Assembly: GCA_027031495.1 (NCBI GenBank)
Contig: JALVQA010000006.1
Location: 16,952 to 80,951, forward strand
From: Candidatus Moraniibacteriota bacterium
GTDB lineage: Bacteria > Patescibacteriota > Minisyncoccia > Moranbacterales > GCA-2747515
Direction: 5' to 3'
DNA length: 64,000 bases
Part shown: positions 1-64,000 of the stretch, in pieces
Layout: every line of letters begins with the position of its first letter
Position numbering within the stretch: position 1 is the first letter of the stretch
Program-made: the position numbers and the translations under genes
Notes under the pieces: model-generated
The model's database searches: none
Told to the model about the DNA's origin: nothing
What the model saw: the letters and a program-made list of their open reading frames with translations, nothing else

Positions 1-1
1 T

Positions 2-451
2 TTGATAAGTGTGTCTGGTCAAACGCGAGAGTTTGTAGAACCGCCACTGGACTACCGCGCGCTTGACTTTCAGAGCGACCCTCGTGTTGTTGAGGAAGAG
101 CAGGGCATGATCGTAGACGATAAAACGGGCACGCGTATTTATGAGCAAAACAACAAGACAGTCTTTGCAAACTGGGTGTACGTGTCACCGCAGGAGACGG
201 TAACGATTGAATATACGTACGAACTACCATTTCGCATACGCCTAGCACAAAAAGGCGGCGCCGATACATATAGTATTCTTTTCCAAAAACAAGCGGGATC
301 ACGCGGAAGTCGTCTCATCTCGAAAATCAATCTTCCTGAAAACATGCGCTATGTGTGGAGCTATCCTCAGAACACTGGTGATACACAGTGGAAAACAACA
401 CTAAAGACGGACCAATTGCGTGGTGTTGTCCTTGTGCCATCTGGTCAATAA
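2..451 (+). CDS. Hypothetical protein, C-terminal fragment (5' end lies outside the window)
   Basis: Open frame runs from the window edge to a stop at 451. It is co-directional with and 60 nt upstream of murJ. I recognise no motif. Confidence 0.45.
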   Translation: MISVSGQTREFVEPPLDYRALDFQSDPRVVEEEQGMIVDDKTGTRIYEQNNKTVFANWVYVSPQETVTIEYTYELPFRIRLAQKGGADTYSILFQKQAGSRGSRLISKINLPENMRYVWSYPQNTGDTQWKTTLKTDQLRGVVLVPSGQ

Positions 452-511
452 GGATGGTTGGTGGTATACTTGAGCGTTATTTGTAGTAAAATCTTGTTTA
501 AATAGTTATCC

Positions 512-2299
512 ATGGGCACTTTGCTGATAAAATTTTTTCGATATCCGCCAATTAACTCCATTACTTTCGCCGCCTTTATTATGGCGATTGCCGGTATCAT
601 GAGCAGGATACTTGGCTTTGTGCGTGATCGTCTTCTTGCGTCAGCATTTGGCGCTGGCGATGTTCTTGATGTTTATTATGCGGCATTTCGTATTCCTGAT
701 TTTATTTTTGATTTACTTATAGTGGGCGCGCTAAGCTCTGCATTTGTTCCTGTTTTTACAAGTCTCATCACGCGAAAAAAAATAAAAGATGCATGGCGAC
801 TTGCCAGCGGTGTATTTATGATGCTTGCGGGTGCGCTCATCGTTATTGTTCTTGTGCTTTATGTGTTGGCGCCGCATATCATCACTCTTCTTGTACCAGG
901 ATTTGATTCCGAAAAAATCAACATGACGATAACGTTTACGCGCATAATGCTTCTGTCACCGCTTTTTCTTGGTATGAGCGCGCTTTTTGGTGGTATTCTC
1001 ATGTCATTGAAGCGTTTTGTCATTTATTCGCTTGCGCCAATCTTTTATAATATTGGCATTATTTGCGGTATCATCTTTTTTGTGCCACATTTTGGACCGG
1101 TTGGTCTTGCATGGGGTGTTGTTTTTGGTGCATTTCTCCATTTCGTTTCTACGATGCCAGCTGCCATTTTATGTGGTCTCGGTCACTATTTTATCGGCGT
1201 ACGTCGCGCGTGGCGCAATATACACGTACGCCGTGTATTGAAGCTTATGGTGCCACGTGTGTTTGGCGCTGCGTCTGTTCAGATTAGCATGATTGCTGTT
1301 ACATTTTTTGCATCGCTAACAGCAGCTGGCACACTTGCAGCATTTACGTTTGCAAACAATATTAGCTCTATTCCCATAGGGGTTATCGGTGTGCCGTTTG
1401 CTGTTGCTGCTTTTCCAACGTTGAGTGCGTACTTTGCGCAAAAGGACTATGATAAGTTTACGGCGCTTATCATTAAATATATCCGTCGCACAATATTTTT
1501 AATTGTGCCCTTTGTTGTTGTGCTTATCACGTTACGTGCACAGATTGTGCGTGTCGTATTTGGCACCGGAGCCTTTGACTGGCATGATACGATTATGACA
1601 TTCCAGATTCTCGGTATCCTTTCGTGCGCTATTTTTTCACTTTCGCTTATTCCGCTGTTGGCGCGTGCCTTCTATGCCATGCATAATACAGTAGTGCCGG
1701 TCGTTGTCGGCTTTATTAGTGTTGCTGTAACAATTGTCACGATTGTATTCCTCCTGCCACGATGTGACGTCTATGCAATCCCAATCGGTTTTGTTATCGG
1801 CTCATTAACAAACTTCGTTCTACTGTTTATTCTCCTCGAAAAGGCGCTTGCACATAAGACGTTAACGAAGGTGCATAATGCTGTTCTTGGCGCTCTTGGC
1901 GCAATGGCGTGCGCAACTGCTGCAACGTATGTACTGGCGCATTTTGAATCCATAGCGCTTGATAATATGACTGCACTCGTTTTTATTGGTCTTGTTGCAA
2001 CGTGGCTCAGCGTCTTTCTCTTTTGCACAACACTTTTGCGTGTTGATGTTTTTTATGTGCGCATTATTGCCATGGCAATGCTTTCGGCAACAGCGGCGCA
2101 GGTAATTAAATATATTATTGGTACGGTAACGGACTTGAGTACTTTTGGCGAGGTTTTTGTGCAACTCGTTTTTGCTGGTGGTGTAAGCATTGGCGTCTAT
2201 CTTTTCTTGGGTTATGTGCTGCATATTGATGAATTTTTTGTTTTACGTGCGCGTGTAATTAAGTTTATTTTGCGCAGAAATCTCCAAGAAGAAAAGTAG
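512..2299 (+). CDS. murJ: Lipid II flippase MurJ (MviN), MOP superfamily, with a C-terminal extension
   Basis: N-terminal MurJ signature FRIPDFIFDLLIVGALSSAFVPVF and a GFVRDRLLASAFGAGD-type motif. The protein is polytopic, 595 aa. Confidence 0.85.
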   Translation: MGTLLIKFFRYPPINSITFAAFIMAIAGIMSRILGFVRDRLLASAFGAGDVLDVYYAAFRIPDFIFDLLIVGALSSAFVPVFTSLITRKKIKDAWRLASGVFMMLAGALIVIVLVLYVLAPHIITLLVPGFDSEKINMTITFTRIMLLSPLFLGMSALFGGILMSLKRFVIYSLAPIFYNIGIICGIIFFVPHFGPVGLAWGVVFGAFLHFVSTMPAAILCGLGHYFIGVRRAWRNIHVRRVLKLMVPRVFGAASVQISMIAVTFFASLTAAGTLAAFTFANNISSIPIGVIGVPFAVAAFPTLSAYFAQKDYDKFTALIIKYIRRTIFLIVPFVVVLITLRAQIVRVVFGTGAFDWHDTIMTFQILGILSCAIFSLSLIPLLARAFYAMHNTVVPVVVGFISVAVTIVTIVFLLPRCDVYAIPIGFVIGSLTNFVLLFILLEKALAHKTLTKVHNAVLGALGAMACATAATYVLAHFESIALDNMTALVFIGLVATWLSVFLFCTTLLRVDVFYVRIIAMAMLSATAAQVIKYIIGTVTDLSTFGEVFVQLVFAGGVSIGVYLFLGYVLHIDEFFVLRARVIKFILRRNLQEEK

Positions 2300-2356
2300 A
2301 CAAAATTGTATATTTATTGTATACTGCACGTACGTACATTACTAGGAGGAAAAAAG

Positions 2357-2644
2357 ATGCAAGTACAATACGTGAGTGTTAAACGCACACAACGCTCACA
2401 GCAGTACCCCTTTATTATGATCATTAGAATTAATGGTAAAGAGAAAAAGATTTATCTTTACTATTATAATGGTCGTTACTGGGCAAAATCTATGTCGCGT
2501 GGCGTCAATATGAAACCGCTTATCAAACGCGCTAATTGTGATATTGCGCGGCTGGAAAGAGAAAAGAGTGGCGAGTCGCTGCGTAAAAATAATGCTCTTA
2601 TCAGGCAGGCAGCGGCATTTGCGCGGCGTCACCCAAATGATTGA
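2357..2644 (+). CDS. Small basic hypothetical protein (95 aa)
   Basis: ATG at 2357 lies 7 nt after an AGGAGG Shine-Dalgarno (2344-2349). The longer 2306 start has no ribosome-binding site. A strong terminator follows. Confidence 0.45.
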   Translation: MQVQYVSVKRTQRSQQYPFIMIIRINGKEKKIYLYYYNGRYWAKSMSRGVNMKPLIKRANCDIARLEREKSGESLRKNNALIRQAAAFARRHPND

Positions 2645-2658
2645 TTACCATTGTCAAT

Positions 2659-2689
2659 GGCTCTACTGCGCGGTAGAGCCTCTTTTTTC
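2659..2689 (+). terminator. Rho-independent terminator
   Basis: Perfect 8-bp stem GGCTCTAC / GTAGAGCC with loop TGCGCG, followed by TCTTTTTT. Confidence 0.7.
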
Positions 2690-2717
2690 AGAGTGAAACA
2701 TATATATCTAGTTTAGT

Positions 2718-3110
2718 ATGACACGACAAAAACATGTAAAGAGACACCGCTACTCACCATATGCGACTTATGGCTACAGTGGTATTTTTGGCGGTGTAGT
2801 CCTATTTTTGTGTGCACTGTATTATGGTGTTGTGTGGTGGGTGGCGTATTTTATTGCCATTAATAGCACGGCATTTGCTCTCTTTGGTTTTGATAAAGCG
2901 ATTGCCGGTGGACGTCATATGCGTGTGCCGGAACGTGTATTTTATATCCTCGCCATTGCTGGCGCATCACCGGCACTCTTTGTAGGGCAGTTCCTCTTTC
3001 ATCACAAGACAATCAAGACGTCTTTTCGTATCGTATTTTTTCTCATTATTGCCGCGCAATGTGTTGCTGTGCTATATCTGTTTTCTCACTATGATATATT
3101 TACGTTTTGA
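2718..3110 (+). CDS. DUF1294-family small membrane protein
   Basis: FGFDKAIAGGRHMRVPERVFYILAIAGASPALFVGQFLFHHKTIKTSF matches the DUF1294 signature (FGxDK...R.PE...L...GGxxGA...F.HKT.K). Confidence 0.65.
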   Translation: MTRQKHVKRHRYSPYATYGYSGIFGGVVLFLCALYYGVVWWVAYFIAINSTAFALFGFDKAIAGGRHMRVPERVFYILAIAGASPALFVGQFLFHHKTIKTSFRIVFFLIIAAQCVAVLYLFSHYDIFTF

Positions 3111-3170
3111 TGGCAATTTTTGCTCTTAACATGGTACAATAGGGGAAGTGAGTAGTTACAGTTCTATTCT

Positions 3171-4733
3171 ATGCAAAAAAAGACTGTTATAAGAAGTGTT
3201 TTAATCATCGTTGTTGTCATTGGTGCGTTTTTACGTTTCTGGCATCTTGGCGCCGTACCTTTTCGTGCTGATGAATTTCTGGATATCAATGCGACAGTTG
3301 GCTACGTGCATACGGGCATGTGGCAAGCATGGGACCATAATATGGGTGATGTAAGTACGCGTGTTAATTCGGCGAGTGACCATCGCGCATGGCTCTATCG
3401 CTGGCAGGTTGCATTTCTCTTTAAATACTTTCCGCCGACAGAGGCGGTTGCGCGCAGCGTAAGCGCGTTGTGGGGTGTGCTGACAATCATTCTTATTTAC
3501 TTTGTAGCGGCGTCACTCACGCAACGACGAGCAATCGGTCTTATCAGTGCTGCACTGTATGCCGTAAGTGTAAGTGCAATTGAGGTTGATCGTACACTGC
3601 GCATGTATGCCATGTTTGCGCCGGTTTTTTTGGCGTTCTCATGGGCAACATTTTTGACACTTGAGCGTACACCAAAAGTTGCATTCCTGAAAAAAATATG
3701 GCGCATTTTTGGTGTGCATATTGGTTATGGTATCGTTGCGCTTGTACTCGGCATGCTTTCTTTGCATTTGCACGCCCTTACAGCAAATATTGTGTTTGTA
3801 ATTGTTGGATATATTGTGTTAATGGGGTTCGTCACATGGCGCGCCGGTGTCACATGGCGTGACAATCGTTACGTGAAACTTCTTGCTCTTGTTTTTGGTA
3901 CACTGGCAGGTCTTTTCATTATACTGCCACAGATGGTAGCATCTTTTACTGCCGGTATCGTGTTATGGGAAAATCACTGGCACTATATTGGGCATGTGCT
4001 TCGCGACTATGCTCATCCACTCATGGGTGTTGCGCTTTATATTATCGGTATATCGTTTTTGTGGTATGGGGGAACATCTGCACAAAGGCGTGGCGCGGCG
4101 TGGATTGATGCGACGACTAGCATTATTTTGTGTGCAGCCATCTTTTTGTGGCGACGCAATGTGGGACCACAGTATATCTTTTTTGTGCAGCCATTTATTA
4201 TGATGGGTGTTGCGAGTGGTATTTACTATGGCGCACGTTACCTACAAAGAAAAATGCATGATCGTCGCGCGTTTATTGTTGCACTCCTGTGTGCGGCGAT
4301 TTTTGTGCCGCATTATGGTTACTTCTTTCGCGAAAACAACACATACCATATCACGTCACATGCAGAAATGCCTAATTACCGCAAAGTTTTTACATATATT
4401 ACAAAACACGCTAAAGATGGCGATGTTTTAATTACACGGAATTTTCGTAATTACTACTGGAGTGGTGCTCACATAAAAACATTTGATTTTGGCTCCGAGC
4501 GAAGCGAAGAGGCGCTTAAAGCTGAAGGGAAGGTTGCAAAAGTTACACGCGCATATCTTGAGAGCATTGTTGAGAAATACCCACACGGATGGTTCGTTTT
4601 TTCTGAAAATGATGAAAAATTTATTACTAAAGAGGTGCGTGCGTATGCCCAAAAGCACTTTGAAAAAGTGTCACACGCAAATGTACGCGGTCCTATAACA
4701 GTATATCGGTGGGACATATCTAATCGTATGTAA
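3171..4733 (+). CDS. GT-C fold glycosyltransferase, ArnT/PMT-like (GT39/GT83 family) membrane protein
   Basis: Polytopic N-terminal half with the first-loop motif FRADEFLD (the DE motif of ArnT/PMT-type GT-C enzymes). Soluble C-terminal domain. 520 aa. Confidence 0.65.
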   Translation: MQKKTVIRSVLIIVVVIGAFLRFWHLGAVPFRADEFLDINATVGYVHTGMWQAWDHNMGDVSTRVNSASDHRAWLYRWQVAFLFKYFPPTEAVARSVSALWGVLTIILIYFVAASLTQRRAIGLISAALYAVSVSAIEVDRTLRMYAMFAPVFLAFSWATFLTLERTPKVAFLKKIWRIFGVHIGYGIVALVLGMLSLHLHALTANIVFVIVGYIVLMGFVTWRAGVTWRDNRYVKLLALVFGTLAGLFIILPQMVASFTAGIVLWENHWHYIGHVLRDYAHPLMGVALYIIGISFLWYGGTSAQRRGAAWIDATTSIILCAAIFLWRRNVGPQYIFFVQPFIMMGVASGIYYGARYLQRKMHDRRAFIVALLCAAIFVPHYGYFFRENNTYHITSHAEMPNYRKVFTYITKHAKDGDVLITRNFRNYYWSGAHIKTFDFGSERSEEALKAEGKVAKVTRAYLESIVEKYPHGWFVFSENDEKFITKEVRAYAQKHFEKVSHANVRGPITVYRWDISNRM

Positions 4734-4734
4734 T

Positions 4735-6531
4735 ATGGAATTATTTGATTTTTTGAAGCAAAAACGCATCTATATTGTTGGTTGCATAATTTTCTGTCTC
4801 GCTCTTTTTGTACGCTTTTTTCATGTGGGAGACTGGCTTCACTATGAATTGGATCAAGCGCGTGATTTTCGCATTATTCATGCCGCAATAGAATACGGTC
4901 CGGGTGATCTTCCATTGCAAGGTCCGAAGGCTGCCGGCAATGTTGTTATCCCCGATGAGAACGGTAACCTAACGGATAAGACAACACTTCGTCTCGGCCC
5001 ACTTTTCTACTATATTGAGTATGTGAGTGCACTGCTCTTTGGCGCAACGCCCCTTGGCGCGGTTATATTGATTGTTATTCTATCAACGCTCACCGTGCCA
5101 CTCTTTTACGTTTTTGCGCGACGCTTTTTTACGCAATCTATAGCACTTGGCTTGAGCGCAATTATGGCAAGTAGTCTCTTTTTTGTAACATACAGTCGCT
5201 TTGGGTGGAATCCAAATCTTATGCCGTTTTTCATGCTTCTTTTTGGCTACAGTCTTTTGCGCGTAACGGATATACATAGCACGTGGCGGGGGTGGTGGCT
5301 TGTGAGTGCGGCCTGTGCACTTGCCTTTGTGGGACATATGCATTTTCTTGCGTTTATAGCAGCGCCACTTATAGGTATTGCATATCTTTTATGGTCATGG
5401 AAACGTCTTGTCGGGCCGCATCGCATAGCGCTGCGCTTTTGGTGTATGGCGTGTGTTCTCTTTGTTTTTTTACAAGCGCCTCTCATTATCAATGACATAA
5501 AAACGCATGGTGAAAACACGAAAGCATTTATTGCCGCTCTTACACAGAAATCAAGTAAGGATACTCACACATTGCCGGAGAAGATTATACGTAACATTGG
5601 CAATCATGCAAAATACTACTGGATTATTGTTACGGGCGATCAACGTGCGGAACTGCCAACAATTAAGGGGCATGACATCAAATGCGATCAAGTATGTCGT
5701 GATGGTCTTGCACGCGGTGGTGTTGCTTTGATAATGATTATTGCCGGCATTGTTGCATGGGCATTGCTCTATCAACGTGAAACGGATACACGGAGGAGAG
5801 ATTTTTTGCGCCTTACGATTTTGTGGGCCGGTATTGTGTTTGCGCTCTATATTCCACTTGCTTACGCAATGGCACCTCGCTTCTTTCTTTTGCACGGGGT
5901 GGTAGCACTTATATTCTTCGGCTTTGTCGTTCAGTTGCGCTTTGAGAGTGCGCATCGTTATAGCCGTGCTATTGGTTATGCAATCATTATTCTTTCTGTT
6001 ATTTCCAACCTTATCTACATTGCGCAAGATTTTGCGCAGCGTGCGCGTGCTGCAACAGATGAACATCTACGCATTCAAACTGACTATATTCTCAAAGAAA
6101 AGACGCGCATGCCATTTGAGCAAATGGTGGCTATTGTTGACTATATTGCGCAACGACATAAAGAGACCGGTATGCCGGTATGGCTACACGGACAACCAGA
6201 GTTTAAGCGTGCTCTATGGGAACGTCTTGATACTGCCGGTGTGCCGCGTTTTAGTGCGCCGGTGGATTTAAAGCATGCTTTTAAGCACGGTCTTTACTTT
6301 GTCGTCATTCGTTCTCAATCGGATCATGATGCATATTTGCGCAAAGTAAAAGAAAATGCAGATATCTTACAGCGACGTACATTCGGTACATTGACGCTTT
6401 ACGAACTTGTACCACACAGTGATGTTGCTATAGCTAAGAAGCCAGAGATTTATGTCAAACAAAGAGATCCTCACTTTAGCTCCAGTGCACAGAAGCGTTA
6501 TCTCTGGCGACAAATTTTTGAGAATAAATAA
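4735..6531 (+). CDS. Second GT-C fold ArnT/PMT-like glycosyltransferase (paralogue of the upstream gene)
   Basis: Starts 2 nt after the previous stop. Same architecture: about 10 TM segments, an early LDQARDF loop and a C-terminal soluble domain. 598 aa. Confidence 0.6.
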   Translation: MELFDFLKQKRIYIVGCIIFCLALFVRFFHVGDWLHYELDQARDFRIIHAAIEYGPGDLPLQGPKAAGNVVIPDENGNLTDKTTLRLGPLFYYIEYVSALLFGATPLGAVILIVILSTLTVPLFYVFARRFFTQSIALGLSAIMASSLFFVTYSRFGWNPNLMPFFMLLFGYSLLRVTDIHSTWRGWWLVSAACALAFVGHMHFLAFIAAPLIGIAYLLWSWKRLVGPHRIALRFWCMACVLFVFLQAPLIINDIKTHGENTKAFIAALTQKSSKDTHTLPEKIIRNIGNHAKYYWIIVTGDQRAELPTIKGHDIKCDQVCRDGLARGGVALIMIIAGIVAWALLYQRETDTRRRDFLRLTILWAGIVFALYIPLAYAMAPRFFLLHGVVALIFFGFVVQLRFESAHRYSRAIGYAIIILSVISNLIYIAQDFAQRARAATDEHLRIQTDYILKEKTRMPFEQMVAIVDYIAQRHKETGMPVWLHGQPEFKRALWERLDTAGVPRFSAPVDLKHAFKHGLYFVVIRSQSDHDAYLRKVKENADILQRRTFGTLTLYELVPHSDVAIAKKPEIYVKQRDPHFSSSAQKRYLWRQIFENK

Positions 6532-6542
6532 GATTCTTAGTG

Positions 6543-7739
6543 CTATCTGTCTTCTCTTGCCACGCGCATCGTATTGAGCGCATTGAGTGCAAGCGCCGCA
6601 AGTGCCGCAAGTGCAAAAAGAATTTGCAGGTTGATTGTAAAGAAATACGTCAATATAATAACGATTATGAAAAAAATACTGCGCCCAATCTGTTCTGCAA
6701 CTTCGCGGAGGACAGAGTACTCATCAACGTAATGCCCGCTGCGTTGCGTAAAATCGTACGTTATAGCTTCAAACGGTGTGTTTACAAAAATGCGTGTGAT
6801 GCGATGGTAGAGGTCGGCGACAAATATGTGAAAAGCGGTAGTAACAAAAAGTTTTGCAATCCAGCCAAGTGCGTAGAAGACACTCCCGATATGAAGAACA
6901 TTCCTGCGCGGTAACTTATCTGTCAAGCGACCTGTAAAAAGTTGAAAGATGATGCTAAGCATGATAACGGCGGAGGAGAGAATACCGATGTCCATATATT
7001 TCCCATGCAAAAGAAGATAAACAACAATCGGCCATATAACAATTTGAATACTCGTTTCTATGCCCTCTGCAATGTATGCGCCGACAAAAGCGCGGTTTTT
7101 TCGTGCGACAAGTTCTTGCCACGTTTTATGTATGGTCCATGTAAAACATTCTTTTATGCGCGGAAGGAGAAAAATAGGGATAGCAGCGGCAACGTGGACA
7201 ATGATGCCGATGATAAAAAGTATCTCAAATGACCATGTGCTTACAATAAATGCTGCGACGAGTGGTGTAATAATATTTGCGAGACTCATGAGCGATTCGC
7301 GCAGACTCGCTTCGCGCGCACGATTATCTGCATCGGAGAGGATGGCAAAGTCCGTAAAGTACGGTACCCAATAAAAGAGGCGAAACGCAATACTTGCAAT
7401 GCATAAAATGGTGAAAAAAAGAAGAGTATTGTGTGTGTGGTCCATAAAGGCACTGATGCCATAGAAAACTGCACCAAGAAATGTGCCGAGAATAAGTGAT
7501 GTGCGCATGCCGATGCGTGTGACAATAAAGCGCATAACAAAAGGCGCAAGTACGCCATAAAGGCCGTAGCTGAAAAGGTAAAATGTTGCAAGAAGAGTGA
7601 TGTTTTCATTCAGCGCCTTATAGAGAAAGATTGGTAAAAAAATACCAAAGAGGCCGGCAGCAAACGAAAGAATCACTCTATGTATAATGAGCGCGCGCAG
7701 TGGTGTTGAAAGTTTATGATCTGTGTAACGGATGTGCAT
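6543..7739 (-). CDS. MFS-type transporter
   Basis: About 12 predicted TM helices over 398 aa with a basic loop between helices 2 and 3 (MRFIVTRIGMR). It is the last gene of the minus-strand operon GT4-rtcB-kinase-wzx-MFS. Confidence 0.6.
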   Translation of the reverse strand: MHIRYTDHKLSTPLRALIIHRVILSFAAGLFGIFLPIFLYKALNENITLLATFYLFSYGLYGVLAPFVMRFIVTRIGMRTSLILGTFLGAVFYGISAFMDHTHNTLLFFTILCIASIAFRLFYWVPYFTDFAILSDADNRAREASLRESLMSLANIITPLVAAFIVSTWSFEILFIIGIIVHVAAAIPIFLLPRIKECFTWTIHKTWQELVARKNRAFVGAYIAEGIETSIQIVIWPIVVYLLLHGKYMDIGILSSAVIMLSIIFQLFTGRLTDKLPRRNVLHIGSVFYALGWIAKLFVTTAFHIFVADLYHRITRIFVNTPFEAITYDFTQRSGHYVDEYSVLREVAEQIGRSIFFIIVIILTYFFTINLQILFALAALAALALNALNTMRVAREDR

Positions 7740-7745
7740 AGTAAT

Positions 7746-9194
7746 CTATGTACGTTGTTTAATGTATGTAATATCGTCCAGTGTAAGCTCTCTTGTGACG
7801 ATGAGGATTGCTGTGTATATGAGCAGTGCTATGAACGCGCTTATAACGAAGAATATGTGCGTATGTGTCAGTAGCCATGCGCTATAAGCGGTGATTGTGC
7901 ACGCAAAGAGAACGCGTATAATTGTTCTGAGAGGGATAGCTGCTCTGAATATTTTGTACGTAAGAAGGAGACTAGCGCTTCCCATAAGAAATGACGTGAG
8001 AGAAAAGATGAGCGCTGTCGCGGTGATGCCGTAGTGCGGCAGAAAAATCATATTTGCACTGATACTTATAACAACAGCACTTGCTGCAATGGATGCCGTG
8101 ATGTATGTGTATCCGGCGCCATTAAAGACAGCAGCGAGAATATAGAAAAATGCTCCAAAGACGGTACCGCCAATCATGAGCGGTACAAGTGCTGCACTCG
8201 AGGCAAACGCCTCACCAAAAAAAAGTGTGACAAGTGGTTGTGCAAAAAACGTTATAAGAATTGCAGATGGCATTATGAGCAGAAAAACAAAGCGTAAGAC
8301 GGCTTTAATGAGAGATGCTGCTTTTACGTTTAGTGTTTTTGTGCGCTCTGATATGGTAGGGAAGAGCATGAATGTAAGTGCAAAAAACAAATAGTAGGGT
8401 ATGAGGGAAATGGTCATTGCCGCACTGTAGATACCTGTTGCCATATCACTCTTAAGAAGTGCTTTGATAAGATAGATGTCTGTGCGTACGTAGAATTCAT
8501 AAAAGAGAGTAAAGAGCATGAAGCCACCAGCATATGAGAGGATTTTTTGTGGTGGATAAGGAAACGAAAAGAGAGAGTGTTTCTTTGTTTTTTTCTCGTG
8601 CAGTGGGTGGATGCTGTCAATAATAAGGGCAATGCCAAAAACACAGAGTGGTGCAATGATCGCGCCACTAAGTGCGCCCTTTACGCCAAAATAGAAAGCG
8701 AGACCGAGAATCCAAGCAACACGGAAGAGGCCGCGTGACATCTTAAGCGCTGCCATGGCACCAAAACGTTTGTAACCGTTGAAAATGAGAACATGAAATG
8801 ATGAAAGTGCAAAAGCGGGAATGATGAGGGCGCTCAAATGAAAAAGTGGTACAAGTGTGTAATCACCAAGCAGATGTGCGATCAGTGGTGCCGCACTGTA
8901 AAAAACGATTGTGAGAGTGGCTATGAGTACAAGTTGTATAATGGCCGCAGTTCGTATAATGGCATGTGCAGTTGTAGCGTCTTGTTTATGTTCACTGAGT
9001 CGCTTTGCCATTGCAGTTGGTATGCTGCGCCCGACAAAAATGATGACCATTGTTGTAAGCCCGATAACAATGCTGTAGCGACCATAATCAGCCGGCCCTA
9101 AAAGGCGCCCAAGGCCGGCGCTTACGATGTAGCCAGAAAGTGTAAAAATAATTTCGGCAAAAATAAGCCAAAGTGTAGATGTAAGAAGTGACAT
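7746..9194 (-). CDS. Wzx-like oligosaccharide flippase (polysaccharide biosynthesis protein, MOP/PST family)
   Basis: 482 aa with about 12-14 TM segments. The N-terminus GYIVSAGLGRLLGPADYGRYSIV is typical of the Wzx/RfbX PST family. A 6-nt gap separates it from the MFS gene. Confidence 0.7.
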   Translation of the reverse strand: MSLLTSTLWLIFAEIIFTLSGYIVSAGLGRLLGPADYGRYSIVIGLTTMVIIFVGRSIPTAMAKRLSEHKQDATTAHAIIRTAAIIQLVLIATLTIVFYSAAPLIAHLLGDYTLVPLFHLSALIIPAFALSSFHVLIFNGYKRFGAMAALKMSRGLFRVAWILGLAFYFGVKGALSGAIIAPLCVFGIALIIDSIHPLHEKKTKKHSLFSFPYPPQKILSYAGGFMLFTLFYEFYVRTDIYLIKALLKSDMATGIYSAAMTISLIPYYLFFALTFMLFPTISERTKTLNVKAASLIKAVLRFVFLLIMPSAILITFFAQPLVTLFFGEAFASSAALVPLMIGGTVFGAFFYILAAVFNGAGYTYITASIAASAVVISISANMIFLPHYGITATALIFSLTSFLMGSASLLLTYKIFRAAIPLRTIIRVLFACTITAYSAWLLTHTHIFFVISAFIALLIYTAILIVTRELTLDDITYIKQRT

Positions 9195-9198
9195 GTCT

Positions 9199-9816
9199 TT
9201 ATGTTAAGTCTCTTTGTTTTATGGTGGTAAGAATGTCATTAAAGACGGTATCCCGATCGTGTGCTGCATCAATAGTATGCATATTCCAGATATCTTTCCG
9301 ATCCCGAAAGAGTTTTGTTTTCGCTTCGAGATACGCGGCTCCCTGTTCCGGCACACGATCACGGCACATAATTTCTTGCACGGGAATCGTAAGGAGGAGA
9401 GAAATGTGTGGTTGCGGAACAATATACTCGAGAATGCTGCGCCTATATTTCCGCGAAAGGTAGCGAATATTGATTACCGTGTCAAAGAAGAAGCGATCGG
9501 AGATGAGTACATCATAACCGTTACGTTTAAGACGTGCAACGAGGTAGTGAAAGCGTATTATGTCAATGATGAGTGCAATTTTACGTAGAACGACTTTGAG
9601 CCATGATGCATGCGTTTGCGAAAGTCCTGTGTCAGCATATGTTTTTTTGTGATTTTTTTCTCTTGGTTTTTGTGGAAGAAGCTTTTGCGCAATAGAAAAC
9701 GTCACGGCATGGAGATAATAGACCTTTTTGCCGTGCGATGTGTAGTATGCGATGAGGCGTTGCACTTGCGTACTTTTGCCGCTTCCATCAACGCCGGAGA
9801 GTGTGATAATGTGCAT
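9199..9816 (-). CDS. Thymidylate-kinase-fold P-loop kinase of unknown substrate
   Basis: P-loop LSGVDGSGKSTQ (the Tmk GxDGxGKST motif), a DRF motif (Tmk DRY) and a lid-like RDRVPEQ. The Tmk REPGG substrate motif is missing, so this is unlikely to be a genuine dTMP kinase. Confidence 0.55.
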   Translation of the reverse strand: MHIITLSGVDGSGKSTQVQRLIAYYTSHGKKVYYLHAVTFSIAQKLLPQKPREKNHKKTYADTGLSQTHASWLKVVLRKIALIIDIIRFHYLVARLKRNGYDVLISDRFFFDTVINIRYLSRKYRRSILEYIVPQPHISLLLTIPVQEIMCRDRVPEQGAAYLEAKTKLFRDRKDIWNMHTIDAAHDRDTVFNDILTTIKQRDLT

Positions 9817-9840
9817 AAATCTTGTAATAACACCCTACTT

Positions 9841-11373
9841 CTAGTACATAATTACAGCGACAGGTTGGAGTTTTACGACCATATGCAAAACATTATTTGC
9901 AGTAATATCCTCCACTGCTTTTTCTACATTTTTGTACTGCGATGCATCTTGTTCAATGACTTTTGATGAGCGCGCATTATAAAGCTTGACGCCATAGCTC
10001 TCCATTTTCTTCAGGAGTTCCTCGCGATTTTTTGGTTTCGCGTGTGTATCCGGATTGCGAGGTTTTCCGGTGCCGTGACTTGATGAGAAAAATGATGTTT
10101 CGTTTTTATCTGTACCAACGCCGAGATATGCAGCTGTTGCCATGGAAGATGGAACAAATGCCGGCTCACCTGTTTGTGAAAAGAGGGGATGGTCTTTCAT
10201 GCGTGAAGGCCCAAAGGCACGTGACGTGCCATTACGGTGCACCCACGTCTGTTCACCATAGTGCTCTTCGCGTTCAATGTCGATGTGTGGCATGTCGTAG
10301 AGGAGGTCGAGTTCTGCATCATGTTGCAAAACGTCTTCAATAGCGGTTGCAATATTGTGTGTAATAACGGCACGATTGGCAACGCCAAAGTTACTTGCAG
10401 CAGCACGCGCTTCCATGTACATCCGACCCTCAAGGGAATCGCCATCATAAGTAAAGAGTGGATCGGTATCAATGGTGCGACTGTGAAGTGCGCGTTGAAT
10501 ACGGCGATTCATGCGGTGAAATATGCGTTTCTTTTGCGAATTAAATGTAAGACGCCCAAGAGCGACCATAAGTGACTGTGAGAGGTGCTCGCGCTTCTTT
10601 GGTGTGTACATGTACATTGTGTACTGTCCAAGTAGACCGCTTCCGGTGTGGATGAGGAAAACATAATCACCAACTTTAAGATTAAACTGTGCCGCGATTT
10701 TTGGATCAAGTAATTCTGTCACTTTCATCATGTCAAGAAAGTGATTACCGGCTGCGCCGAGAATACCGAGACGATATTTTGCAATGTGAAGGAAGAGTTG
10801 CGGGATAACATCAAGAACGCGTCGCCGTGATACACTTTCACCAAAAAAGTTGCCACGCGACATGGAATTTTCAATTTCATTGCGTGTTGCGATATTGAGA
10901 TAATCAATGACTGCTTGTGTACCTTTGGCGCAAATATCAAGAACTGTGCTGTATGGCACTTTTGTTCCGACCAATTTTTTTGTAGGAATGGTTTCTGTCA
11001 GTCGTTGAAAGAGGGTGTCAATTTCTTCTTGCGTAATATTGTTTTCGTTGAGATTTGTACGTACCATGCGCATACCGCAGACGGGATCGGAATCGTTCAC
11101 TTGTGGGAGAATTTTGTCCTTAGAAACAACCGTTGTGCCGGTGGCATTTTTGCGACCAGGTTTTGAGTGTACGTCAATCATTGCTGCCGTATGGTGAAAA
11201 AGGCAGTCATTTGATGCAATGCTTTCAATCTGTGCAAGTGTTGCATCATTTGGCATCATTTCGTCACTACAATGAAAAATGGCGGGAACCGTCATTTTAT
11301 TCGTGCGGAATTCCTTTTTGTGTGGTGTGATATCCTTGATAGCATCACGATAATTTTCTGTAGATGTGCTCAT
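9841..11373 (-). CDS. rtcB: RNA 3'-phosphate/5'-OH ligase, RtcB family
   Basis: RtcB motif set is present: DSDPVCGMRM (DIxCGxR), GILGAAGNHF (GGGNHF), IHTGSGLLG (HSGSRGLG), ANRAVITHNIA and SSHGTGK (AHGAGR, the guanylylated-His region). I start the gene at the internal Met (MSTSTENY, 11373). The longer 11505 start would overlap the upstream GT4 gene by 160 nt. Confidence 0.8.
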   Translation of the reverse strand: MSTSTENYRDAIKDITPHKKEFRTNKMTVPAIFHCSDEMMPNDATLAQIESIASNDCLFHHTAAMIDVHSKPGRKNATGTTVVSKDKILPQVNDSDPVCGMRMVRTNLNENNITQEEIDTLFQRLTETIPTKKLVGTKVPYSTVLDICAKGTQAVIDYLNIATRNEIENSMSRGNFFGESVSRRRVLDVIPQLFLHIAKYRLGILGAAGNHFLDMMKVTELLDPKIAAQFNLKVGDYVFLIHTGSGLLGQYTMYMYTPKKREHLSQSLMVALGRLTFNSQKKRIFHRMNRRIQRALHSRTIDTDPLFTYDGDSLEGRMYMEARAAASNFGVANRAVITHNIATAIEDVLQHDAELDLLYDMPHIDIEREEHYGEQTWVHRNGTSRAFGPSRMKDHPLFSQTGEPAFVPSSMATAAYLGVGTDKNETSFFSSSHGTGKPRNPDTHAKPKNREELLKKMESYGVKLYNARSSKVIEQDASQYKNVEKAVEDITANNVLHMVVKLQPVAVIMY

Positions 11374-12490
11374 AATGTTTAGCTGTTTTAGTAATATCAA
11401 AATGTCTCTCAGCGAAGGCGCGCGCGGCATGTCCGAGTCGTGCACGCTGCGCTTCATGAGAGAGGATGTGCGCAATCGCATCAGTGAGGCGCGCAGTATT
11501 TTCACTCTCTATGATAACAGAGATATCAGTGTTCGTGAATTCACGAAGACGCGGAATATCAGAGACGATTGTCGGCTTTCCACACGCATATCCCTCAATG
11601 AGCGCGAGAGGAACATCAAATTTTCCGTGCATGTTTGCGACGGGAAAGATGATGATATCGGCGAGATTATAGAGGCCGCGCATATCTGCAAATGTATCTG
11701 TGTAGCGCACATGATCAGCAAAGCCACGACGAGCAAGCACTTTTTTAACGTGAGCTTTTTTGCGTGCGTCCGCTTCATTTTTGACGCGTAAACCAAGAAC
11801 AAGTAACGTATTGTGTGCTGCTGGATGATTGCTGCGCCAAAAAGCGGTGAGTGCATCAATAATCATATCTGTCGCGCCGAGTCGTGTATACTCGCCGGGA
11901 TAAAGAATGACAAAAGCATCTTTTGGTATCGCAAAATGTTTTAAAAGTGCCGGGTCCTTATCGTCCGGTGTGTAGTGCGCAAGATCAATGCCGGGATAAG
12001 CATATGAAACATTTGTGAAACCCTTGCGTTGGAGTAGTTGTTGAGCGAAGCGTGTATATGTCACAAGATGGTCGGCAAAGAGGATATTGCGAATATCCTT
12101 TGCAGAAAGAACGCTGTCGCGCAACGTGGCGATCGTCTGAATAGTACGTGTTTTTTTTGTGCGGAGAAATGTACGAATGATAAAAGCATTAAGTTTTGTC
12201 GGTGTGAAAAAGTAATGCGCAATGTCAAAGTCGTGGCGCACTTTCCATTGATAAAAGAGAGATTCCCACTTTTGGCGTGTACTAAATATGCTTGGTGGTG
12301 CTGGCGAGTATATGTGTGCTTGTGTGACGTGTGACGGCATATCGTCAAGGGTGCCGGATGTCATAACAGTCACGTCAACCGCATGTACATGTTTTGCAAG
12401 ATTATAAGCAAAATTCTTACTTGCCTCATCCCAGGGTGGTGTGAGGGCACGTGACACGTAGAGAACTTTCTTTTTTTGCCGTGTATTCAT
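11345..12490 (-). CDS. Glycosyltransferase family 4 (GT-B)
   Basis: 381 aa. The C-terminal GT4 region includes GxPxxEAmxxGxP-like elements (EGYACGKPTIVSDIPRLREF). It is the first gene of the minus-strand operon. Confidence 0.75.
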   Translation of the reverse strand: MNTRQKKKVLYVSRALTPPWDEASKNFAYNLAKHVHAVDVTVMTSGTLDDMPSHVTQAHIYSPAPPSIFSTRQKWESLFYQWKVRHDFDIAHYFFTPTKLNAFIIRTFLRTKKTRTIQTIATLRDSVLSAKDIRNILFADHLVTYTRFAQQLLQRKGFTNVSYAYPGIDLAHYTPDDKDPALLKHFAIPKDAFVILYPGEYTRLGATDMIIDALTAFWRSNHPAAHNTLLVLGLRVKNEADARKKAHVKKVLARRGFADHVRYTDTFADMRGLYNLADIIIFPVANMHGKFDVPLALIEGYACGKPTIVSDIPRLREFTNTDISVIIESENTARLTDAIAHILSHEAQRARLGHAARAFAERHFDITKTAKHYEHIYRKLS

Positions 12491-12525
12491 GTGCGTAGTA
12501 TAGCATGTCTTGTATAGTGGGAAAA

Positions 12526-12876
12526 CTATTTTTTGAGAACGACTTTTTCATCATTGTGGTAGACAGTCACTGTGGCGCTACCGAAGGAGTGAGGATGTAT
12601 GATCGTTGCTGTCGTGTGCGGCATGACAATAACATTTGTACGCGGCACAAGCACGGTATCACCATTTGTAATCGTGTATGCAAATGTCTTTGACGGTGTT
12701 TCATTTGTAATCGCAAAATCGTACGAAGAGTATGCTGAAGCGTCTTTATGTGGGTTTATAAACGATGCACTCCAGTAGTATGTGTGCGTAAAGGTATGCT
12801 CCAGTGTATATGTGAGAAAAATTGCTGCACAAAGAAAAAGGAATGCGATTGCGATAGTAATGCTCCTGTAAGACAT
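12526..12876 (-). CDS. Small membrane-anchored hypothetical protein
   Basis: N-terminal TM (ITIAIAFLFLCAAIFL) followed by a Thr/His-rich beta-like domain. 116 aa. It sits 10 nt downstream of the large membrane protein gene. Confidence 0.4.
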   Translation of the reverse strand: MSYRSITIAIAFLFLCAAIFLTYTLEHTFTHTYYWSASFINPHKDASAYSSYDFAITNETPSKTFAYTITNGDTVLVPRTNVIVMPHTTATIIHPHSFGSATVTVYHNDEKVVLKK

Positions 12877-12885
12877 AGACGTGTA

Positions 12886-14934
12886 TTAGTGACGGTAAAA
12901 TACTGTAACGTGTTTGCTTGAATAGATACGATAGAATTGGTCTGATGTCATAAACTGCGCTGCGTCGTGTTGTGGTGAGACAATAATGTAGCGTACAGAT
13001 AGATCGTTAAAGCAGTGCTGTGCATGTGTACTTAGTGGTGCGCTAATCATGTCGCGTGTGCATGTTTCGCGTGTCCCGGATTCGTAACGCTTAAAATAAC
13101 TGCGTGAAAGAGGATAGCTGTAATCACGGAGAAAGAAGAGTTTCATCCATGTATCAGCCGTGAGATAGTTATGATCTTTAAGTGTCCACTCGTCTTTTGC
13201 AGTATGACTTGCAACGTAGCGTGCAGCGGCAAATGATTCGCGCGCTTGTGCGAGTGATGGTGTGGTTTTGAGGGATTGACTGTTGTCGTACATACCCGTT
13301 GTGATCGCAAAAAGAATAATGGTGATACCTGTTGTAATTGCAAAAAACGGTGCAAGATATGTTCGTGCTGTTGCAATAAGCCACGCAAGGCCAATGCCGC
13401 CAATGAGAGCAAAGGGTATGATCGTGTAATTTGCAATGCGACTGGAGATGATGTTAATGCCAAGATACTGGGGAATTGTACTCATTGCAAACGTCGCTAG
13501 TGGCCATGCGATAATAATAGCAACGGCGTAAGCATTCTTTGGAGAAACTTTGTGCCAGATCTTCTCATAAAGTATTTGCGTGATGCATACACGCATTTTG
13601 TGTCGGAGTGGAAAATGGTGTGTAACGATATAGAGTGTAAGAATAATGCTGCCAATAACAGCAAAGGTAAAACGTGCTTCACCAATTGTATGCATGAGTT
13701 GTACGAGCGTAACGCCCGTGCGTGTTTCTTTACTTGGCGCGCCGGTGGCTGATGAGATTGCGTCTGGATTGAGATAGTGTGGTGTGTATACAAAGAGAAG
13801 CAGGATTATTGTGGATATGAGCGAAAAAAGTGAGAGGGGATGAAGAAGGAGATTAATCCACTCTCTGAAGAAGTGCGTTACTGTACGAATGTTAAGAAGT
13901 ATAAAAAGAAAAACAACAAAAGCGATGCTGTAGAGAAATATAAAAGTACTCAAGTGGTGTGTGTAGATGAGACCTGTAACGATGATGAAAAAGGCACTCA
14001 AAAGACACGCTGATTTTTCTGTTAATGCACGGTAAAGAAAAAAGAATGCAAGAGGAATAAAAAGGTTGCCAAAGAGATTGCCGATAACGCCACCGGCGAC
14101 AAATTTTGCTTGTGATGCGGAAATGGTGTAGAGAGGACCCATAAGAAAAAGCACGGAAATACCAATAGTATCTGCAATGTGTGTGTGGGCAAAAAGCCTT
14201 ACGGCGAACATAAAAAGCGCAAGAACACTGAAAAGATCAAGAAGGAAGAGGAAAAGAATGGGTTGTGAAGAAAGAACGTTCTTGCCCGTGACGATGCTAA
14301 TAGCTGCAAGAGGAATATGTTCACCGATAATAAAGTCAGCGATATTCTCTGGTGCACTGATAGCGTACGTTCCGTCATCTTTTGTAATGATTTTTTGTTT
14401 TTCGTAGACATGAAGATGGTGTGTCGTGGCAATTTTGTTTACCCAATAGAGGTGATGACCCATATCGGTAGCTGTGGGAAAGAGTGTGTCGGCAAGATAA
14501 AAAGTTTTGATTGTAATAGTAAGTGCGATAAGTATAAGTGCGATATAGGTTTTTTGATGTGAGCGTATTGCGCGTCGCGTTATGTTTTTTGTGGCTAATC
14601 TGTTTGTTATGTGACTTGTAATGTGTTGTATTTTCTTTATGTTACATATGGAGAAATTTGTGAGTATTTTTGCGGCAATAAGTGGCACAAGAACAACAAA
14701 TGGCACAAGGAGAATTAGTGTGCGTGTGATGGCAAGGTGAAAAACTTTATCAGCGACAATGAGAGTAATATCAAGCAACACGACGCCGATGCCAAAGCCG
14801 GCAACGGCGTACTCAAGCAATGAAAATGTTTTTTTTCCTTTAAGAATGGAAAGGAATGCTATGCCGGGTATAAAAAACAACCAAAGAAGCGTGAGAAAAA
14901 AAACAAATTGATCAAAGATAATGTGCATAATCAT
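12886..14934 (-). CDS. Large polytopic membrane protein (682 aa), candidate GT-C-like glycosyltransferase or glycan polymerase
   Basis: At least 14 hydrophobic segments and a soluble C-terminal region of about 150 aa. I recognise no family. It lies inside the glycosyltransferase locus. Confidence 0.45.
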   Translation of the reverse strand: MIMHIIFDQFVFFLTLLWLFFIPGIAFLSILKGKKTFSLLEYAVAGFGIGVVLLDITLIVADKVFHLAITRTLILLVPFVVLVPLIAAKILTNFSICNIKKIQHITSHITNRLATKNITRRAIRSHQKTYIALILIALTITIKTFYLADTLFPTATDMGHHLYWVNKIATTHHLHVYEKQKIITKDDGTYAISAPENIADFIIGEHIPLAAISIVTGKNVLSSQPILFLFLLDLFSVLALFMFAVRLFAHTHIADTIGISVLFLMGPLYTISASQAKFVAGGVIGNLFGNLFIPLAFFFLYRALTEKSACLLSAFFIIVTGLIYTHHLSTFIFLYSIAFVVFLFILLNIRTVTHFFREWINLLLHPLSLFSLISTIILLLFVYTPHYLNPDAISSATGAPSKETRTGVTLVQLMHTIGEARFTFAVIGSIILTLYIVTHHFPLRHKMRVCITQILYEKIWHKVSPKNAYAVAIIIAWPLATFAMSTIPQYLGINIISSRIANYTIIPFALIGGIGLAWLIATARTYLAPFFAITTGITIILFAITTGMYDNSQSLKTTPSLAQARESFAAARYVASHTAKDEWTLKDHNYLTADTWMKLFFLRDYSYPLSRSYFKRYESGTRETCTRDMISAPLSTHAQHCFNDLSVRYIIVSPQHDAAQFMTSDQFYRIYSSKHVTVFYRH

Positions 14935-14972
14935 CTGTATAGAGTCTCAATATTGTAGATTTATAATTTTCT

Positions 14973-16055
14973 CTAGCGCGCTTTTGTCTTTTCTATGACG
15001 TCAATGTAACGCTGAGCAATAACATCCCACGTAAAAGTGCGCTTGATGTATTCATGTGCTTTTCTGCCAAAGGCCTTACGATCAAATGTATCGGCGAGAA
15101 GTTCTGTAAGTTTTTCCCTCCATGCCGTCGGATTGCCATGTTCTACAAGAAAGCCATTTTTACCATCATGAATAGCATCTTTAAGACCTTCCAATCGTGA
15201 GGCGACAACGGGAATACCACTGCTGCCCGCTTCCAGGACAACAAGACCAAAACCTTCCATGTCACCCTTGACGGGTATGTTCGGCTGAATAAAGAGATCG
15301 CATGTGTGGAGAAGAACATCGCGGTCTTCGTTGGAGATGTATCCGAGTAATATTACACGTTCTTGCATCTTTGCTTTTTCGATAGCATTTTTGATGTTAT
15401 CAAAGTCCGGTCCGGCGCCGGAAACAACATAGATAACATTTTGTGGCAATGTTGGCAAGACATTTTCTATAAACCATGCAACACCCTTGCGGCGCACGAG
15501 GCGACCGCCAGTGAAGAGTACGTGTGTGTCATCTTCAAGTTTTCCCTTAATGAGCTTTTCCAGGCGTGTACGTGGCATATCTTTTGGTACAAACTTTTTC
15601 GTGTCAACGCCATTCGGCACAAAAACAAATTGTTCTTTCTTGATGCCGCGTGCAACTCCCTCTTTGATGGTCTGATTGCCGACAGCAATAAGCACGTCAG
15701 CTTCGGGAATAAAACGTTTGACCCAAATATTCTGGTAAAACTCGTTTTCAAATGTAAGATCAAGTCCGTGTACAATACACGCCACTTTCTTTCTTTTGCC
15801 GTAGAAAAGTTTTACAAATGAAATAACGATACCCAAAACCCCATCACCGAGCAAAAGCACGTCATATTTGCGCATGTAAAAGAGTGCCGTAATGAGTGCC
15901 CATGGCAAAAAGAGGGGAAGGAGCCTCTTGCCATCGGTATTTGCAATAACTTTTACATCTGCGATACGTGAGAGCGCTCGTGAAATCTCATAATTCTGAT
16001 TTTCAATGCCACCAACAACCGGTGGGTACGCGCGCGAAATAAAGAGAATTTTCAT
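14973..16055 (-). CDS. Glycosyltransferase family 4
   Basis: MKILFISRAYPPVVGGIENQ at the N-terminus and EGFGLVVLEAGSSGIPVVAS at the C-terminus. The M23 start sits 4 nt from the upstream GT2 stop, whereas the longer start would overlap it. Confidence 0.8.
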   Translation of the reverse strand: MKILFISRAYPPVVGGIENQNYEISRALSRIADVKVIANTDGKRLLPLFLPWALITALFYMRKYDVLLLGDGVLGIVISFVKLFYGKRKKVACIVHGLDLTFENEFYQNIWVKRFIPEADVLIAVGNQTIKEGVARGIKKEQFVFVPNGVDTKKFVPKDMPRTRLEKLIKGKLEDDTHVLFTGGRLVRRKGVAWFIENVLPTLPQNVIYVVSGAGPDFDNIKNAIEKAKMQERVILLGYISNEDRDVLLHTCDLFIQPNIPVKGDMEGFGLVVLEAGSSGIPVVASRLEGLKDAIHDGKNGFLVEHGNPTAWREKLTELLADTFDRKAFGRKAHEYIKRTFTWDVIAQRYIDVIEKTKAR

Positions 16056-16059
16056 AGAT

Positions 16060-16989
16060 TTACTTTTTAGAATTGCTTTCTTTAAGTTCTCTGCGACGAA
16101 GACGATAAAGAATTTCTTCATTGAGAAGGCGACTGCCTCTAATCATGTCTGCAATGAGGCCGAACGTGAGAAACTGTATACCGACAAGGAAGAAAGCAAG
16201 CGTTGTAAGTGGATAAGCACCCTTGAGAGCGATAAAAGCGGTGCCGGATGCGAGTATGAATAATATGCCGGGTATGGCAAAGAATTTCATCGGCTGAATG
16301 TCGCGAAAAGCACGAATAATAACACGCGCACTGTTTGTGACGTATGTCATGATGCTTTTGACAACGCGTGATTTGCGTGCGTCATGATAGGTAACAACGA
16401 CAGGTATCCATACAAGGCGAAGGTTTTTACCAATAGCATCAATGATCGTTTCTTGCGTATAGGTGAAACCGCTCGGGTCTGCAAGACGTAGCAACGCTTC
16501 GCGATTATGCGCACGGAAGCCACAGGTAAGATCAACAACTTTTACGCCTGTTGCTTTTGCCACGAGCCACGCACCAAGGCGATTGAGCTTGTCTTTGAGA
16601 AACGGGATATTCTTGGCGGTGCTGCGCGAGAAACGGTCGGCAATAACAATGTCGGCCTTGTGTGCGAGAATTGGTTTGATGAGCGTTGCAATATCTTTCG
16701 GATCAAACTGTCCATCGGCATCAATATTGACAAGAATGTCGGCACCGTTTTCCAGTGCGCTCTGACGCATTGTGCGAAACATGACACCGAGACCACGGTT
16801 TCCATCATGAGAGATAATAATGTCCGCGCCACCTTTACGTGCTTCTTCTACGGTGCGATCTGTGGATCCATCGTCAATAACTTGTACAAGCACTTCATCA
16901 ACACCATCGATTGTGCGGGGAATGCGTCGAATTGTCTGTGCAATATGTTTTTCTTCATTGTAGCCGGGAAGATTAACAATCAATTTCAT
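16060..16989 (-). CDS. GT2 polyprenol-phosphate glycosyltransferase (DPM1/GtrB-like) with two C-terminal TM helices
   Basis: VIDDGSTD, DADGQFDP (DxD) and a C-terminal membrane anchor. 309 aa. Confidence 0.8.
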   Translation of the reverse strand: MKLIVNLPGYNEEKHIAQTIRRIPRTIDGVDEVLVQVIDDGSTDRTVEEARKGGADIIISHDGNRGLGVMFRTMRQSALENGADILVNIDADGQFDPKDIATLIKPILAHKADIVIADRFSRSTAKNIPFLKDKLNRLGAWLVAKATGVKVVDLTCGFRAHNREALLRLADPSGFTYTQETIIDAIGKNLRLVWIPVVVTYHDARKSRVVKSIMTYVTNSARVIIRAFRDIQPMKFFAIPGILFILASGTAFIALKGAYPLTTLAFFLVGIQFLTFGLIADMIRGSRLLNEEILYRLRRRELKESNSKK

Positions 16990-17100
16990 AAGGTTTGCTT
17001 AAATGCTTATAGTTTCATTCTAAAGGAAAAATCCTTTTGTGCAAAATAAAACTGCGCATAAATAATACACAGTCTTATTCTTCAGTACATGTGCTTTGCC

Positions 17101-18402
17101 TTAGCGTCCGATACCGCGATAGACGACACCCAATGCTTCAATTGCATCTTTATCCATACAATTTTTGCCGTCCAAAACAACTTTTATGTTATTTTTCTTG
17201 AGTAATGAAAGGTCCATATTAACAAACTCGTCGTGGTTTGTTGCAATGAAAATATGATCAACACGTGCAAGAATATCTTCAAGGGATTGACTGTCACATT
17301 TATGAAGGACGTGTGGATCAAAACTGATCACATCAGCACCATGTTTACGTAGATGTTTAATAATCTTGAATGATGGTGATTCACGTGTATCATCAACATT
17401 AGCCTTATATGCCAAGCCAAGAATACCAATTTTTTCACCTTTAAGTGGCAGTTTGATGCTGTTAAGTGCGTCTTGCATGCGTTCTACCGCATAGATTGGC
17501 ATAAAGTTATTGATACGTCGTGCGTTTCGCATAAATTCGTGTTCAAAACCGCTTCTTTGAGCACTTTCTATCAGATAGTATGGATCAACGGGAATGCAGT
17601 GACCACCGACGCCGCAACTCGGATAATGTGCCATGAAAGCATACGGCTTTGTTTTTGCGCCCTCAATTACATCAAGAACATCAATGCCAAGACGATCGAA
17701 ACTTTGTGCGATTTCGTTGATAAAAGCGATATTAATATCGCGGAAAGAGTTTTCCAAAATTTTAACTGCTTCTGCCTCACGAATTGATTTCATTTCACGT
17801 ACCTCTGCATCAATGATGGAGCGATAGAAGGCGGCGGCACGTTTTGTGCCCTCCTTTGTAAATGCACCGACAACGCGTGCGGTATTGCCAATATGATAGC
17901 CGGCAGAAAAAGATGATTTGCCGGGATCAATACGTTCCGGACAGTGTGCAATAAAGACATCTTTGCCAATAATGTGACCCTCACGTTCAAAGAGAGGGCG
18001 CACAATTTCTTCACATGTGCCGGGATTAACCGTTGATTCAAGAACAACAAGGGTGCCTTTTTTCATTGTGCGGGCAACCATTTCTGATGCGGAGATAACA
18101 TAGTCATATACGGGATTTTGGTCCTCATCTACCGGCGTTGGCACAGCAACAAGGATAATATCGCCTTGAGTGATATCATCTTTGTCATATGTTGCTTTAA
18201 AACGAAACTGTGCAAACTTTTTTGCAACCTTTTCATCATCGCCAAGAGGGCAGACGCCACCGTTAATCATATCGACCCACTCTTTGTTGATGTCAAAGCC
18301 AATGACATTATACCCGCTTTCTTTGGCAAGGAGTGCGAGAGGAAGGCCGACATAGCCAAGCCCGACAACAACAACGGTTTCTTTTTTTGATGTTTTCGAC
18401 AT
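17101..18402 (-). CDS. Nucleotide-sugar dehydrogenase (UDP-glucose/UDP-ManNAc 6-dehydrogenase family)
   Basis: N-terminal Rossmann motif VVVVGLGYVGLPLA and a catalytic Cys in HCPERIDPG. The alternative start 18441 (MMPY..) sits directly behind a TATAAT, which could indicate a leaderless mRNA. I prefer MSKTSKK. Confidence 0.8.
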   Translation of the reverse strand: MSKTSKKETVVVVGLGYVGLPLALLAKESGYNVIGFDINKEWVDMINGGVCPLGDDEKVAKKFAQFRFKATYDKDDITQGDIILVAVPTPVDEDQNPVYDYVISASEMVARTMKKGTLVVLESTVNPGTCEEIVRPLFEREGHIIGKDVFIAHCPERIDPGKSSFSAGYHIGNTARVVGAFTKEGTKRAAAFYRSIIDAEVREMKSIREAEAVKILENSFRDINIAFINEIAQSFDRLGIDVLDVIEGAKTKPYAFMAHYPSCGVGGHCIPVDPYYLIESAQRSGFEHEFMRNARRINNFMPIYAVERMQDALNSIKLPLKGEKIGILGLAYKANVDDTRESPSFKIIKHLRKHGADVISFDPHVLHKCDSQSLEDILARVDHIFIATNHDEFVNMDLSLLKKNNIKVVLDGKNCMDKDAIEALGVVYRGIGR

Positions 18403-18494
18403 AAAGGTAATATTATAGTACTTTTTAGCGTACGGCATCATACATGCGTATTATACACAATATGTACAATAAAGGAAGGTGTATATATGAGTAT

Positions 18495-18525
18495 ATGTGC
18501 CATTTTGTTACAAAAATGGTATACT
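18495..18525 (+). promoter_or_regulatory. Putative sigma-70-type promoter with an extended -10 (TGGTATACT)
   Basis: TGnTATACT at 18517-18525 in the AT-rich divergent region between the dehydrogenase and GT4 genes. The same extended -10 recurs at 20222, 35797, 48634 and 60389. Confidence 0.4.
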
Positions 18526-18574
18526 GGCTATATGTAATTCCTGCGTATTTGAGGTGTATATTCTACATTAATTA

Positions 18575-19822
18575 ATGCAGAAAACAAAAAATATTATGAA
18601 AATCGGTATCAATGTATCGTTTTTGCGTAAACGCGGTACAGGTATAGGAGAAGTAACACATCATTTTCTCACAACGCTTGTTCGCCTAGTACAAGATGGT
18701 GTTTTTTTTAGCAATACGCGGTTTGTATTATATGCGGAAGAATATTTTACTGTACCGGCGCTTGACGAGGCACCTGCGACAGTGCGCGCTCGTTTTAAAA
18801 AAAAAGTGTTTTTGCCACGTTTTTACAAGCGAGATGATCTTGTGCGTAAAATATGGTGGGAGCGGTACAGTTTGGCGTGGCATGTACGTATGGACGCGTG
18901 CGATGCATTTTTTTCACTCTACCAGTGCCCCACACAGCTTGATGGTATAGCGCATGTAATGCTTGTTCATGATCTTATACCACGCTTGTTTCCACAATAC
19001 TTAGATAACGCACGTAAAAGATTCTACCAATGTCTGACCGAACGTGCAATTGTGCATGCCGATCACATCACGACTGTTTCCGTGCATACGCAAAAGGATA
19101 TTATTCGCGAGCTTGGCTGTGCTCCGAAGAAAGTTACAACGCACTATATAGATTGTGATCCACTCTTTAAAAATTATCATGTACATGCGCGTAATTGTGC
19201 ACGTGTTTTAGAGAAATATAATTTGTCTGCTGGCTATCTTTATTATGGTGGTGGTCTTGATCTACGTAAAAATGTGGAGCGTCTTTTGCGCGCATATAAA
19301 AAGTTACTCACCACGTCACATGGCAAGCGTTCTTCACGTCACCGCGTACCGCCTCTTGTCATCTCTGGAAAACTTATGCCACGCCTTGCGCCACTGATTG
19401 CCGATGTGGAAGCACTAGTAAAAGAACTTAATATAACGCGCCATGTGCATATTCTTGGTTTTGTGCCACAAGAAGATTTGCCGGCATTGTATAAATCTGC
19501 TGCGATATTTATTTACCCGTCGCTCTATGAAGGATTTGGTCTGCCGGTGCTTGAGGCAATGAGTATGGGCACACCTGTGATTGCAAGTAAAGCATCGTCA
19601 ATACCGGAAGTTGGTGGTGATAGTGTACTCTACTGCAATCCATATAGCATTGATGATATTGCACAAAATATAGCCATGCTTCTTGAGCGTGAAGATCTCC
19701 GCGATAAACTACGTGTGCGCGGACTGCAGCGTGCGGCACGTTTTTCATGGGAGGAGTGCGTGCGTGATACGATGCGCATTGTTATTGAAAAGGGGCGAGA
19801 AACGGCTCTTTGTAAAAAATAG
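18575..19822 (+). CDS. Glycosyltransferase family 4
   Basis: EGFGLPVLEAMSMGTPVIASKASSIPEV, the GT4 E-x7-E region. 415 aa. Confidence 0.8.
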   Translation: MQKTKNIMKIGINVSFLRKRGTGIGEVTHHFLTTLVRLVQDGVFFSNTRFVLYAEEYFTVPALDEAPATVRARFKKKVFLPRFYKRDDLVRKIWWERYSLAWHVRMDACDAFFSLYQCPTQLDGIAHVMLVHDLIPRLFPQYLDNARKRFYQCLTERAIVHADHITTVSVHTQKDIIRELGCAPKKVTTHYIDCDPLFKNYHVHARNCARVLEKYNLSAGYLYYGGGLDLRKNVERLLRAYKKLLTTSHGKRSSRHRVPPLVISGKLMPRLAPLIADVEALVKELNITRHVHILGFVPQEDLPALYKSAAIFIYPSLYEGFGLPVLEAMSMGTPVIASKASSIPEVGGDSVLYCNPYSIDDIAQNIAMLLEREDLRDKLRVRGLQRAARFSWEECVRDTMRIVIEKGRETALCKK

Positions 19823-19828
19823 CAAAAG

Positions 19829-19860
19829 GCCGCCAGAGTTGTTTCTCTGACGGCTTTTTT
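19829..19860 (+). terminator. Rho-independent terminator
   Basis: GCCGCCAGAG / CTCTGACGGC stem with one mismatch, followed by TTTTTT. Confidence 0.65.
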
Positions 19861-20266
19861 ACAAGGTGTCAATTTCTCTAATTACGGTACATGTCTGTAC
19901 GATGATATCGTACTTTTTGTACCGGTGCCGGTGGTATGCGCACACGATGTGTGCGATGTCCTTTTTCCGGCGGTCTTGTTTTTACGGCAGTTCTGTTTCT
20001 TGTTTTTTCTATGATAAGCAGAAATATAATGAGAAGAAGTGATTGTTTTTGTTTCATGATAACCCCCGTCGTGATGTTGTTGACGTGCATTTTTTTCTCA
20101 TGGTGAATATGAATCTGCGTCTGCGACGTGCGCAAATTGCCTCCGTGAGAGTTTTATATGCGTTCCGTTGCCTGTACCGTTTCCGAAACATAATCTTTTC
20201 CTCCTTTTTTGTAAAAGAAATGGTATACTAAATATAGCAAAAGTGAACTTTTTTGTACAGATAATT

Positions 20267-21868
20267 ATGGTTGAGCGCTTTGTTGCACGTATGGTAAATC
20301 ATGCGAATACTTCCACACAAACACTCCTTGTTGGCGTGAACGTCTTTGTTGCGGTAATAATGCTTGTTTTTTGGCACACCAGCGTTATACCAATTGTACA
20401 TAGTGGCACGTTCGTGTTTTGTGTATTCCTTCTTTTTCTCTTTGCGCTCTATCGGCCACGGTGGCTTTTTTTCTTTTTTGTTGGCATGTTGCCATTTGAA
20501 ATTGTAAATCTTGTACCGGACAATGTTGGTGTACATGTGCGTCCTTATCAACTTATAGGTGTCGTGTTGTTGTGTGCGACTGTTGTACGTATGTTGAGCG
20601 GTCGCGCGCCACGACGCATGTTTCGGTTGCGTTGGTGGGATTTTATGCCTGTCGTGTTTATTTGCAGTAGTTTTGTGGCGGTCTTTTTTGCACACGATAC
20701 GCACAATGCCATGATGCAAACAATAATTGCAGGGTCGTTTGTGGCGTGGTATTTTCTTGCGCGGTATTATGTGCGCGGACCATTAACTGCGCGTACGGCA
20801 CTCGCATTTTTTCTTTCAAGTAGTATAGTTACAGTGCTCTACGGTATATGGCAGAATTGGCAATTTCTTTCCGCTGGTGTCGTTGGTGTAATGGCAGCAC
20901 GTCCGCATGCGACGTTTGCCGAGCCGGATTGGTTCGGCGTCTTTCTTGTTTTTTTAAGTGCGCTTATTTACGGCATCCTTTATGCTTTGTACGTACAGTG
21001 CAACAAGGATTCTCGTACTAAATGCGGCGTTCGCTACTGGTTCTTTAGCGGTACGATGCTTTTGTATCTACTTATTGTGTATATTGCACTTATTATTACG
21101 GTGTCGCGCAGTGCGTGGGTTGGTGCTGTTGCGGTTGTTTGTGCTTTGTGCATGTACTGTGTCATACGTGCGCAATGGCGCGTATTTCTCTATACACTGG
21201 CAACAAGTAGTGTTCTTGCATTTAGCGCATACCTGATTGTCGTCACTGTTCCGTTGACAACATTTGATCTGGCTGATCGTGCCGTAAGTACAAGTAATGG
21301 TTTACAGGAAATTACTGTTGCATGCGACACGCAATTACAGGCAGATGCGGTAACACGTATTGGACGCATTGAAAATATTGCGCAGCTTACTGATTTTAAC
21401 TGTCGCCATATTAATCTTGAAGAAGTGGCTGCATTGCACCGTGCCGGCTACAGTATTACGCATGTTATGCGACCAGATCCGTCTAGCAGTGTACGCAGGG
21501 AGATTTATGCGAAAGTATTTTCTTTATTGCAGGAGCGGTGGACGATTCCGCTTTTTGGTGTAGGATGGGCACAGGCCAATCTTGGCTATGATGCGCAAGG
21601 TATGCGTCTTAACACAAGTAATCTCTTTCTGGAAATATGGCTTGGTGCTGGCATTGCTGGTCTCTGTGCTTTCTGCGCGCTTCTTGGAAGCATCGTGTGG
21701 CGTGGCATACGTGCTGCAATTTACAGTACTAGACGTGCGATATGTTTCTACGGTCTTTTTGTAGTTATCGGCACTGTGGCACTCGTTGTACCAAATCTGT
21801 TTAATGCTGGTGTTTTTCTCGGTTTCTTGTGGGTGTTCTTAGGAAGTGTTGCTACTGTACGCAAATGA
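20267..21868 (+). CDS. O-antigen ligase / Wzy-like membrane protein (Wzy_C family)
   Basis: TVSRSAWVGAV (the O-antigen ligase SRxxW(L/V)G motif), a large extracytoplasmic loop of about 95 aa and a terminal NLFLEIWLGAGIAGL. The start is set at the first ATG after the TGGTATACT -10 at 20222-20230. No clear SD, so the start is uncertain. Confidence 0.6.
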   Translation: MVERFVARMVNHANTSTQTLLVGVNVFVAVIMLVFWHTSVIPIVHSGTFVFCVFLLFLFALYRPRWLFFFFVGMLPFEIVNLVPDNVGVHVRPYQLIGVVLLCATVVRMLSGRAPRRMFRLRWWDFMPVVFICSSFVAVFFAHDTHNAMMQTIIAGSFVAWYFLARYYVRGPLTARTALAFFLSSSIVTVLYGIWQNWQFLSAGVVGVMAARPHATFAEPDWFGVFLVFLSALIYGILYALYVQCNKDSRTKCGVRYWFFSGTMLLYLLIVYIALIITVSRSAWVGAVAVVCALCMYCVIRAQWRVFLYTLATSSVLAFSAYLIVVTVPLTTFDLADRAVSTSNGLQEITVACDTQLQADAVTRIGRIENIAQLTDFNCRHINLEEVAALHRAGYSITHVMRPDPSSSVRREIYAKVFSLLQERWTIPLFGVGWAQANLGYDAQGMRLNTSNLFLEIWLGAGIAGLCAFCALLGSIVWRGIRAAIYSTRRAICFYGLFVVIGTVALVVPNLFNAGVFLGFLWVFLGSVATVRK

Positions 21869-22030
21869 TGTTTACGATATGGATTTTGATTATTTAGATT
21901 TATTTTTTGAGCCATGAATAAATTGATTATTGTGTGCGGTTTGTCCGCTACCGACAAGACAACAATTGTACGTTTTGTTTCTGACAACAAGGAGGTGTAG
22001 CGTAAATAAAAAATATAAGAAAATTTTTTT

Positions 22031-23185
22031 ATGAAAATTGCAATTGATGTGCGCAACATTGGACGCCACAGAACAGGAAGCGAAGTGGTTGTGCGTGAGT
22101 TAACAAAACACATAGTAGCGATTGATCGTGAAAATGAGTATTTTCTTCTTACTGATACGGATGATGATGCTGTTATTGGGTACATACGAGAAAAGGTTGC
22201 TGTGGCAGATAGAAAAAATGTCCATATCGTTTCACTGTGTGCGCGCAATAAATTTACGTGGTCGGCGTGGCATGTATGGCGGTGGGCACGGAAAGAACGT
22301 ATTGACATTTATCACACGGAGTATATAGTGCCATTCTTTTTGCCACGTTATGTAAAGGTGTTAACGCACATTCACGACGTGTCATTTGCTGCACTGCCGT
22401 CATATATCGGCAAGAAGGATTTGTTCTTTTTACGTTTGCTTATTCCGTACTCTTTGCGTCGTGCAACACGTATTATCGCGATTTCACAATTCACGCATGA
22501 TGAAATCATAAAATACTATCATATACAAAAAGAAAAAATTGTTATTATTAGCAATGCGCTTCCACCGCTTTTTGAGCGTCATGCGACAGACCGTGACATT
22601 GAACGTGTGCGTGCACGTTATAATCTGCCGCAGAAATATATTTTTACGCTTGGCACGATGCAACCGCGTAAAAACATTCCATTCTTGATTGAGGCATTCG
22701 CACGAAGAGCTCATGACATGCCTGATATCGCACTGGTATTGTCAGGGAAGCGCGGGTATCATTTTGATACGGTAATTAATGAAACAATTGCACGTTATGG
22801 TGAGGTTGCAAAACGTATTATCTTCACCGGTTTTGTTGACGATGATGACTTGCCCGCTGTCTATGCCGGAGCTGACGTATTTGCTTTTCCATCGCTTTAT
22901 GAAGGTTTTGGTCTACCGCTCTTGGAGGCCATGAGTCAAGATGTGCTGGTTGTTGCGAGTGATATTCCTGTCTTTAGAGAAGTGGCGGGTGACGCGGCTA
23001 TATATGCCGATTCATCAGATCTTGATAGTTTTGCAAATGCACTTTATACTATGGTTATGTGTGCCGCACCTGCACGTGCGCGCTTTGTGCGTGCGGGGCG
23101 TGAGCGTGTACGATTGTTTTCGTGGCGAAAATCTGCACAAGAGATGCGTGCACTTTTTGCGCAGATTTCTCGTATAAATCTTTGA
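22031..23185 (+). CDS. Glycosyltransferase family 4
   Basis: EGFGLPLLEAMSQDVLVVASDIPVFREV. 384 aa. Confidence 0.8.
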   Translation: MKIAIDVRNIGRHRTGSEVVVRELTKHIVAIDRENEYFLLTDTDDDAVIGYIREKVAVADRKNVHIVSLCARNKFTWSAWHVWRWARKERIDIYHTEYIVPFFLPRYVKVLTHIHDVSFAALPSYIGKKDLFFLRLLIPYSLRRATRIIAISQFTHDEIIKYYHIQKEKIVIISNALPPLFERHATDRDIERVRARYNLPQKYIFTLGTMQPRKNIPFLIEAFARRAHDMPDIALVLSGKRGYHFDTVINETIARYGEVAKRIIFTGFVDDDDLPAVYAGADVFAFPSLYEGFGLPLLEAMSQDVLVVASDIPVFREVAGDAAIYADSSDLDSFANALYTMVMCAAPARARFVRAGRERVRLFSWRKSAQEMRALFAQISRINL

Positions 23186-23199
23186 TTTTGATTATTTTT

Positions 23200-24315
23200 A
23201 TGAAAAAAATTGTCATTCTTGCAGTATTTGTTATTAGTATTGGTCTCGGCGTTTTTTTGTGGAAGACAGGGGTTATTATGAATAAAGTTTCGACAAATAT
23301 AAATGTTCTTGGTTCAATTGCACAAAACTTGCCACTAAAGAATAAAAAAGTGCTCAAAGGTGAGGAAGAAGGACGTATAAATGTCGCGCTTCTTGGTATG
23401 CGCGGTAGGGGTGTTGATGGTGGCGGCCTTCTTACGGATACAATTATTATTGCGAGTTATTTTCCGCAACGCAATGAAATGACAATGGTCTCCATTCCGC
23501 GCGATTTAGCTATCAATGCACAAGGTGAGCGTATCAATAAGGTTTACTACGATGGCACACAAAATGGTGGTGGTGATAAAGGTGGTTTTGAGGCAATGAG
23601 AAAAGTTCTTTCCGAAGTAACAGGTCAACCGATTCACTATATTGTGCGTATTAACTTCAAGGGTTTTGAGCAAATGATTGATGCGGTTGGTGGTGTTACG
23701 ATTACACGAGACACACCGTTTATTGAGCCACTACAATTTCATGAAAAGCGTGTTTGTGATGGAGATAAAGGTGGCGTCTTTACTGTGCCGAGTGGAGATT
23801 ATGATATTAAGCGTAATAAAAAGGGTCGCATTGTCGCGCAATATCCACTTTGCTATAATAAAACGGAAGAGTGTGGCGGTGTTTTTCGTGTGCCAGCGGG
23901 TACGACAGTGCTTGATGGTGAAAAGGCGTTATGCTATGCACGTGCGCGCGTAACGAGTAGTGATTTTGATCGTGCGCGACGACAGCAAGAAATTATCAAT
24001 GCTTTTCAGGAAAAAGCATTGAGTGTCGGCACGCTAACGGATTTTTCAAAAATAAATGCGCTTCTTAATGCGCTTGGTGACAATGTGCAGACAGATATGC
24101 AGTTGTGGGAGATGCAGCGCTTCTTTGATCTCTATAAGGAAAATGGCTTCCCACGTCTTGTGGATCAACGTGTTTTGGATAATGCGGAAGACGGCCTCCT
24201 CTACGCGCCAAAAGGTGCTGGCGAGAACGGCGCCCCGTATATTCTCCGTCCGCGTGGTGATAATTACGAACGTATTCATGAATTGTTTGCAGAAATTGCC
24301 AAAGAAAAAGAATAA
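23200..24315 (+). CDS. LytR-CpsA-Psr (LCP) family glycopolymer phosphotransferase
   Basis: N-terminal TM followed by the LCP core: ALLGMRGRGVDGGGLLTDTIIIASYF...MTMVSIPRD...INFKGFEQMIDAVGGVTI...ALCYARAR. The internal start MKKIVIL avoids overlap with the upstream GT4. Confidence 0.8.
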   Translation: MKKIVILAVFVISIGLGVFLWKTGVIMNKVSTNINVLGSIAQNLPLKNKKVLKGEEEGRINVALLGMRGRGVDGGGLLTDTIIIASYFPQRNEMTMVSIPRDLAINAQGERINKVYYDGTQNGGGDKGGFEAMRKVLSEVTGQPIHYIVRINFKGFEQMIDAVGGVTITRDTPFIEPLQFHEKRVCDGDKGGVFTVPSGDYDIKRNKKGRIVAQYPLCYNKTEECGGVFRVPAGTTVLDGEKALCYARARVTSSDFDRARRQQEIINAFQEKALSVGTLTDFSKINALLNALGDNVQTDMQLWEMQRFFDLYKENGFPRLVDQRVLDNAEDGLLYAPKGAGENGAPYILRPRGDNYERIHELFAEIAKEKE

Positions 24316-24333
24316 AAGTAGCGTTTTAAAAGC

Positions 24334-25167
24334 ATGACAAAGTCGTCGGAGCACAAACCGTACGTAACAATCGCTATCAATAGCTATCGCAATGCACCGA
24401 TGTTGCGCTTGTGTATCAAATCTGTGCAAGAGACAGCAAAAGACCTTGATTACGAGCTCATTGTTGCAGATAGCGCAACACAAGATGATACACGTGATTT
24501 GATGCGTCAGGAGTTTCCGAGTGTTACTTTTTTACCCGATAAGAAAAACATCGGTTTTGGCGCGATGGTAAACAAATGCCTGAAACATGCGCACGGAAAA
24601 TATATCTTTCTAATCAATTCCGACACCATTTTAGAATCAACAACGTTACATGATTTATGTGCGTATTTTGATGCGCATCCTCACATTGGCATTCTTGCAC
24701 CGGCTCAAAAATCTTTTAGTGGTGAAATTGTACCAACGTACTTCCGCTTTTATCATCCACTTACAGTTGTTTATCGACGCACGCCGCTGGGACGTCTTCC
24801 TTTTGCGCAGAGGCATCTTGCTCGCTTTGAAATGCGTGACTATGACCGACGTGTACCAAAGGAAGTTGATTGGGTAATTGGCAGTGCGATGATGGTGCAA
24901 CGTGAAAAAGTAAAAGAGGTTGGTGGGATGGATCCGCGTTTCTTTATGTATATGGAGGACGTTGATTGGTGTCGTCGTTTTTGGGAAAGAGGATATTCTG
25001 TTGTGTATGTACCACACATCACTCTCTATCACTACTATGGCAAGGGAAGTGCTGCCGGAGGATTTTGGCGATCTTTGTTGTTAAACCGTTTAACATGGAT
25101 CCATATTGAGAGTGCGTTGAAGTATTTTATAAAATACTGGGGCGCGAAAAATCCTCGGAAACAGTAG
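24334..25167 (+). CDS. Glycosyltransferase family 2
   Basis: VTIAINSYRN...ELIVADSATQD, the DxD-type INSDTIL region and a conserved GT2 C-terminus. 277 aa. Confidence 0.75.
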   Translation: MTKSSEHKPYVTIAINSYRNAPMLRLCIKSVQETAKDLDYELIVADSATQDDTRDLMRQEFPSVTFLPDKKNIGFGAMVNKCLKHAHGKYIFLINSDTILESTTLHDLCAYFDAHPHIGILAPAQKSFSGEIVPTYFRFYHPLTVVYRRTPLGRLPFAQRHLARFEMRDYDRRVPKEVDWVIGSAMMVQREKVKEVGGMDPRFFMYMEDVDWCRRFWERGYSVVYVPHITLYHYYGKGSAAGGFWRSLLLNRLTWIHIESALKYFIKYWGAKNPRKQ

Positions 25168-25197
25168 TTTTTTTACATTTCTATATAGAAAAAAGAT

Positions 25198-26466
25198 ATG
25201 TATACAAGTGATCCTTTTGAAACAATTGAACAAGAAGGTGTCCACCGTACTTACAAACGTGTTTTTTGGGCTACACTTTTTCTTGTTGCCGTTGGTCTCA
25301 GTTATTGGCTTGGGCGTCTTCATGCTTATTATGATATGCCACCGGCTCGTAGTACAGCTGCTTCAGTTGCAAAATATGACAACAATGCATCTAATGCATC
25401 CGTGGACTTTAGTCTTTTTTGGGACGCGTGGGATGTTCTTAAAAAGAGATACGTTGATCGTGGCACTCTTGATGATCAAAGGCTTCTTTATGGCGCAATT
25501 GATGGCATGCTTGCAGCTACTGATGATCCGTATACAACATTTTTTGACCCGGAAGAGCTAAAAAGTTTTAATGAGGAGATTACAGGTTCATTTGAGGGGA
25601 TTGGTGCTGAAATTGGTGTGCGTGACGGTGTTTTGACTATCATTGCACCGCTGGAAGGGTCGCCGGCGGAAAAAGCAGGATTGCGTCCATCGGATCTAAT
25701 TCTCAAAATTGATGATACGTTTACGGCTGATCTAAATATACAAGAGGCAGTTGATCTTATACGTGGTCCACGGGGAACGCCGGTTGTGCTTTCCATCTAT
25801 CGCAAAGGCGCTGATCATGCAAAGGATGTTACCGTCATCCGTGACAAGATCTTCGTCAAGAGTATAACGTATTCTGTTGAACAAGGTCATATTGGTTATA
25901 TACGCATGCGACGTTTTGGTCCGCATACAGCAGATGACTTTTATCGTGTTGCACGGGAGATTGTCGGTAATCCTGATATAACATCACTTGTAATTGATGT
26001 ACGTAATAATCCTGGTGGATATCTTAATAGCGCTGTTGACGTTGCTGGTATGATGTTACCGCAAGGAGCTGTTGTTGTTATGAGTGAGGATGCCGCTGGC
26101 GAGCGAAAGGTGCTCCGTGCGCGACAGAAAAACTTTTTAGGTCACTTGCCAACAGTTGTGTTGATCAATGAAGGAAGTGCAAGTGCATCAGAAATTCTTG
26201 CAGGTGCATTGAAGGATAATCGTAATGATGTTCGTATCGTTGGACGCAAGTCATTTGGCAAAGGGTCTGTGCAAGAGCTTATACCACTTAAAGATGGTGC
26301 CATTAAGGTGACGATAGCGAAGTGGCTCACGCCAAGTGGTAAACAAATCAATAAAGTCGGTATTACACCGGACGAAGATGTTGAGATAAGCGACGAGGAC
26401 TTTGATGCAGGGCGTGATCCGCAAAAGGAGCGTGCGCTTGAGATTGCGCGCGAAATGGCGCAATAG
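25198..26466 (+). CDS. ctpA: Carboxyl-terminal processing protease, S41 family (CtpA/Prc-like)
   Basis: N-terminal TM, a PDZ segment (GIGAEIGVRDGVLTIIAPLEGSPAEKAGL) and the S41 catalytic region VIDVRNNPGGYL...GSASASEILAGAL...GKGSVQ. Confidence 0.8.
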   Translation: MYTSDPFETIEQEGVHRTYKRVFWATLFLVAVGLSYWLGRLHAYYDMPPARSTAASVAKYDNNASNASVDFSLFWDAWDVLKKRYVDRGTLDDQRLLYGAIDGMLAATDDPYTTFFDPEELKSFNEEITGSFEGIGAEIGVRDGVLTIIAPLEGSPAEKAGLRPSDLILKIDDTFTADLNIQEAVDLIRGPRGTPVVLSIYRKGADHAKDVTVIRDKIFVKSITYSVEQGHIGYIRMRRFGPHTADDFYRVAREIVGNPDITSLVIDVRNNPGGYLNSAVDVAGMMLPQGAVVVMSEDAAGERKVLRARQKNFLGHLPTVVLINEGSASASEILAGALKDNRNDVRIVGRKSFGKGSVQELIPLKDGAIKVTIAKWLTPSGKQINKVGITPDEDVEISDEDFDAGRDPQKERALEIAREMAQ

Positions 26467-26480
26467 CGTTTATGTAATAC

Positions 26481-26509
26481 TTGACTGCATAAATGCTTTT
26501 GATATTATA
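26481..26509 (+). promoter_or_regulatory. Putative sigma-70 promoter upstream of groES
   Basis: TTGACT, a 17-nt spacer, then ATTATA. No CIRCE inverted repeat lies between it and groES. Confidence 0.45.
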
Positions 26510-26550
26510 GAGGAGGAAGAGAGTAATCCGTAATAATAGAAGACAACACA

Positions 26551-26826
26551 ATGAAGACGACAAAAATACAACCACTTGGCAAGAATGTTCTTATTAAAGT
26601 ACAAGAACAAGAAAAGAAGACAGAGAATGGCATATTCCTTCCAGATACAGCAACGGAAGAAAAACCGCAACAGGGAATTGTTATTGCGGTTGGTACTGAC
26701 GAGAATATTTCTGTCAAACCACAGCAAAAAGTTATCTACAATCGTTACGCTGGGACAGACGTTGTTGTAGATGGTGAGGAGTATCTCATTGTAAAGGATG
26801 GCGATATTCTTGCTGTTATTGGTTAG
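26551..26826 (+). CDS. groES: Co-chaperonin GroES
   Basis: Classic GroES sequence: KIQPLGKNVLIKVQEQEKKTENGIFLPDTA...YAGTDVVVDGEEYLIVKDGDILAVI. Confidence 0.9.
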   Translation: MKTTKIQPLGKNVLIKVQEQEKKTENGIFLPDTATEEKPQQGIVIAVGTDENISVKPQQKVIYNRYAGTDVVVDGEEYLIVKDGDILAVIG

Positions 26827-26852
26827 AATAAATACTTATCTCTTTTAAAGAA

Positions 26853-26888
26853 AAACATTCTCCATGCGGAGAATGTTTTTCTTTTTGC
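26853..26888. terminator. Bidirectional rho-independent terminator between the convergent genes
   Basis: 11-bp perfect stem AAACATTCTCC / GGAGAATGTTT flanked by an A-run upstream and a T-run downstream. Confidence 0.7.
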
Positions 26889-27748
26889 TAACGGTTTTCT
26901 TTTGTATGTGACGGCGATCGTTCAATGGGATTTTTGCCACGTACCCAATCAATATACCCACCCTTAAGTGTTTTGGTTGTGAAATTGAGATCATAGAGAC
27001 GAACGCCGGCACGAAAGCTATCCAACGATGTTGAGCCGTAAACTATAATATCTTTTGTTATTGGTATGGAGGAACGTCTACGTTCAATGCTGGCAAGAGG
27101 GATATTTACAGCATAAGGGATGTGACCATCATTAAACTGTGTGCGCGACCGTACATCTAAAATGAAATAATGTCGTCCTTCACCCTTCTTTTTTTGTTCA
27201 ATAATCTCACGGAGCTCCTCTGGTGTAATGTAGGTTATTTTTGAAATATCAACAATAGATTGTGGGTTACCGGCAGAGATCATAAGACCGCCAGCTCTCT
27301 TCCACGCATCTATGCCGCCAGAGAGAACAACAACGTGATCATTATTTTTCTCAAGAATCTTGACGATCTTTGAGATCGTCTCAGCATTTAATTCATCAAA
27401 TGCCACAACAACCATGTCAGCATCATAATGAGGCGTGATATTGTTTTTTACAATTTCATCTGCGGGAAGATTTGTTGAATCAACAATATGCACTTTCTCA
27501 AATTGCGTTCTTCGACGCACATCAACAATGACAACACTCTTCGGATTTCTGCGCATTTTTTTGCGAATAATAGCAGGTTCAATCTCTGTGTAATCATAAT
27601 CAATAAATGACTCATCATCTATTGATTCTGTAGTCGCAATATCGCGGAGCTCTTCACTTTTCTTATTTACGCGCATGAGGGAAAGAAAAATGACAACTAA
27701 AATGAAAAAAACACCGAGTGCGAGAACTTTTTTGTTTTTTACTGGCAT
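26888..27748 (-). CDS. Membrane-anchored tandem rhodanese-like domain protein lacking a catalytic cysteine
   Basis: N-terminal TM followed by two rhodanese-like segments (VVIVDVRRRTQFEKVHI...; YFILDVRSRTQFNDGHIPYAVNIP). The protein contains no Cys at all, so it cannot be a sulfurtransferase. Confidence 0.55.
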   Translation of the reverse strand: MPVKNKKVLALGVFFILVVIFLSLMRVNKKSEELRDIATTESIDDESFIDYDYTEIEPAIIRKKMRRNPKSVVIVDVRRRTQFEKVHIVDSTNLPADEIVKNNITPHYDADMVVVAFDELNAETISKIVKILEKNNDHVVVLSGGIDAWKRAGGLMISAGNPQSIVDISKITYITPEELREIIEQKKKGEGRHYFILDVRSRTQFNDGHIPYAVNIPLASIERRRSSIPITKDIIVYGSTSLDSFRAGVRLYDLNFTTKTLKGGYIDWVRGKNPIERSPSHTKENR

Positions 27749-27791
27749 AGTATGTCTATATAAATGTAAATATTATGTTTCTCTTTTTATT

Positions 27792-28763
27792 CTAACACAT
27801 CTCATACATTTGCGCAGAGAGAATATCGTGGTAACCGTTTATAAGTGCATGTGCGTCCATTTTTTTCTTACCTTCGATCTGAAGCTGTTCAATGCTTAGT
27901 GTACCATCAACTGTCGCAATGCAAAAAGGATATTTTTTTAAGGAAAAAACCGTACCGGGGGCATGCGTTGATATGTGTTGTAGTGGGGTAATGGCAAGTA
28001 ACTTGATGCGGAGCGGTTTTGTTCCTTCTTTTCTTTGCCACAGTGTAAAAACACCGGGCCACGGGTCAAATGCGCGGAATTGATTGTAAATATCGCGTGT
28101 TGATGATGTCTGCCATTTAATACACCCGTCGGTGCGCGAGATCACCGTGCAAAATGTTGCCTCTGCATCGTTTTGTGGTTGTAACGTGCAATTACCTTTA
28201 ATATACGCTGGCAGTGTTTTGCGTAACAGGCGTGCACCGTCATCTGCAAGAAGCGTAAAGAGTTTCGGTGCGTGCATATCCGGTCCGATGGAACGCGACG
28301 CCTGTGCAATAATAGGTCCTGTGTCAAGGTTAGCGTCCATTTTCATAAGCGTGACACCCGTCTGTGTATCACCGGCACGTATGGCACTCTGAATTGGTGA
28401 TGCGCCACGCCAACGAGGCAGGAGGGATGCGTGTATATTAACGCATCCATAACGTGGCAAATCGAGAACTTTTTGCGGTAGTATTTTGCCATATGCTGCG
28501 ACCACAATAATAGCAGGTACGTATGTTTTAAGATTTTTATAAACATGTGGCGCTGTGAGTTTCTCTGTCGGGTCGTTGATAGGGATGTTATACTTTGCGG
28601 CAAGTGTGCGGACAGGATTAAGTGCACTTTTTGATCGACTGCGCTGTTTTTTGAGTGGTTTCGTATAAACGGCGACAACATTGTATCCTTCATCAAGCAA
28701 TGCTTGCAATGCCGGCGCCGCAAAAGGACCTGTTCCCATAAAAATTGTGCGTACGTTTTTCAT
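27792..28763 (-). CDS. fmt: Methionyl-tRNA formyltransferase
   Basis: IFMGTGPFA...VVAVYTKP, HASLLPRWRGASPIQ (the formyltransferase SLLP motif) and a C-terminal Fmt domain. Lies immediately downstream of def. Confidence 0.9.
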   Translation of the reverse strand: MKNVRTIFMGTGPFAAPALQALLDEGYNVVAVYTKPLKKQRSRSKSALNPVRTLAAKYNIPINDPTEKLTAPHVYKNLKTYVPAIIVVAAYGKILPQKVLDLPRYGCVNIHASLLPRWRGASPIQSAIRAGDTQTGVTLMKMDANLDTGPIIAQASRSIGPDMHAPKLFTLLADDGARLLRKTLPAYIKGNCTLQPQNDAEATFCTVISRTDGCIKWQTSSTRDIYNQFRAFDPWPGVFTLWQRKEGTKPLRIKLLAITPLQHISTHAPGTVFSLKKYPFCIATVDGTLSIEQLQIEGKKKMDAHALINGYHDILSAQMYEMC

Positions 28764-28776
28764 TGTGGTAAACTTC

Positions 28777-29310
28777 TTATTCTATGCGGTGATTTGGTGT
28801 GGAGTCTGTAATGTCTTCTGAAAAGTGTGAACGTATGTGCGTTTGTTGTTTATAGCGGTCAATAATAAGAATGCCATCGAGATGATCAATTTCATGCTGG
28901 AATACAATGGCACGCAAGCCCTGTGCAGTAAGCGTTTGCTGTTTTCCATTTATATCAAAATATCGTACACGCACCTCCTTATTACGCACGATTGGAATAA
29001 ATGTATCCGGTACAGAAAGACATCCTTCTTCTGTCATAACAAGTTCACGCGACGCTCCTGTGATTGTGGGGTTGATACATATCAGCGGTGTATTCATACG
29101 TTCACTTGTTGTATCAACATCAATAACAATAACGCGCATGAAATCGGCAACTTGCGGTGCTGCAAGACCGATACCTTTTTGGGCACGCATAATGCGAATC
29201 ATGTCATCAACAAGCGTGCGAATTTCCGGCGCTGTCGGATCATTGACACGCTGCGCCTTTTTATGCAGATCTTCAAGATGGTCTTTTACTGTGATAAGTG
29301 CATGTGTCAT
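28777..29310 (-). CDS. def: Peptide deformylase
   Basis: The three PDF motifs are present: GIGLAAPQ, EGCLSVP and HEIDHLDG. Confidence 0.9.
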   Translation of the reverse strand: MTHALITVKDHLEDLHKKAQRVNDPTAPEIRTLVDDMIRIMRAQKGIGLAAPQVADFMRVIVIDVDTTSERMNTPLICINPTITGASRELVMTEEGCLSVPDTFIPIVRNKEVRVRYFDINGKQQTLTAQGLRAIVFQHEIDHLDGILIIDRYKQQTHIRSHFSEDITDSTPNHRIE

Positions 29311-29501
29311 ACGGTTATTATGTCTGTGTAAGCTTTAGGATATTGTAACACACAATTATGTCATAAAGTTGTAATAATGTACAGAGAATATTACAATTAA
29401 CGGGTGTTTCGTGGCAATGTTACATATTTTGTATTATACTTACAACAATATGCATTGCGCTCTCTAATTCTAGATAAAGACAAAAAATTAACTTCACCAT
29501 C

Positions 29502-31028
29502 GTGTATATATTTTTTATAAAGATACATAAGCATAATAGATTTGTTAGTATTGTCTTTTTTGTTGCGCTCTTTACGGCATTATTTGTACCAACGAGAGTT
29601 TTTGCTGTGCCGCCACCAGATATCGTTGTTGGTATTGCATCATCAGTTGTGCAGATTTTCTCGTTTATTGCGGTGTTCATTGTTGGTGCCTTCTTCAGTG
29701 TTGCGCGTTTTGTTGGTGAACTGTGGCGCGTACGTCTCCTGCGTTTTCTTACCATTCTCATTCTTGGTGCTGTGATTGGCATTGGTGTGCTTTATAGCGC
29801 AAACGTGTGGAAGGCACGTCAAGTAGAACGTACATTGCACGATATAGATAAGGAATATACTGCAATGTCTGGCAATAGTAAAGCGCCTTCACAATATAAT
29901 GCTACGATTGGCAGCAATACTAAGGTTGCGGTAGCGCATCATAGTGCAAGTGATGAAGCGATGATAGATGACACTACTTCCGGTGATTATGATCGTTTTG
30001 TGTCATTTGTGTCGGCGCACAACGATGCGCGTTTTCACTTAGTGGAGGATTTTTATCATGCAATCGTTAATGGTGATCTTGATTATGCATATACACTTTT
30101 TGTACCGACAGTGCCACAATCTGTTTTTCAGGAGCGCTTTCGTAGTGTAGAGCGAGTCGTGATCTATCGTTTGTGGTCACTTTCTGATATATATATTGGT
30201 GGCGATATTGCGTTATGTGAACAAACTCTGTGTGTGCGTTACGAAGTGCGCATGTTTCTAAATATTGATGCACAGGGTAAAGTGCACAATATTAGTGCAT
30301 ATACAATGTATGTGCGTGACTCATTTGATCCTAATCAGCATGTAGTGCCGGACGCTGGTGGCACAAAGCCAATTACCAATAAAGCGCTGCAAAAAATTTT
30401 AGAAACACAATCAAAAGATGCATATATTGTATTGGATGCACGTGAAGATGCGGAGTACAAAAATGGTACGTTGCCGGGCAGTGTGCACATTCGACCAGCT
30501 GACATTCGTGCTGGTGCATGGCAAACGTTACCGCGCGATGTACCAATTTATGTGATGTGCTGGTCCGGCATTCGTGGTAGACAAGTAGCGATGTTTTTGC
30601 GAAGAAAGGGGCGTATGGCTGACTATTTGGAACATGGTGCGAAGAGCTGGGTTGATAGCGGTGGCATGTGGGAAGGTGGAATTTCTTTTAAAAAGAAGTA
30701 TTCCGCAAAGCGGTACAGTTATGTCTTTTCTCTTGCAGAGTTAAAAAAGGAAATGGCTGCTGGTGCCATAATCATTGATACGCGAGAAGTTGAACGCTTT
30801 GATGCGTATCATATCCCGTACAGCACCAATATCTCTTTCTTTGAAACACCGCGCCGTGACCGCGCACTTCTTTTGGCACAAGTACCAAAAGGACATCGTG
30901 TCATAACAGCGTGCGATGGGTATGTTAATTGTTTTGATGCGCGTATTACCGGCGTCGCGCTGGAGGAAGAGGGTTATACATTTATCGGACGTTTTGCGCC
31001 AGTCGCCGCTTACAAAAAAGTACAATGA
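29502..31028 (+). CDS. Membrane protein with two C-terminal rhodanese domains, the first carrying a Cys
   Basis: N-terminal signal/TM region with two more TMs. Rhodanese domain 1 is IVLDAREDAEYKNGTLPGSVHI...IYVMCWSGIRGRQ (a CX4R-type loop). Domain 2 is IIIDTREVERFDAYHIPYSTNI...VITACDGYVNC. It overlaps the downstream gene by ATGA. Confidence 0.55.
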   Translation: MYIFFIKIHKHNRFVSIVFFVALFTALFVPTRVFAVPPPDIVVGIASSVVQIFSFIAVFIVGAFFSVARFVGELWRVRLLRFLTILILGAVIGIGVLYSANVWKARQVERTLHDIDKEYTAMSGNSKAPSQYNATIGSNTKVAVAHHSASDEAMIDDTTSGDYDRFVSFVSAHNDARFHLVEDFYHAIVNGDLDYAYTLFVPTVPQSVFQERFRSVERVVIYRLWSLSDIYIGGDIALCEQTLCVRYEVRMFLNIDAQGKVHNISAYTMYVRDSFDPNQHVVPDAGGTKPITNKALQKILETQSKDAYIVLDAREDAEYKNGTLPGSVHIRPADIRAGAWQTLPRDVPIYVMCWSGIRGRQVAMFLRRKGRMADYLEHGAKSWVDSGGMWEGGISFKKKYSAKRYSYVFSLAELKKEMAAGAIIIDTREVERFDAYHIPYSTNISFFETPRRDRALLLAQVPKGHRVITACDGYVNCFDARITGVALEEEGYTFIGRFAPVAAYKKVQ

Positions 31029-32419
31029 TACAGGATGCAAAATATACACGCCTTGTGCGATTACAACATATCGTACCAGTGCCACCGTTTACCTACATTC
31101 GACGAGGTGATGTTTTTGATGAAAAGACTTTACCAAAAGGTGAACGCTTTATTGTGCGTGGTGTAAGCGCACACGAAGATGGTGTCACGTCGTCGCATGC
31201 CGGACAATTTATTACAATCGGACCGTGTGATGTTGCGGCAGTAAGAGATGCTGTGGCAAAAATTTTTTCTCATCCGTGGGCGATTGGCGCAATTGTGCAG
31301 GTGTTTGTAGATGCGCCAAGTGGCGTGGCATTTTGCTTTACGCGCGAACGTCTCTATGTTGAATATGCGCGTGAGCACGAGGGTGTGACAGCTGGTACGG
31401 TCAATCCTTCTGTTGCTCTTTTGCCGAGTGTATTGCAGCGATACAATGCGTTGACGCGCTCGCTTCAGCGCATTTACGATGTATTCGGCGCGTGTGATGT
31501 AGAGTTTGTCGGTATCGAAAATCCTTCTTTTGTGCAGGTGCGACCGATTACGCAACTGTTTAATGTTGATGAAGATATAGCGCGATGCAAAATGATGCTT
31601 CAAGAAATGGTACCGGCACAGTGGGTGGAGAACGATCTCTCAGAAACAATTGCCGAACGCAGTGCAGATGCAGCGCGCTTTTGGCACGTCTATCGCAAAG
31701 CAATGGCACGTTTTTGTCATGAGGTTCTCCATGAAGAATGTGTCATTCCGCATGACGCGGTTGTGCGTATTGGACAGCAGTATTTCGTGCGACGTGACCT
31801 TATTCAAATACAAACACTTACATTTAAGCGCATGATGAAGTTTTTGCTGTATTATGCGCGTTATAAGGATGTTTTGCATGATGTGCGTGCGTGTGATGAT
31901 GCGCCACTAGATGTGATAATAATGCGCAACTACTGTATTGCTATTGCGCATTCTCTGTGGCATACTCGCTTTTTCTTTGCACTTCGTCAACGTTATCGTG
32001 CTGTTATTGACGTGCGATTACGACGATATACTGCGGAGAAGAATGCGGATGTGATAGTAACATTTCCTCTAAAACAGGCACTTGCATCACCATTGCGTTA
32101 TAATCGCCAGCGGCTGTGCTGGGATGCGTTTACACCTCGTACGGGCGCCGGTACAGCTGTTGTAGAAGGTGAACTTTCCGATGGTCCATTTTTTTGCTAC
32201 GAACCGGGTGCGTCAATCCCGGACGATGTTGTCGTGCTTACATTACATCTTTATGCGGAAATCGGTGCTGCGTTACCACGTATTCGTGGTGTAATTTGTG
32301 CGCATGGCTCTCTCAATGCACATGTGGCAATTCTCGCACGAGAAACGCGTACACCACTGATAATTAATGCGCCACTCGAGCGCTACAAAAAGTGCGCTTT
32401 TGCGTCGGAAGCGAAATAG
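31025..32419 (+). CDS. PEP-synthase/PPDK-like phosphotransferase: PPDK_N nucleotide-binding region plus phosphohistidine swivel domain, no PEP/pyruvate TIM-barrel domain
   Basis: FIVRGVSAHEDGVTSSHAGQF and IVQVFVDAPSGVAFCFTRE match the PpsA/PPDK ATP-grasp region (VRSSAxxEDxxxASFAGQ; VQxMVxxxxSGVxFT). The C-terminus GVICAHGSLNAHVAILARETRTPLII is the PEP-utilizers mobile His domain (GGxxSHAAIxAREhGIP). The GGK N-terminal motif is absent. Confidence 0.6.
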   Translation: MIQDAKYTRLVRLQHIVPVPPFTYIRRGDVFDEKTLPKGERFIVRGVSAHEDGVTSSHAGQFITIGPCDVAAVRDAVAKIFSHPWAIGAIVQVFVDAPSGVAFCFTRERLYVEYAREHEGVTAGTVNPSVALLPSVLQRYNALTRSLQRIYDVFGACDVEFVGIENPSFVQVRPITQLFNVDEDIARCKMMLQEMVPAQWVENDLSETIAERSADAARFWHVYRKAMARFCHEVLHEECVIPHDAVVRIGQQYFVRRDLIQIQTLTFKRMMKFLLYYARYKDVLHDVRACDDAPLDVIIMRNYCIAIAHSLWHTRFFFALRQRYRAVIDVRLRRYTAEKNADVIVTFPLKQALASPLRYNRQRLCWDAFTPRTGAGTAVVEGELSDGPFFCYEPGASIPDDVVVLTLHLYAEIGAALPRIRGVICAHGSLNAHVAILARETRTPLIINAPLERYKKCAFASEAK

Positions 32420-32436
32420 TATAGACATTTTTTATG

Positions 32437-34452
32437 TCAAACAATGCTTATCGGATCAACATCAATGATTGTGCGTGGTGGTGTTGCGCGCAGAAGTATG
32501 GAGAGTGTTTCAGGGAGTGGCGCGGTATCTTTTGTTTTGTTTGGGATGCGTATGATAATTTGGTAGCGGTAGAGACCACGTCGCTTTGAGAGGAGTGGTG
32601 TATGTGGATCGCTGACGCGCCATGCGTTTTTTGTATTACATTTTGTAATTTTTGTGTGCCATGTGGTAGCGTATGCGTTCGCTTTATCTTTGTCTTTATG
32701 TTGAAATATAAGCTTGATAACGCGCCAGTACGGTGGGTAGTGGAGGAGTTTGCGCTCTGCGAGCGTATCTTTGCGAAAAGCTGTGTAGTTAAGTGTTTTT
32801 GTATATGAAAAAAGGTGATAATCCGGCTTGTATGTTTGCACAAAAACCGTTCCGTTCTCCGCATTTTTATGTGTGACAGCCGCAGTGGCATTACTAATAA
32901 AAGCAAAGAGGCGTTCATCGGCGCTAATATCCGGAATGGATAAAAGTGCATCCGCATCAATGATGCCAACGACACTTAAATGTGGATTGCGCCAATCTTT
33001 GAGCGCCATTTGCGTGCCAATAATAATGTCAATTTTTTCGTCCTCACACTTCTTGAGTATTTCCGTTGCTGCATGTGTGGCGCGCATGCTGTGGCCATCA
33101 ATACGTACAATGCGCGCAGTGGGAAAGAGTTTTGTAAGCATGTTTTCAATCTTGCTCGTGCCGTAGCCGATATTACGAAAACTCATATTTTTACAATGTG
33201 TGCACTGCGGAAAAATAGATGTTGTATACGTGCAATGAAAACATTCATAATGTCCTTCGGCAGTGAGAACAAGTGCGCGATCACAGTCGGGGCAAGCGAG
33301 AAGTGCGCCGCAGTCAGTGCAGAGTGAAAACGCGCTCATACCTTTGTGATTAAAAAAGAGAAGGGATTGTTTCTTGCGTGCAATAGCGCTGCGTATTGCC
33401 TCAATAAGTGTTGGTGAAAAGAGAGCGGGCGCTGGCTTTTTGCGCTTCTTTTTTTGCGCTTCTTTAACGCGCTCAAAGTGTACGGCACGCATGTCAATAA
33501 TATGTATTGATGCTGACGAGAATTCTGGTCCGAGTGGTGTTGGCACTTTTTTTGTAATGCGTGGTGCGGCACTAACGGCAACAAGCTGGCAGTTGTGTAT
33601 GCGCGCAAGTGTTTGTGCGACGGAGCGCGCATCAAAGCGTGGTGCGCGATCCCATTGTTTAAAACTTATATCGTGCTCTTCATCTACAATAACAAGGCGC
33701 AAGTGTGCAAATGGTTGAAAGAGTGCTTTTTTTGTACCAATGATAATGCGTGCCGTATTATTACGTATTGCTTGGTGAGTGCGCCACAGTGTACCCTTGG
33801 CAATTTTGTTGTGAACGACAACGATTTCGTCAGGATTAAAGTATGTACGTAGTGCAGAAGCTATCTGTTCTGCAAGGAGGATTTCCGGCAAGAGAAAGAG
33901 GATTTGCGCTGTTTTTTGAGCAGTAAGGATTTTGTGTATAAGGTGCAGATAAAGTGCATCACGTGCTGTTTCTTGCGTATCGCGTAAAAGATTAAATGTG
34001 TATTTCTCTTGCGCAAGAATATCCGTGCACAGAGAAGTTGTTGTTTTTGTAAGTGGTGGGATATTTTTTGTGTGCGTATGTGATATTGTTGGTGTATCTT
34101 GTATGCGTGCATGTGTTGGCGGTGTATAGAACTGTGCTATTACTGTACCGAGTGAAGTAAATGTTGTTTCTGCAATGTGCGATGCTAATGCAATTTGCTC
34201 ATGTGTACAATAATTTTTATGGATGATGCGCGTAATTTTTTTAAGTTGCATTGATGTGCTTTTGCGTGGCTTTGTGACACGACATTGAAGAACGATGCCG
34301 TGTACGGTACGGCGAAAAAGAGGAACCGATACAAGTGTGCCCGGAGAAATTGGTCTATCACTTGTATACCAAAAAAACTGCTCTCGTGTGAGCGGGATGG
34401 TTGTAAATGGTACGATATCGCAAAAGTAATTGTGTGGTGTTTTCTGTGACAT
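32437..34452 (-). CDS. priA: Primosomal protein N' (replication restart helicase PriA)
   Basis: DEAH-type helicase (VIVDEEHD) and the PriA zinc-binding Cys cluster CTDCGALLACPDCDRALV...CFHC...CTHC. Confidence 0.85.
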   Translation of the reverse strand: MSQKTPHNYFCDIVPFTTIPLTREQFFWYTSDRPISPGTLVSVPLFRRTVHGIVLQCRVTKPRKSTSMQLKKITRIIHKNYCTHEQIALASHIAETTFTSLGTVIAQFYTPPTHARIQDTPTISHTHTKNIPPLTKTTTSLCTDILAQEKYTFNLLRDTQETARDALYLHLIHKILTAQKTAQILFLLPEILLAEQIASALRTYFNPDEIVVVHNKIAKGTLWRTHQAIRNNTARIIIGTKKALFQPFAHLRLVIVDEEHDISFKQWDRAPRFDARSVAQTLARIHNCQLVAVSAAPRITKKVPTPLGPEFSSASIHIIDMRAVHFERVKEAQKKKRKKPAPALFSPTLIEAIRSAIARKKQSLLFFNHKGMSAFSLCTDCGALLACPDCDRALVLTAEGHYECFHCTYTTSIFPQCTHCKNMSFRNIGYGTSKIENMLTKLFPTARIVRIDGHSMRATHAATEILKKCEDEKIDIIIGTQMALKDWRNPHLSVVGIIDADALLSIPDISADERLFAFISNATAAVTHKNAENGTVFVQTYKPDYHLFSYTKTLNYTAFRKDTLAERKLLHYPPYWRVIKLIFQHKDKDKANAYATTWHTKITKCNTKNAWRVSDPHTPLLSKRRGLYRYQIIIRIPNKTKDTAPLPETLSILLRATPPRTIIDVDPISIV

Positions 34453-34679
34453 TGCTCCATTTTACCATATGCCATAAAATATTTAATTTCTATGACCAAA
34501 CGTTAGCTCCTATGTGAGAAATACATGAATTTATACGATTCTTATCAGAGTGGGAAATTGACATCAATACAGAGACTGACAAAAAGTAGAATGTAAGCTC
34601 GGCGGTGCAATGTTATAAATTTTGACAATTATTGCAGTATATGTTAAATTGAATATCGTTATAAACTTGTGAATAAAGT

Positions 34680-35771
34680 ATGTCAAAAGAAGGAAAAAGT
34701 GGCACTTATGAAGGCTTTTTTGAGCAAGTCGTGCATGATTTGCCACAGCGTTCGCGCGAAGTTTTGCGACGACGCTTTGGTATTGAATCTGGTGAACCGC
34801 AGACACTTGATAGCATTGGCAGACAGTATGGATTAACGCGTGAACGTATCCGACAAATCGTTGATAATAGTATAGAAAGTGTCAAAGAAGCGGCATCGCG
34901 TGATATTGCGCAAAAAATCTATTCTTCTCTTGAAGATGAGATTCGCAGACGTGGTAATATTATGGTTGAAGAGGAATTGATGAAAGTTGTTGCATCGGAT
35001 AACGTGACTGAACGAGGCGCTGTTCGCTTCTTTTTAGAAACAGCAAAAAATATCAGATATCTTAGGCGTAAAGACGTTTTTAAAACAGTTGTCCATGTTG
35101 AGTTTGATGAACAACAGTGGGAGCGCGTGAAAGATATTGTTAAGGCAATTCTCTCTGAGGTTAAAGAGCCGCTTGCACATGATATTTTACATCAGCAGTA
35201 TCGGCAACATCCTGAAGCGCACGAAGACGTTGATGAGGAGCTTCTTCACCACTATCTTCAGCCGGTTACTGATATCAAGAAAAATCCATTTGGGCGATGG
35301 GGTATGGCGCATTGGCGTGATGTAACACCGCGCGGTATTCGTGAGAAGATCTACTTGATTTTGAAAGAGCATGGTGAGCCGATGCACTTTAGGGAGATAG
35401 CGGCATATATTGATAAATATGGCCTTAATAAACAGCCGGGCAAAAAAACGAATGTGCAGACTGTGCACAATGAGTTGATTAAAGATCCGCGTTTTATTCT
35501 TGTTGGCCGCGGTCTTTATGGGCTTGATGAGTGGGGATATACACCTGGTACGGTGCGTGATGTTATTACAGCAATTCTAAAGAAACATAGTGGTGGTCCT
35601 ATGAAGACGGAAGAAATTGTTGAAGAGGTGTTGAAGGTGCGCAACGTGCGAAAAATGACCATTATTGTCAATCTTAATCAGTTCTTTAAGAAGGTTGGAC
35701 GCGGTCTCTATACATTACCGGACGATACTGACACAACGCTTCGCACCAATGGTGACGCATATAAAAAATAA
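34680..35771 (+). CDS. Putative transcription factor: sigma-70 region-4-like HTH followed by three HARE-HTH repeats
   Basis: N-terminal REVLRRRFGIESGEPQTLDSIGRQYGLTRERIRQI matches sigma-70 region 4. Three repeats ending in F.RWG/VGRGLY.L.EW (e.g. GEPMHFREIAAYIDKYGL...GKKTNVQTVHNEL...FILVGRGLYGLDEW) match HARE-HTH, the fold of the RNAP delta subunit. Confidence 0.55.
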   Translation: MSKEGKSGTYEGFFEQVVHDLPQRSREVLRRRFGIESGEPQTLDSIGRQYGLTRERIRQIVDNSIESVKEAASRDIAQKIYSSLEDEIRRRGNIMVEEELMKVVASDNVTERGAVRFFLETAKNIRYLRRKDVFKTVVHVEFDEQQWERVKDIVKAILSEVKEPLAHDILHQQYRQHPEAHEDVDEELLHHYLQPVTDIKKNPFGRWGMAHWRDVTPRGIREKIYLILKEHGEPMHFREIAAYIDKYGLNKQPGKKTNVQTVHNELIKDPRFILVGRGLYGLDEWGYTPGTVRDVITAILKKHSGGPMKTEEIVEEVLKVRNVRKMTIIVNLNQFFKKVGRGLYTLPDDTDTTLRTNGDAYKK

Positions 35772-35836
35772 TACATTCTATAGAGTGCACTACGTATGTT
35801 ATACTGGAAAATGTATAACTTTTGTGTCAGTAGTAT

Positions 35837-37117
35837 ATGGAGGAAATTATAGTTATTTATAAACAGTTATTCAGTGCAATACCGCACGTTGCTGACATTT
35901 TGCGGTATGTGTGGTTTTTTATTTTACCTCCATTTCTTTACAAAGTTTTCTATATTGTGTGGATGGATTATGCCAATGATGTATATCTTTCAAACACACC
36001 ATCTGACATGCTTGAGATTATTCCACCACACAATACGGAGCGTTCACCGCAACCAATGGAGTCAGTTTTTGCCGGTCTTGAGGGAACGAGCGCATACATT
36101 CCGGCGTATGACGAGCTCTGTATGGGTGTTATGCCACCAACATTTAACTTTGAGATTGTCGGCACTAATGGTAATGTGCATTTTTATGTGCTGTTAGAGC
36201 GGCGATTTCGTTCTGTTTTTGAATCGCATTTTTATGCCCAATATCCCGATGCCGAAATTCATGAAGCGCGTGATTATACAGGTGATGTACCTGCGATTGT
36301 GCCAAATAAGAACTGGGATTTATGGGGCGCTGATATTACACTTATCAAGCCGGATCCAATTCCGATTAAAACATGGCAATACTTTGAAGAGGATATTACC
36401 GGAAAAATGATTGACCCGATGGCAGGTCTTATCGAAGTGATGGGACATACGCGTAAAGCTGAGCATCTATGGTTTCAAATTATTGCTGAGCCGATGCCAG
36501 AATCCTGGCATGACCAGGAAGGTATGGCGTACGTTGAGGAACTTAAAGGTCGTAAACCAGCACCGAAAAAGGGTCTTATTGCACGTTTTATGATGGCAAT
36601 AACCGGATTTTTGTCACCGGGTGGTGATGGGAGTAGCGCTTCCGGTGAAGCTGATGCACCACTTGAATTTCGTCTTTCACCAGGAGAAAAGAAAGTGCTT
36701 GAAGCCATTGAGGAAAATGTCGGACGTTATATGTTTAAGGTAAAAATGCGTATGATTTATCTTGCGCGGACGGAAGTTTTTGACAAAGGACTTGTAGCCG
36801 GCTTTTTTGGTGCATTAAAACAGTTTGCCGATTTTAATCTTAATGCTTTTAAGCCATATGAGCCATCAATAACATACGCACTCTATGTGGCACGCAAAAT
36901 ACGTCTGCGTTTTCGTCAACATAAAATTCTTTACTCATATCGCAAACGTAAGATGAGTGGTGTAAAATTTGTTCTGTCGGACCGTGAATTGGCGACAATA
37001 TATCATATGCCGGATATGAGTGTCGTTGCACCGGCAATCGCGCGTTCCAATATTACAAAGTCAACAGCGCCTGCTAATTTGCCGATTCCGGATGATTCTT
37101 TATTTGATAACAAGTAA
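35837..37117 (+). CDS. Hypothetical membrane-anchored protein, probable partner of the downstream ATPase
   Basis: One N-terminal TM (ILRYVWFFILPPFLYKVFYIVWM) followed by a soluble domain of about 380 aa. Its stop lies 8 nt before the ATPase start. I recognise no family. Confidence 0.45.
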   Translation: MEEIIVIYKQLFSAIPHVADILRYVWFFILPPFLYKVFYIVWMDYANDVYLSNTPSDMLEIIPPHNTERSPQPMESVFAGLEGTSAYIPAYDELCMGVMPPTFNFEIVGTNGNVHFYVLLERRFRSVFESHFYAQYPDAEIHEARDYTGDVPAIVPNKNWDLWGADITLIKPDPIPIKTWQYFEEDITGKMIDPMAGLIEVMGHTRKAEHLWFQIIAEPMPESWHDQEGMAYVEELKGRKPAPKKGLIARFMMAITGFLSPGGDGSSASGEADAPLEFRLSPGEKKVLEAIEENVGRYMFKVKMRMIYLARTEVFDKGLVAGFFGALKQFADFNLNAFKPYEPSITYALYVARKIRLRFRQHKILYSYRKRKMSGVKFVLSDRELATIYHMPDMSVVAPAIARSNITKSTAPANLPIPDDSLFDNK

Positions 37118-37125
37118 TAACATCT

Positions 37126-39000
37126 ATGTCAGAAGAGATTACTTTTTTTGCACAAACACGCTTCCGTGATCATGATCAGATTTTCGGTATCAAAACAGAT
37201 GATCGGCGACGTCACATGTACATTATTGGAAAGAGTGGCATGGGGAAGACCACGCTTTTGGAGCAAATGGTGACGCAGGACATTATGAACGGACATGGTG
37301 TGGCATATATTGATCCACATGGTGATACGGCAGAGAAGATGCTTGAGATGGTGCCACCGGAGCGTGTTAAGGATGTTATTTATTTTAATCCCGCTGATCA
37401 AGATTTTCCAATTGCATTTAATGTCCTGGAACAGGTGGAGCCGAGATATCGCCATCTTGTGGCATCCGGTGTTGTTGGTGTGTTTAAAAAATTGTGGGCG
37501 GATTCATGGGGGCCACGCTTGGAGTATATTTTACGCAATGCAATTCTTGCGCTTTTAGAGACACCAAATACAACGCTTCTTGGTGTGATGCGCATTCTTA
37601 TTGATAAAAAGTATAGAAAACGCATAACAGCAAACATTACCGATCCTGTCGTGCGCTCTTTCTGGATAGATGAATTTCCAAAGTGGAATGATCGTGTCTT
37701 GCAGGAGGTGATTGCGCCAATCCAAAATAAGGTTGGACAATTTCTTACAAGTTCTCTCATCCGTAATATTGTTGGCCAAACAAAAAGCGCTTTTAGTATT
37801 CGTGATGTGATGGATCAGCGGAAAATTCTTATTATGAACCTGTCCAAGGGACGCATCGGAGAAGATAACAGTGCGCTCTTGGGGGCAATGATGATTACAA
37901 AAATTCAGATGGCGGCAATGAGCCGTGTTGATACACTGGAAGATGAACGTCGCGATTTTTATCTTTACGTTGATGAGTTTCAGAATTTTGCAACGGAATC
38001 ATTTGCAAATATCCTTTCAGAGGCACGTAAATACCGTCTCAGCATCATTCTTGCTCATCAATACATTGCGCAAATTCAGGAAGAAGTGCGTGATGCTGTT
38101 TTTGGCAATGTTGGCACAATTGTTACGTTTCGTGTAGGTGCAGTTGATGCAGAGTTTTTGGAGAAAGAGTTCGACCCTGTCTTTACTATGAATGATATTG
38201 TTAATTTACCGAAATATCATATTTACTTGAAGTTGATGATTGATGGCGTTGCTGCTGATGCATTCAGTGCGACGACGTTGCCGCCGGTAAACGAAGGTCA
38301 TACGTATGGACAAGAAAAAGCAATTATTGAGTATACGCGAAAGATGTATGCATCAAAGCGTGCAGATGTAGAGCGTCGTATAGCGGTCTGGAGTGGTGTT
38401 GTGCCTGAAGACTTGCCGCAACACATCGCGACATCTTCGCAAAATAGTGACGATATGCCACAACAAGCAGTATCGGAAGACACTGATGCGAATGGTGATA
38501 GTGTTCAAAAAGAAGAGCAAAAACAACAGAGTGGTGATGCGCGTAGTACTGTCGCAGATATGCGACCGCTCTTTGACGCAAAATGCGATGCGTGTGATAT
38601 TGATATCCGTGTACCGTTTCAACCGGACGGTACGCGGCCTGTTTTCTGTAAGGATTGTCTCGCAGTACATCGTAGCAATATGATGAAAGCTACAAGACAA
38701 TCGCCAACAGACACAAAGGAAAAAAGTGGCAATAATAATGGTGTACGTGCAACTACTGTCGGCAAAAAAAAGAAAAAAGAGCCGGTTGTGGAGAAAGTTG
38801 AATATAAAGCATTTACACCGAAGGAACGACCACTTTCACTTTCGCAGATAACGCACATTGCGCCGAAGAAGTTTAAGCGTGCGTCAAACAAACAGCCGCA
38901 TATTCACGGTATACAAGCAATCCTTAACAACGTACGTGCAGGTATTGCCGAAAAAGACGAAAATGTGCAAGAAAAGAGTGTTGATAAGGATAATTCATAG
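37126..39000 (+). CDS. VirD4/TrwB/TraD-like (FtsK-HerA superfamily) coupling-protein-type ATPase with a C-terminal CxxC..CxxC zinc ribbon
   Basis: Walker A YIIGKSGMGKTTLL is followed by AYIDPHGD (T4CP VIDPKGD-like). Walker B is FYLYVDEFQNFA, followed by SIILAHQYIAQI. After an acidic/Ser-rich linker comes CDACDIDIRVPFQPDGTRPVFCKDC, a Lys-rich stretch and a conserved tail. No TM segments. Confidence 0.65.
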   Translation: MSEEITFFAQTRFRDHDQIFGIKTDDRRRHMYIIGKSGMGKTTLLEQMVTQDIMNGHGVAYIDPHGDTAEKMLEMVPPERVKDVIYFNPADQDFPIAFNVLEQVEPRYRHLVASGVVGVFKKLWADSWGPRLEYILRNAILALLETPNTTLLGVMRILIDKKYRKRITANITDPVVRSFWIDEFPKWNDRVLQEVIAPIQNKVGQFLTSSLIRNIVGQTKSAFSIRDVMDQRKILIMNLSKGRIGEDNSALLGAMMITKIQMAAMSRVDTLEDERRDFYLYVDEFQNFATESFANILSEARKYRLSIILAHQYIAQIQEEVRDAVFGNVGTIVTFRVGAVDAEFLEKEFDPVFTMNDIVNLPKYHIYLKLMIDGVAADAFSATTLPPVNEGHTYGQEKAIIEYTRKMYASKRADVERRIAVWSGVVPEDLPQHIATSSQNSDDMPQQAVSEDTDANGDSVQKEEQKQQSGDARSTVADMRPLFDAKCDACDIDIRVPFQPDGTRPVFCKDCLAVHRSNMMKATRQSPTDTKEKSGNNNGVRATTVGKKKKKEPVVEKVEYKAFTPKERPLSLSQITHIAPKKFKRASNKQPHIHGIQAILNNVRAGIAEKDENVQEKSVDKDNS

Positions 39001-39058
39001 GAATTTTATTCGCATAACGCCCTATATTATATATCAGTAATCTGCTAATATATCTACA

Positions 39059-40030
39059 ATGTTTCTAACACTTTTTTGGATTGTTGCCCTTATCTTTTCG
39101 CTGGCACTTCTTGTAAAATCTGCTGATCTCTTCTCTGCTGCTGCCGAAAAAATCGGTCTTGCTTTTGGTCTATCCAGTTTTATCGTTGGCGCTACGATTG
39201 TATCTGTTGGTAGTTCATTGCCGGAAATTGCAACAGCCATCATAACGGTACTTTCAGATGACAGCGCACTGAACGCATTTGCTGTAGATACCATCATAGG
39301 ATCAAATATCGCAAATTGTCTACTTGTTGGAGGTATTTCTGCTATAGCAGTCGGGACGTTAAAAATAAAGGAACAACTTATTGATATTGATCTGCCGTTT
39401 TTCTTCATGTCGAGCGCCATATTCATGCTCTTTATCATGGATGGTTCATTTACATGGCAGGAGGGAATTGTGAGTATTGTATTTCTTGCCATCTTTGTTC
39501 TCTATACAGTTTTTAATAGCGGTAATGATGTTGATGAAGAGGTAAGCAGTACAAAAAAGGATAACAAAGACAAGAAGCGTTTATCATTGATGACGCCCTT
39601 TTTTCTTCTCTGTGTCGGTGCGACTGGCATCTATTTTGGTGCAGATTGGACTATCACATCTGTTAAAGAGGTTGCTGTAATTTTCGGCATTCCTACGTCA
39701 ATTGTTACGATGATTGTTGTGGCAATCGGTACGTCTTTACCGGAACTTATTATTTCTGTGCAGGCAGCGCTTAGAGGAAAGCATTCCATTGCACTTGGCA
39801 ATATTTTCGGCTCCAATACATTTAACGCACTGGCCGTTTCTGGTGTCCCATCGTTCTTTGGTGTACTCACGGTTTCAGATGTGGCAATGAAAGTTGGTAT
39901 GCCACTCTTTGTTGTTTCGACGCTTGCCTTTATTTTTACAACATCGGATGACAAAATTCAAAAATGGGAAGGGTATGCGCTGATTGTATTGTATTGCGTA
40001 TTTGTCGGCAAGTTAGTTGGCTTCTTCTAG
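39059..40030 (+). CDS. Ca2+/cation antiporter, CaCA family (YrbG-like Na+/Ca2+ exchanger)
   Basis: Two alpha-repeat signatures: GATIVSVGSSLPEIATAI and GTSLPELIISVQAALRGKHSIALGNIFGSNTFN. Confidence 0.8.
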   Translation: MFLTLFWIVALIFSLALLVKSADLFSAAAEKIGLAFGLSSFIVGATIVSVGSSLPEIATAIITVLSDDSALNAFAVDTIIGSNIANCLLVGGISAIAVGTLKIKEQLIDIDLPFFFMSSAIFMLFIMDGSFTWQEGIVSIVFLAIFVLYTVFNSGNDVDEEVSSTKKDNKDKKRLSLMTPFFLLCVGATGIYFGADWTITSVKEVAVIFGIPTSIVTMIVVAIGTSLPELIISVQAALRGKHSIALGNIFGSNTFNALAVSGVPSFFGVLTVSDVAMKVGMPLFVVSTLAFIFTTSDDKIQKWEGYALIVLYCVFVGKLVGFF

Positions 40031-40081
40031 ACAAATCAGTCGTTTAGTGACATTATAAACATAAGACAAAAAGAGAAATGT

Positions 40082-40351
40082 ATGCAAAATGATAATAGAA
40101 ATATTTTACAAAAAAAACGTCAACAGTTAGAATATCGTCGGCGCATTGCTATAGTTGATGCTGATCTGCGAAAAATGAAGAGAGAGCGGCAGACACATGC
40201 TATAAACTTGCGTCGTCTCAAGACGAAGCGTGACCAAATTGATGCACAGATTAGAGATGTGGAGCGTGAGATAGAGAAGCTTGATGGTACTATACGCTTA
40301 CTTGCAAATGAACTAAAGACACAAAAGAAGCGTCTTGACCGTATTTCATAA
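40082..40351 (+). CDS. Small coiled-coil hypothetical protein
   Basis: 89 aa, highly charged heptad-like sequence (RRLKTKRDQIDAQIRDVEREIEKLDG). Confidence 0.35.
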   Translation: MQNDNRNILQKKRQQLEYRRRIAIVDADLRKMKRERQTHAINLRRLKTKRDQIDAQIRDVEREIEKLDGTIRLLANELKTQKKRLDRIS

Positions 40352-40362
40352 ATTAGAAACGT

Positions 40363-40599
40363 ATGACAAAGTTTGCTCCAAAGGTTATTAATTACGTAAA
40401 AAAAACATATCCAGGTGTGCTTGGCAGCACAAGTCTTTCAAACTTGAATAGCACGCTCTATCGTTTGCACCGACAAGAAAATGTTACCGTGCGTGATGTC
40501 ATGACGCTTGTTGAGCGCAAGTTTGCGTCGGCTGGAAAGTACTTGTCAATAGCGGAGCGTAAGGCGTTTGAGAAAGAACTTGAAAAAATACTGCGATAG
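40363..40599 (+). CDS. Small hypothetical protein
   Basis: 78 aa, basic. Starts 11 nt after the previous small gene. Confidence 0.35.
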   Translation: MTKFAPKVINYVKKTYPGVLGSTSLSNLNSTLYRLHRQENVTVRDVMTLVERKFASAGKYLSIAERKAFEKELEKILR

Positions 40600-40638
40600 A
40601 AGTTGAGTTGATGTATTATTTCTAGGATAGGAACGTTT

Positions 40639-42537
40639 ATGAATACACACGATATTCGTGCAAGGTATCTTGCATTTTGTAAGAAAAATGGTCATGCACT
40701 CATGCCATCAGCATCGTTGCGACCGGAAAATGATCCAACGACACTCTTTACGAGTAGTGGTATGCAACCGCTTGTGCCGTATCTTATGGGTCAAAAACAC
40801 TCTCTCGGCACACGTCTGGCAAATAGTCAGCGTTGTTTCCGGGCGGAGGATATAGACGATGTTGGTGATAATCGGCACACAACGTTTTTTGAAATGCTCG
40901 GTAATTGGTCGCTGGGTGATTATTTTAAGAAAGAGCAGTTGCCGTGGATTTTCCATTTTCTTGTTGATGAGGTTGGACTTGATCCATCACGACTTTATGT
41001 GACGTGTTTTAGTGGCGACGATACCATGGATATTCCGCGCGACGAGGAGTCTGCGGCTATATGGAAAGGGTTATTTGCTACCAAAGGCATTGACGCACCC
41101 ATTGTAGATATTGGCACAGAAGAAGATGGTGCGCGCAATGGCATGCGCAATGGTCGCATTTTTTACTACACTGCAGCAAAAAACTGGTGGAGTCGCGCCG
41201 GCGTACCGGAGGATATGCCAACGGGCGAAATTGGAGGGCCGGATAGTGAGATTTTTTATGATTTTGGCACGCCACATGATTCCAAGTATGGACAACAGTG
41301 TCATCCAAATTGTGACTGTGGCCGCTTTATGGAGATTGGCAACAGTGTCTTTATAGAGTACATCAAGAATGATGACGGTACATTTGCGCGCCTGTCACAG
41401 CGTAATGTTGATTTTGGAGGCGGATTGGAACGTATTGCGGCAGCATCCATTGATACGCCTGATATCTTTGCGCTTGATATCTTTGCGCCAATGATTGCGG
41501 CGCTTGAGAAGGAAAGTGGCAAAAAGTATACGGATGCATCATATGTGGAGGCATTTCGCGTTATTGCCGACCACGTGCGTGGTAGCGTATTTATGATTGC
41601 TGATGGTATTATGCCGTCAAATAAGGAGCAGGGTTACATTTTGCGTAAACTCTTGCGGCGGGCCGTGCTGTATAGCGATCGTCTTGGTATTACGCGTGGT
41701 CGTCTTGGTATGCTTGCCGAGTACAGCGTGCGCGCTTATGAAGATGTGTTTGATGATGTGCGTAAAAAGCGAGAAGATATTGTTTCCGTTATTTCTGAGG
41801 AAGAGAAAAAGTTTCGGCGTGCGCTTACAAAAGGGTTAAAAGAATTTGAAAAAATTGTGCAGCGTACAGAGAAAGAAATTAGTGGACATGATGCGTTTAT
41901 TCTCTTTACAACATATGGCTTTCCATACGAACTTACCGAAGAACTTGCGAAGGAGCGAGGTTTAACCATTCATCGTAAAGATTTTGAAAAAGAATTCAAG
42001 GAACATCAAAAGCTATCGCAATCTGCAAGTGAGCAAAAGTTCAAAGGTGGTCTTGCTGATCATAGTGCAATTACAACAGCGTTTCACACTGCAACGCACT
42101 TGATGCTTGCCGGTTTGCGCAAAGAGCTTGGTTCGCACGTGCACCAGGCCGGTTCAAATATTACAGCTGAGCGGACGCGTTTTGACTTTACACACCAAGA
42201 AAAAGTGCCGCGTGATGTACTTGATCGTGTTGAGCGCTATGTTAATGATGTGATTGCCGCTGATGCAAAGGTGATTGTTGAGGAGATAGATAAAGATGTT
42301 GCTCGTGCTGATGAGAGTATAGAGGGTAGTTTTTGGCACAAATATCCAGAACGTGTTACTGTCTATACTGTGCGCAGTGACGATGGAACTGTTTGGTCGC
42401 GTGAACTGTGCGGTGGACCACATGTCACACATACGGGAGAGATTGCACGTTATGGACGTTTTGCTATCACAAAGGAAAAATCTTCCAGTGCCGGTGTGCG
42501 TCGTGTAAAGGCTGTTTTTGTGCCGGTGCAAGAATAA
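40639..42537 (+). CDS. alaS: Alanyl-tRNA synthetase with catalytic and editing domains and no C-Ala domain
   Basis: N-terminal AlaRS core (FTSSGMQPLVPYLMG...RCFRAEDID...FFEMLGNWSLGDYFK). Editing domain HTATHLM...CGGPHVTHTGEI (HxxxH / CGGTHV). The 632-aa length leaves no room for the C-Ala domain. Confidence 0.85.
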   Translation: MNTHDIRARYLAFCKKNGHALMPSASLRPENDPTTLFTSSGMQPLVPYLMGQKHSLGTRLANSQRCFRAEDIDDVGDNRHTTFFEMLGNWSLGDYFKKEQLPWIFHFLVDEVGLDPSRLYVTCFSGDDTMDIPRDEESAAIWKGLFATKGIDAPIVDIGTEEDGARNGMRNGRIFYYTAAKNWWSRAGVPEDMPTGEIGGPDSEIFYDFGTPHDSKYGQQCHPNCDCGRFMEIGNSVFIEYIKNDDGTFARLSQRNVDFGGGLERIAAASIDTPDIFALDIFAPMIAALEKESGKKYTDASYVEAFRVIADHVRGSVFMIADGIMPSNKEQGYILRKLLRRAVLYSDRLGITRGRLGMLAEYSVRAYEDVFDDVRKKREDIVSVISEEEKKFRRALTKGLKEFEKIVQRTEKEISGHDAFILFTTYGFPYELTEELAKERGLTIHRKDFEKEFKEHQKLSQSASEQKFKGGLADHSAITTAFHTATHLMLAGLRKELGSHVHQAGSNITAERTRFDFTHQEKVPRDVLDRVERYVNDVIAADAKVIVEEIDKDVARADESIEGSFWHKYPERVTVYTVRSDDGTVWSRELCGGPHVTHTGEIARYGRFAITKEKSSSAGVRRVKAVFVPVQE

Positions 42538-42559
42538 CTGCATTTGTTAAGAAAAATAT

Positions 42560-44083
42560 ATGAGTAAAAAAAGAGAAGCGCAGACGGAAAATACGGGAGT
42601 TGTCAGTGAATACAGAGACCGTTGCGCAAAAGTTGCGCGTTTGCTAGAGATCGGCATTGATCCGTATCCACCAGATGTGCATCGTACGCATACTATAGAG
42701 CAGGCACTTGCACATTTTGAGGCGCTTGCATGCGATGATGTACATGATGATGCATGCGATGATACACATCGCATTACACTTGCTGGGCGTCTGCGTTCAA
42801 AAAGACAGCATGGCAATCTGACATTTGCTGACCTTGAAGATGCAACCGGCACAATACAAGTTGCACTTTCCAAGAAAGACGTCGGCGCTGATGCATATAA
42901 AACCTTTGTTAAATTAGTTGACCAGAGTGATTTTGTAGAGGTTACCGGTACACTGTTTACTACAAAGGTGGGCGTGCGTTCACTTAAAGCGCATACGTGG
43001 CGACTCTTGGCTAAAGCATTACGTAGTGTGCCAACGCAACATTTTGGTCTTGCTGACGAAGAGGAGCGCTTGCGCAAACGCTATCTTGATATTCTTGTTA
43101 ATAAAGATATTGCTGACATGATTCGGAAGCGCTCGCAGTTTTGGCAAACAATCCGCTCTTTTCTTTTGGAGCGTGGCTTTATTGAGGTGGAAACGCCTGT
43201 GCTGGAAAATACGACCGGTGGTGCTGATGCGCGTCCATTTGTGACACATCACAATGCGCTGGATATTGACGTCTATCTACGCATCTCTGCCGGAGAACTG
43301 TGGCAAAAAAAGTTGATGGTTGCCGGCTTGGAGCGTACCTTTGAGATTGGACGCATTTTTCGCAACGAGGGTGTCTCAAAAGAACATTTACAAGATTACA
43401 CGCAAGTGGAGTACTACATGGCATATGCTGATTATCGCGATGGCATGGCAATGACACAAGAGTTGTACAGACGTATTGCGCAGGACGTGTGGGGAACGTT
43501 GCGTTTTGATATTCACGGTCACATAGTTGATTTTAGCAAAGAGCAGTGGAAGGAAATTGATTTTTGCAAAGCGATCAAGGAGCGTTTTGGCATTGACCCA
43601 CTCAACACGACGTCGGATGCTGTACGTGCCGCTCTTGAAGAGTATGCTATTGACTACGAAGAAGATGGTTTTAATGTTTCGCGTGGTGTTGATACGCTAT
43701 GGAAATCTTTGCGCAAGGAAATTGCCGGCCCCGCATTTTTGGTTGGTGTGCCGGTTTATCTTGAGCCGCTCGCAAAGCGCTCTCGGGACAATGCACAAGT
43801 TGTAGAGCGTTTTCAAGTCCTCATTGCCGGCAGTGAGGTTGGCAAAGGTTTCAGTGAACTCAATGATCCGCAAGATCAGCGTGAGCGTTTTTTGGCACAA
43901 CAAGCGCTACGAGATGCTGGTGATGATGAGGCACATATGGCGGATATGGAGTACGTTGAAGCACTGGAGTATGGTATGCCACCAACATTTGGTTTTGGTG
44001 TTTCGGAGCGTCTCTTTGGCTTTTTAATGAATAAGCCATTGCGAGAAACGCAGATTTTTCCGCTGATGCGCCCGAAGGAATAG
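42560..44083 (+). CDS. lysS: Lysyl-tRNA synthetase, class II
   Basis: Anticodon-binding OB region followed by class-II motifs: FIEVETPVLE..GGADARPF (motif 1-2 region), ERTFEIGRIFRNEG (motif 2) and GMPPTFGFGVSERL (motif 3). Confidence 0.9.
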   Translation: MSKKREAQTENTGVVSEYRDRCAKVARLLEIGIDPYPPDVHRTHTIEQALAHFEALACDDVHDDACDDTHRITLAGRLRSKRQHGNLTFADLEDATGTIQVALSKKDVGADAYKTFVKLVDQSDFVEVTGTLFTTKVGVRSLKAHTWRLLAKALRSVPTQHFGLADEEERLRKRYLDILVNKDIADMIRKRSQFWQTIRSFLLERGFIEVETPVLENTTGGADARPFVTHHNALDIDVYLRISAGELWQKKLMVAGLERTFEIGRIFRNEGVSKEHLQDYTQVEYYMAYADYRDGMAMTQELYRRIAQDVWGTLRFDIHGHIVDFSKEQWKEIDFCKAIKERFGIDPLNTTSDAVRAALEEYAIDYEEDGFNVSRGVDTLWKSLRKEIAGPAFLVGVPVYLEPLAKRSRDNAQVVERFQVLIAGSEVGKGFSELNDPQDQRERFLAQQALRDAGDDEAHMADMEYVEALEYGMPPTFGFGVSERLFGFLMNKPLRETQIFPLMRPKE

Positions 44084-44174
44084 TTGAGATGTAAAATTTT
44101 GGGTACACCAAAGTAATAATATATGATATTATACAAAAACATGAAAAAGGTAATTTGAGCTAACAAAAAGCGAT

Positions 44175-44981
44175 ATGATAAAGAAGTTAAGAAAAAGGAA
44201 ACATACAGAAAAGGAGAATGTGAAAGAAGGAAACAAAGAGTATGTAAAAGAAAATGATGCGTGTTCTGAGAAGGAATGCGCGCGCGTAGATACGTGCTGT
44301 TGTACATCAAAACGTGTTGTTGCTTATCGTGATGAGCGGTTTCTCTTTGGTTTTGTAAGTGGTCTTGCGATTGCAGCGATTGCCGGTTTCATTATTCTTT
44401 CAAATACTGTTGCAAATACTGGCACAAAGGAACCGCGCCTGGCGGTAGAAATAACAAAAGAAGATTGGACATACGGCAATCCTGATGCAAAGGTTGCAAT
44501 TGTGGAGTTTTCTGATATAGAGTGTCCATACTGCAAAAGTTTCTATAAGACCCTAAAAGAAATTGTTGATAATTCTGACGGCAAGATTAAATGGGTTTAT
44601 AGACATGCACCACTTGACAGTTTACATCCAAATGCGCGTCTTAAAGCACATGTTATTGAATGTATCGGCGCACAGGGTGGTAATGATACGTTCTGGACAG
44701 CACTTGATGACATCATTTTAAACAAGGTTGAACTTGCAACAATGGACGACTTTGATGCGTTTATAAAGAAACTTGGTGCTGACAACGAGAAGTTCAAGAC
44801 GTGTATGGAGAGTGGTCTCTATGCTGTAAAGATTCAAGAACACCTTGAAGAATCGCAAAAACTCGGTATGAAGGGCACACCTTTCTCCGTGATTGTTGCA
44901 GGAAAGAAGACAGTTCCTATCCCGGGCGCACTGAAGAAAGAGCAGGTCATGTCACTAATTAATCCGTTCCTCAAGAAATAG
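44175..44981 (+). CDS. DsbA/thioredoxin-like thiol:disulfide oxidoreductase with a cytoplasmic Cys-rich N-terminus and one TM
   Basis: FSDIECPYCKSF is a CPYC active site in a DsbA-like fold. Upstream of the TM is CSEKECARVDTCCCTSKR. Confidence 0.65.
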   Translation: MIKKLRKRKHTEKENVKEGNKEYVKENDACSEKECARVDTCCCTSKRVVAYRDERFLFGFVSGLAIAAIAGFIILSNTVANTGTKEPRLAVEITKEDWTYGNPDAKVAIVEFSDIECPYCKSFYKTLKEIVDNSDGKIKWVYRHAPLDSLHPNARLKAHVIECIGAQGGNDTFWTALDDIILNKVELATMDDFDAFIKKLGADNEKFKTCMESGLYAVKIQEHLEESQKLGMKGTPFSVIVAGKKTVPIPGALKKEQVMSLINPFLKK

Positions 44982-44984
44982 GGT

Positions 44985-45548
44985 GTGATGATACGTGTTA
45001 TTGTAGAAACGATACGTACTACTCGTTACGGTCTTGTCAGCTTTGGTGTTGCACTTGTCTTTGCTCTTGTGGTTATTACTATGCCGCAGTGGGCAACGCT
45101 CTCTACAATTTTTGGCATTGACAGTTATAGTTTTAGTGAGAAAGTTGCGGTGGGCACTTCGCTTATTGTGGGCTCGCTAACAGCGCAGCACAGTACGCTT
45201 GATATTTTTGCACTTGCGGTTCTTGCTCTTCTTACTGCTGTTGCGCTTGCTCTTACTTTGCGTGACATGCATGAGCGTATAGCGGTAGGACGTATGACGG
45301 GTCTTGGACTGATTGGCGCATTTATTGGTGCACTCGGCATTGGGTGCAGTGCGTGTGGTGCGGCATTTCTTGCGAGTATTGTTGGTGTCTCTGGTGCTGC
45401 GTGGATTGTGAGCACGTTACCGTTTCATGGCGTGGAACTTACTCTTGGTGGCATTGTTCTTCTTCTCATTGCAATTTACATGCTTGCCAAGAAGCTTCGC
45501 GCGCCACGTACATGTAATACGCGTAAAAGAAAACCAGATAAAATGTAA
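44985..45548 (+). CDS. Small polytopic membrane protein with an intramembrane CxxC (GIGCSACG), candidate redox partner of the upstream DsbA-like protein
   Basis: 187 aa with about 5 TM segments. The only Cys pair, CSAC, lies inside a hydrophobic helix. The gene starts 4 nt after the dsbA-like stop and ends 4 nt before rmlA. It does not look like DsbB or VKOR, which carry additional loop Cys pairs. Confidence 0.45.
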   Translation: MMIRVIVETIRTTRYGLVSFGVALVFALVVITMPQWATLSTIFGIDSYSFSEKVAVGTSLIVGSLTAQHSTLDIFALAVLALLTAVALALTLRDMHERIAVGRMTGLGLIGAFIGALGIGCSACGAAFLASIVGVSGAAWIVSTLPFHGVELTLGGIVLLLIAIYMLAKKLRAPRTCNTRKRKPDKM

Positions 45549-45552
45549 AAAT

Positions 45553-46278
45553 ATGAAAGGTATTATTCTCTCTGGTGGTAGCGGCACACGTCTGCGCCCC
45601 TTAACAAAAATGACATCAAAGCAGCTGTTGCCTGTATACAATCGTCCCATGATTTACTATCCACTCAACACATTGTTGCGTGCCGGTATTACTGATATTC
45701 TTATTATCATTGCACCAGAACATGCTGGTAATTATCTCAATCTTCTCGGATCGGGAAAAGAATTTGGCGCTCGCTTTACGTACGAGATTCAGGATGAACC
45801 GCGTGGGTTGGCGGAAGCGTTTATCATCGGAGAGTCGTTTTTGGATGAAGAGAATGTTGCAATGATTTTGGGCGATAATATCTTTGAGGATGATTTTACG
45901 GAAGATATTAAGAGCTTTCGTAGTGGTGGTCGTATCTTTGCAAAGCAAGTGCCTGATCCGGAGCGCTTTGGTGTTGTGACGTTTGACAAAGAGAATAGAG
46001 TAACTTCTATTGAGGAAAAACCGCAGAATCCACAGAGTAATTATGCAATTCCCGGGCTCTACATTTTTGATGGTCGCGCTGCACAGATTGCGCGATCAGT
46101 GCAGCCAAGTGCACGCGGAGAGTTAGAGATCACAGAAATGCATAATTATTACCTGCAGAGAGGAGAATTGGATGTACGAACATTTGACGGCGCGTGGGTT
46201 GATGCTGGTACATTTGACTCTTTGCTCAATGCGCAATTCTTGGCAAAAGAAAAATTGCAAGATAAGATGATAATTTAG
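45553..46278 (+). CDS. rmlA: Glucose-1-phosphate thymidylyltransferase-like sugar nucleotidyltransferase, short form
   Basis: MKGIILSGGSGTRLRPLT...KQLLPVY is the G1P nucleotidyltransferase signature. The ATG at 45553 avoids overlap with the upstream gene. Substrate specificity is not certain. Confidence 0.75.
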   Translation: MKGIILSGGSGTRLRPLTKMTSKQLLPVYNRPMIYYPLNTLLRAGITDILIIIAPEHAGNYLNLLGSGKEFGARFTYEIQDEPRGLAEAFIIGESFLDEENVAMILGDNIFEDDFTEDIKSFRSGGRIFAKQVPDPERFGVVTFDKENRVTSIEEKPQNPQSNYAIPGLYIFDGRAAQIARSVQPSARGELEITEMHNYYLQRGELDVRTFDGAWVDAGTFDSLLNAQFLAKEKLQDKMII

Positions 46279-46285
46279 AATATTT

Positions 46286-47164
46286 ATGGCACGGAAAATC
46301 AGAAAAGCTATTATGCCGGTTGCCGGTTTTGGGACACGCTTTTTGCCGGCAACAAAAAGTCAGCCAAAGGAAATGTTGCCGGTTGTTGATCGTCCAGTTA
46401 TTCAGTATCTCGTGGAGGAAGCTGTTGCGAGTGGTATTGAAGAAATTGTCTTTGTAACGGGACGCGGCAAACGTGCAATTGAAGACCATTTTGATGTATC
46501 GTACGAACTCGAGGAAACGCTTGTTGAAAAAAATAAACAAGACCTCCTTAAAGAAGTGCAGAAAATTGCGCACCTTGCAAAATTTTCATATGTACGTCAG
46601 TCACTGCCACTTGGTGATGGGCATGCCATTTTGCAAGCGGCGCATCTTGTTGGTGACGAGCCGGTACTTGTTCTTTTTGGTGACTGTATTTACGACAGTA
46701 AAGTGCCGGCAGCAAAACAGATTATTGAAACGTACCATCGGCATAAAGGAAGTATCATCGGTACAGCAACTGTGCCACTGGAAGAAGTCTCGCAATTTGG
46801 CGTTGTAGCAGGGGAGCGTATCGATAAGCGTACTGTCAAGATGACACATATGGTGGAGAAACCGGCACCGGAAGATGCGCCGTCACAATCTGTTGCTGTG
46901 GGGAAGTACATTGTTACACCCGAGATTTTTGCAATTTTAAGCACAATGAAAAGCGGGGCGTCCGGCGAGATTCGTCTTGCTGATGCGTTTGAAATCGCTC
47001 TCAAAAAAGGACATGAAATTTATGCATATGACTTTGATGGTATATGGCTTGATACGGGTGATAAATTTAACTTTTTGCGCGCAACAATTCATCTCGGTCT
47101 AAAACATCCGAAAATTAAGAAAAAGTTGACGGCGTACATAAAGGAGATTGCAAAAAATCTTTAG
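46286..47164 (+). CDS. galU: UTP-glucose-1-phosphate uridylyltransferase
   Basis: KAIMPVAGFGTRFLPATKSQPKEMLPVVDRPVIQY is the GalU signature. 292 aa. Confidence 0.85.
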   Translation: MARKIRKAIMPVAGFGTRFLPATKSQPKEMLPVVDRPVIQYLVEEAVASGIEEIVFVTGRGKRAIEDHFDVSYELEETLVEKNKQDLLKEVQKIAHLAKFSYVRQSLPLGDGHAILQAAHLVGDEPVLVLFGDCIYDSKVPAAKQIIETYHRHKGSIIGTATVPLEEVSQFGVVAGERIDKRTVKMTHMVEKPAPEDAPSQSVAVGKYIVTPEIFAILSTMKSGASGEIRLADAFEIALKKGHEIYAYDFDGIWLDTGDKFNFLRATIHLGLKHPKIKKKLTAYIKEIAKNL

Positions 47165-47184
47165 GCGAGATAATCTTTTGAAAC

Positions 47185-47874
47185 ATGTACTGGGTTGCAC
47201 TTATCTTTTTTGTGGTAGGGGTGCTGATGCCTGAAATTATTCAGCATGATTACTTTGTTTTTCGTGAGGAAGAAGTGGAAATCATGGCACTTATTATTTG
47301 CAACGGCATGCTCTTTTTCGTGTATTTGTGGACTGATCGCGCCCTGCGCGCTCTCCGCGTTAATACGCGTACGGTGCTGCGTGAGGCGCGCACGGTCACA
47401 AAGGATCTTAGTAGTGCCTATAATTACATTGGTGAAATGAATCGCAAAGTTGATATTGTTGAGCATTTTGTTACCGCTGTGGTGTGCGATGACAGCATCA
47501 AGATTGACAACACTAAAGTGTGCACCATGTTAAGTGAAACCGTGCAACAAATTATGCGACGTGGTTCGTGTCATGTTTATTGTATTAATAAAGCGAGCGG
47601 ACACATTATATGCTCACCGCATACATTACGACTAACAAAAACACAATGCGATGCTCTCAAAGTTGGCAATGTGAATGTGCTGCGTGCTGTCATTAGTGAA
47701 AGTGCGAAAAGTGATATGCGTATTATTTACAGCAAACAAACATCATCGCATGCAGTCATTGTCGTTATAGGTGGTATGAAGGAATATCCATCACACAATA
47801 GCGAACTTATAGAGATAGCGGTAGCGGTTGCGCTAAGTGCTTTAAAATGTGATACTATAAAGAGTAAGGCATAG
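47185..47874 (+). CDS. Hypothetical membrane-anchored protein
   Basis: Two N-terminal TM segments followed by a soluble domain of about 170 aa with several Cys. No recognisable motif. Confidence 0.4.
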   Translation: MYWVALIFFVVGVLMPEIIQHDYFVFREEEVEIMALIICNGMLFFVYLWTDRALRALRVNTRTVLREARTVTKDLSSAYNYIGEMNRKVDIVEHFVTAVVCDDSIKIDNTKVCTMLSETVQQIMRRGSCHVYCINKASGHIICSPHTLRLTKTQCDALKVGNVNVLRAVISESAKSDMRIIYSKQTSSHAVIVVIGGMKEYPSHNSELIEIAVAVALSALKCDTIKSKA

Positions 47875-47912
47875 CGTACGAAAAAAATGCTAAATAAATT
47901 AACGAAAAACAT

Positions 47913-48227
47913 ATGACGGAACAAGAACGTACACAGAGTACGCGAGATGATTGGCGTGAAGTTGCTTTTTCGCTGGTGGCGAATGCAATCAGACAATCAA
48001 GTGCAAACATTATCCATACAATCCGTGAGTATATTGATAAGGCGGTACATGCCGTCATCAAAAGTATTGTCATTACATTTCTTATGCTCGTCGGTGCCGT
48101 ATTTGTTCTCATCGGCGCTGCACAGCATGTTGGTACGTTGTTGGGTATGAGTGCATATGGCTACTATGTTGTTGGCGGTGTTGTGCTTATTGTTGCCGGC
48201 TTAATGCACTTTGCACGAAAGGAGTAG
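47913..48227 (+). CDS. Small hypothetical membrane protein
   Basis: 104 aa with two C-terminal TM helices. Confidence 0.35.
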   Translation: MTEQERTQSTRDDWREVAFSLVANAIRQSSANIIHTIREYIDKAVHAVIKSIVITFLMLVGAVFVLIGAAQHVGTLLGMSAYGYYVVGGVVLIVAGLMHFARKE

Positions 48228-48284
48228 TGATGTATAATAAAAGGGAGAGAATAATGTTATTATATTGGTAAAAAGTATACGATT

Positions 48285-48563
48285 ATGGATACAGAAAAAA
48301 AAGTGCAACAAGTTGTGAAAACTGCACAAAAACACGTTGATAAGGCGAAGGCGACTGCTGAAAGGGAGGCGCAAAAAGCTGCAAAAGCTGCAGAGCGTGA
48401 GATGGCGAAAGTGAAGAAGCAGTTGGCGCAGGTTGAGAAAAAGGCACTTGCGTATGTAAAGAGCAATCCACAAAAAGCAGCTGCGATTGCAGCAGGTATC
48501 GGCGCTGCTCTTGGTGCTGTGGCAGCCGCGCTTGTCACAAGTAAAACGAAGAAGAAAAAGTAG
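48285..48563 (+). CDS. Small Lys/Ala-rich coiled-coil protein with a C-terminal TM anchor (ElaB/DUF883-like architecture)
   Basis: KAAKAAERE repeats followed by AAIAAGIGAALGAVAAALV and a KKKK tail. Confidence 0.4.
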   Translation: MDTEKKVQQVVKTAQKHVDKAKATAEREAQKAAKAAEREMAKVKKQLAQVEKKALAYVKSNPQKAAAIAAGIGAALGAVAAALVTSKTKKKK

Positions 48564-48585
48564 TTTTTTCTAAGTCTATAAAAAA

Positions 48586-48612
48586 GGAGCGATGTAATGT
48601 CGCTCTTTTTTG
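48586..48612 (+). terminator. Rho-independent terminator
   Basis: GAGCGA / TCGCTC stem with loop TGTAATG, followed by TTTTTTG. Confidence 0.55.
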
Positions 48613-48690
48613 TGGTGTTCGTGTCATAAGAATGTTATACTCTACTTAAAGAATGAGTTGATGTGTGTACGGCATTGAATTTTACTATAA

Positions 48691-50793
<2,103 letters not shown>

Positions 50794-50854
50794 ATTTGTG
50801 CGCGTGCCTTTTCTTTGGTATGATGAGTGTGTATTATTTATAATAGAAGAAATT

Positions 50855-51151
50855 ATGGCTGTAGAGTTGACAGAAGAAGAGGTGCGTCATGTTGCCTTTC
50901 TTGCGCGCGTTGGCGTCACAGATGAAGACGTTAAAAAATACCAAAAAGATCTTTCAAGCGTTCTTGCGTATTTTGATGAGCTCAATGCCGTCAATACAGA
51001 TAATGTTGAACCCATTGGGCATATAACGGGCATGACAAATGTTTTTCGTTCCGATAACGTGCATGACGTCGATGAAGATACGAAGAGGCGTATCATGGAA
51101 AATGTACCGGAAACAAAAGATGGTTATATCAAAGTAAAGAGTATTTTTTAG
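50855..51151 (+). CDS. gatC: Glu/Asp-tRNA amidotransferase subunit C
   Basis: VRHVAFLARVGVTDEDVKKYQKDLSSVLAYFDEL is the typical GatC sequence. The internal ATG at 50855 avoids overlap with ligA. Confidence 0.8.
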   Translation: MAVELTEEEVRHVAFLARVGVTDEDVKKYQKDLSSVLAYFDELNAVNTDNVEPIGHITGMTNVFRSDNVHDVDEDTKRRIMENVPETKDGYIKVKSIF

Positions 51152-51161
51152 GGCAAATACT

Positions 51162-52616
51162 ATGATCAAAGAGCTACACGACAAGATTGTCAATGGTGAG
51201 ATTACAGCTGTAGAGCTTGCACAAAAATACCTTGATGTTATTGATGAAAAGGATGGACCAGAAGGTCTTAATGCGTTTCTTACGGTAACGCGTGAGGAAG
51301 CGTTGGCAAAAGCGCGTGCGGTTGATGAAAAAGTAAAGAAAGGAGAAAAGATTGATTTACTTGCCGGCATACCGTACGGTGCAAAAGATGTGATCTGTAC
51401 GAAGGGTATTCGCACAACAGCTGCGTCAAAGATTCTTGACAATTACAAACCGCCATACGATGCGACGGTGATCACAAAACTTCAGAAGGTTGGTGCTGTC
51501 ATGCTCGGCAAAACGAATCTTGATGAGTTTGCTATGGGCGCGAGTACGGAAAACAGTGCCTATGGCTATGTGAAGAATCCGCATGATCCAGCACGTGTTG
51601 CTGGTGGATCCAGCGGTGGTAGTGCTGCGGCGGTTGTTGCAGGTGAAGTTGTATGGGCGCTTGGATCTGATACTGGCGGCTCCATTCGGCAACCGGCTGC
51701 GTTTTGCGGTTGTGTTGGTCTGAAGCCAACCTATGGACGTGTTTCCCGTCATGGTTTGATTGCCATGGCGTCAAGCCTTGATCAGATTGGTCCGCTTACA
51801 CAGAGTGTGGAGGATGCTGCCATTGTGCTATCGCGTATTGCTGGGCAGGATAAAATGGACGCAACGAGTGCGCACAGTGGTGGTAAACTATACGAACGTT
51901 ACCTTACGCGCGATATTGTCGGCAAGAAGATTGGCGTCTTGCCGGCAGAGGTTTATGACAATCTTGATCCGCGCATTACTGAGAGCATTACGCGTGCCGG
52001 TGAGTGCCTACAAGAGCATGGTGCAGTGTTGGAGGAAGTTGCGTTGCCACATTTGAAGCACGCATTGAGTGTATACTACATTATTATGCCGAGTGAAGTA
52101 AGTTCAAATATGGCGCGTTTTGATGGTATTCGTTATGGTATGACTGCTGATGATGGTGTGGATAATGCACCAGGTGACGGTATTCATGAGCGTTATCAGG
52201 ATACGCGTCGCATCTTTTTAGGTGAGGAGGTGAAGCGACGTATAATGCTCGGTACGTACAGTCTTTCTGCCGGCTACTACGATCAGTACTACAACAAGGC
52301 GCAACGCGTACGCAGATTAATTCACCAGGATTTTGTTGATGCTTTCAAGAAGGTGGACGTAATTCTGCTTCCAACGGCACCGGAAGTTGCATTCAAAGCC
52401 GGTGCAAAAACAAGTGATCCACTAACAATGTATCTCTCAGATATTTTTACAGTCGCCATCAATCTTGCTGGGGTGCCGGCCCTGTCGCTACCTGTTGGTA
52501 CACTGGAATATGATGGCACAGAACTTCCTATTGGTGGGCAACTTATCGGAGAGTGGTTTGATGAAGAAGGTCTTCTTGCAATTGGTGATGTGCTTGAGCA
52601 CGCATTAAAACGCTAA
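51162..52616 (+). CDS. gatA: Glu/Asp-tRNA amidotransferase subunit A
   Basis: Amidase signature GGSSGGSAAAV, catalytic K/S in IPYGAKDVICTKGIRTTAASK and GKTNLDEFAMG. Confidence 0.9.
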   Translation: MIKELHDKIVNGEITAVELAQKYLDVIDEKDGPEGLNAFLTVTREEALAKARAVDEKVKKGEKIDLLAGIPYGAKDVICTKGIRTTAASKILDNYKPPYDATVITKLQKVGAVMLGKTNLDEFAMGASTENSAYGYVKNPHDPARVAGGSSGGSAAAVVAGEVVWALGSDTGGSIRQPAAFCGCVGLKPTYGRVSRHGLIAMASSLDQIGPLTQSVEDAAIVLSRIAGQDKMDATSAHSGGKLYERYLTRDIVGKKIGVLPAEVYDNLDPRITESITRAGECLQEHGAVLEEVALPHLKHALSVYYIIMPSEVSSNMARFDGIRYGMTADDGVDNAPGDGIHERYQDTRRIFLGEEVKRRIMLGTYSLSAGYYDQYYNKAQRVRRLIHQDFVDAFKKVDVILLPTAPEVAFKAGAKTSDPLTMYLSDIFTVAINLAGVPALSLPVGTLEYDGTELPIGGQLIGEWFDEEGLLAIGDVLEHALKR

Positions 52617-52625
52617 CGTAATTAT

Positions 52626-53165
52626 ATGAAATTTGCCGGCGAGGTTACGCAAGATACAACACTGTGGCAAGATATTAGTGCTGTTTTGTCTTTTATTTTT
52701 CATTCACCACTGTTTACTGTTATCAAAGTTCTTGCAGCAATCTACACTGCCGTACTTGTTGTTAATATTATTCTTCTCATCATCCTTAACGGTGCACAAA
52801 AGAGTATCCGCAAAGAGCGTCGTGGCGCAAATTTGCCGACATATGCAGAAGCGCGGCGTAGATGGCGACGCATTATGTCGTACGTTAAGAAAGGAACACA
52901 AAATTACTACAAAGCCGCAATTCTTGAAGCTGATCAGATGGTTGAAAATCTTTTGACGGATACGGGCAGTAAGGAGCCGACAATGCATGAGAAAATTCAG
53001 CGCCTTAAAGAGCAGTATATAGATAGCGCGGAAGATTTGGAAAAGGCGCATGCGATGAGTATGCGCATTGTGCGTGAGCCGTCATTGACTTTGTCGCGCA
53101 AAGATGTTGACGAAACATTGGCGCTGTACAGACATTTTCTTGAGGATATGGAGGTATTCGGCTAA
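52626..53165 (+). CDS. Hypothetical membrane-anchored protein
   Basis: One or two N-terminal TM segments and a charged helical C-terminal region. Confidence 0.35.
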   Translation: MKFAGEVTQDTTLWQDISAVLSFIFHSPLFTVIKVLAAIYTAVLVVNIILLIILNGAQKSIRKERRGANLPTYAEARRRWRRIMSYVKKGTQNYYKAAILEADQMVENLLTDTGSKEPTMHEKIQRLKEQYIDSAEDLEKAHAMSMRIVREPSLTLSRKDVDETLALYRHFLEDMEVFG

Positions 53166-53178
53166 TACGTTTTTAAGC

Positions 53179-53433
53179 ATGGGTGTAAAAAAGATAACAA
53201 TTTGTCATAAGCGAGATGACTGTATTGGGTGCGGTTCGTGTGCGCTTATTGCATCGCATACATGGGAGATGAACAAGAAAGATGGCAAGGCTGTGCTTAA
53301 AGGTGCGCAATGGAAAGGTAAGGAGTTTATGGTAGCGCAAATTGATGATGACGATGATGTTCTTGCCGCAAATAGACAGGCCGCTGATGCATGTCCGGTG
53401 CGTATTATTCGTATCGCGGGATACAATAACTAA
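53179..53433 (+). CDS. Small [4Fe-4S] ferredoxin
   Basis: CIGCGSC plus a distal CP (ADACPV), the single-cluster ferredoxin pattern CxxCxxC...CP. Internal ATG at 53179. Confidence 0.6.
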   Translation: MGVKKITICHKRDDCIGCGSCALIASHTWEMNKKDGKAVLKGAQWKGKEFMVAQIDDDDDVLAANRQAADACPVRIIRIAGYNN

Positions 53434-53548
53434 TTTTTTAGAGGAATTTGATATTTTTGCGCATTTATTGTAGTATGCCTTGTGTGTACTTTTTAAAATC
53501 AGTCTAAAAGACTGCCCATGCCTGAGGGGAGACGGTGAGGAGTATAGA

Positions 53549-53857
53549 ATGATCTCTGGTTCTTATGAAGGTGTTGTACAAGATTTTTTGAGCACACATG
53601 AACGCCACAAAAGAGATTTTGGCATTATTGAAAAAGAGCAAGTTGAAGGAAAGTGTGTGCTTGTAGTTGAGTACCGCGTCGCACCGGTAACAATGCAAAG
53701 AGAAGTATACGTTCTTGATGGTAGTGGTGGGTATCGAGTAATTGCGGCCGAAACATTTTGTGCAAAAACAGCGCAAACGAAACTTCATATCAAAGAAATT
53801 GATGATAGCGCTGTTGTAATACAAGATCAAAATAGTACGCGACGCATCGTTCTGTAG
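53549..53857 (+). CDS. Hypothetical protein
   Basis: The internal ATG at 53549 is preceded by GGTGAGGAG 8 nt upstream. 102 aa. Confidence 0.35.
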   Translation: MISGSYEGVVQDFLSTHERHKRDFGIIEKEQVEGKCVLVVEYRVAPVTMQREVYVLDGSGGYRVIAAETFCAKTAQTKLHIKEIDDSAVVIQDQNSTRRIVL

Positions 53858-53997
53858 GAGAATCGTCATTTTTATAAGCCGTGCATTAGTAACTATAATG
53901 TAGTCATGACTGTGCGCGGTTTTTTCTTTGGAAAAAGAGTAATAGGTGTTCTCGATTTGCAAAATTATGGTACACTAAGTGAAAGTATTTGTATTAT

Positions 53998-55788
53998 ATG
54001 GAGACGAAAAATATTCGCAATTTTTGTATTATTGCTCATATTGATCATGGCAAGAGTACGTTGGCTGATCGCTTTTTAGATATAACGGGAACGGTTGAAA
54101 AGCGAAAGATGAAGGAGCAACTTCTCGATCAAATGGATCTTGAGCGTGAGCGTGGTATTACGATTAAGTTACAACCAGTGCGTATGCACTATACGCACGG
54201 CGGTGTGGAATACATGCTCAATCTTATTGACACGCCGGGACATGTCGACTTCCAGTACGAAGTAAGTCGCTCGCTGGCTGCTGTGGAAGGCGCGGTTCTC
54301 CTTGTTGATGCATCACAAGGTGTGCAGGCACAGACACTGTCAAATCTTTATGCTGCACTGGAACAGGATCTTGAGATTATTCCCGTTCTCAATAAAATTG
54401 ATCTGCCGAATGCGGATCCCGATAAAGTTGCGCATGAAATCATGCATGTACTTGGTTGCTCGCGTGAAGATATTCTTTCTGTCAGCGGTAAAACAGGTGA
54501 AGGTGTACATGAACTTTTGGTGGAAATTATTGAGCGCATACCGGCGCCACGTGGAAAGCGTAATGTGCCAGCGCGTGCGTTGGTTTTTGATAGTGTATAT
54601 GATTCATATAAGGGTGTTTTGGCGTACGTGCGCGTTGTTGATGGTACGCTCACGGCACACAAAGATCTTAAGATGATGGCAACCGGCAATACGAGTTCCA
54701 TTGTTGAATTGGGCGTCCTTAATCCACACTATACCGTACAACCGACACTGCAAGCTGGTGAGATTGGCTATGTAGCAACCGGTTTTAAGACGGTTGCGGA
54801 ATGTCGTGTTGGCGATACAATTACGATGGCAACGGAACCGGCACGCACACCACTGAGTGGTTATAAGCAGGTACGACCGATGGTATATGCAAGTTTCTAT
54901 CCGGTTGATGGTGCGGATTATAATGTTATGCGTGACGCGTTGGAAAAGCTTTCTCTCAATGATGCGGCGTTTACTTTTGAGCCGGAGCATAACAGTGCTT
55001 TGGGGCGTGGTTTTCGGTGTGGTTTTCTTGGCCTTTTACACCTTGAGATTATTCAGGCACGTCTGGAGCGAGAATTTGATATAGTGCCGACAATTACGGC
55101 GCCAAGCGTTGTTTACAAGGTCGTACGGACGACGAGCGAGGAACTTATGGTGTATGCACCGTCGGAATTACCGGATCCGTCAACGATTCAAGTAATTATG
55201 GAACCCTACGTGCGCCTTGAGATTTTAGTGCCGTCAACATACCTTGGCAATGTTATGGAGCTCCTTGGACGTACACGTGCAGAGTATAAAAACACGGACT
55301 ATATTGATCAAGATCGCGTGCAACTTATCTTTGAGGCGCCGCTGGCCGACGTGATTGTTGATCTTCATGATCAGCTTAAGAGTGTCTCCAGTGGGTATGC
55401 CTCCATGAACTACGAGTTGATGGATTATCGTGTGTCGGATTTGGTGAAGCTTGATATTCTTGTTGCCGGTGAAAGAGTGGATGCATTTTCGCGTATTGTG
55501 CCACGCGAAGCGGCACAACGCGAAGGGAAGCAGATTGTGGAGAAACTTAAAGAAGTGCTTCCGCGCCAGAATTTTGCCATTGCGCTACAGGCGGCAATCG
55601 GTGGTAAAATCATCGCACGCGCAACGATTAGCGCATTTCGTAAAGATGTGACGGCCGGTTTGTATGGTGGCGATATTACACGAAAGCGGAAGTTGCTCGA
55701 AAAACAAAAAAAAGGGAAGAAACGTATGCAGACAGTTGGTAACGTTGATATTCCGCCACAAGCGTTTCTTGCAGTTATGAAGCGCTAA
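53998..55788 (+). CDS. lepA: Translation elongation factor 4 (LepA)
   Basis: NIRNFCIIAHIDHGKSTLADR (G1), DTPGHVDF and a unique LepA C-terminal domain. Start chosen at METKNIRNF. Confidence 0.9.
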   Translation: METKNIRNFCIIAHIDHGKSTLADRFLDITGTVEKRKMKEQLLDQMDLERERGITIKLQPVRMHYTHGGVEYMLNLIDTPGHVDFQYEVSRSLAAVEGAVLLVDASQGVQAQTLSNLYAALEQDLEIIPVLNKIDLPNADPDKVAHEIMHVLGCSREDILSVSGKTGEGVHELLVEIIERIPAPRGKRNVPARALVFDSVYDSYKGVLAYVRVVDGTLTAHKDLKMMATGNTSSIVELGVLNPHYTVQPTLQAGEIGYVATGFKTVAECRVGDTITMATEPARTPLSGYKQVRPMVYASFYPVDGADYNVMRDALEKLSLNDAAFTFEPEHNSALGRGFRCGFLGLLHLEIIQARLEREFDIVPTITAPSVVYKVVRTTSEELMVYAPSELPDPSTIQVIMEPYVRLEILVPSTYLGNVMELLGRTRAEYKNTDYIDQDRVQLIFEAPLADVIVDLHDQLKSVSSGYASMNYELMDYRVSDLVKLDILVAGERVDAFSRIVPREAAQREGKQIVEKLKEVLPRQNFAIALQAAIGGKIIARATISAFRKDVTAGLYGGDITRKRKLLEKQKKGKKRMQTVGNVDIPPQAFLAVMKR

Positions 55789-55799
55789 CAACAGTAGTG

Positions 55800-55808
55800 T
55801 GCTATAAT
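55800..55808 (+). promoter_or_regulatory. Putative extended -10 promoter element (TGcTATAAT)
   Basis: Sits immediately after the lepA stop and ahead of a 34-aa ORF and ftsB-like. Confidence 0.35.
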
Positions 55809-55832
55809 GAGTAGAGTATAAGGTTATAAAAT

Positions 55833-55937
55833 ATGAAAAGGAAGAAAGTTGTTAAAATTTTTTGGCTTATCATGGCGACGTTGATGATTTTTGCCATGAT
55901 CATCTTTACGATTGCGCCGGCTTTTTATTCCTACTAA
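55833..55937 (+). CDS. Possible 34-aa single-TM small protein (below the 60-aa ORF-track cutoff)
   Basis: MKRKKVVKIFWLIMATLMIFAMIIFTIAPAFYSY: basic N-terminus plus one TM helix, read directly from the DNA. Only a weak SD (AAGG). Confidence 0.3.
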   Translation: MKRKKVVKIFWLIMATLMIFAMIIFTIAPAFYSY

Positions 55938-55955
55938 AAATGGTTCGCTAGCAAA

Positions 55956-56390
55956 GTGTGTCATATGCGTATCTCTCTCATTTTCCTTGGCGGTAGTATT
56001 ATTGTGGTGGGCATTGCCACGTTTTTAGGTTTCTCTGGTGTAAAGGAGTACAAACGCGTGAGTGCTATTGATCGTGAAATTGCCTCTATGAAGGCGGAGG
56101 TGGAGCGTCTTGAGCGTCATAATGCCGATTTGGAAGATCGCATATCATATTTTTCATCAGATGCTTACCGTGAGCGTGTAGCAAAGGAACGTCTCGGTTA
56201 CAGACGTTCTGATGAGAAAGTTGTTTTAGTGACACAAAACAATGATGCTACTTCACTATCTGATGGCGCTAGCAAAGAGAGTAGAGGTGATTTTTTTGAC
56301 GACGACAGTAATGATGTTGTGTCTCGTGAAAATACTACGTATGGGTGGATTGAGCGTTTGCTAAATGGTAAAAATAAGAATGAAGAATAG
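55956..56390 (+). CDS. FtsB/DivIC-like septum formation initiator
   Basis: N-terminal TM, a coiled coil (EIASMKAEVERLERHNADLEDRI) and ERVAKERLGYRRSDEKVV, the DivIC/FtsB C-terminal motif. Confidence 0.6.
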   Translation: MCHMRISLIFLGGSIIVVGIATFLGFSGVKEYKRVSAIDREIASMKAEVERLERHNADLEDRISYFSSDAYRERVAKERLGYRRSDEKVVLVTQNNDATSLSDGASKESRGDFFDDDSNDVVSRENTTYGWIERLLNGKNKNEE

Positions 56391-56421
56391 ATATTGATTC
56401 CACATAGAATAAAAAAATTTT

Positions 56422-57519
56422 ATGAAAAAAACAATGTTTAAAAATAAAGTATTCAAGAAGAAGACGCTCATTCGCAGCATGTTTATTGCGCTCTGTTTAG
56501 GTGCGATTCTCTTTTTTGTGTTTGCGGTGACACTTGTGTATCGTGGAAGTGATTCTGTGCTTGCACGCGGTGTTGAGCGTGTTTTACCGCTACCTGCAGC
56601 GATTATTAATTGGACACACTTTGTCTCCATTGCTGATCTAAAGCGCAATCTTGAGGCGACACGCAATTTTTACGAAAATCAAGATTTTGCAAGCATCGGC
56701 GTACGTATAGATTTTACAACGGAAGATGGGCGCAAGAAACTAAAGCTGTGGGAAGCAACGCTTTTGGACAAACTTATTGAAGATGAGGTCGTTTATATCC
56801 TTGCTGATCGGGCTGGTATTGAAATTACTGATGCGCAGGTGCACGCACGTGTAAAGCAAGAACTTGATCGTTATGGTAAGGGACGTGTTGTGCAGAAAAA
56901 TATTCGTCGTCTATGGGGCTTTACAATGAAAGATTTTGAAGAACGTATTGTAAAGCCGCAGATTTACAGGGAGGCGCTTGAACAGTATGCGCAAAAACAC
57001 TATGACACGACTGCAATGCGACAAAAAGCACTGGAAGCGCATACAGCTCTGGATAAAGGTATGGATTTTGTCGTTGCTGTGAAGACATATTCTGAAAGTC
57101 CAGAGGCTGCTGAGGATGGTGGCAATGCGGGATGGTTTTCTTACGACGATCTTGCACCGGAGATTGCGGATAAAGTGTTTAATCTTGACGTTGGCGCATA
57201 CAGCGATGTTATTGAAACGGATAACGGCTTTCACATTGTTAAGGTTGAAGATCGTCACACTGATACACAAGGGACAAAGGTGCTGTTGCGTCATATTATT
57301 ATATTTAAGCCGACATTTGCACAGTGGCTCGATGACCAGATGCGCGCTTTCACAGTGTATATACCGCTGTCGGCATATACATGGAATACCGAAACACGTC
57401 ATGTTGATATTGCCGATCCAGATCTGAAAGCTTATGTTGAAAAACTAAAACAAGAAGCCGTGACAAATCTTGAAAAAGCGGGATATCAAGAGAGCACAGC
57501 AGAGACAGATAGCTTATAA
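56422..57519 (+). CDS. Parvulin-type peptidyl-prolyl cis-trans isomerase (PrsA/SurA-like), membrane-anchored
   Basis: N-terminal TM, a SurA-N-like region and the parvulin domain AEDGGNAGWFSYDDLAPEIADKVFNLDVGAYSDVIETDNGFHIVKV. Confidence 0.75.
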   Translation: MKKTMFKNKVFKKKTLIRSMFIALCLGAILFFVFAVTLVYRGSDSVLARGVERVLPLPAAIINWTHFVSIADLKRNLEATRNFYENQDFASIGVRIDFTTEDGRKKLKLWEATLLDKLIEDEVVYILADRAGIEITDAQVHARVKQELDRYGKGRVVQKNIRRLWGFTMKDFEERIVKPQIYREALEQYAQKHYDTTAMRQKALEAHTALDKGMDFVVAVKTYSESPEAAEDGGNAGWFSYDDLAPEIADKVFNLDVGAYSDVIETDNGFHIVKVEDRHTDTQGTKVLLRHIIIFKPTFAQWLDDQMRAFTVYIPLSAYTWNTETRHVDIADPDLKAYVEKLKQEAVTNLEKAGYQESTAETDSL

Positions 57520-57551
57520 ATATGCGTATTACAGATGTCTATAAAACAAAA

Positions 57552-57578
57552 CTAGCACTCTCACTTGACGAGTGCTAG
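57552..57578. promoter_or_regulatory. CIRCE-like inverted repeat (HrcA operator) overlapping the clpB promoter; it may also act as the terminator of the upstream PPIase gene
   Basis: CTAGCACTC-N9-GAGTGCTAG against the CIRCE consensus TTAGCACTC-N9-GAGTGCTAA, 8 of 9 matches per arm with an exact 9-nt spacer. The -35 TTGACG (57565-57570) sits in the spacer and TATACT (57589-57594) lies 18 nt downstream. A T-run follows. Confidence 0.5.
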
Positions 57579-57670
57579 TTTTGTGTTTTATACTTTAGTA
57601 TAGAAGACAGTAGTTGCGTACGATGTAGCAATTTGTTTTCATATAAAAAACTATAAAAATAAAATATACT

Positions 57671-60313
57671 ATGAATATTGATAAATTTACAACAAAAGCA
57701 CAAGAAGTCTTGCAGAATGCGCAGGAGGCAGCGTTAGCGCGTGGCCATCAAAGTATTGGTGCGCTCCATCTCTTGTTTGCACTTTTGCGACAAGGCGATG
57801 AAACAGTGAGTGCTGTACTAAGTGCGCATAATATTGATAAAAGTGCATTAACTGAAGCTGTGGAAAGTGCACTTAAACGAGAGCCGACAGCGTTAGTATC
57901 TGATAGTTCACAAATGGTTTTCAGTCGTGAGTTGGCGCAGATTTTGGAGAGTGCGCAGAAAGAAATGGAGAAACTTGGTGATTCCTTTGTGGCGACGGAA
58001 CATCTGTTTTTAGCGATTCTTGACAATCCGTCAACAGCATCGGACATACTCAAGCATTATGGCATTGATGCAAATGCAGTGCGCACAACACTAAATAACG
58101 TTCGTGGCAACAAGAAAGTTGACACGAAAGAAGGTGGCGGTGATACGCAGGAAGCATTGAAGAAGTATACACAAAATCTCACACAGCGCGTACGCGAGGA
58201 CAAGATTGATCCGATTATTGGGCGTGATGCGGAGATTCGTCGCGTGATGCAAATTCTCTCGCGACGCACAAAGAATAATCCTGTCTTGATTGGTGAACCG
58301 GGTACGGGAAAGACGGCGATTGTGGAAGGACTTGCGCAACGCATTGTAGCCGGTGATGTACCGGAAAACCTTAAAGATAAGGAAATTATCAGTCTTGATA
58401 TGGGTGCGCTGATAGCGGGCGCGAAGTATCGCGGTGAGTTTGAGGATCGCCTCAAGGCGGTGATTAAAGCTGTTGATGAGTCGGCGGGGAAGTACATTCT
58501 CTTTATTGATGAATTGCATATGCTTATCGGTGCTGGCGCTGGCGGTGATAACGCAATGGATGCTGCCAACATTCTCAAACCGGCACTGGCGCGCGGGCAG
58601 ATTCGCACAATTGGTGCAACAACGCTCAAAGAGTATCAAAAATACATTGAAAAGGACGCGGCACTGGAGCGTCGCTTCCAGCCGGTTATGGTAACGGAGC
58701 CATCGCCGGAGGATGCGATCGCCATTTTGCGCGGTATCAAGGAGCGTTATGCGGTTCATCATGGTGTGCGCATTACAGACGATGCTATTATTGCTGCGGT
58801 TAAGTTATCGCAACGCTACATCACCGATCGTTTCTTGCCGGATAAAGCGATTGATCTGTTGGATGAGGCAGCCAGTCAGTTGCGCATAGAGATTGATTCT
58901 ATGCCGGCGGAAATAGATGAACTTGAGCGCAAGATTCGTCAGTTTGAGATCCAAAAGGCAGCGTTGGAGAAGGATTTTGGCGGTGACAAGAAGGGTGGCA
59001 AAAAGACAAAAGAAGATGAGTCAACGGAGAAGAAGCTTGCAGCGATTCAAAAAGAGCTGGCGGATCTTCGTGAGCGCGCACAGGCACTCAAAGTGCAATG
59101 GAAAGCGCAGAAAGACGCAATCATGGCAGTGCGTACAAAGAAGAAAGAACTTGAGAAATTGCGCGCTGAAGCGGAAGCGCTGGAGCGTGAAGGCGAGCTT
59201 GAGAAAGTTGCCGAGTTGCGTTATAGTCGCATTCCATCTCTTGAAAAAGAAATTGCGCAAGCACAAGAAAAACTTGCTGCGCTACAGGGTGAGAATCCAA
59301 TTCTGAAAGAAGAGGTGACAGAAGAAGATATTGCACGTGTCATTTCACAGTGGACAGGTATACCGGTATCAAAGATGCTTGCAAGTGAGATGGAGCGTCT
59401 TGCGCATTTGGAAGATGAACTGCGCAAACGTGTGATCGGGCAGGAGGAAGCGGTTGAGGCAGTTGCAAATGCTATACGTCGCTCACGTGCCGGTATTGCA
59501 CAAGAAGGACGACCAATCGCATCATTCATTTTTCTTGGACCGACAGGCGTTGGTAAGACAGAACTTGCAAAAGCGCTTGCACAGACTCTTTTTGATAGTG
59601 AGAAAGCGTTGGTTCGTCTTGACATGAGTGAATACATGGAGTCACATGCTGTTGCGAAGATGATCGGTTCGCCACCGGGTTATGTTGGCCATGATGAGGG
59701 TGGACAACTAACGGAAATTGTACGGCGCAAACCGTATAGCATTCTCCTCTTTGATGAGATTGAGAAAGCGCATCCTGATGTTTTCAATATCTTTCTGCAA
59801 ATTTTGGATGATGGACGTCTCACTGATGCAAAGGGGCGTACGGTTAACTTTACCAACACAGTCATCATCATGACATCAAACGTCGGTTCTTCAAAGATTA
59901 TGCAGATATACGAAGACGCTGATAAGAAAACGGTTGATGAGGAAGAGATGCGCAAGCGCGTTATGGAAGATGTGCAAAAGACGTTTAAGCCGGAGTTTAT
60001 CAACCGCGTTGACGATATCATCATCTTCCATCCTGTAAATGAGGAGATGCTGCGCAAGATTGTTGATATTCAGATTGGGCAAATTGTGGAGCGCCTTGCA
60101 CAGCGTGATATCACTTTGACGGTTGATGATAAAGCGCGTGCATGTCTTGTTAAGAAAGGTTACGATCCGCTCTATGGCGCACGACCACTCAAGCGCGTTC
60201 TCCAAAAAGAAGTGCTTGATCCTGTCGCACTTGCGATTGTTTCTGATAACACGGGAGCGAAGAAGGCTTTTGCTGTAACGTGTGATGAGAAGGATAAAAT
60301 TATAGTGCAGTAA
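57671..60313 (+). CDS. clpB: ATP-dependent chaperone ClpB
   Basis: Clp N-domain repeats, two AAA+ modules ([15 protein letters not shown]; [15 protein letters not shown]) and a long M-domain coiled coil between them. 880 aa. Confidence 0.95.
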
Positions 60314-60335
60314 TAGTGGCCTCCTTGCGCACAAC

Positions 60336-60364
60336 AAAACCACCGCTGATGGCGGTGGTTTTGC
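60336..60364 (+). terminator. Rho-independent terminator after clpB
   Basis: AAAACCACCGC / GCGGTGGTTTT stem with loop TGAT, followed by a T-rich tail. Confidence 0.7.
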
Positions 60365-60446
60365 GTCTCTCCCATAAAGTGCACTATTGTGCTATACTGT
60401 TTATAAAGGGGTTTGCAGTAAAAAGTAATTATTTAGCATAAAAAAT

Positions 60447-61151
60447 ATGCGAGAAAGGTATATGGACCGACTTCTTACGGAGTTTGATCCGGTTGCGGCG
60501 GGTATGTCGCACAGTATGATCTCCGCACATACGATGTGGGGCTGGATTAAGACAACACTGGTTGTCATTGTTGTCATCCTTATCGGTCTGTTTGTTGCGA
60601 CGACACTGGCAAAACTTGCCGGTACAATTGTACGACGTACAAAGATTGATAAGGCATTTAAGAGTCTTGGCTGGGATGAACAGCTTGAAAAAATTGGCCT
60701 CGCCGTTAAACCGAGCACGGTTATTGCGTGGCTTGTAAAGTGGTTCGTAATCATCGCCGTTTTCTCCGGTGTGGTTAACTATCTCGGCGCGCAACAACTT
60801 GCACGTTTCTTTAATGACATTTTGGCTTATTTGCCGAATGTTGCTATTGCGGTTGTTGTTCTTGTTATCGGTTCTTTGGTGGCGAACTCAGTGCGTACAG
60901 CGGTTGCACGTGTGCTTGAAAACACAAAGGATGTAAAGAATAAAAAGCTTGTTGCGTCGGTGCCGTATTATGCAATTATGACGATCACCGTGCTGACGGC
61001 GCTTGATCATCTCGGTATCGGGGGCAATATGATTGAGATCTTGTTTACCGGCGTTGTTGTAGCGTTTTCTCTTGCACTTGGCTTGGCGTTTGGTCTTGGT
61101 GGCAAGGAACATGCTGCGCGTTTTCTTGATGCGCTCACGCGCAACAAGTAG
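60447..61151 (+). CDS. Hypothetical polytopic membrane protein (conserved-TM-helix repeat type)
   Basis: About 5 TM segments with a repeated helix motif (VIAWLVKWFVIIAVFSGV / AIAVVVLVIGSLVANSV). 234 aa. The true start may be the internal MDRLL. Confidence 0.4.
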   Translation: MRERYMDRLLTEFDPVAAGMSHSMISAHTMWGWIKTTLVVIVVILIGLFVATTLAKLAGTIVRRTKIDKAFKSLGWDEQLEKIGLAVKPSTVIAWLVKWFVIIAVFSGVVNYLGAQQLARFFNDILAYLPNVAIAVVVLVIGSLVANSVRTAVARVLENTKDVKNKKLVASVPYYAIMTITVLTALDHLGIGGNMIEILFTGVVVAFSLALGLAFGLGGKEHAARFLDALTRNK

Positions 61152-61216
61152 AAAAAGCACCCGAAAGCGTGCGAATTAAAAAAATACACGACAATCAGAT
61201 TGGTGATGAAAAGTGC

Positions 61217-61246
61217 AAAACCACCACGAGAGTGGTGGTTTTTTGT
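61217..61246 (+). terminator. Rho-independent terminator
   Basis: AAAACCACCAC / GTGGTGGTTTT with loop GAGA, followed by TTTTTG. Confidence 0.7.
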
Positions 61247-61334
61247 GGATGTTTTGTATAGGAATTATGTTTTGTGCGGGAATTGCCGTAAGAGTACATC
61301 CCTTGTGCAAATGCGAAAAAACAGGGAGAGTCTT

Positions 61335-61363
61335 GCATTATTTGTAAAAATGTGGTATAAATA
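61335..61363 (+). promoter_or_regulatory. Putative sigma-70 promoter for the small-peptide gene
   Basis: TTGCAT, a 17-nt spacer, then TATAAA. An AAGGAGGTG SD lies downstream. Confidence 0.45.
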
Positions 61364-61387
61364 AAGTGGTTCTTTAAGGAGGTGATT

Positions 61388-61567
61388 ATGGATTTTATTA
61401 ACACTCTTTTCTGGGTCCAGGGATGGACTCCACTTACTCTGCTCGGCCTTTTGGCCGTGGCAGAGGCTCTACCGATGCGCTGGACGCGCATCGGTAGGAT
61501 CATCGGGTTGGTCGTGCTTCTGTGCGCGACCAACCTTCTCGGTTTGACAGCCCTATTATTACAATAG
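61388..61567 (+). CDS. 59-aa highly hydrophobic small peptide (two predicted TM or amphipathic helices)
   Basis: MDFINTLFWVQGWTPLTLLGLLAVAEALPMRWTRIGRIIGLVVLLCATNLLGLTALLLQ. Strong SD AGGAGG 7 nt upstream. GC is visibly higher than the surrounding genes. Two tandem terminators follow. Confidence 0.45.
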   Translation: MDFINTLFWVQGWTPLTLLGLLAVAEALPMRWTRIGRIIGLVVLLCATNLLGLTALLLQ

Positions 61568-61624
61568 AGGGCTGTCTGAAAGATTTTTTTGAAGCACGGA
61601 TTGGTGATCTGTGCTTCTTTTTTA
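61546..61624 (+). terminator. Two tandem rho-independent terminators
   Basis: Hairpin 1 is GACAGCCCT / AGGGCTGTC plus a T-run at 61584-61590. Hairpin 2 is GAAGCACgGAT / ATCTGTGCTTC plus TTTTTTAT at 61618-61624. Confidence 0.65.
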
Positions 61625-61679
61625 TGTTTGAGATATGTCTTGTGCGCTGTGTTTTTTGTGCCGTGATATTTGACAAAAA

Positions 61680-61708
61680 AGGTACATCTTGCTAGTATGG
61701 ACACATGA
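61680..61708 (+). promoter_or_regulatory. Putative strong sigma-70 promoter (TTGACA, 17-nt spacer, TAGTAT)
   Basis: Consensus -35 with exact 17-nt spacing. It lies about 170 nt upstream of the next start codon. Confidence 0.5.
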
Positions 61709-61827
61709 AACAAACGACACATACAATGTATATTGTGGTTATGTGGGTGATGCTCCTTAGTGGGCATGGCCGGTTTGTTTCACATTCTGTGTAGAGAGAA
61801 GAAATCTGCACAAAATGAGAAGTGATA

Positions 61828-61852
61828 ATCGGCCAAAGCGCCGATTTTTTTG
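61828..61852 (+). promoter_or_regulatory. Terminator-like hairpin plus U-run inside the 5' leader (candidate attenuator or riboswitch expression platform)
   Basis: ATCGGC caaagc GCCGAT followed by TTTTTTT, ending about 15 nt before the AGGAGG SD of the downstream gene. Confidence 0.4.
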
Positions 61853-61876
61853 TTGTTTAAAAAAGAGGAGGCATTT

Positions 61877-63001
61877 ATGTCTTTTGTTGAAAAGTTTATT
61901 TTTGCCGAAAGTGGTCGCGACGGGGACGTTGTTGAATCAATGTTCACACGCAAGATACCACTTTATGTGCGTCCGATGCTCGTAAGACAAATGCTTAATG
62001 CTGTTCATCAGTGGCAACGATACACGCCCTTGGAGAATAAAACATGGATTGCCAGAGAGCATAATGTGCCATCACTTCTTGTGCGTGTGGATTGTACAAT
62101 AAAGAATCCCATATTGCGCAGTTGTGGCAATGGCGTGATGGTTGATGGTGGTGATGTTTTTATTTACGAAGTTGACGATGCGCCGGCCGGTCAGAAGTTG
62201 ACAATGGTTGTTAATGACCAATTCAGCGAGTTACTTGATTTAATTCAGCAACACTGGCCACCAATGCGTGCGTTTGTATCGGAACGGCGATTTTCCGATA
62301 TTACGCAGTGGCTTGATCCTTATGATGAGAGCTGGGACGGTGTCATTTGGCCATCTATGCGACCGCAAGAAGCGGATAAATATCCGCACATTGTACACAT
62401 GGCGGCACATCCGGTGGTACAAGAGGGGAACAAGAGCTGGATGGTCAAAACCGGTCTTGCATATCGTGTGCACAATTCCCAGAAGCTCCGTGAAGTGCTC
62501 GATGGTCCTTTAGCGTCATCAAGTGTGGTTGTCAAGCCACTAAAGGGTACGCGTTCGTACAAGATCTACCCCTTGTGGAGAAGAGAGATCAGTGGTAGGC
62601 GGCCGAGTGATACAATTATTGATGTGGAAAAATTATACACCGCCGTAGATAATTGCTATGGCGATGAATGGATTGTGCAACAACTTGTTCCGCCTATTGT
62701 ACTGCCGGAGAGCGTTGCTGATAGACTTGATGGTAGGTACAGAAAGTACTGGTATACTCTCCGTATGTATTATGGCTATAATACAATACATGGGGATTAT
62801 ATTCCGTTAGGCGGTGTGTGTAACGGCACAGATTGGCGCCGGCGTGTAATTTCGCACGGTACATCCAGTGCGCTTTTTCTGCCGGCAAAATTGGACAATC
62901 GCCTATACTCGTCAGCGCGTTTTTCTCTGCGGCAATTGTTAAAGAGACATGCCGCACGTATGGAAGAGAAACAAGGGCACAAGGCTCGTTGTACCTCTTA
63001 A
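61877..63001 (+). CDS. Hypothetical protein with weak ATP-grasp-like motifs
   Basis: ATG preceded by AAGAGGAGG. SSSVVVKPLKGTRSYKIY, EWIVQQLVPPIVLP and RKYWYTLRMYYG loosely resemble TTL/RimK-type ATP-grasp elements (VKP..G..G.G; V.QKYI..PLL; D.R.Y.L). GC is higher than the genome background. Confidence 0.35.
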   Translation: MSFVEKFIFAESGRDGDVVESMFTRKIPLYVRPMLVRQMLNAVHQWQRYTPLENKTWIAREHNVPSLLVRVDCTIKNPILRSCGNGVMVDGGDVFIYEVDDAPAGQKLTMVVNDQFSELLDLIQQHWPPMRAFVSERRFSDITQWLDPYDESWDGVIWPSMRPQEADKYPHIVHMAAHPVVQEGNKSWMVKTGLAYRVHNSQKLREVLDGPLASSSVVVKPLKGTRSYKIYPLWRREISGRRPSDTIIDVEKLYTAVDNCYGDEWIVQQLVPPIVLPESVADRLDGRYRKYWYTLRMYYGYNTIHGDYIPLGGVCNGTDWRRRVISHGTSSALFLPAKLDNRLYSSARFSLRQLLKRHAARMEEKQGHKARCTS

Positions 63002-63023
63002 ACTCTTTCTGTGGAATATTCTT

Positions 63024-63060
63024 GAGTCACTGCGTGAAAGCGTCGTGGCTCTTTTTTTAT
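63024..63060 (+). terminator. Rho-independent terminator
   Basis: Imperfect long hairpin GAGTCAC...GTGGCTC followed by TTTTTTT. Confidence 0.5.
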
Positions 63061-63148
63061 TATTTTGCTATCTGTAGATACACATTTTCTCTGCAAATTG
63101 CTTTCAGTGGTGTTTTTTGGTATTGTGAATGGAGAGTAACGAATGTAA

Positions 63149-63927
63149 TGGGTATGTCTATGCATAAGAGGGGGATTATCTTTCATGTGCCGATAGCGTT
63201 GTATGCCATTGTGTATGCGGTTGGTTTGCAGGTACTTGCGCGTTACAGTGCTGAGAGTCTTGTTGTGTTGGCATCTGGTGTTGCTGCGTTTGCAGTGATT
63301 TCTGCCGTTGTTGGGCGCATTATCGCACGACACTTCTTTTTTGCGATTGTGCCGGTTATTTTATCTGTGGCCTCACTTACACTTTTATTTTTTATTGACA
63401 GTCGTTCACAGCAGATTATTGTAAGTGGCATTGTCGGTATTCTTGTCTACGGTGTGACGCTTGGTTCATATAGATTAAGTCGCTATCCGCGCGATGCAGT
63501 CGCGCGTGGTATGGTTGTTGCCGGCGCAACAACGGCGATCTTCTTTTCCTATGCGGCAATTTTTGCCATTTATTTGAACTTTATCGTACCGCTGTGGTTT
63601 GTTGGTTTTAGCATATTTATTTTGACGACGGTCATCTCGTGGCAATATTTTGTCATGATTGCACACGGGCGTTTTGTGCAAACGATTATTTATAGCTGCG
63701 CATTGGGTGTTGTCCTCTCAGAGGTTGCTGTAAGCGCTATTATGTGGCCTTTTGGCTATCTTACAACAAGTGTTGTTCTCCTTATGATATACTATATACT
63801 GTGGGACCTGGGGCAGAGTTTTTTTCTTGAGCGTCTCTCAAAAACGCGTCTTAGCGTGAATGTTATATTTTTTCTTGCTATGGCGGCTCTTGTTTTGTCC
63901 AGTGCACAGTGGCTGCCGGTTGTTTAG
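63149..63927 (+). CDS. Hypothetical polytopic membrane protein (about 8 TM)
   Basis: The internal start MGMSMHKRG follows GGAGAG. The rest of the protein is hydrophobic helices. No recognisable motif. Confidence 0.4.
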
Positions 63928-63951
63928 TTTTTTATTCAAGGAGCAAATCTT

Positions 63952-64000
63952 ATGAAAACCTTTATAAGAAGGGTGATAGCAATTAGTGGCATGTTTTTTC
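63952..64000 (+). CDS. Start of a further CDS (3' end lies outside the window)
   Basis: ATG preceded by CAAGGAGCA. Only 16 codons are visible. Confidence 0.3.
   Translation, partial: MKTFIRRVIAISGMFF

What the first reader, a model, noticed from the sequence alone, without database searches (positions are those of the whole stretch)
9199..11373. RtcB RNA ligase and a Tmk-fold kinase inside a glycosyltransferase/flippase operon
The minus-strand genes GT4, rtcB, P-loop kinase, wzx and MFS are separated by -28, 24, 4 and 6 nt, so they are almost certainly co-transcribed. RtcB normally sits with rtcA/rtcR, archease, Rsr/Y-RNA or PrfH. Finding it between a GT4 and a Wzx flippase next to a thymidylate-kinase-fold kinase is unusual. 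The kinase has the P-loop and DRY-like motif but not the dTMP-binding REPGG.

Possible meanings:
- an RNA-repair module co-regulated with envelope remodelling
- a kinase plus ligase pair acting on a non-RNA phosphorylated substrate
- a nucleotide or polynucleotide kinase feeding RtcB
Basis: partly seen in the sequence, partly recalled or inferred. Interest (0 to 1): 0.6.

Follow-up and report, generated by a model that had tools for sequence, protein, structure and literature searches.

The report
RtcB-like ligase built into glycan operons
A relative of the RNA-joining enzyme RtcB has lost the residues that hold RNA, yet in many unrelated bacteria it sits inside cell-envelope sugar-assembly gene clusters, which suggests an undescribed, probably non-RNA, job for this enzyme family.

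Summary
On the minus strand lie GT4 (11345-12490), a 510-aa RtcB-family protein (9841-11373), a 205-aa thymidylate-kinase-fold P-loop protein (9199-9816), Wzx (7746-9194) and MFS (6543-7739). They are separated by a 29-nt overlap and gaps of 24, 4 and 6 nt.

The arrangement is not an accident. About 160 loci from Candidatus Moraniibacteriota (CPR) keep the order GT2-GT4-membrane protein-small protein-GT4-RtcB-kinase-Wzx at 35-58% protein identity. GT4 directly precedes RtcB in 113 of 117 evaluable loci.

The RtcB has the full RtcB fold, the metal ligands and the GMP-histidine. It lacks Arg238, His242, Arg190 and Gln194, which hold the 5'-OH RNA strand in canonical RtcB. It also lacks Asn330, Lys351 and Arg412, which are invariant in canonical RtcB.

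Seven more distant RtcB-like proteins were checked in loci of 33-73% GC. Six lack Arg238 (P0311 keeps it) and all lack His242. All lie in glycan or glycolipid clusters. Six directly abut a flippase-type gene, all seven have GT4 genes in the locus, and five of the seven loci also carry a P-loop kinase-like gene. A canonical Patescibacteria RtcB does not.

Best reading: a GTP-dependent enzyme of envelope glycoconjugate synthesis that acts on a phosphorylated non-RNA intermediate. This is inferred, not shown. No description was found in the literature searched.

The parts
9841..11373 (-). RtcB-like protein, 510 aa. It has the RtcB fold and an intact catalytic core, but the nucleic-acid-binding site is remodelled.
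   Evidence: PF01139 E=1.9e-67. The AF2 model has pLDDT 92.9 and TM 0.81-0.86 to P. horikoshii RtcB 4dwq. Cys98, His203, His234, His329, His404 and Asn202 (Pho numbering) are kept. Arg238->Gly, His242->Gln, Arg408->Lys and Arg412->Pro.
9199..9816 (-). Thymidylate-kinase-fold P-loop kinase-like protein, 205 aa, of a family essentially confined to Moraniibacteriota.
7746..9194 (-). Wzx-type flippase (Polysacc_synt), the constant downstream partner of the kinase.
   Evidence: PF01943/PF13440. It lies directly after the kinase in 69 of 74 species loci, often with a 4-8 nt overlap.
6543..7739 (-). MFS transporter, the last gene of the run. It is conserved here only in the closest relatives.
   Evidence: PF07690. 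It is present after Wzx only in L001, L002, L006 and L061.
11345..12490 (-). GT4 glycosyltransferase ('GT4a'), the constant upstream partner of the RtcB-like gene. It overlaps that gene by 29 nt.
   Evidence: PF13692/PF00534. It lies directly upstream of RtcB in 56/57 and 57/60 loci. GT4a-like orthologues also occur in the distant clusters L166 and L167 (E=1e-31 and 1e-54).
12526..12876 (-). Small 116-aa protein with an N-terminal membrane anchor, a conserved member of the block.
   Evidence: ORF. Cluster c6 is present in 45 of the first 85 loci, between the large membrane protein and GT4a.
12886..14934 (-). Polytopic membrane protein of 682 aa with no Pfam match, a conserved member of the block.
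   Evidence: Orthologues at 30-44% identity hold the same position in most loci.
14973..16121 (-). GT4 glycosyltransferase ('GT4b'). The true start is probably the ATG at 16055.
   Evidence: PF00534 E=6.9e-33 and PF13439. Its position is conserved.
16060..16989 (-). GT2 glycosyltransferase with a C-terminal membrane segment, the first conserved gene of the block.
   Evidence: PF00535. Its position is conserved at 47-59% identity.
17101..18441 (-). UDP-glucose/GDP-mannose dehydrogenase-family enzyme lying upstream of the block.
   Evidence: PF03721/PF00984/PF03720. A homologue (cluster c12) lies upstream of GT2 in several species.

Best explanation
The 510-aa protein is a catalytically competent RtcB-fold enzyme that works in envelope glycoconjugate assembly rather than in RNA repair.

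Shown:
- It keeps the two-metal site, the histidine that carries GMP and the guanine pocket.
- It has lost the residues that clamp the 5'-OH RNA strand.
- Its gene is fixed between a GT4 glycosyltransferase and a kinase-Wzx pair across Moraniibacteriota.
- More distant RtcB-like clades, all without His242 and six of seven without Arg238, sit in glycan or glycolipid clusters in unrelated lineages. Six of seven lie directly beside a flippase-type gene, all seven have GT4 genes in the locus, and five of seven loci carry a P-loop kinase-like gene.

Inferred mechanism:
- The enzyme self-guanylylates with GTP.
- It then transfers GMP to a phosphomonoester on a sugar or lipid-linked intermediate, which the neighbouring P-loop kinase may have made. 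This gives X-pp-G.
- Either a hydroxyl of a second sugar or lipid attacks to form a phosphodiester and release GMP, which is the RtcB chemistry applied to a glycopolymer.
- Or the GDP-activated product is released as a donor for the adjacent GT4.
- The finished lipid-linked unit is then flipped by Wzx.
For: 1. The synteny GT2-GT4b-p682-p116-GT4a-RtcB-kinase-Wzx holds in about 160 loci at 35-58% identity, while the flanks vary. GT4a directly precedes RtcB in 113/117 loci. Start-stop overlaps of 4 nt are frequent.

2. RtcB is among the best conserved genes of the block, mostly 45-58% identical (34-39% in the N202S sister clade) against 33-47% for GT4a, 35-47% for the kinase and 34-53% for Wzx.

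3. The catalytic Cys98, His203, His234, His329 and His404 are invariant. Arg238->Gly and His242->Gln occur in 97% of 61 orthologues. In canonical RtcB these positions, with Arg190, Gln194, Asn330, Lys351 and Arg412, are 91-100% conserved. Arg238 binds the first two phosphodiesters of the 5'-OH strand, and the E. coli R189A mutant seals 200-fold more slowly (PMC8051266).

4. Seven distant clade members were looked up. All lack His242 and six lack Arg238 (P0311 keeps it).
- P0159, P0165, P0308 and P0305 lie directly after an LPG_synthase_TM/flippase-like gene, overlapping it by 8-11 nt in two cases. GT4, GT2, B12-radical SAM and other genes lie around them.
- P0327 and P0330 lie directly before Wzx, with a 4-nt overlap or gap.
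- P0330 is also flanked by Bac_transf, GT4 and a ScmC-type P-loop protein.
- P0311 lies downstream of two GT4 genes, an APH kinase and an HprK-related P-loop protein.
- Locus GC ranges from 33 to 73%.

5. A Tmk-like kinase homologous to the window's (E=5e-11) occurs in the P0159 cluster.

6. As a control, a canonical-signature RtcB from a Patescibacteria MAG has no glycan neighbours.

7. The window carries no RtcA, archease, PrfH, tRNA or Rfam RNA.
Against: - No biochemical datum exists. Every characterised RtcB acts on nucleic acid ends.
- The subfamily-specific insertion (residues about 253-305, two helices) is rich in Lys and Arg and could supply an alternative RNA-binding surface.
- Within Moraniibacteriota the synteny is one inherited arrangement, not many independent events.
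- Only seven distant contexts and one canonical control could be examined.
- CPR genomes often pack unrelated genes into one transcription unit.
- RtcB and the kinase are separated by opposite-strand genes in about 12 species, so a strict kinase-to-RtcB channel is not required.
- The kinase's fold is that of NMP kinases, whose acceptor is a nucleotide phosphate, not a sugar hydroxyl.
Confidence: 0.55

Rival explanations
1. It is still an RNA 3'-phosphate/5'-OH ligase with a different way of holding RNA. It would serve housekeeping or stress repair (tRNA, rRNA or intron ligation). Its gene merely shares a transcription unit with envelope genes, perhaps so that RNA repair is co-regulated with envelope remodelling.
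For: The RtcB fold and catalytic core are complete. A basic two-helix insertion could bind RNA. Housekeeping genes such as folD and glyA flank the block in some species, which shows mixed neighbourhoods.
Against: Four residues that contact the 5'-OH strand, and three further canonical invariants, are replaced (PMC8051266). Adjacency to flippase or GT genes recurs in clades only 29-37% identical and in genomes of 33-73% GC. Passive hitch-hiking does not predict that. A canonical RtcB exists in Patescibacteria in an unrelated context.
Confidence: 0.25
2. The kinase and RtcB form an RNA (or DNA) end-healing and sealing pair, with the kinase acting as a polynucleotide or nucleotide kinase that feeds RtcB.
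For: The two genes are adjacent with gaps of at most 20 nt in 15 of 33 directly adjacent pairs. A homologous kinase also occurs in the distant P0159 cluster.
Confidence: 0.05
3. The RtcB-like enzyme guanylylates or ligates something else that carries a phosphate. Candidates are a nucleotide-sugar or a nucleotide 3'-phosphate made by the kinase (by analogy with dephospho-CoA kinase), or a protein. The product would regulate or decorate the glycan pathway rather than build its backbone.
Against: There is no specific evidence for this. It is compatible with the same genomic data as the main explanation and differs only in the substrate.
Confidence: 0.1
4. The placement is a chance insertion of rtcB into a polysaccharide locus and has no functional meaning.
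For: None beyond the general mosaic nature of such loci.
Against: The position is conserved in about 160 loci, and comparable contexts recur independently in distant clades.
Confidence: 0.03

Closest known systems
Canonical RtcB RNA ligase (E. coli RtcB, Pyrococcus horikoshii RtcB, human RTCB)
   Same: It has the same fold (TM 0.8) and the same Pfam family. It shares the metal ligands Cys98, His203, His234 and His329, the GMP-histidine His404, Asn202, and the guanine-pocket residues Phe204, Tyr451, Lys480 and the Ser-Met loop.
   Different: Arg238, His242, Arg190 and Gln194 (the 5'-OH strand contacts) are replaced, as are Asn330, Lys351 and Arg412. Gly69 becomes an invariant Lys. It has a 30-residue basic insertion. 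It scores 102 bits against a cut-off of 407 on the NCBIfam RtcB equivalog. Its neighbours are GT4, a kinase and Wzx rather than RtcA/RtcR, archease, PrfH or Rsr/Y RNA.
Galactose-1-phosphate uridylyltransferase, and the sugar 1-kinase plus nucleotidyltransferase pairs such as AmgK/MurU (mechanistic analogy, from established knowledge)
   Same: These use a covalent histidine-NMP enzyme intermediate, or a kinase followed by an NMP transfer, to convert a sugar phosphate into an NDP-sugar. This matches one branch of the proposed mechanism. An APH-family kinase lies in one distant cluster.
   Different: The folds are unrelated. No activity of any RtcB on a sugar phosphate has been reported in the literature searched.
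Phosphodiester-forming steps of wall glycopolymer synthesis (TagF-type CDP-glycerol transferases and the CDP-alcohol phosphatidyltransferase logic)
   Same: The net reaction of the proposed ligase branch is phosphomonoester plus alcohol giving a phosphodiester, through a nucleotide-activated pyrophosphate intermediate. The window also encodes an LCP-family ligase, Wzy_C proteins and MurJ in the same 25-kb island.
   Different: Those systems use separate cytidylyltransferases and transferases of other folds. Here a single RtcB-fold enzyme with GTP would do both steps. This is wholly inferred.
Thymidylate kinase (Tmk)
   Different: Identity is 13-22%. The Pfam match covers only the P-loop. TIGR00041 scores 24 against a cut-off of 83. 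The dTMP-binding segment is replaced by a family-specific HAxxFSxAN...T.ASW...R..D..RF region with a disordered loop at residues 47-71. The gene is always paired with Wzx.

Membership tests
RtcB family (Pfam PF01139) | A profile match above the curated cut-off over the full domain | tested here: met
   228.8 bits against a cut-off of 27, covering profile positions 1-424 of 426.
RtcB family (Pfam PF01139) | The RtcB three-dimensional fold | tested here: met
   The AF2 model has pLDDT 92.9. Foldseek gives E=4e-36 and TM 0.81/0.86 to 4dwq.
RtcB family (Pfam PF01139) | The two-manganese site (Asp95, Cys98, His203, His234, His329) and the guanylylated His404 | tested here: met
   All are present in the window protein. 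Cys and the four His are invariant in 61 orthologues, and Asp95 is kept in 74%.
Canonical RNA-ligating RtcB (E. coli / P. horikoshii type) | The residues that bind the 5'-OH strand: Arg238, His242, Arg190, Gln194 | tested here: not met
   These are Gly, Gln, Ile and Arg in the window. In canonical representatives they are 91-100% conserved. Their roles are taken from PMC8051266.
Canonical RNA-ligating RtcB (E. coli / P. horikoshii type) | The other canonical invariants: Asn330, Lys351, Arg408, Arg412 | tested here: not met
   These are Ile, Asn, Lys and Pro in the window.
Canonical RNA-ligating RtcB (E. coli / P. horikoshii type) | A score above the NCBIfam equivalog cut-offs (NF007153, TIGR03073) | tested here: not met
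   102 against 407 bits and 69 against 272 bits.
Canonical RNA-ligating RtcB (E. coli / P. horikoshii type) | GTP/Mn-dependent joining of RNA 3'-phosphate to 5'-OH | not testable with these tools
   This needs an enzyme assay.
Known RtcB gene contexts (rtcBA-rtcR, archease, PrfH-RtcB2, Rsr/Y RNA) | A partner gene or RNA next to rtcB | tested here: not met
   None was found among the ORFs scanned in the window. There were no Rfam or tRNA hits. There is no such conserved neighbour in 160 loci.
Thymidylate kinase (dTMP kinase) | The Tmk fold with P-loop and DR[YF] motif | tested here: met
Thymidylate kinase (dTMP kinase) | A full-length profile match or equivalog score, and the dTMP-binding segment | tested here: not met
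   PF02223 matches residues 8-36 only. TIGR00041 scores 24.2 against 83.25. HMMER alignments to Tmk structures skip residues 63-119.
Polynucleotide kinases (Clp1, T4 Pnk/PNKP type) | Closest structural or sequence similarity to these kinases | tested here: not met
Wzx-dependent lipid-linked glycan assembly cluster | A Wzx flippase plus glycosyltransferases, with polymerase/ligase-type and attachment enzymes nearby | tested here: met
   Wzx, two GT4 and one GT2. Further GT4, Wzy_C, LCP, two PMT_2 and MurJ lie within 0-25 kb.
Wzx-dependent lipid-linked glycan assembly cluster | An initiating phosphoglycosyltransferase (Bac_transf or MraY/WecA type) in the cluster | tested here: not met
   None was found among the window ORFs scanned. 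One is present next to the RtcB-like gene in the distant locus L177.
Anti-phage defence systems (PADLOC) | A match of the RtcB, kinase or GT genes to a defence-system model | tested here: not met
   The only hit is a 21-bit P-loop match for the kinase.

The most novel reading that the evidence does not exclude
A subfamily of RtcB-fold enzymes has been recruited from nucleic-acid repair to glycoconjugate biosynthesis. It would use GTP and a histidine-GMP intermediate to activate a sugar- or lipid-borne phosphomonoester supplied by a dedicated P-loop kinase. It would then either form a phosphodiester bond in an envelope glycopolymer or glycolipid, or make a GDP-activated donor. This would be a route to such bonds unlike any known glycan-assembly enzyme. 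It appears to be present in CPR bacteria, Omnitrophica and several other lineages.
Probability: 0.45. Interest if true: 0.9.

Novelty: new variant of a known kind. Interest (0 to 1): 0.78.

Why it matters
RtcB is known only as a nucleic-acid end-joining enzyme. Here the RNA-binding residues are gone, the chemistry-bearing core is kept, and the gene recurs inside glycan clusters. This gives a concrete, testable candidate for a new reaction class in cell-envelope biosynthesis.

It would also assign functions to three conserved genes of Candidate Phyla Radiation bacteria (RtcB-like, Tmk-like kinase and GT4a). The envelopes of these bacteria are almost uncharacterised.

Finally, it warns that automatic 'tRNA-splicing ligase RtcB' annotations are probably wrong for this subfamily.

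Tried and rejected
- An exact look-up of the window RtcB in the assembly index found nothing, so the kinase was used instead.
- The metagenome scan was seeded with the sister clade (A2) in the hope of reaching new lineages. It returned mostly Moraniibacteriota orthologues again. This was useful for counts but is not independent evidence.
- The AFDB50 fold library was unavailable, so the kinase could not be compared with annotated predicted structures.
- Literature searches found nothing relevant. The terms tried were RtcB with CPR, Patescibacteria, or glycosyltransferase/flippase, then 'RtcB-like' and ScmC.
- The Burroughs and Aravind RNA-repair survey is not held.
- A search for Arg341/Arg345 mutational data found nothing, so the role of Arg408 and Arg412 rests only on their conservation.
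- Cluster-member look-up gave no organism names for the distant clades. Lineage independence therefore rests on GC content, a few record titles and sequence divergence.
- PADLOC gave no defence-system link.
- The idea that the kinase is the cell's ordinary Tmk was considered and set aside. The match is P-loop only and the gene is invariably coupled to Wzx. A canonical tmk elsewhere in the genome could not be checked.
- The idea that the RtcB-like protein is a dead enzyme was rejected because all catalytic residues are invariant.
Full report
**Observation.** The minus strand of the window carries, without a strand change, the following genes:
- GT2 (16060-16989)
- GT4 (14973-16121)
- a 682-aa polytopic membrane protein (12886-14934)
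- a 116-aa protein (12526-12876)
- a second GT4 (11345-12490)
- a 510-aa RtcB-family protein (9841-11373)
- a 205-aa P-loop protein (9199-9816)
- a Wzx-type flippase (7746-9194)
- an MFS transporter (6543-7739)

The junctions around the finding are a 29-nt overlap and then gaps of 24, 4 and 6 nt. Pfam confirms every assignment. RtcB scores 228.8 bits over the whole profile. The kinase passes PF02223 only marginally and only over its P-loop. NCBIfam places both far below the equivalog cut-offs for RtcB and dTMP kinase. Promoter-like sites are at the chance level, and no terminator-like site lies in a junction.

**Setting.** The first 25 kb of the window form an envelope-glycan island. It holds MurJ, two PMT_2 GT-C proteins, the block above, a UDP-sugar dehydrogenase, further GT4 and GT2 genes, a Wzy_C protein and an LCP-family ligase. 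The remaining 39 kb are housekeeping genes. Among the ORFs scanned there is no RtcA, archease or PrfH, and no tRNA or Rfam RNA. The nearest named relatives of both proteins are Candidatus Moraniibacteriota of the Candidate Phyla Radiation.

**Conservation of the arrangement.**
- A scan of one genome per species with the kinase family returned 80 loci. A metagenome scan with RtcB relatives returned 80 more.
- tBLASTn of the window proteins on these loci, and an independent ORF clustering, show the order GT2-GT4b-p682-p116-GT4a-RtcB-kinase-Wzx in most of them at 35-58% identity. The genes beyond Wzx differ from species to species.
- GT4a directly precedes RtcB in 56/57 and 57/60 evaluable loci.
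- Wzx directly follows the kinase in 69/74.
- RtcB lies within 400 nt upstream of the kinase in 40/71 loci and within 5 kb in 23 more.
- Where the RtcB-kinase pair is split, the inserted genes are usually a Wzy_C gene on the other strand, or a NUDIX gene.
- Four-nucleotide start-stop overlaps are common at GT4a/RtcB and kinase/Wzx.

The firm pairs are therefore GT4a-RtcB and kinase-Wzx.

**The RtcB-like protein.** An AlphaFold model (pLDDT 92.9) superposes on P. horikoshii and human RtcB with TM about 0.8.
- *Retained:* Alignment to the P. horikoshii enzyme shows Cys98, His203, His234, His329, the GMP-carrying His404, Asn202 and the guanine-pocket residues. The cysteine and the histidines are invariant in 61 orthologues.
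- *Lost:* Arg238 is Gly and His242 is Gln in 97% of orthologues. Arg408 is Lys and Arg412 is not conserved.
- *Why this matters:* The crystal structure of RtcB with a 5'-OH oligonucleotide shows that Arg238 clamps the first two phosphodiesters, His242 packs on the first base, and Arg190 and Gln194 bind the next phosphate. The equivalent E. coli R189A mutant seals 200-fold more slowly (PMC8051266).
- *Family-wide view:* A search of 1.84 billion representatives followed by alignment shows a single canonical clade in which Asp95, Arg190, Gln194, Arg238, His242, Asn330, Lys351 and Arg412 are 91-100% conserved. Around it is an assemblage of divergent clades that keep only the catalytic core. The window protein belongs to the latter.
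- *Subfamily-specific features:* These are an invariant Lys in place of canonical Gly69, and a basic two-helix insertion.

**Independent contexts.** All seven more distant clade members that could be looked up lie in glycan or glycolipid clusters. All seven lack His242, and six lack Arg238 (P0311 keeps it).
- P0159, P0165, P0308 (an Omnitrophica MAG) and P0305 (a marine MAG) lie directly after an LPG_synthase_TM/flippase-like gene. In two cases they overlap it. Around them are GT4, GT2, B12-radical SAM, methyltransferase, deacetylase, FkbH and CDP-alcohol transferase genes.
- P0327 overlaps a Wzx gene by 4 nt.
- P0330 sits between a Bac_transf priming transferase and Wzx-GT4-ScmC.
- P0311 follows two GT4 genes, an APH kinase and an HprK-related P-loop protein.

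These loci span 33-73% GC. The P0159 cluster contains a homologue of the window's kinase. Four others contain mutually related HprK/ScmC-type P-loop proteins. GT4a-like and GT4b-like enzymes recur. By contrast, a Patescibacteria RtcB with the canonical signature has no such neighbours.

**Interpretation.**
- *Shown:* The RtcB core is intact, the nucleic-acid 5'-strand site is missing, the position inside a glycan operon is fixed across a whole CPR lineage, and distant clades recur next to flippase-type genes and near GT4 genes, usually with a P-loop kinase-like gene in the cluster.
- *Inferred:* The enzyme acts on a phosphorylated sugar or lipid-linked intermediate. It would transfer GMP to the phosphate and then either let a hydroxyl form a phosphodiester or release a GDP-activated donor for GT4a.

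I give this family of mechanisms 0.55. I give 0.25 to an RNA ligase with an altered RNA-binding mode that is merely co-transcribed, and small weights to an RNA heal-and-seal pair, another phosphorylated acceptor, and chance.

**Limits.**
- There is no biochemistry.
- Only seven distant contexts and one control were examined.
- Whole genomes could not be searched for a second RtcB or a true tmk.
- The Moraniibacteriota synteny is one inherited arrangement.

**Novelty.** No description of RtcB-family proteins in glycan clusters was found. On present evidence I class this as a new variant of a known kind. There is a substantial chance that it represents new enzymology.

Noticed in passing
L006, L007, L010, L011, L018, L029, L041 and many others: Many public MAG records carrying this Moraniibacteriota-type cluster are titled 'uncultured Bdellovibrionales', 'Pseudobdellovibrionaceae', 'Micavibrio' or 'Saccharibacteria'. 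The synteny and 40-60% identity to Moraniibacteriota proteins suggest these taxonomic labels are unreliable.
   Followed up: no
L009, L022, L038, L045, L049, L054, L072, L079, L080 (between RtcB and kinase); L045, L057, L060: In about a dozen species a Wzy_C (O-antigen-ligase-like) gene on the opposite strand is inserted between the RtcB-like gene and the kinase. In four species the inserted gene is a same-strand NUDIX hydrolase gene.
   Followed up: partly
L016, L070, L077, L153, L156, L162; proteins P0158, P0160, P0161, P0164, P0167: A sister clade of the RtcB-like protein keeps the same synteny. It has Asn202->Ser, Glu206->Ser/Thr, no Tyr451 and a shorter C-terminal region. This suggests further change, or relaxation, of the active site.
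   Followed up: partly
L041:~3700-5600: A 398-aa ORF of the kinase family is followed by GT4a and then a second 202-aa kinase, with no RtcB-like gene. This may be a kinase duplication or fusion.
   Followed up: no
L167:9581-11672 (also L168): The distant RtcB-like cluster contains an FkbH-domain protein (TIGR01686, 292 bits) followed by a 74-aa ORF that could be a carrier protein. Both lie beside a B12-radical SAM enzyme and a polysaccharide deacetylase.
   Followed up: no
window 37126-39000: This is a TrwB/VirD4-like type IV coupling ATPase with a treble-clef zinc finger. It is preceded by a 426-aa protein with no Pfam match (35837-37117).
   Followed up: no
window 26888-27748 and 29502-31028; 31025-32419: Two rhodanese-domain proteins flank the fmt-def pair. 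The second is followed by a protein that has only a PEP-utilising mobile domain.
   Followed up: no
window 45427-47164: Two tandem sugar-nucleotidyltransferase (NTP_transferase) genes lie far from the glycan island. The first overlaps a 187-aa ORF (44985-45548) that has no family match.
   Followed up: no
window 1-64000: Cumulative GC skew rises monotonically over the whole window (G exceeds C on the plus strand throughout), although the coding strand switches near 18.5 kb.
   Followed up: no
window 11373-11505: The RtcB ORF can be extended upstream to a GTG at 11505 (554 aa), inside GT4a. Orthologue N-termini and the public gene call (P0036, 510 aa) support the ATG at 11373.
   Followed up: yes

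Follow-up and report, generated by a model that had tools for sequence, protein, structure and literature searches.

The question raised by this locus is what a membrane-anchored rhodanese and a PEP-synthase-like protein might do together when they are encoded by overlapping genes. In the window (the whole stretch of 64,000 nucleotides analyzed here), the two ORFs lie on the same strand and overlap by an ATGA that provides both the stop codon of the first and the start codon of the second, exactly as had been read earlier from the sequence alone (table 1). The convergent priA gene has its stop codon 17 bp beyond the end of the 464-aa protein. Promoter-like sites around the pair were near expectation (11 found, 8.0 expected from shuffles), while terminator-like sites were found more often than expected (10 versus 3.9), but were located within coding regions.

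Table 1. Coordinates of the gene pair, its predicted domains and the neighboring gene.
Feature	Position	Strand	Evidence
Fusion protein, 508 aa: signal peptide, sm module, linker, alpha+beta domain, tandem rhodanese	29502..31028	+	ORF; Pfam Rhodanese; homologues; AF2 pLDDT 81.5
Signal-peptide-like segment ending V-F-A, then V36-P (predicted signal peptidase I site)	29502..29606	+	site conserved
sm module: VPPPD motif, TM1 (invariant Q51), basic loop, TM2	29607..29798	+	aligns with free-standing sm; HMM 79 bits
Low-complexity disordered linker	29799..29996	+	pLDDT <50, residues 122-162
Accessory alpha+beta domain: three helices and four-stranded sheet	29997..30329	+	AF2 secondary structure
Rhodanese domain 1, active-site loop C353-W-S-G-I-R358 (Cys codon 30558-30560)	30369..30677	+	Pfam stretch 297-384
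Rhodanese domain 2, invariant C471-x5-C477-F (codons 30912-30914, 30930-30932)	30714..31025	+	invariant across bacterial and archaeal partners
ATGA overlap	31025..31028	+	
Compact RPH-like dikinase (dik), 464 aa	31025..32419	+	ORF; family of ~25 clusters at 50% identity; AF2 pLDDT 90.9, pTM 0.86
ATP-grasp nucleotide-binding domain, residues 1 to ~182	31025..31570	+	K6, R45, E51, D52, S57, A59, G60, Q92, E160, Q171, R173
Family-specific central domain, residues ~183-375, presumed acceptor site	31571..32149	+	R321, R325
Phospho-His swivel domain	32150..32419	+	catalytic H433 (codon 32321-32323) in G-S-L-N-A-H-V-A-I-L-A-R-E
priA, convergent	32437..34452	-	

The dikinase and the rhodanese

The 464-aa protein (dik) matched the swivel model PF00391 (35.5 bits, cut-off 23.1, residues 399-450), but its score against the PPDK_N model PF01326 (16.4 bits) was under the cut-off of 27, so that the HMM check suggested by the sequence-only reading succeeded for one domain of the two. 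Precomputed matches to PF01326 were present in about half of the homologues and in every long form. Despite this weak score, it is established that the protein has an ATP-grasp domain with the nucleotide and Mg2+ motifs of PpsA and RPH. The motifs VRxxSxxED...SxAGQ, IVQ, CDVEF and VQVRPIT were invariant across the dik family, and the PpsA/RPH profile match spans the same three ATP-grasp blocks. All three peptide strings cited earlier for these domains were found in the translation. The GGK motif had been described as missing, but a near-invariant lysine (K6, motif ETKAxRL) occupies its position, and no true loss has occurred. H433, within the swivel motif G-x-x-x-x-H-x-A-I-x-A-R-E, did not vary among 34 short-form and 42 long-form sequences. 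In the central domain, R321 and R325 were the sole residues conserved in both short and long forms; a fold search with this domain gave no informative match and no structural relative that would point to a ligand.

The absence of a PEP/pyruvate TIM barrel was borne out, as no Pfam or NCBIfam model for it matched, the swivel domain is terminal and the gene abuts priA. The label "truncated" given on these grounds is nevertheless misleading, since the protein falls within a rare compact subfamily, the members of the wider family being ~670 aa long. The subfamily comprises 84 full-length homologues, all ~445-465 aa, and its boundary was sharp among 1.84 billion representatives, a set that yielded some 1000 relatives in total. 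That dik is a decayed or truncated ppsA, as its being shorter than PpsA and its missing TIM barrel might suggest, is refuted, in line with the sequence-only reading, by the ~450 aa kept in all 84 homologues with invariant catalytic residues, by the confident AF2 model and by the lack of space 3' of dik for lost domains. The best structural match was RPH, in agreement with the likeness to the rifampin-phosphotransferase type proposed earlier. Sequence and model together firmly indicate an intact, compact member of the PEP-utilizing dikinase superfamily with the RPH domain order (ATP-grasp, acceptor domain, C-terminal swivel His).

The 508-aa protein matched Rhodanese PF00581 in two stretches (77.4 bits, cut-off 22.2), and more than 160 full-length homologues were found in Patescibacteria. 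A signal peptidase I-type site, (A/V/S/T)-x-A followed by (V/I)-P, at which cleavage is predicted, was conserved family-wide. Residues A35, V36, P39 and D40 were invariant among the CPR proteins in which the small membrane module (sm) is fused to the rhodanese (rho), and AF2 placed two helices in the sm region (residues 39-74 and 79-123). The linker varies in length among homologues, some of which carry TSP3 Ca-binding repeats (PF18884) within it. The accessory domain (AF2 residues 176-275, pLDDT ~90), NTF2-like by its secondary-structure pattern only, had no Pfam match and was missing in L013/P0305 and in every free-standing rhodanese partner.

The Cys and Arg of rhodanese domain 1 were invariant in all rhodanese partners; in the L115 protein the domain-2 motif reads CYSKSTCF. 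A Cdc25-phosphatase type had been considered earlier, but the domain-1 loop is a six-residue CxxGxR (C-x4-R) and domain 2 has C-x5-C without Arg, neither of which is the seven-residue H-C-x5-R loop of Cdc25 and Acr2. The top structural matches were thiosulfate sulfurtransferases (6mxv and 1yt8), and neither Cdc25 nor Acr2 structures were among the top 50. Judged from its motifs and its modeled structure, the rhodanese is of the sulfurtransferase type and not of the Cdc25 phosphatase type.

Conservation of the pair and its membrane hub

The gene pair forms a module that is strongly conserved among ultra-small bacteria and archaea. Starting from the dikinase, the same orthologous tandem rhodanese was found in 25 of 27 informative loci, and with HMMs the full set (rho, sm and dik) was detected in 25 of the 27, in three gene orders. 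Starting from the rhodanese, a dikinase-like gene, usually the ~670-aa long form, was directly downstream in all informative loci (71/71). Overlaps of rho and dik were typically 4-11 nt, and the pairing was kept even for the highly divergent P0107; a dikinase with no rhodanese nearby was seen in L004, L010, L033 and L116. The co-conservation proposed by the sequence-only reading is thus far beyond chance, in bacteria as in archaea. By sequence, it is firm that the dik gene occurs almost obligatorily with tandem rhodaneses of a single orthologous, membrane-anchored family, in which the catalytic Cys of domain 1 and the C-x5-C of domain 2 are invariant. An apparent rho::dik fusion (P0439, "Sulfurtransferase, partial") proved to be a long-form dikinase under a wrong name, the rhodanese domain being absent.

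Clustering of neighbors in 80 CPR loci revealed no recurrent further partners, and the upstream ORFs in L026, L033 and L034 had no Pfam matches. The sole recurring extra neighbor was a cptA-type phosphoethanolamine transferase gene, which in four loci of Gammaproteobacteria appears to lie in one operon with the module. A defense system or mobile element was rejected, as dik, rho and sm matched none of the PADLOC models and a search for copies in phages and plasmids found none.

The pair is one of few multi-gene modules common to Patescibacteria, DPANN archaea and some Gammaproteobacteria of sulfur habitats. The long form is widespread in Patescibacteria (hundreds of lineages), and the short form is distributed patchily over distant phyla. 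Judged from sample and contig names, the source habitats appear to be sulfidic or anoxic (cold seeps, sediments and groundwater). A literature search found no paper on a rhodanese-dikinase pairing, and the CPR paper in which a rhodanese is named concerns a different pair, sdo-rhodanese. The module has no earlier description in the literature found, and the pairing is apparently new.

The sequence-only reading, which had overlooked sm, spoke of a two-component module. The parts are three, the 508-aa protein being a fusion of sm to the rhodanese. A signal peptide and a two-helix membrane protein make up sm, which is 79-91 aa long in its free-standing form. In Gammaproteobacteria and archaea it stands alone, in CPR (including the window) it is joined to the rhodanese, and in TGA=Gly lineages it is joined to the dikinase; TM2 and most of the loop are absent from these sm(TM1)::dik fusions (P0088/P0090). 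This distribution firmly marks sm, on sequence grounds, as the hub of the module. No Pfam or NCBIfam model matched sm, and an HPr-like or TusA-like identity was rejected, the protein having a signal peptide and two TM helices. An exosortase-type sorting signal was considered because of the pattern of VP, TM and basic residues, but this "VPxxxP" candidate was dropped, as no NCBIfam sorting-domain model matched and the motif is N-terminal instead of C-terminal.

The rhodanese domains are likely to be outside the cell and the dikinase inside. This predicted topology is based on the A-x-A site followed by V-P, the basic loop, the N-in anchors found by sequence in the free-standing rhodaneses, the sm::dik fusions and the extracellular-type TSP3 repeats in linkers. 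The mean charge of sm was +3.4 in the TM1-TM2 loop versus +0.2 after TM2, and the loop predicted to be cytoplasmic comprises ~6-15 residues.

Possible functions of the module

As a whole, the data are best explained by a three-part trans-membrane module that would activate a substrate and then thiolate it, to which a probability of about 0.4 is assigned. The sm protein would probably tie the outward-facing rhodanese to the cytoplasmic dikinase. By analogy with PpsA and RPH, the beta/gamma-pyrophosphate of ATP would be transferred to H433 with release of Pi, and the phospho-His may then swing onto an acceptor held by the central domain through R321 and R325. Enzymes like RPH mostly act on small molecules that are hydrophobic and carry hydroxyl groups. 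Speculatively, the acceptor might be a small molecule that is associated with the membrane or able to permeate it, and that would receive its phosphoryl group in the cytoplasm. Equally speculatively, and again by analogy, the outward sulfurtransferase might act on the same molecule, O-phosphorylation activating it and the persulfide then thiolating it, in a reaction split across the membrane. An envelope theme is seen both in the tethering of the dikinase by sm fusion and in the cptA-type gene of the four gammaproteobacterial loci.

If the topology is right, the activate-then-thiolate reaction would work only on a substrate able to cross or span the membrane, because the enzyme and the sulfurtransferase are in different compartments. 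Flipping of a phosphorylated intermediate across the membrane would be poor, which counts against this reading. A quite unlikely version of it would have the dikinase use cytoplasmic ATP to activate a membrane-borne substrate, or sm as a DltX-like carrier, after which the extracellular two-cysteine rhodanese would install or remove surface sulfur. If true, surface sulfur chemistry would be powered from inside the cell, ATP being absent outside, and ultra-small episymbionts (CPR, DPANN) would gain an energy-coupled sulfur chemistry for their envelope or for lipids that they scavenge.

The same topology would also suit a sensor-kinase, in which the external rhodanese and sm detect sulfane sulfur or redox state via cysteines and control a dikinase that phosphorylates a cytoplasmic metabolite or protein. 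An outside sensor, a two-helix transducer and a His-phosphorylating enzyme inside form a generic layout of bacterial signaling, and the C-x5-C pair could serve as a redox switch. Such a function is nonetheless unlikely, given that conserved neighbors include neither a response regulator nor any other protein that could serve as output, that the cytoplasmic loop of sm is so short and that the conserved central domain with its two arginines resembles a substrate site. We know of no PEP-utilizing enzyme that acts as a receptor kinase.

The sm::dik fusions, which place the dikinase right at the sm loop, raise the alternative that it phosphorylates its own membrane partner, on a Lys, Arg, Ser or Thr of the basic loop or N-terminal tail, and so controls or energizes the rhodanese from inside. 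Within the superfamily, phosphoryl groups are passed to a protein by Enzyme I (to HPr) and to nitrogen by the glutamine kinase Cj1418, which is in favor of this idea. It appears rather improbable, however, as the loop has no phosphorylatable residue that is invariant across lineages, and the fusions lack most of it.

Since RPH is a resistance enzyme and the short form is patchy across distant phyla, the two proteins might provide independent, merely co-expressed protection, the dikinase phosphorylating and so inactivating some small toxic molecule and the external rhodanese detoxifying cyanide, sulfite or polysulfide. Adjacency in 71/71 loci, the three gene orders and the fusion of both proteins to sm favor a physical complex instead, and plasmid, phage or defense-island signals were not found, which makes this explanation very unlikely.

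Equally concerned with sulfur compounds, but highly improbable, is a capture-and-trap function, in which the external rhodanese would mobilize sulfane sulfur or selenium and a PpsA-like analogue of SelD (selenide, water dikinase) would convert the permeant sulfide or selenide to thiophosphate or selenophosphate inside. The stoichiometry known for the family (ATP to AMP, Pi and X-P) would fit, two invariant arginines could bind a small anion, and the habitats appear suitable. On the other hand, in sulfidic habitats H2S passes through membranes unaided, so small a substrate would hardly call for a central domain of 190-400 aa, and no PpsA-type enzyme is known to use sulfide or selenide.

A PTS-like relay, from the swivel phospho-His to a rhodanese Cys (as in the phospho-Cys of EIIB, or Cdc25) and onward, draws on the fold that rhodaneses have in common with Cdc25 phosphatases and on the obligate pairing; the sequence-only reading had likewise allowed for phosphoryl transfer within the pair. 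Direct phosphotransfer from His to Cys is unlikely because the rhodanese is predicted to be extracytoplasmic and the dikinase cytoplasmic. The domain-1 loop is moreover of the sulfurtransferase type and not CX5R, as are the structural neighbors, and the small partner is a membrane hairpin with nothing HPr-like about it. The relay is therefore a very remote prospect.

Relation to known enzymes

The activate-then-thiolate module resembles ThiI, MoeB/MOCS3-rhodanese and YcaO-TfuA in that ATP-dependent O-activation would be coupled to a persulfide sulfurtransferase. All of these rely on adenylation or YcaO chemistry, work in the cytoplasm and lack homology to the dikinase, whereas the halves of the present module are predicted to be on opposite sides of the membrane. 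The exported rhodaneses PspE, Sud and YnjE have extracytoplasmic sulfurtransferase-type domains like rho, which gave weak NCBIfam matches to PspE, but they are soluble periplasmic proteins without the sm hub, the C-x5-C second domain or a dikinase partner.

RPH (EC 2.7.9.6; PDB 5hv1, 5fbs, 5hv6) has a central rifampin-binding domain of ~430 aa, while that of dik is ~190 aa (~400 aa in the long form) and shows no detectable similarity to it. The NCBIfam models for RPH did not match dik of the window, and the long forms scored ~77-125 bits against a cut-off of 999. RPH is also a soluble, stand-alone enzyme, unlike dik, which is tied to a membrane rhodanese. With PpsA and PPDK, dik shares the ATP-grasp domain, the phospho-His swivel and presumably the pyrophosphoryl-His chemistry, but it has no TIM barrel, its swivel is C-terminal and not central, and its scores were far under the cut-offs of all PpsA/PPDK NCBIfam models. 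The top NCBIfam match of its ATP-grasp domain was PRK05849 (30.5 bits, E = 1e-7; far below the cut-off of 501), which we take to be the Cj1418-type L-glutamine kinase. That kinase is a dikinase with a non-pyruvate acceptor. Proteins of the PRK05849 type are ~790 aa long and encoded in capsule loci, unlike dik. In the two-component kinases of the phenol type (phenylphosphate synthase; HpeHI, PDB 9goj), the ATP-grasp and swivel domains are reportedly on separate soluble subunits, with no rhodanese or membrane partner.

With the module, the PEP-utilizing dikinase superfamily would gain a membrane-tethered member whose sulfurtransferase partner is predicted to be exported, and the compact 464-aa form offers a tractable entry point for biochemistry. 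Some sources annotate dik proteins as "phosphoenolpyruvate synthase/pyruvate phosphate dikinase" or "PEP/pyruvate-binding", although the pyruvate-binding domain is absent, and such names could cause gluconeogenesis to be called falsely when metabolism is reconstructed from CPR genomes.

Gene pair and compact dikinase family

The two ORFs of the pair share four bases (ATGA) at the end of the 508-aa and the start of the 464-aa reading frame, in agreement with the sequence-only reading, and all peptide strings quoted there were found in the translation. Pfam detected PF00581 (Rhodanese) on the 508-aa protein in two stretches (77.4 bits). For the 464-aa protein, PF00391 (PEP-utilising mobile/swivel domain) was recovered (35.5 bits), while PF01326 (PPDK_N), also expected, reached only 16.4 bits, under the cut-off of 27.

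A search of 5.8 billion proteins gave 84 homologues of the 464-aa protein (dik, an RPH-like dikinase), all of 440-475 aa with a query coverage of ~97%. Exhaustive HMM searching of 1.84 billion cluster representatives yielded ~25 full-length clusters above 310 bits, and below that score fragments and then 600-700-aa proteins at ~90-130 bits. Among 185,579 species genomes the compact family occupied only 22 loci, every one in a MAG, with the labels Gammaproteobacteria/Thiotrichales/Chromatiales, Moraniibacteriota, 'Bdellovibrionales', Woesearchaeota, Methanosarcinales and 'Bathyarchaeota'.

In the family alignment, K6, R45, E51, D52, S57, A59, G60, Q92, E160, Q171, R173 and P174 of the ATP-grasp domain are invariant and build the PpsA/RPH signatures VRSSxxED...SxAGQ, IVQ, CDVEF and VQVRPIT; H433 of the swivel domain is invariant within GxxxxH-VAILARE. 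These residues uphold the earlier assignment to an RPH-like architecture and not to PEP synthase. By its swivel domain and ATP-grasp fold the protein belongs to the PEP-utilising dikinase superfamily. It falls outside PpsA/PPDK, being without the PEP/pyruvate TIM barrel, as previously noted, and outside RPH, no RPH model matching and its central domain differing from that of RPH. The 464-aa protein is an intact enzyme, and its family is both rare and compact.

The priA gene lies 17 bp beyond dik on the opposite strand, leaving no room for lost domains 3' of dik. A pseudogene or ppsA fragment was excluded by the conserved family length, the invariant residues and this lack of space.

Features of the window and of homologous loci (L-numbers) and proteins (P-numbers)
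Feature	Location	Strand	Remarks
Rhodanese ORF	29502-31028	+	508 aa, GTG start
Accessory alpha+beta domain	29997-30329		508-aa residues ~166-276
dik ORF	31025-32419	+	464 aa, ATG start
Second tandem-rhodanese protein	26888-27748	-	286 aa
Sigma-70 region 4/HARE-HTH protein	34680-35771	+	363 aa
sm(TM1)::dik fusion P0090	L115 203-1756
sm(TM1)::dik fusion P0088	L116 2235-3779
cptA-type gene	L008 2868-4763		NF007933, 704 bits
cptA-type gene	L008, L025, L026, L027		same strand as module
cptA-type gene	L005, L020, L021, L023		nearby

Gene order and long-form relatives

In most contexts of diverse dik homologues a rhodanese gene adjoined dik, and an unannotated ORF of 79-91 aa lay directly 5' of dik. 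HMMs were built for dik, for the tandem-rhodanese partner (rho) and for a small membrane protein with a signal peptide and two helices (sm), and were run on six-frame ORFs of all loci. Among non-redundant loci with enough flank rho was present in 25 of 27, and sm was found in every locus able to show it, bar one. The order was sm-dik-rho in Proteobacteria, rho-sm-dik in archaea and [sm::rho fusion]-dik in CPR, the window included. Even P0107, a homologue whose family-profile score is only 125 bits, follows an sm::rho fusion. The rhodanese partners are orthologous; DxRE..E and the active-site Cys and Arg of domain 1 are invariant among them, as is a C-x5-C-F motif located where the active site of domain 2 would be.

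A scan of metagenome contigs from the rhodanese side found 80 loci; a dik-HMM match lay immediately 3' on the same strand in 71, and in the other nine the contig ends too soon to judge. The pair is co-conserved from both sides, and the proposed coupling and architecture stand; the parts list of two components had omitted the third, sm. An overlap of 4-11 nt was typical, and in all but one locus the partner was a protein of 600-706 aa, the next-nearest family of the exhaustive HMM search. This long form can be aligned with the short one across the ATP-grasp domain, both ends of the central domain and the swivel, and has ~200 additional residues mid-protein; in the central domain, R321 and R325 are the only residues conserved across both forms. 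Long-form dik comprised >300 clusters, from lineages that include Gracilibacteria, Peregrinibacteria, Uhrbacteria and Falkowbacteria, the 508-aa architecture had >160 full-length relatives in Patescibacteria, and 18 rho/long-dik pairs were assigned to a common contig by matching size of the longest contig. Within this much larger CPR module, the window pair is the compact variant.

No other recurrent neighbour genes were found at CPR loci, no PADLOC models matched the module, and no phage or plasmid copies were found. A cptA-type phosphoethanolamine transferase gene was adjacent in eight gammaproteobacterial loci, overlapping the sm start in four, and an ACP-like 81-aa gene lay farther 5' of it in L008, L026 and L027.

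The literature search found no description of a rhodanese-dikinase pairing. The enzyme classes are familiar, and their combination as a trans-membrane three-part module appears undescribed. Database names of the proteins were 'hypothetical', 'PEP-utilizing enzyme', 'PEP/pyruvate-binding domain-containing protein' and 'phosphoenolpyruvate synthase/pyruvate phosphate dikinase'. The last is the JGI name of several long-form dikinases, none with a pyruvate-binding domain, and P0439, another long form, is misnamed 'Sulfurtransferase, partial'. Such misnaming could lead to PpsA/PPDK being wrongly assigned when CPR metabolism is reconstructed.

Membrane topology and possible function

The sm protein begins with a signal-peptide-like stretch ending in (A/V/S/T)-x-A. 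An invariant (V/I)-P comes next, then a first helix (TM1) in which a K or Q is conserved ~17 residues in, and, after a basic loop, the second helix (TM2); mean charge is +3.4 in the TM1-TM2 loop versus +0.2 past TM2. Free-standing rho partners are anchored at the N terminus, the anchor being flanked by positive charge on its N-terminal side and negative charge on its C-terminal side, and the linker of many CPR fusions contains TSP3 Ca-binding repeats. In two natural fusions, P0088 and P0090, the signal peptide, VP motif and TM1 are joined straight to dik without TM2, and one of them keeps a rhodanese gene just upstream. Their organisms read TGA as Gly (code 25); these codons are rendered as Trp in the protein collection. 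Since an ATP-dependent enzyme has to be cytoplasmic, the fusions place the C-terminal end of TM1 inside, so that TM2 would lead out and the window rhodanese domains, placed after TM2, would lie outside. From these several independent lines of evidence we infer an external rhodanese and a cytoplasmic dik. This predicted topology agrees with the AF2 model for the 508-aa protein, in which three helices at the N terminus precede a disordered linker, an alpha+beta domain and, modelled with confidence, the tandem rhodanese. Structural neighbours of the tandem rhodanese are sulfurtransferases, not Cdc25.

Most CPR fusions possess the accessory alpha+beta domain (three helices and a four-stranded sheet, no Pfam match), which some of them (L013/P0305) and every free-standing partner lack; TSP3 repeats of other CPR homologues occupy the same linker region.

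From knowledge of the family, ATP would be bound by the grasp domain of dik, its beta/gamma-pyrophosphate taken by H433 and Pi then released, and the swivel would bring the phospho-His to an acceptor site in the central domain. The acceptor may, with low confidence, be a putative small membrane-associated or membrane-permeant molecule, activated by dik and then thiolated outside as substrate of the external sulfurtransferase, an activate-then-thiolate logic with its halves on either side of the membrane. This is proposed because the two enzymes are linked to the same membrane hub, the scheme requires no additional partner, the typical substrates of RPH-like enzymes are hydrophobic hydroxyl compounds, and established chemistry already pairs ATP-dependent O-activation with the persulfide of a rhodanese. 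Rival explanations are a sensor-kinase, a dik that phosphorylates its own partner, a SelD-like trapping of chalcogen, and mere co-expression of the two genes. Direct phosphoryl transfer between the two proteins, suggested earlier for a two-component module, is probably wrong: the inferred topology and the sulfurtransferase-type loop disfavour transfer to the rhodanese Cys, and with it a PTS-like relay.

Other features of the window

GC skew was positive in all 2-kb bins of window 1-64000 and cumulative skew climbed monotonically, so no skew switch marking an origin or terminus was seen. The second membrane-anchored tandem-rhodanese protein (Pfam Rhodanese, 79 bits) matched the partner-rhodanese HMM weakly (56.8 bits); it is without any cysteine and therefore cannot be a sulfurtransferase. 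Beside priA, the 363-aa protein carries two HARE-HTH stretches together with sigma-70 region 4, an unusual combination.

Follow-up and report, generated by a model that had tools for sequence, protein, structure and literature searches.

The known membrane partners of envelope thioredoxin-fold proteins are DsbB, VKOR and, recently, MauE for oxidation, and DsbD, CcdA and ScsB for reduction. To our knowledge, all known oxidases keep their catalytic cysteines facing outward. Quinone synthesis and respiratory chains are missing from most CPR bacteria. ScsB and ScsC form a copper-induced reductive pair (PMC3322552, PMC10907172). MauE has a CXC active site, with a conserved Lys and Glu near its predicted quinone site, and many bacteria still have no known partner at all (2026 preprint, 10.64898/2026.03.05.709764).

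Here we analyze two adjacent genes in a 64-kb stretch of DNA (the window). Gene 1 encodes a DsbA-like protein, and the gene behind it encodes a small membrane protein with three conserved cysteines (the tri-cysteine protein). As in ScsB-ScsC, and in DsbD/CcdA with DsbC/DsbG/ResA, a membrane gene adjoins a gene for a CPYC-type DsbA/DsbG-like protein. The likeness to ScsB-ScsC extends to a copper-stress context and to membrane-buried cysteines with cytoplasmic access, the latter being predicted for the tri-cysteine family. DsbD and ScsB also carry periplasmic domains, and a paralogue in our family is fused to a Cys-rich outer domain. However, the tri-cysteine family has no sequence, profile or fold similarity to ScsB, DsbD or CcdA. 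Four TM helices are predicted where these known proteins have 6-8, and a CxxC on one helix plus a tail Cys replaces the Cys on each of two inverted-repeat helices. Unlike ScsB-ScsC, the module is found in Patescibacteria, not Proteobacteria.

The pair also resembles DsbB, VKOR and MauE, each a small multi-TM protein encoded beside a DsbA-like partner, with a CxxC near or within a TM helix. K53 and E151 of the tri-cysteine protein recall the Lys and Glu of MauE. In contrast to these oxidases, the family lacks an outward second Cys pair, has a third Cys that is predicted to be cytoplasmic, coexists with genuine DsbB, and has CxxC rather than the CXC of MauE. MerC, MerT and MerF offer a further parallel in their Cys pair on a Gly-rich TM helix, cytoplasmic Cys, small size and metal-island context, and the local motif GIGCAACGS resembles MGCAACFP of MerC (GCAAC in MerC TM1). 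They differ in that the tri-cysteine pair lies in the third TM helix and not the first, that a single cytoplasmic Cys stands in place of the C-terminal Cys pair of MerC, and that the partner has a thioredoxin fold where MerP of the mer system has an HMA fold.

A DsbA-like gene and a membrane gene adjoin in the window

The features of the locus are as follows.

44175..44981, + strand: DsbA-like thioredoxin-fold protein (gene 1), membrane-anchored, 268 aa; Pfam Thioredoxin_4 and DSBA matches
44262..44303, + strand: cytoplasmic (by prediction) N-terminal Cys cluster CSEKECARVDTCCC, aa 30-43 of gene 1; read off the sequence
44523..44534, + strand: CPYC active site of gene 1, aa 117-120; Cys pair invariant in 65/65 partners
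44985..45548, + strand: tri-cysteine membrane protein; 187 aa from GTG 44985, 186 aa from ATG 44988
45345..45356, + strand: intramembrane (predicted) C121-S-A-C124 of the tri-cysteine protein, within G-[IV]-G-C-x-x-C-G-S
45417..45437, + strand: predicted outer loop L145-P146-x-x-G149-x-E151 of the tri-cysteine protein; conserved, acidic, K/R-poor
45513..45515, + strand: third conserved Cys, C177 (KKIxxPxxC; 'PRTC' in the window), in the predicted cytoplasmic C-terminal tail
45553..46278, + strand: short RmlA-like sugar-1-phosphate nucleotidylyltransferase, 241 aa, context only; Pfam NTP_transferase 1e-61
46286..47164, + strand: GalU, UTP-glucose-1-phosphate uridylyltransferase, context only; TIGR01099

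Both open reading frames are present as an earlier note on this DNA had described them, with the CPYC protein followed 3-6 nt downstream by a membrane protein carrying GIGCSACG (aa 118-125). For the membrane gene, public gene callers choose ATG 44988. The note had further described four closely spaced genes ending in rmlA and galU. The close spacing was borne out, with 3-6 nt separating gene 1 from the membrane gene, a further 4 nt before the RmlA-like gene and 7 nt before galU. Public gene calls put the true start of the RmlA-like gene at ATG 45553. Of the two neighbor names, galU stands, as its product reaches the TIGR01099 equivalog score (332.7 bits, cut-off 326.8). The other must be relaxed to RmlA-like, because its TIGR01207 score of 298.9 bits falls below the cut-off of 360.65.

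A scan of the window for promoters and terminators gave numbers near those expected from shuffled sequence (12 promoter-like sites against 12.8 expected; 11 terminator-like sites against 5.8). None of the terminator-like sites on the + strand fell between the four genes. The scan neither supports nor breaks a four-gene operon. We saw no copper/metal, DsbB or CcdA genes within the 64-kb window. Linkage of the pair to rmlA and galU was found only in two near relatives of the window (L002 and L003), so the connection to nucleotide-sugar synthesis made in the earlier note does not extend to the family, whose usual neighbors are copper/metal homeostasis genes. Housekeeping genes surround the module in the window's lineage, where the rmlA/galU adjacency probably reflects the packing of a compact genome.

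The upstream gene encodes a putative anchored oxidoreductase

Gene 1 belongs to the DsbA-like family by its profile scores, its CPYC motif and its cis-Pro loop. It matches Pfam Thioredoxin_4 (PF13462; 79.8 bits, 3.4e-22, cut-off 23.2) and DSBA (PF01323; 56.4 bits, 4.6e-15, cut-off 25.6). The best NCBIfam equivalogs named for Dsb enzymes were DsbG (6.8e-6) and DsbC (1.8e-4), both below cut-off; over the active-site region of gene 1, DsbA models gave poorer scores than these two. Its top NCBIfam match overall, also below cut-off, was the Rcas_1661 thioredoxin-like lipoprotein family (1.8e-16). The closest solved relatives in a PDB search were 4n30, 3gyk, MdbA (4pwp) and ScsC (4xvw/6nen/6mhh).

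From its N-terminus, the protein has a basic tail rich in Cys, then a single TM anchor at about aa 56-75, then a Trx domain. The Cys cluster, single hydrophobic anchor and CPYC reported by the earlier note can all be read from the sequence. However, the Cys-rich tail is a feature of the window's clade, where it is conserved (P0177-P0179: GCCG..C..HTPKRV[VI]AYRDERF), and most partners lack it. Nearly all partners have a single N-terminal hydrophobic anchor after a basic tail. By the positive-inside rule, the tail of gene 1 is predicted to be cytoplasmic and the Trx domain extracytoplasmic.

Among upstream partners the active-site motif is CPFC in 58/68 and CPYC in 4/68, and the T-cisPro loop (GTP, aa 234-236 of gene 1) is kept in 64/65. 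An extra Cys pair, C163/C210, occurs in about 90% of partners and is a probable structural disulfide; we take it to resemble the extra structural disulfide of Mtb DsbA. Gene 1 thus has the Thioredoxin_4 and DSBA matches, CPxC and Thr-cisPro loop of MdbA, Mtb DsbA (Rv2969c), BdbD and ScsC. It differs from them in its N-terminal TM anchor, in the Cys-rich cytoplasmic tail of the window's clade, and in having a membrane partner that is neither VKOR nor DsbB. These features point to a putative N-terminally anchored thiol-disulfide oxidoreductase of the DsbA/DsbG/ScsC type.

The tri-cysteine family is large and its cysteines are conserved

At E<=1e-3 an exhaustive HMMER search recovered 1583 cluster representatives (50% identity), of which 872 also reached E<=1e-10, whereas a word-indexed homologue search had returned only 4 relatives with the single protein and 24 with a profile. 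After a strict-motif scan, the family was confirmed in 240 species genomes. We counted conservation in an alignment of 155 sequences that are no more than 20-35% identical to the window protein. C121, C124, G120 and P146 are invariant (155/155), as is the C-x-x-C itself. G118 and G125 reach 98% conservation or more, G149 and E151 are each present in 154/155, and L145 in 142/155. C177 is found in 151/155; the remaining four sequences are truncated, with a gap there. Because C121 and C124 are invariant among sequences of such low identity to the window protein, the Cys pattern lies far beyond chance. The earlier note had staked its proposal on conservation of the cysteines in homologues, which C121 and C124 confirm; the CxxC, described there as the only cysteine pair, is joined by a third conserved Cys, C177. 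K53, N35 and N68 together with LPxxGxE make up a conserved site, free of Cys, on the predicted outer face, and the family has no conserved Met or His ligands.

The family looks undescribed. None of 150 members, including the window protein, matched a Pfam or NCBIfam family. The window protein did give 18.5 bits against TauE/SafE (PF01925), below the cut-off of 32.6 and the sole such match among the 150 members, and we rejected this candidate. Public records label the family only 'hypothetical protein'. A PDB fold search with the family model gave no match, a PDB sequence search with the family profile gave only a designed TM protein (E 0.03), and tblastn against plasmids gave no match. Nothing describing the module was found in the literature on Patescibacteria/Saccharibacteria DsbA, DsbB and copper, or on DUF3105.

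The CxxC is predicted to lie within the membrane and C177 in the cytoplasm

Across 150 homologues, K/R residues concentrate at the N-terminus (2.7 per sequence), in residues 96-108 (3.5) and in the C-tail (3.0), while segments 37-52 and 145-151 are acidic and the latter is K/R-poor. Together with hydrophobicity, this distribution favors four TM helices and one amphipathic helix on the outer side over the five TM helices of the earlier note. Both termini are predicted to be cytoplasmic, and loop 145-151 extracytoplasmic. An AF2 model built from 150 sequences (pLDDT 87.8) has helices at 13-44, 50-68, 71-105, 109-144 and 150-172; an earlier model from 5 sequences was poor (pLDDT 63).

The CxxC lies on a long, Gly-rich helix of 36 residues (aa 109-144), where C121-C124 are helix residues 13-16. 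It begins 12 residues beyond the K/R-rich 96-108 loop and is predicted to sit in the cytoplasmic half or the middle of the membrane, a depth that comes from sequence statistics and from the part of the AF2 model with the least confidence (pLDDT 65-78, aa 111-140). C177 is predicted to be cytoplasmic because the tail is K/R-rich and because, in P0095, a class-I SAM methyltransferase of cytoplasmic type is fused directly after it. No conserved Cys was found in the predicted extracytoplasmic loops of the 155 sequences.

The tri-cysteine protein is distinct from known membrane partners

The earlier note had placed the membrane protein outside DsbB, VKOR and CcdA, and profile comparisons agree. None of the 150 members matched DsbB (PF02600) at E<=0.1, and hhalign against four genuine CPR DsbB proteins gave a probability of 0.7%. 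DsbB carries two Cys pairs in periplasmic loops, whereas the only conserved cysteines here are C121, C124 and C177, none of them predicted to be outer; nor does the protein show the four-helix DsbB fold. No member matched VKOR (PF07884), and we found neither a loop Cys pair nor a VKOR fold match. The CxxC of VKOR is at the outer end of the last core helix, while that of the tri-cysteine protein starts 12 residues from the predicted cytoplasmic end of its helix. MauE (PF07291) and DoxX (PF07681) likewise gave no match in 150 members, and the motif is C-x-x-C in every sequence of the alignment, not CXC.

For CcdA/DsbD/ScsB (PF02683, PF13386) there was again no match in 150 members, and hhalign returned E 0.14 against DsbD_2 and E 0.63 against CcdA-like proteins from the same loci. 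CcdA and DsbD have one Cys on each of two helices and at least 6 TM helices; here both are on one helix and four TM helices are predicted. MerC (PF03203), MerT (PF02411) and MerE (PF05052) matched none of the 150 members. Homology to MerC was rejected, as hhalign against Tn21 MerC (a sequence 100% identical to annotated merC) aligned only 11 columns at a probability of 5%.

The pair recurs in copper islands of Patescibacteria

The earlier note had suggested co-occurrence of the two genes as a check, and the result is strongly positive. In Patescibacteria loci, 66/86 family genes directly follow a CP[FY]C DsbA-like gene on the same strand, with a median gap of 3 nt. For 11/86 family genes, some at contig ends, the locus examined held no DsbA-like gene. 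These data indicate that the two genes form a conserved Patescibacteria module.

At least one copper/metal gene was present in 58/84 loci, a count weighted toward G[IV]GCA[AS]CGS-type members rather than the window's clade, since 80 loci were found with a subset of 25 query sequences. The copper context comprised P1B-ATPase (42 of the 84 loci), DUF3105 (24), HMA-DsbD_2 (17), multicopper oxidase (16) and CsoR (11). BlaI/BlaR1-like regulators occurred in 19-21 loci, CcdA-superfamily genes in 7 islands and TlpA-like genes in 5, and a thioredoxin gene was linked in 1/84 loci only. No MerA-, MerP- or MerR-like cluster was apparent among the labelled recurrent neighbor clusters.

Four loci contain a genuine DsbB (50-56 bits, cut-off 22) together with a second DsbA-like protein (CEAC). 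In three of them the order is DsbA1(CPFC)-TMCxxC-DsbB-DsbA2(CEAC); in the fourth, DsbB is not adjacent. With DsbB and a CEAC DsbA-like protein beside the module, an oxidase pair is already present at these loci.

In one locus (L076) a Cys-rich extracytoplasmic domain, family Y, is fused to a paralogue of the tri-cysteine family. Elsewhere, family Y adjoins CcdA-superfamily genes (L070, L035) or lies one gene from them (L033). Another Cys-rich domain, family X, forms fusions in L033 and L015 and occupies position +1 in four loci. The tri-cysteine family also has weak profile similarity to a small 'ACCAHH' membrane family from the same islands (hhalign 56%, E 1e-4).

A proposed reductive thiol relay and its alternatives

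The tri-cysteine protein is probably an undescribed membrane thiol relay, and a thiol relay is the most likely function of the pair. For the direction of flow, we tentatively favor a conduit like CcdA/ScsB that would carry reducing equivalents to a DsbG/ScsC-like partner, a reading we hold at somewhat below an even chance. The protein would then be a minimal transmembrane relay. Reducing equivalents would enter from the cytoplasm at C177, presumably from thioredoxin, pass to the intramembrane C121/C124 pair and from there reach the CP[FY]C site of the partner, which would be held reduced. The reduced partner could in turn reduce or isomerize wrongly oxidized envelope cysteines, especially under copper stress, a role equal to that of CcdA/DsbD/ScsB for DsbC/DsbG/ScsC. 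A need for such a relay under copper stress would account for the module's usual place in copper islands controlled by BlaI/BlaR1.

Several features of the sequences and loci are consistent with a reductive conduit: the coupling to a DsbA-like gene, the conserved cysteines with P146, G149 and E151, the copper context and the predicted cytoplasmic C177. The family Y fusion, the partner's scores leaning toward DsbG and DsbC, and the oxidase pair already present at the DsbB loci point the same way. Against it, no homology to CcdA or DsbD appears in the profile comparisons and the predicted architecture differs. The CcdA-superfamily and TlpA-like genes of the same islands mean that a reductant conduit can pre-exist there, and the near absence of linked thioredoxin genes also counts against it. 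The partner is DsbA-like and has no recognizable dimerization domain, and its conserved structural disulfide implies that oxidative folding does occur outside these cells.

The opposite direction of flow is an alternative. The tri-cysteine protein could be an oxidase of the DsbB/VKOR/MauE type that re-oxidizes its DsbA-like partner and passes electrons to the membrane or another acceptor; if true, it would be a further non-homologous disulfide-generating class for bacteria whose DsbA has no known oxidase. DsbB, VKOR and MauE are stated to be absent from 20% of the bacterial species in one survey (2026 preprint, 10.64898/2026.03.05.709764). The gene pairing mirrors dsbA-vkor, bdbD-bdbC and mauD-mauE, the partner has an oxidizing-type CPxC and groups with MdbA-like oxidases in the PDB search, its conserved Cys pair is of the structural kind, K53 and E151 lie as a possible echo of MauE, and the window has no DsbB or CcdA homologue of its own. 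However, the predicted outer loops are free of cysteines, the third conserved Cys is placed in the cytoplasm, and searches by fold and by profile did not tie the family to DsbB, VKOR or MauE. Three loci have a genuine DsbB and a second DsbA-like protein beside the module, a fourth has them at a distance from it, and most CPR bacteria lack quinones. We consider an oxidase unlikely. The earlier note's proposal of an undescribed disulfide-relay or electron-transfer pair stands as regards conserved cysteines and recurrent pairing. The idea of a 'missing DsbB' is weakened by the DsbB loci, the cytoplasmic C177 and the mid-membrane CxxC.

The copper/metal genes beside the pair would also fit copper trafficking by a thiolate transporter or hand-off protein like MerC/MerT/MerF, with no redox chemistry. 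Cu(I) or another soft metal would move from the outer CP[FY]C to the intramembrane Cys pair and on to the cytoplasmic Cys, or the reverse. Cu(I) and Hg(II) are well served by trigonal coordination to three thiolates, which C121, C124 and C177 would provide in a MerC-like layout. The similarity to the 'ACCAHH' family, the cytoplasmic Cys cluster on the partner tail in the window's clade and the tight Cu(I) binding of ScsC proteins (PMC8900818) fit as well. Yet the MerC match is confined to 11 columns, Pfam finds no MerC, MerT or MerE among the members, the labelled neighbors include no apparent Mer cluster, and conserved Met or His ligands are lacking. The partner retains in full the signature by which protein thiol oxidoreductases bind substrate (Thr-cisPro), no metal genes accompany the window copy within 64 kb, and a resistance island would be a paradoxical place for copper import, despite the precedent of CopCD. 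Metal transport is thus a rather doubtful reading. It is very improbable that the two proteins have no functional coupling, with a structural or otherwise unrelated envelope protein, its cysteines structural or lipid-modified, simply traveling with the DsbA-like gene. Short gaps say little by themselves in CPR genomes, where genes are densely packed and mostly run in one direction, and the 11 family genes with no DsbA-like neighbor would fit. However, adjacency with a median gap of 3 nt persists at 20-35% identity to the window protein while the surrounding genes are wholly different, a catalytic or ligand site would typically show such an invariant CxxC, P, G, E, C pattern, and fusions to Cys-rich extracytoplasmic domains occur.

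Implications for Patescibacteria

We give about an even chance to the broader proposal that the tri-cysteine family is a new, non-homologous relay class, unlike DsbB, VKOR, MauE, DsbD and CcdA and the smallest known, that serves DsbA/ScsC-like proteins throughout Patescibacteria. If true, it would show how minimal, mostly quinone-less cells control the redox state of envelope cysteines under copper stress. As a thiol relay, the protein would be a new molecular solution for moving redox equivalents across a membrane and a very small, tractable model. If Cu(I) is moved through the thiolates instead, the family would be a new group of metal transporters. A thiol relay would explain envelope thiol and copper defense in a major uncultivated radiation.

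A DsbA-like protein is encoded beside a new family of membrane proteins

The earlier note described a DsbA-like gene followed closely by a gene for a membrane protein with an intramembrane CxxC. Both genes are real as described, but C177 adds a third cysteine to the membrane protein, which we refer to as the tri-Cys protein. Public gene calls start it at ATG 44988, which gives 186 aa; residue numbers here follow the 187-aa form.

Features of the gene pair and the genes downstream
44175..44981, + strand: DsbA-like protein, 268 aa, with a basic N-terminal tail, one hydrophobic anchor and a thioredoxin-fold domain with CPYC at aa 117-120
44262-44303: Cys cluster in the cytoplasmic N-terminal tail of the DsbA-like protein (aa 30-43), just before the TM anchor
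44985..45548, + strand: hydrophobic membrane protein, 187 aa from GTG, 3 nt after the DsbA-like ORF, with GIGCSACG at aa 118-125
45553-46278, + strand: RmlA-like gene, short form (241 aa), ATG at 45553, 4 nt after the membrane gene; scores under the equivalog cut-offs of TIGR01207 and TIGR01208
Starting 7 nt after the RmlA-like gene, + strand: GalU gene, above its own cut-off

Word-indexed searches with the membrane protein recovered few relatives. When HMMER was run exhaustively against 1.84 billion representatives, 1583 proteins passed E<=1e-3 and 872 passed E<=1e-10; almost all are 170-200 aa long. Source databases label the family proteins 'hypothetical'. Across 155 aligned sequences, which are 20-35% identical to the window protein, G120, C121, C124 and P146 are invariant, G111, G118, G125, L145, G149, E151 and C177 are each at least 90% conserved, and conservation is strong at K53, N35, N68 and N87 as well. 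The alignment yields the family signature G-[IV]-G-C-[AS]-[AS]-C-G-S ... L-P-x-x-G-x-E-F ... K-K-I-x-x-P-x-x-C.

Pfam and NCBIfam models gave no consistent match over 150 family members. A weak TauE match was confined to the window protein among these and was rejected, as was homology to MerC, since Tn21 MerC aligns with the family over an 11-residue GCAAC motif only. Profile-profile comparisons of the family with DsbD_2, with CcdA-like sequences and with genuine DsbB from the same loci were all negative. We found neither the family nor the module described in the PDB, in Pfam (2025 copy) and NCBIfam (2026), or in the literature open to search. Systems that pair a thioredoxin-fold protein with a membrane protein bearing cysteines are known; what is new here is the membrane component, both as a family and in its cysteine architecture.

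The membrane protein is predicted to have four TM helices

Five TM helices had been proposed, which is probably an over-count. On family average per sequence, K/R residues number 2.7 at the N-terminus, 3.5 at residues 96-108 and 3.0 in the C-tail; segment 37-69 is amphipathic and of only moderate hydrophobicity, and residues 37-52 within it are acidic, as is 145-151. With five TM helices, two K/R-rich segments conflict with the positive-inside rule; with four, and both termini inside, no segment does. In this four-TM model the helices span 15-36, 73-95, 109-144 and 152-168, accompanied by an outer amphipathic helix.

Fusion proteins also bear on topology. In P0095, a 381-aa homologue from the representative library, a class-I SAM methyltransferase domain (matching Methyltransf_25 and related models) is fused directly to the C-tail without an extra TM helix; we used this protein as a topology marker, and its fusion may be an artefact of gene calling. 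In the fusions at family loci L033, L015 and L076, an extra TM helix comes first and a Cys-rich domain after. Both kinds of fusion agree with the four-TM model.

Under this model, C177 would be cytoplasmic and membrane-adjacent, and LPxxGxE, K53, N35 and N68 would form a Cys-free outer site. With 12 residues of its 36-residue Gly-rich helix preceding it, the CxxC may lie mid-membrane or in the inner leaflet, at a depth that is uncertain.

The DsbA-like partners form a coherent subfamily

The window's DsbA-like protein matches Thioredoxin_4 (79.8 bits) and DSBA (56.4 bits) in Pfam. Among Dsb-named NCBIfam equivalogs its best matches are DsbG and DsbC rather than DsbA. The highest-scoring NCBIfam model of all is that of the Rcas_1661 thioredoxin-like lipoprotein family. 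These three matches fall below cut-off. The upstream partners are a coherent subfamily, all with an N-terminal anchor. Their active site is CPFC in 58/68 and CPYC in 4/68, Thr-cisPro is present in 64/65, and about 90% have a second Cys pair, C163/C210.

The basic N-terminal tail of the window protein contains CSEKECARVDTCCC at aa 30-43. The earlier note had singled out this Cys-rich N-terminus, which proves to be conserved only in the window's clade (homologues P0177-P0179; consensus GCCG..C..HTPKRV[VI]AYRDERF). This cluster and the C177 of the adjoining protein are predicted to share a membrane face, and the cluster may serve as an extension for metal binding or redox chemistry. The partner at L062 has an unrelated Cys-rich tail, CEEC...C..C.

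The family frequently resides in metal islands

A motif scan for G[IV]GCA[AS]CGS, with one genome per GTDB species, gave 240 confirmed genomes, from which we fetched 80 loci that are biased to one motif subtype. Locus genes came from our own ORF calling and hmmsearch, and recurrent neighbours were named via Pfam on cluster representatives. All 80 loci carry Patescibacteria-type labels or evidently mistaken TPA labels ('Gammaproteobacteria', for example); L026 matches L025, whose label is Patescibacteria, at 95% identity and in gene order. More broadly, loci from many TPA-assembled MAGs labelled 'uncultured Gammaproteobacteria', 'Pseudomonadales' or 'Cytophagia' (L006, L009, L012, L013, L015, L016, L019, L024, L026, L029 and others) are 82-95% identical to Patescibacteria-labelled genomes (L013 versus L018, 82%), and their deposited taxonomy looks wrong.

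Co-occurrence across CPR loci bore out the pairing. A DsbA-like gene lies directly upstream (same strand) of 66/86 family genes and directly downstream of 2 more, with a median gap of 3 nt. We consider it highly improbable that the two are unrelated neighbours with no functional coupling. At least one metal gene is present in 58/84 loci.

Recurrent neighbours of the family
P1B-ATPase with HMBD: 42 loci
DUF3105, usually at +1: 24 loci
BlaR1-like M56 peptidase, usually at -2: 21 loci
BlaI-like repressor, usually at -3: 19 loci
HMA-DsbD_2: 17 loci
Multicopper oxidase: 16 loci
CsoR-like: 11 loci
YtkA-like: 10 loci

In about 20 loci the pair comes directly after genes for the BlaI-like repressor and the BlaR1-like M56 peptidase (e.g. 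L029:4217-5209 with the preceding gene; L013, L018, L022-L026 and others). The M56 representative inspected has a Cys-rich end segment, C..NSDNC...C, and the repressor representative lacks a CopY-type C-terminal Cys motif. This arrangement suggests that the module is under the control of a proteolytic switch for envelope stress. A ~138-aa membrane protein with C...GPCPM and no Pfam family (cluster 'unk138') occurs in 8 loci (L019:4636-5052 and 7 others), in most cases one or two genes ahead of the DsbA-like gene.

The window differs from the copper loci: no copper, DsbB or CcdA homologues were found within its 64 kb. The order alaS-lysS-pair-rmlA-galU is confined to the window and its close relatives L002 and L003, which are exceptional. 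The link to nucleotide-sugar genes is thus particular to this lineage, and probably incidental. As for the proposed four-gene operon, the tight spacing is real but is its sole support, a promoter/terminator scan having been uninformative. GC skew is positive across the whole window (0.04-0.20 per 4-kb bin), most large ORFs past ~34.6 kb are on the + strand, no tRNA gene was found in 1-64000, and AlaRS is short (632 aa). These features are in keeping with a compact genome of the CPR type and a single replichore.

DsbB and Cys-rich families in the loci of the module

Three further families, none with a Pfam match, and genuine DsbB (50-56 bits against a cut-off of 22) occur in these loci.

DsbB and further families
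DsbB, BdbC-type (PF02600): L058:6512-6994, L068:6455-6970, L065:4914-5399, L055:10277-10840
Family X, ~200 aa, TM-anchored, Cys-rich, extracytoplasmic: fusions L033:6004-7149, L015:5165-6316; stand-alone at +1, L080:2171-2764, L074:2676-3323, L041:6507-7169, L019:6548-7246
Family Y, ~320 aa, anchored, Cys-rich, extracytoplasmic: fusion to a tri-Cys paralogue L076:3329-4813; elsewhere L070:310-1293, L035:9129-10160(-), L033:11531-12508, L049:2683-3636
'ACCAHH' membrane family, ~150 aa, in the same copper islands: L016:5055-5519, L031:6717-7190, L034:2777-3218, L053:9056-9505, L059:1582-2112, L060:6730-7217, L076:7704-8135

In three of the four DsbB loci the order is DsbA1(CPFC)-TMCxxC-DsbB-DsbA2(CEAC), with DsbB and DsbA2 overlapping. 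DsbB and DsbA2 adjoin the tri-Cys gene there, so the module has an oxidase pair beside it, and this speaks against a simple reading of the family as 'the CPR DsbB'. It is also notable in its own right to find DsbB in CPR bacteria, which are presumed to be quinone-poor.

Family X has the motifs GSCCS.M..HRY, PCCCKCWRWY and DGCGG, and when fused it follows the tri-Cys protein, with an additional TM helix between them. Family Y has RPCC.NS.AFPDCNHGMA and a C-terminal GGGCG[VIA]. It adjoins CcdA-superfamily genes in L070 and L035 and is one gene apart from one in L033; the tri-Cys protein in L076 occupies the place that CcdA has elsewhere beside family Y. The 'ACCAHH' family has invariant GFG.Q, M.ACC.H and YQ. 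By hhalign it matches the tri-Cys family with 56% probability (E 1e-4, 93 columns), its CC aligned inside the CxxC; it may be a distant relative, or the match may be a compositional artefact.

A possible conduit for reducing equivalents

CPR bacteria generally lack quinones. We tentatively favor a model in which the tri-Cys protein is a functional analogue of CcdA/DsbD/ScsB in minimal form, a transmembrane conduit through which reducing equivalents would pass to the ScsC/DsbG-like CP[FY]C partner. This model is the best supported because it accommodates the cytoplasmic Cys, the copper islands, the DsbG/ScsC-like partner and the quinone lack. The Scs biology behind the analogy is described in PMC3322552, PMC10907172 and PMC5524982. 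Against the model, CcdA-like and TlpA-like genes sometimes share an island with the module, a thioredoxin gene turned up in only 1 of the 84 loci, the architecture is unlike that of DsbD, and the depth of the CxxC is uncertain.

A MerC/MerT-like thiolate metal transporter would also account for the metal islands, the Mer-like Cys layout and the weak hhalign link to the 'ACCAHH' family, but the partner carries a full oxidoreductase signature, Met or His ligands are absent and the window context is metal-free, leaving this reading doubtful. We regard a DsbB/VKOR/MauE-like oxidase as unlikely: no Cys of the tri-Cys protein faces outward, C177 is cytoplasmic and genuine DsbB adjoins the module, even though the gene-pair arrangement is analogous to those systems, the partner has an oxidising-type CPxC and a structural disulfide, and gaps in known oxidation pathways are acknowledged (10.64898/2026.03.05.709764). 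We judge it about as likely as not that the tri-Cys protein represents a new class of transmembrane thiol relay.
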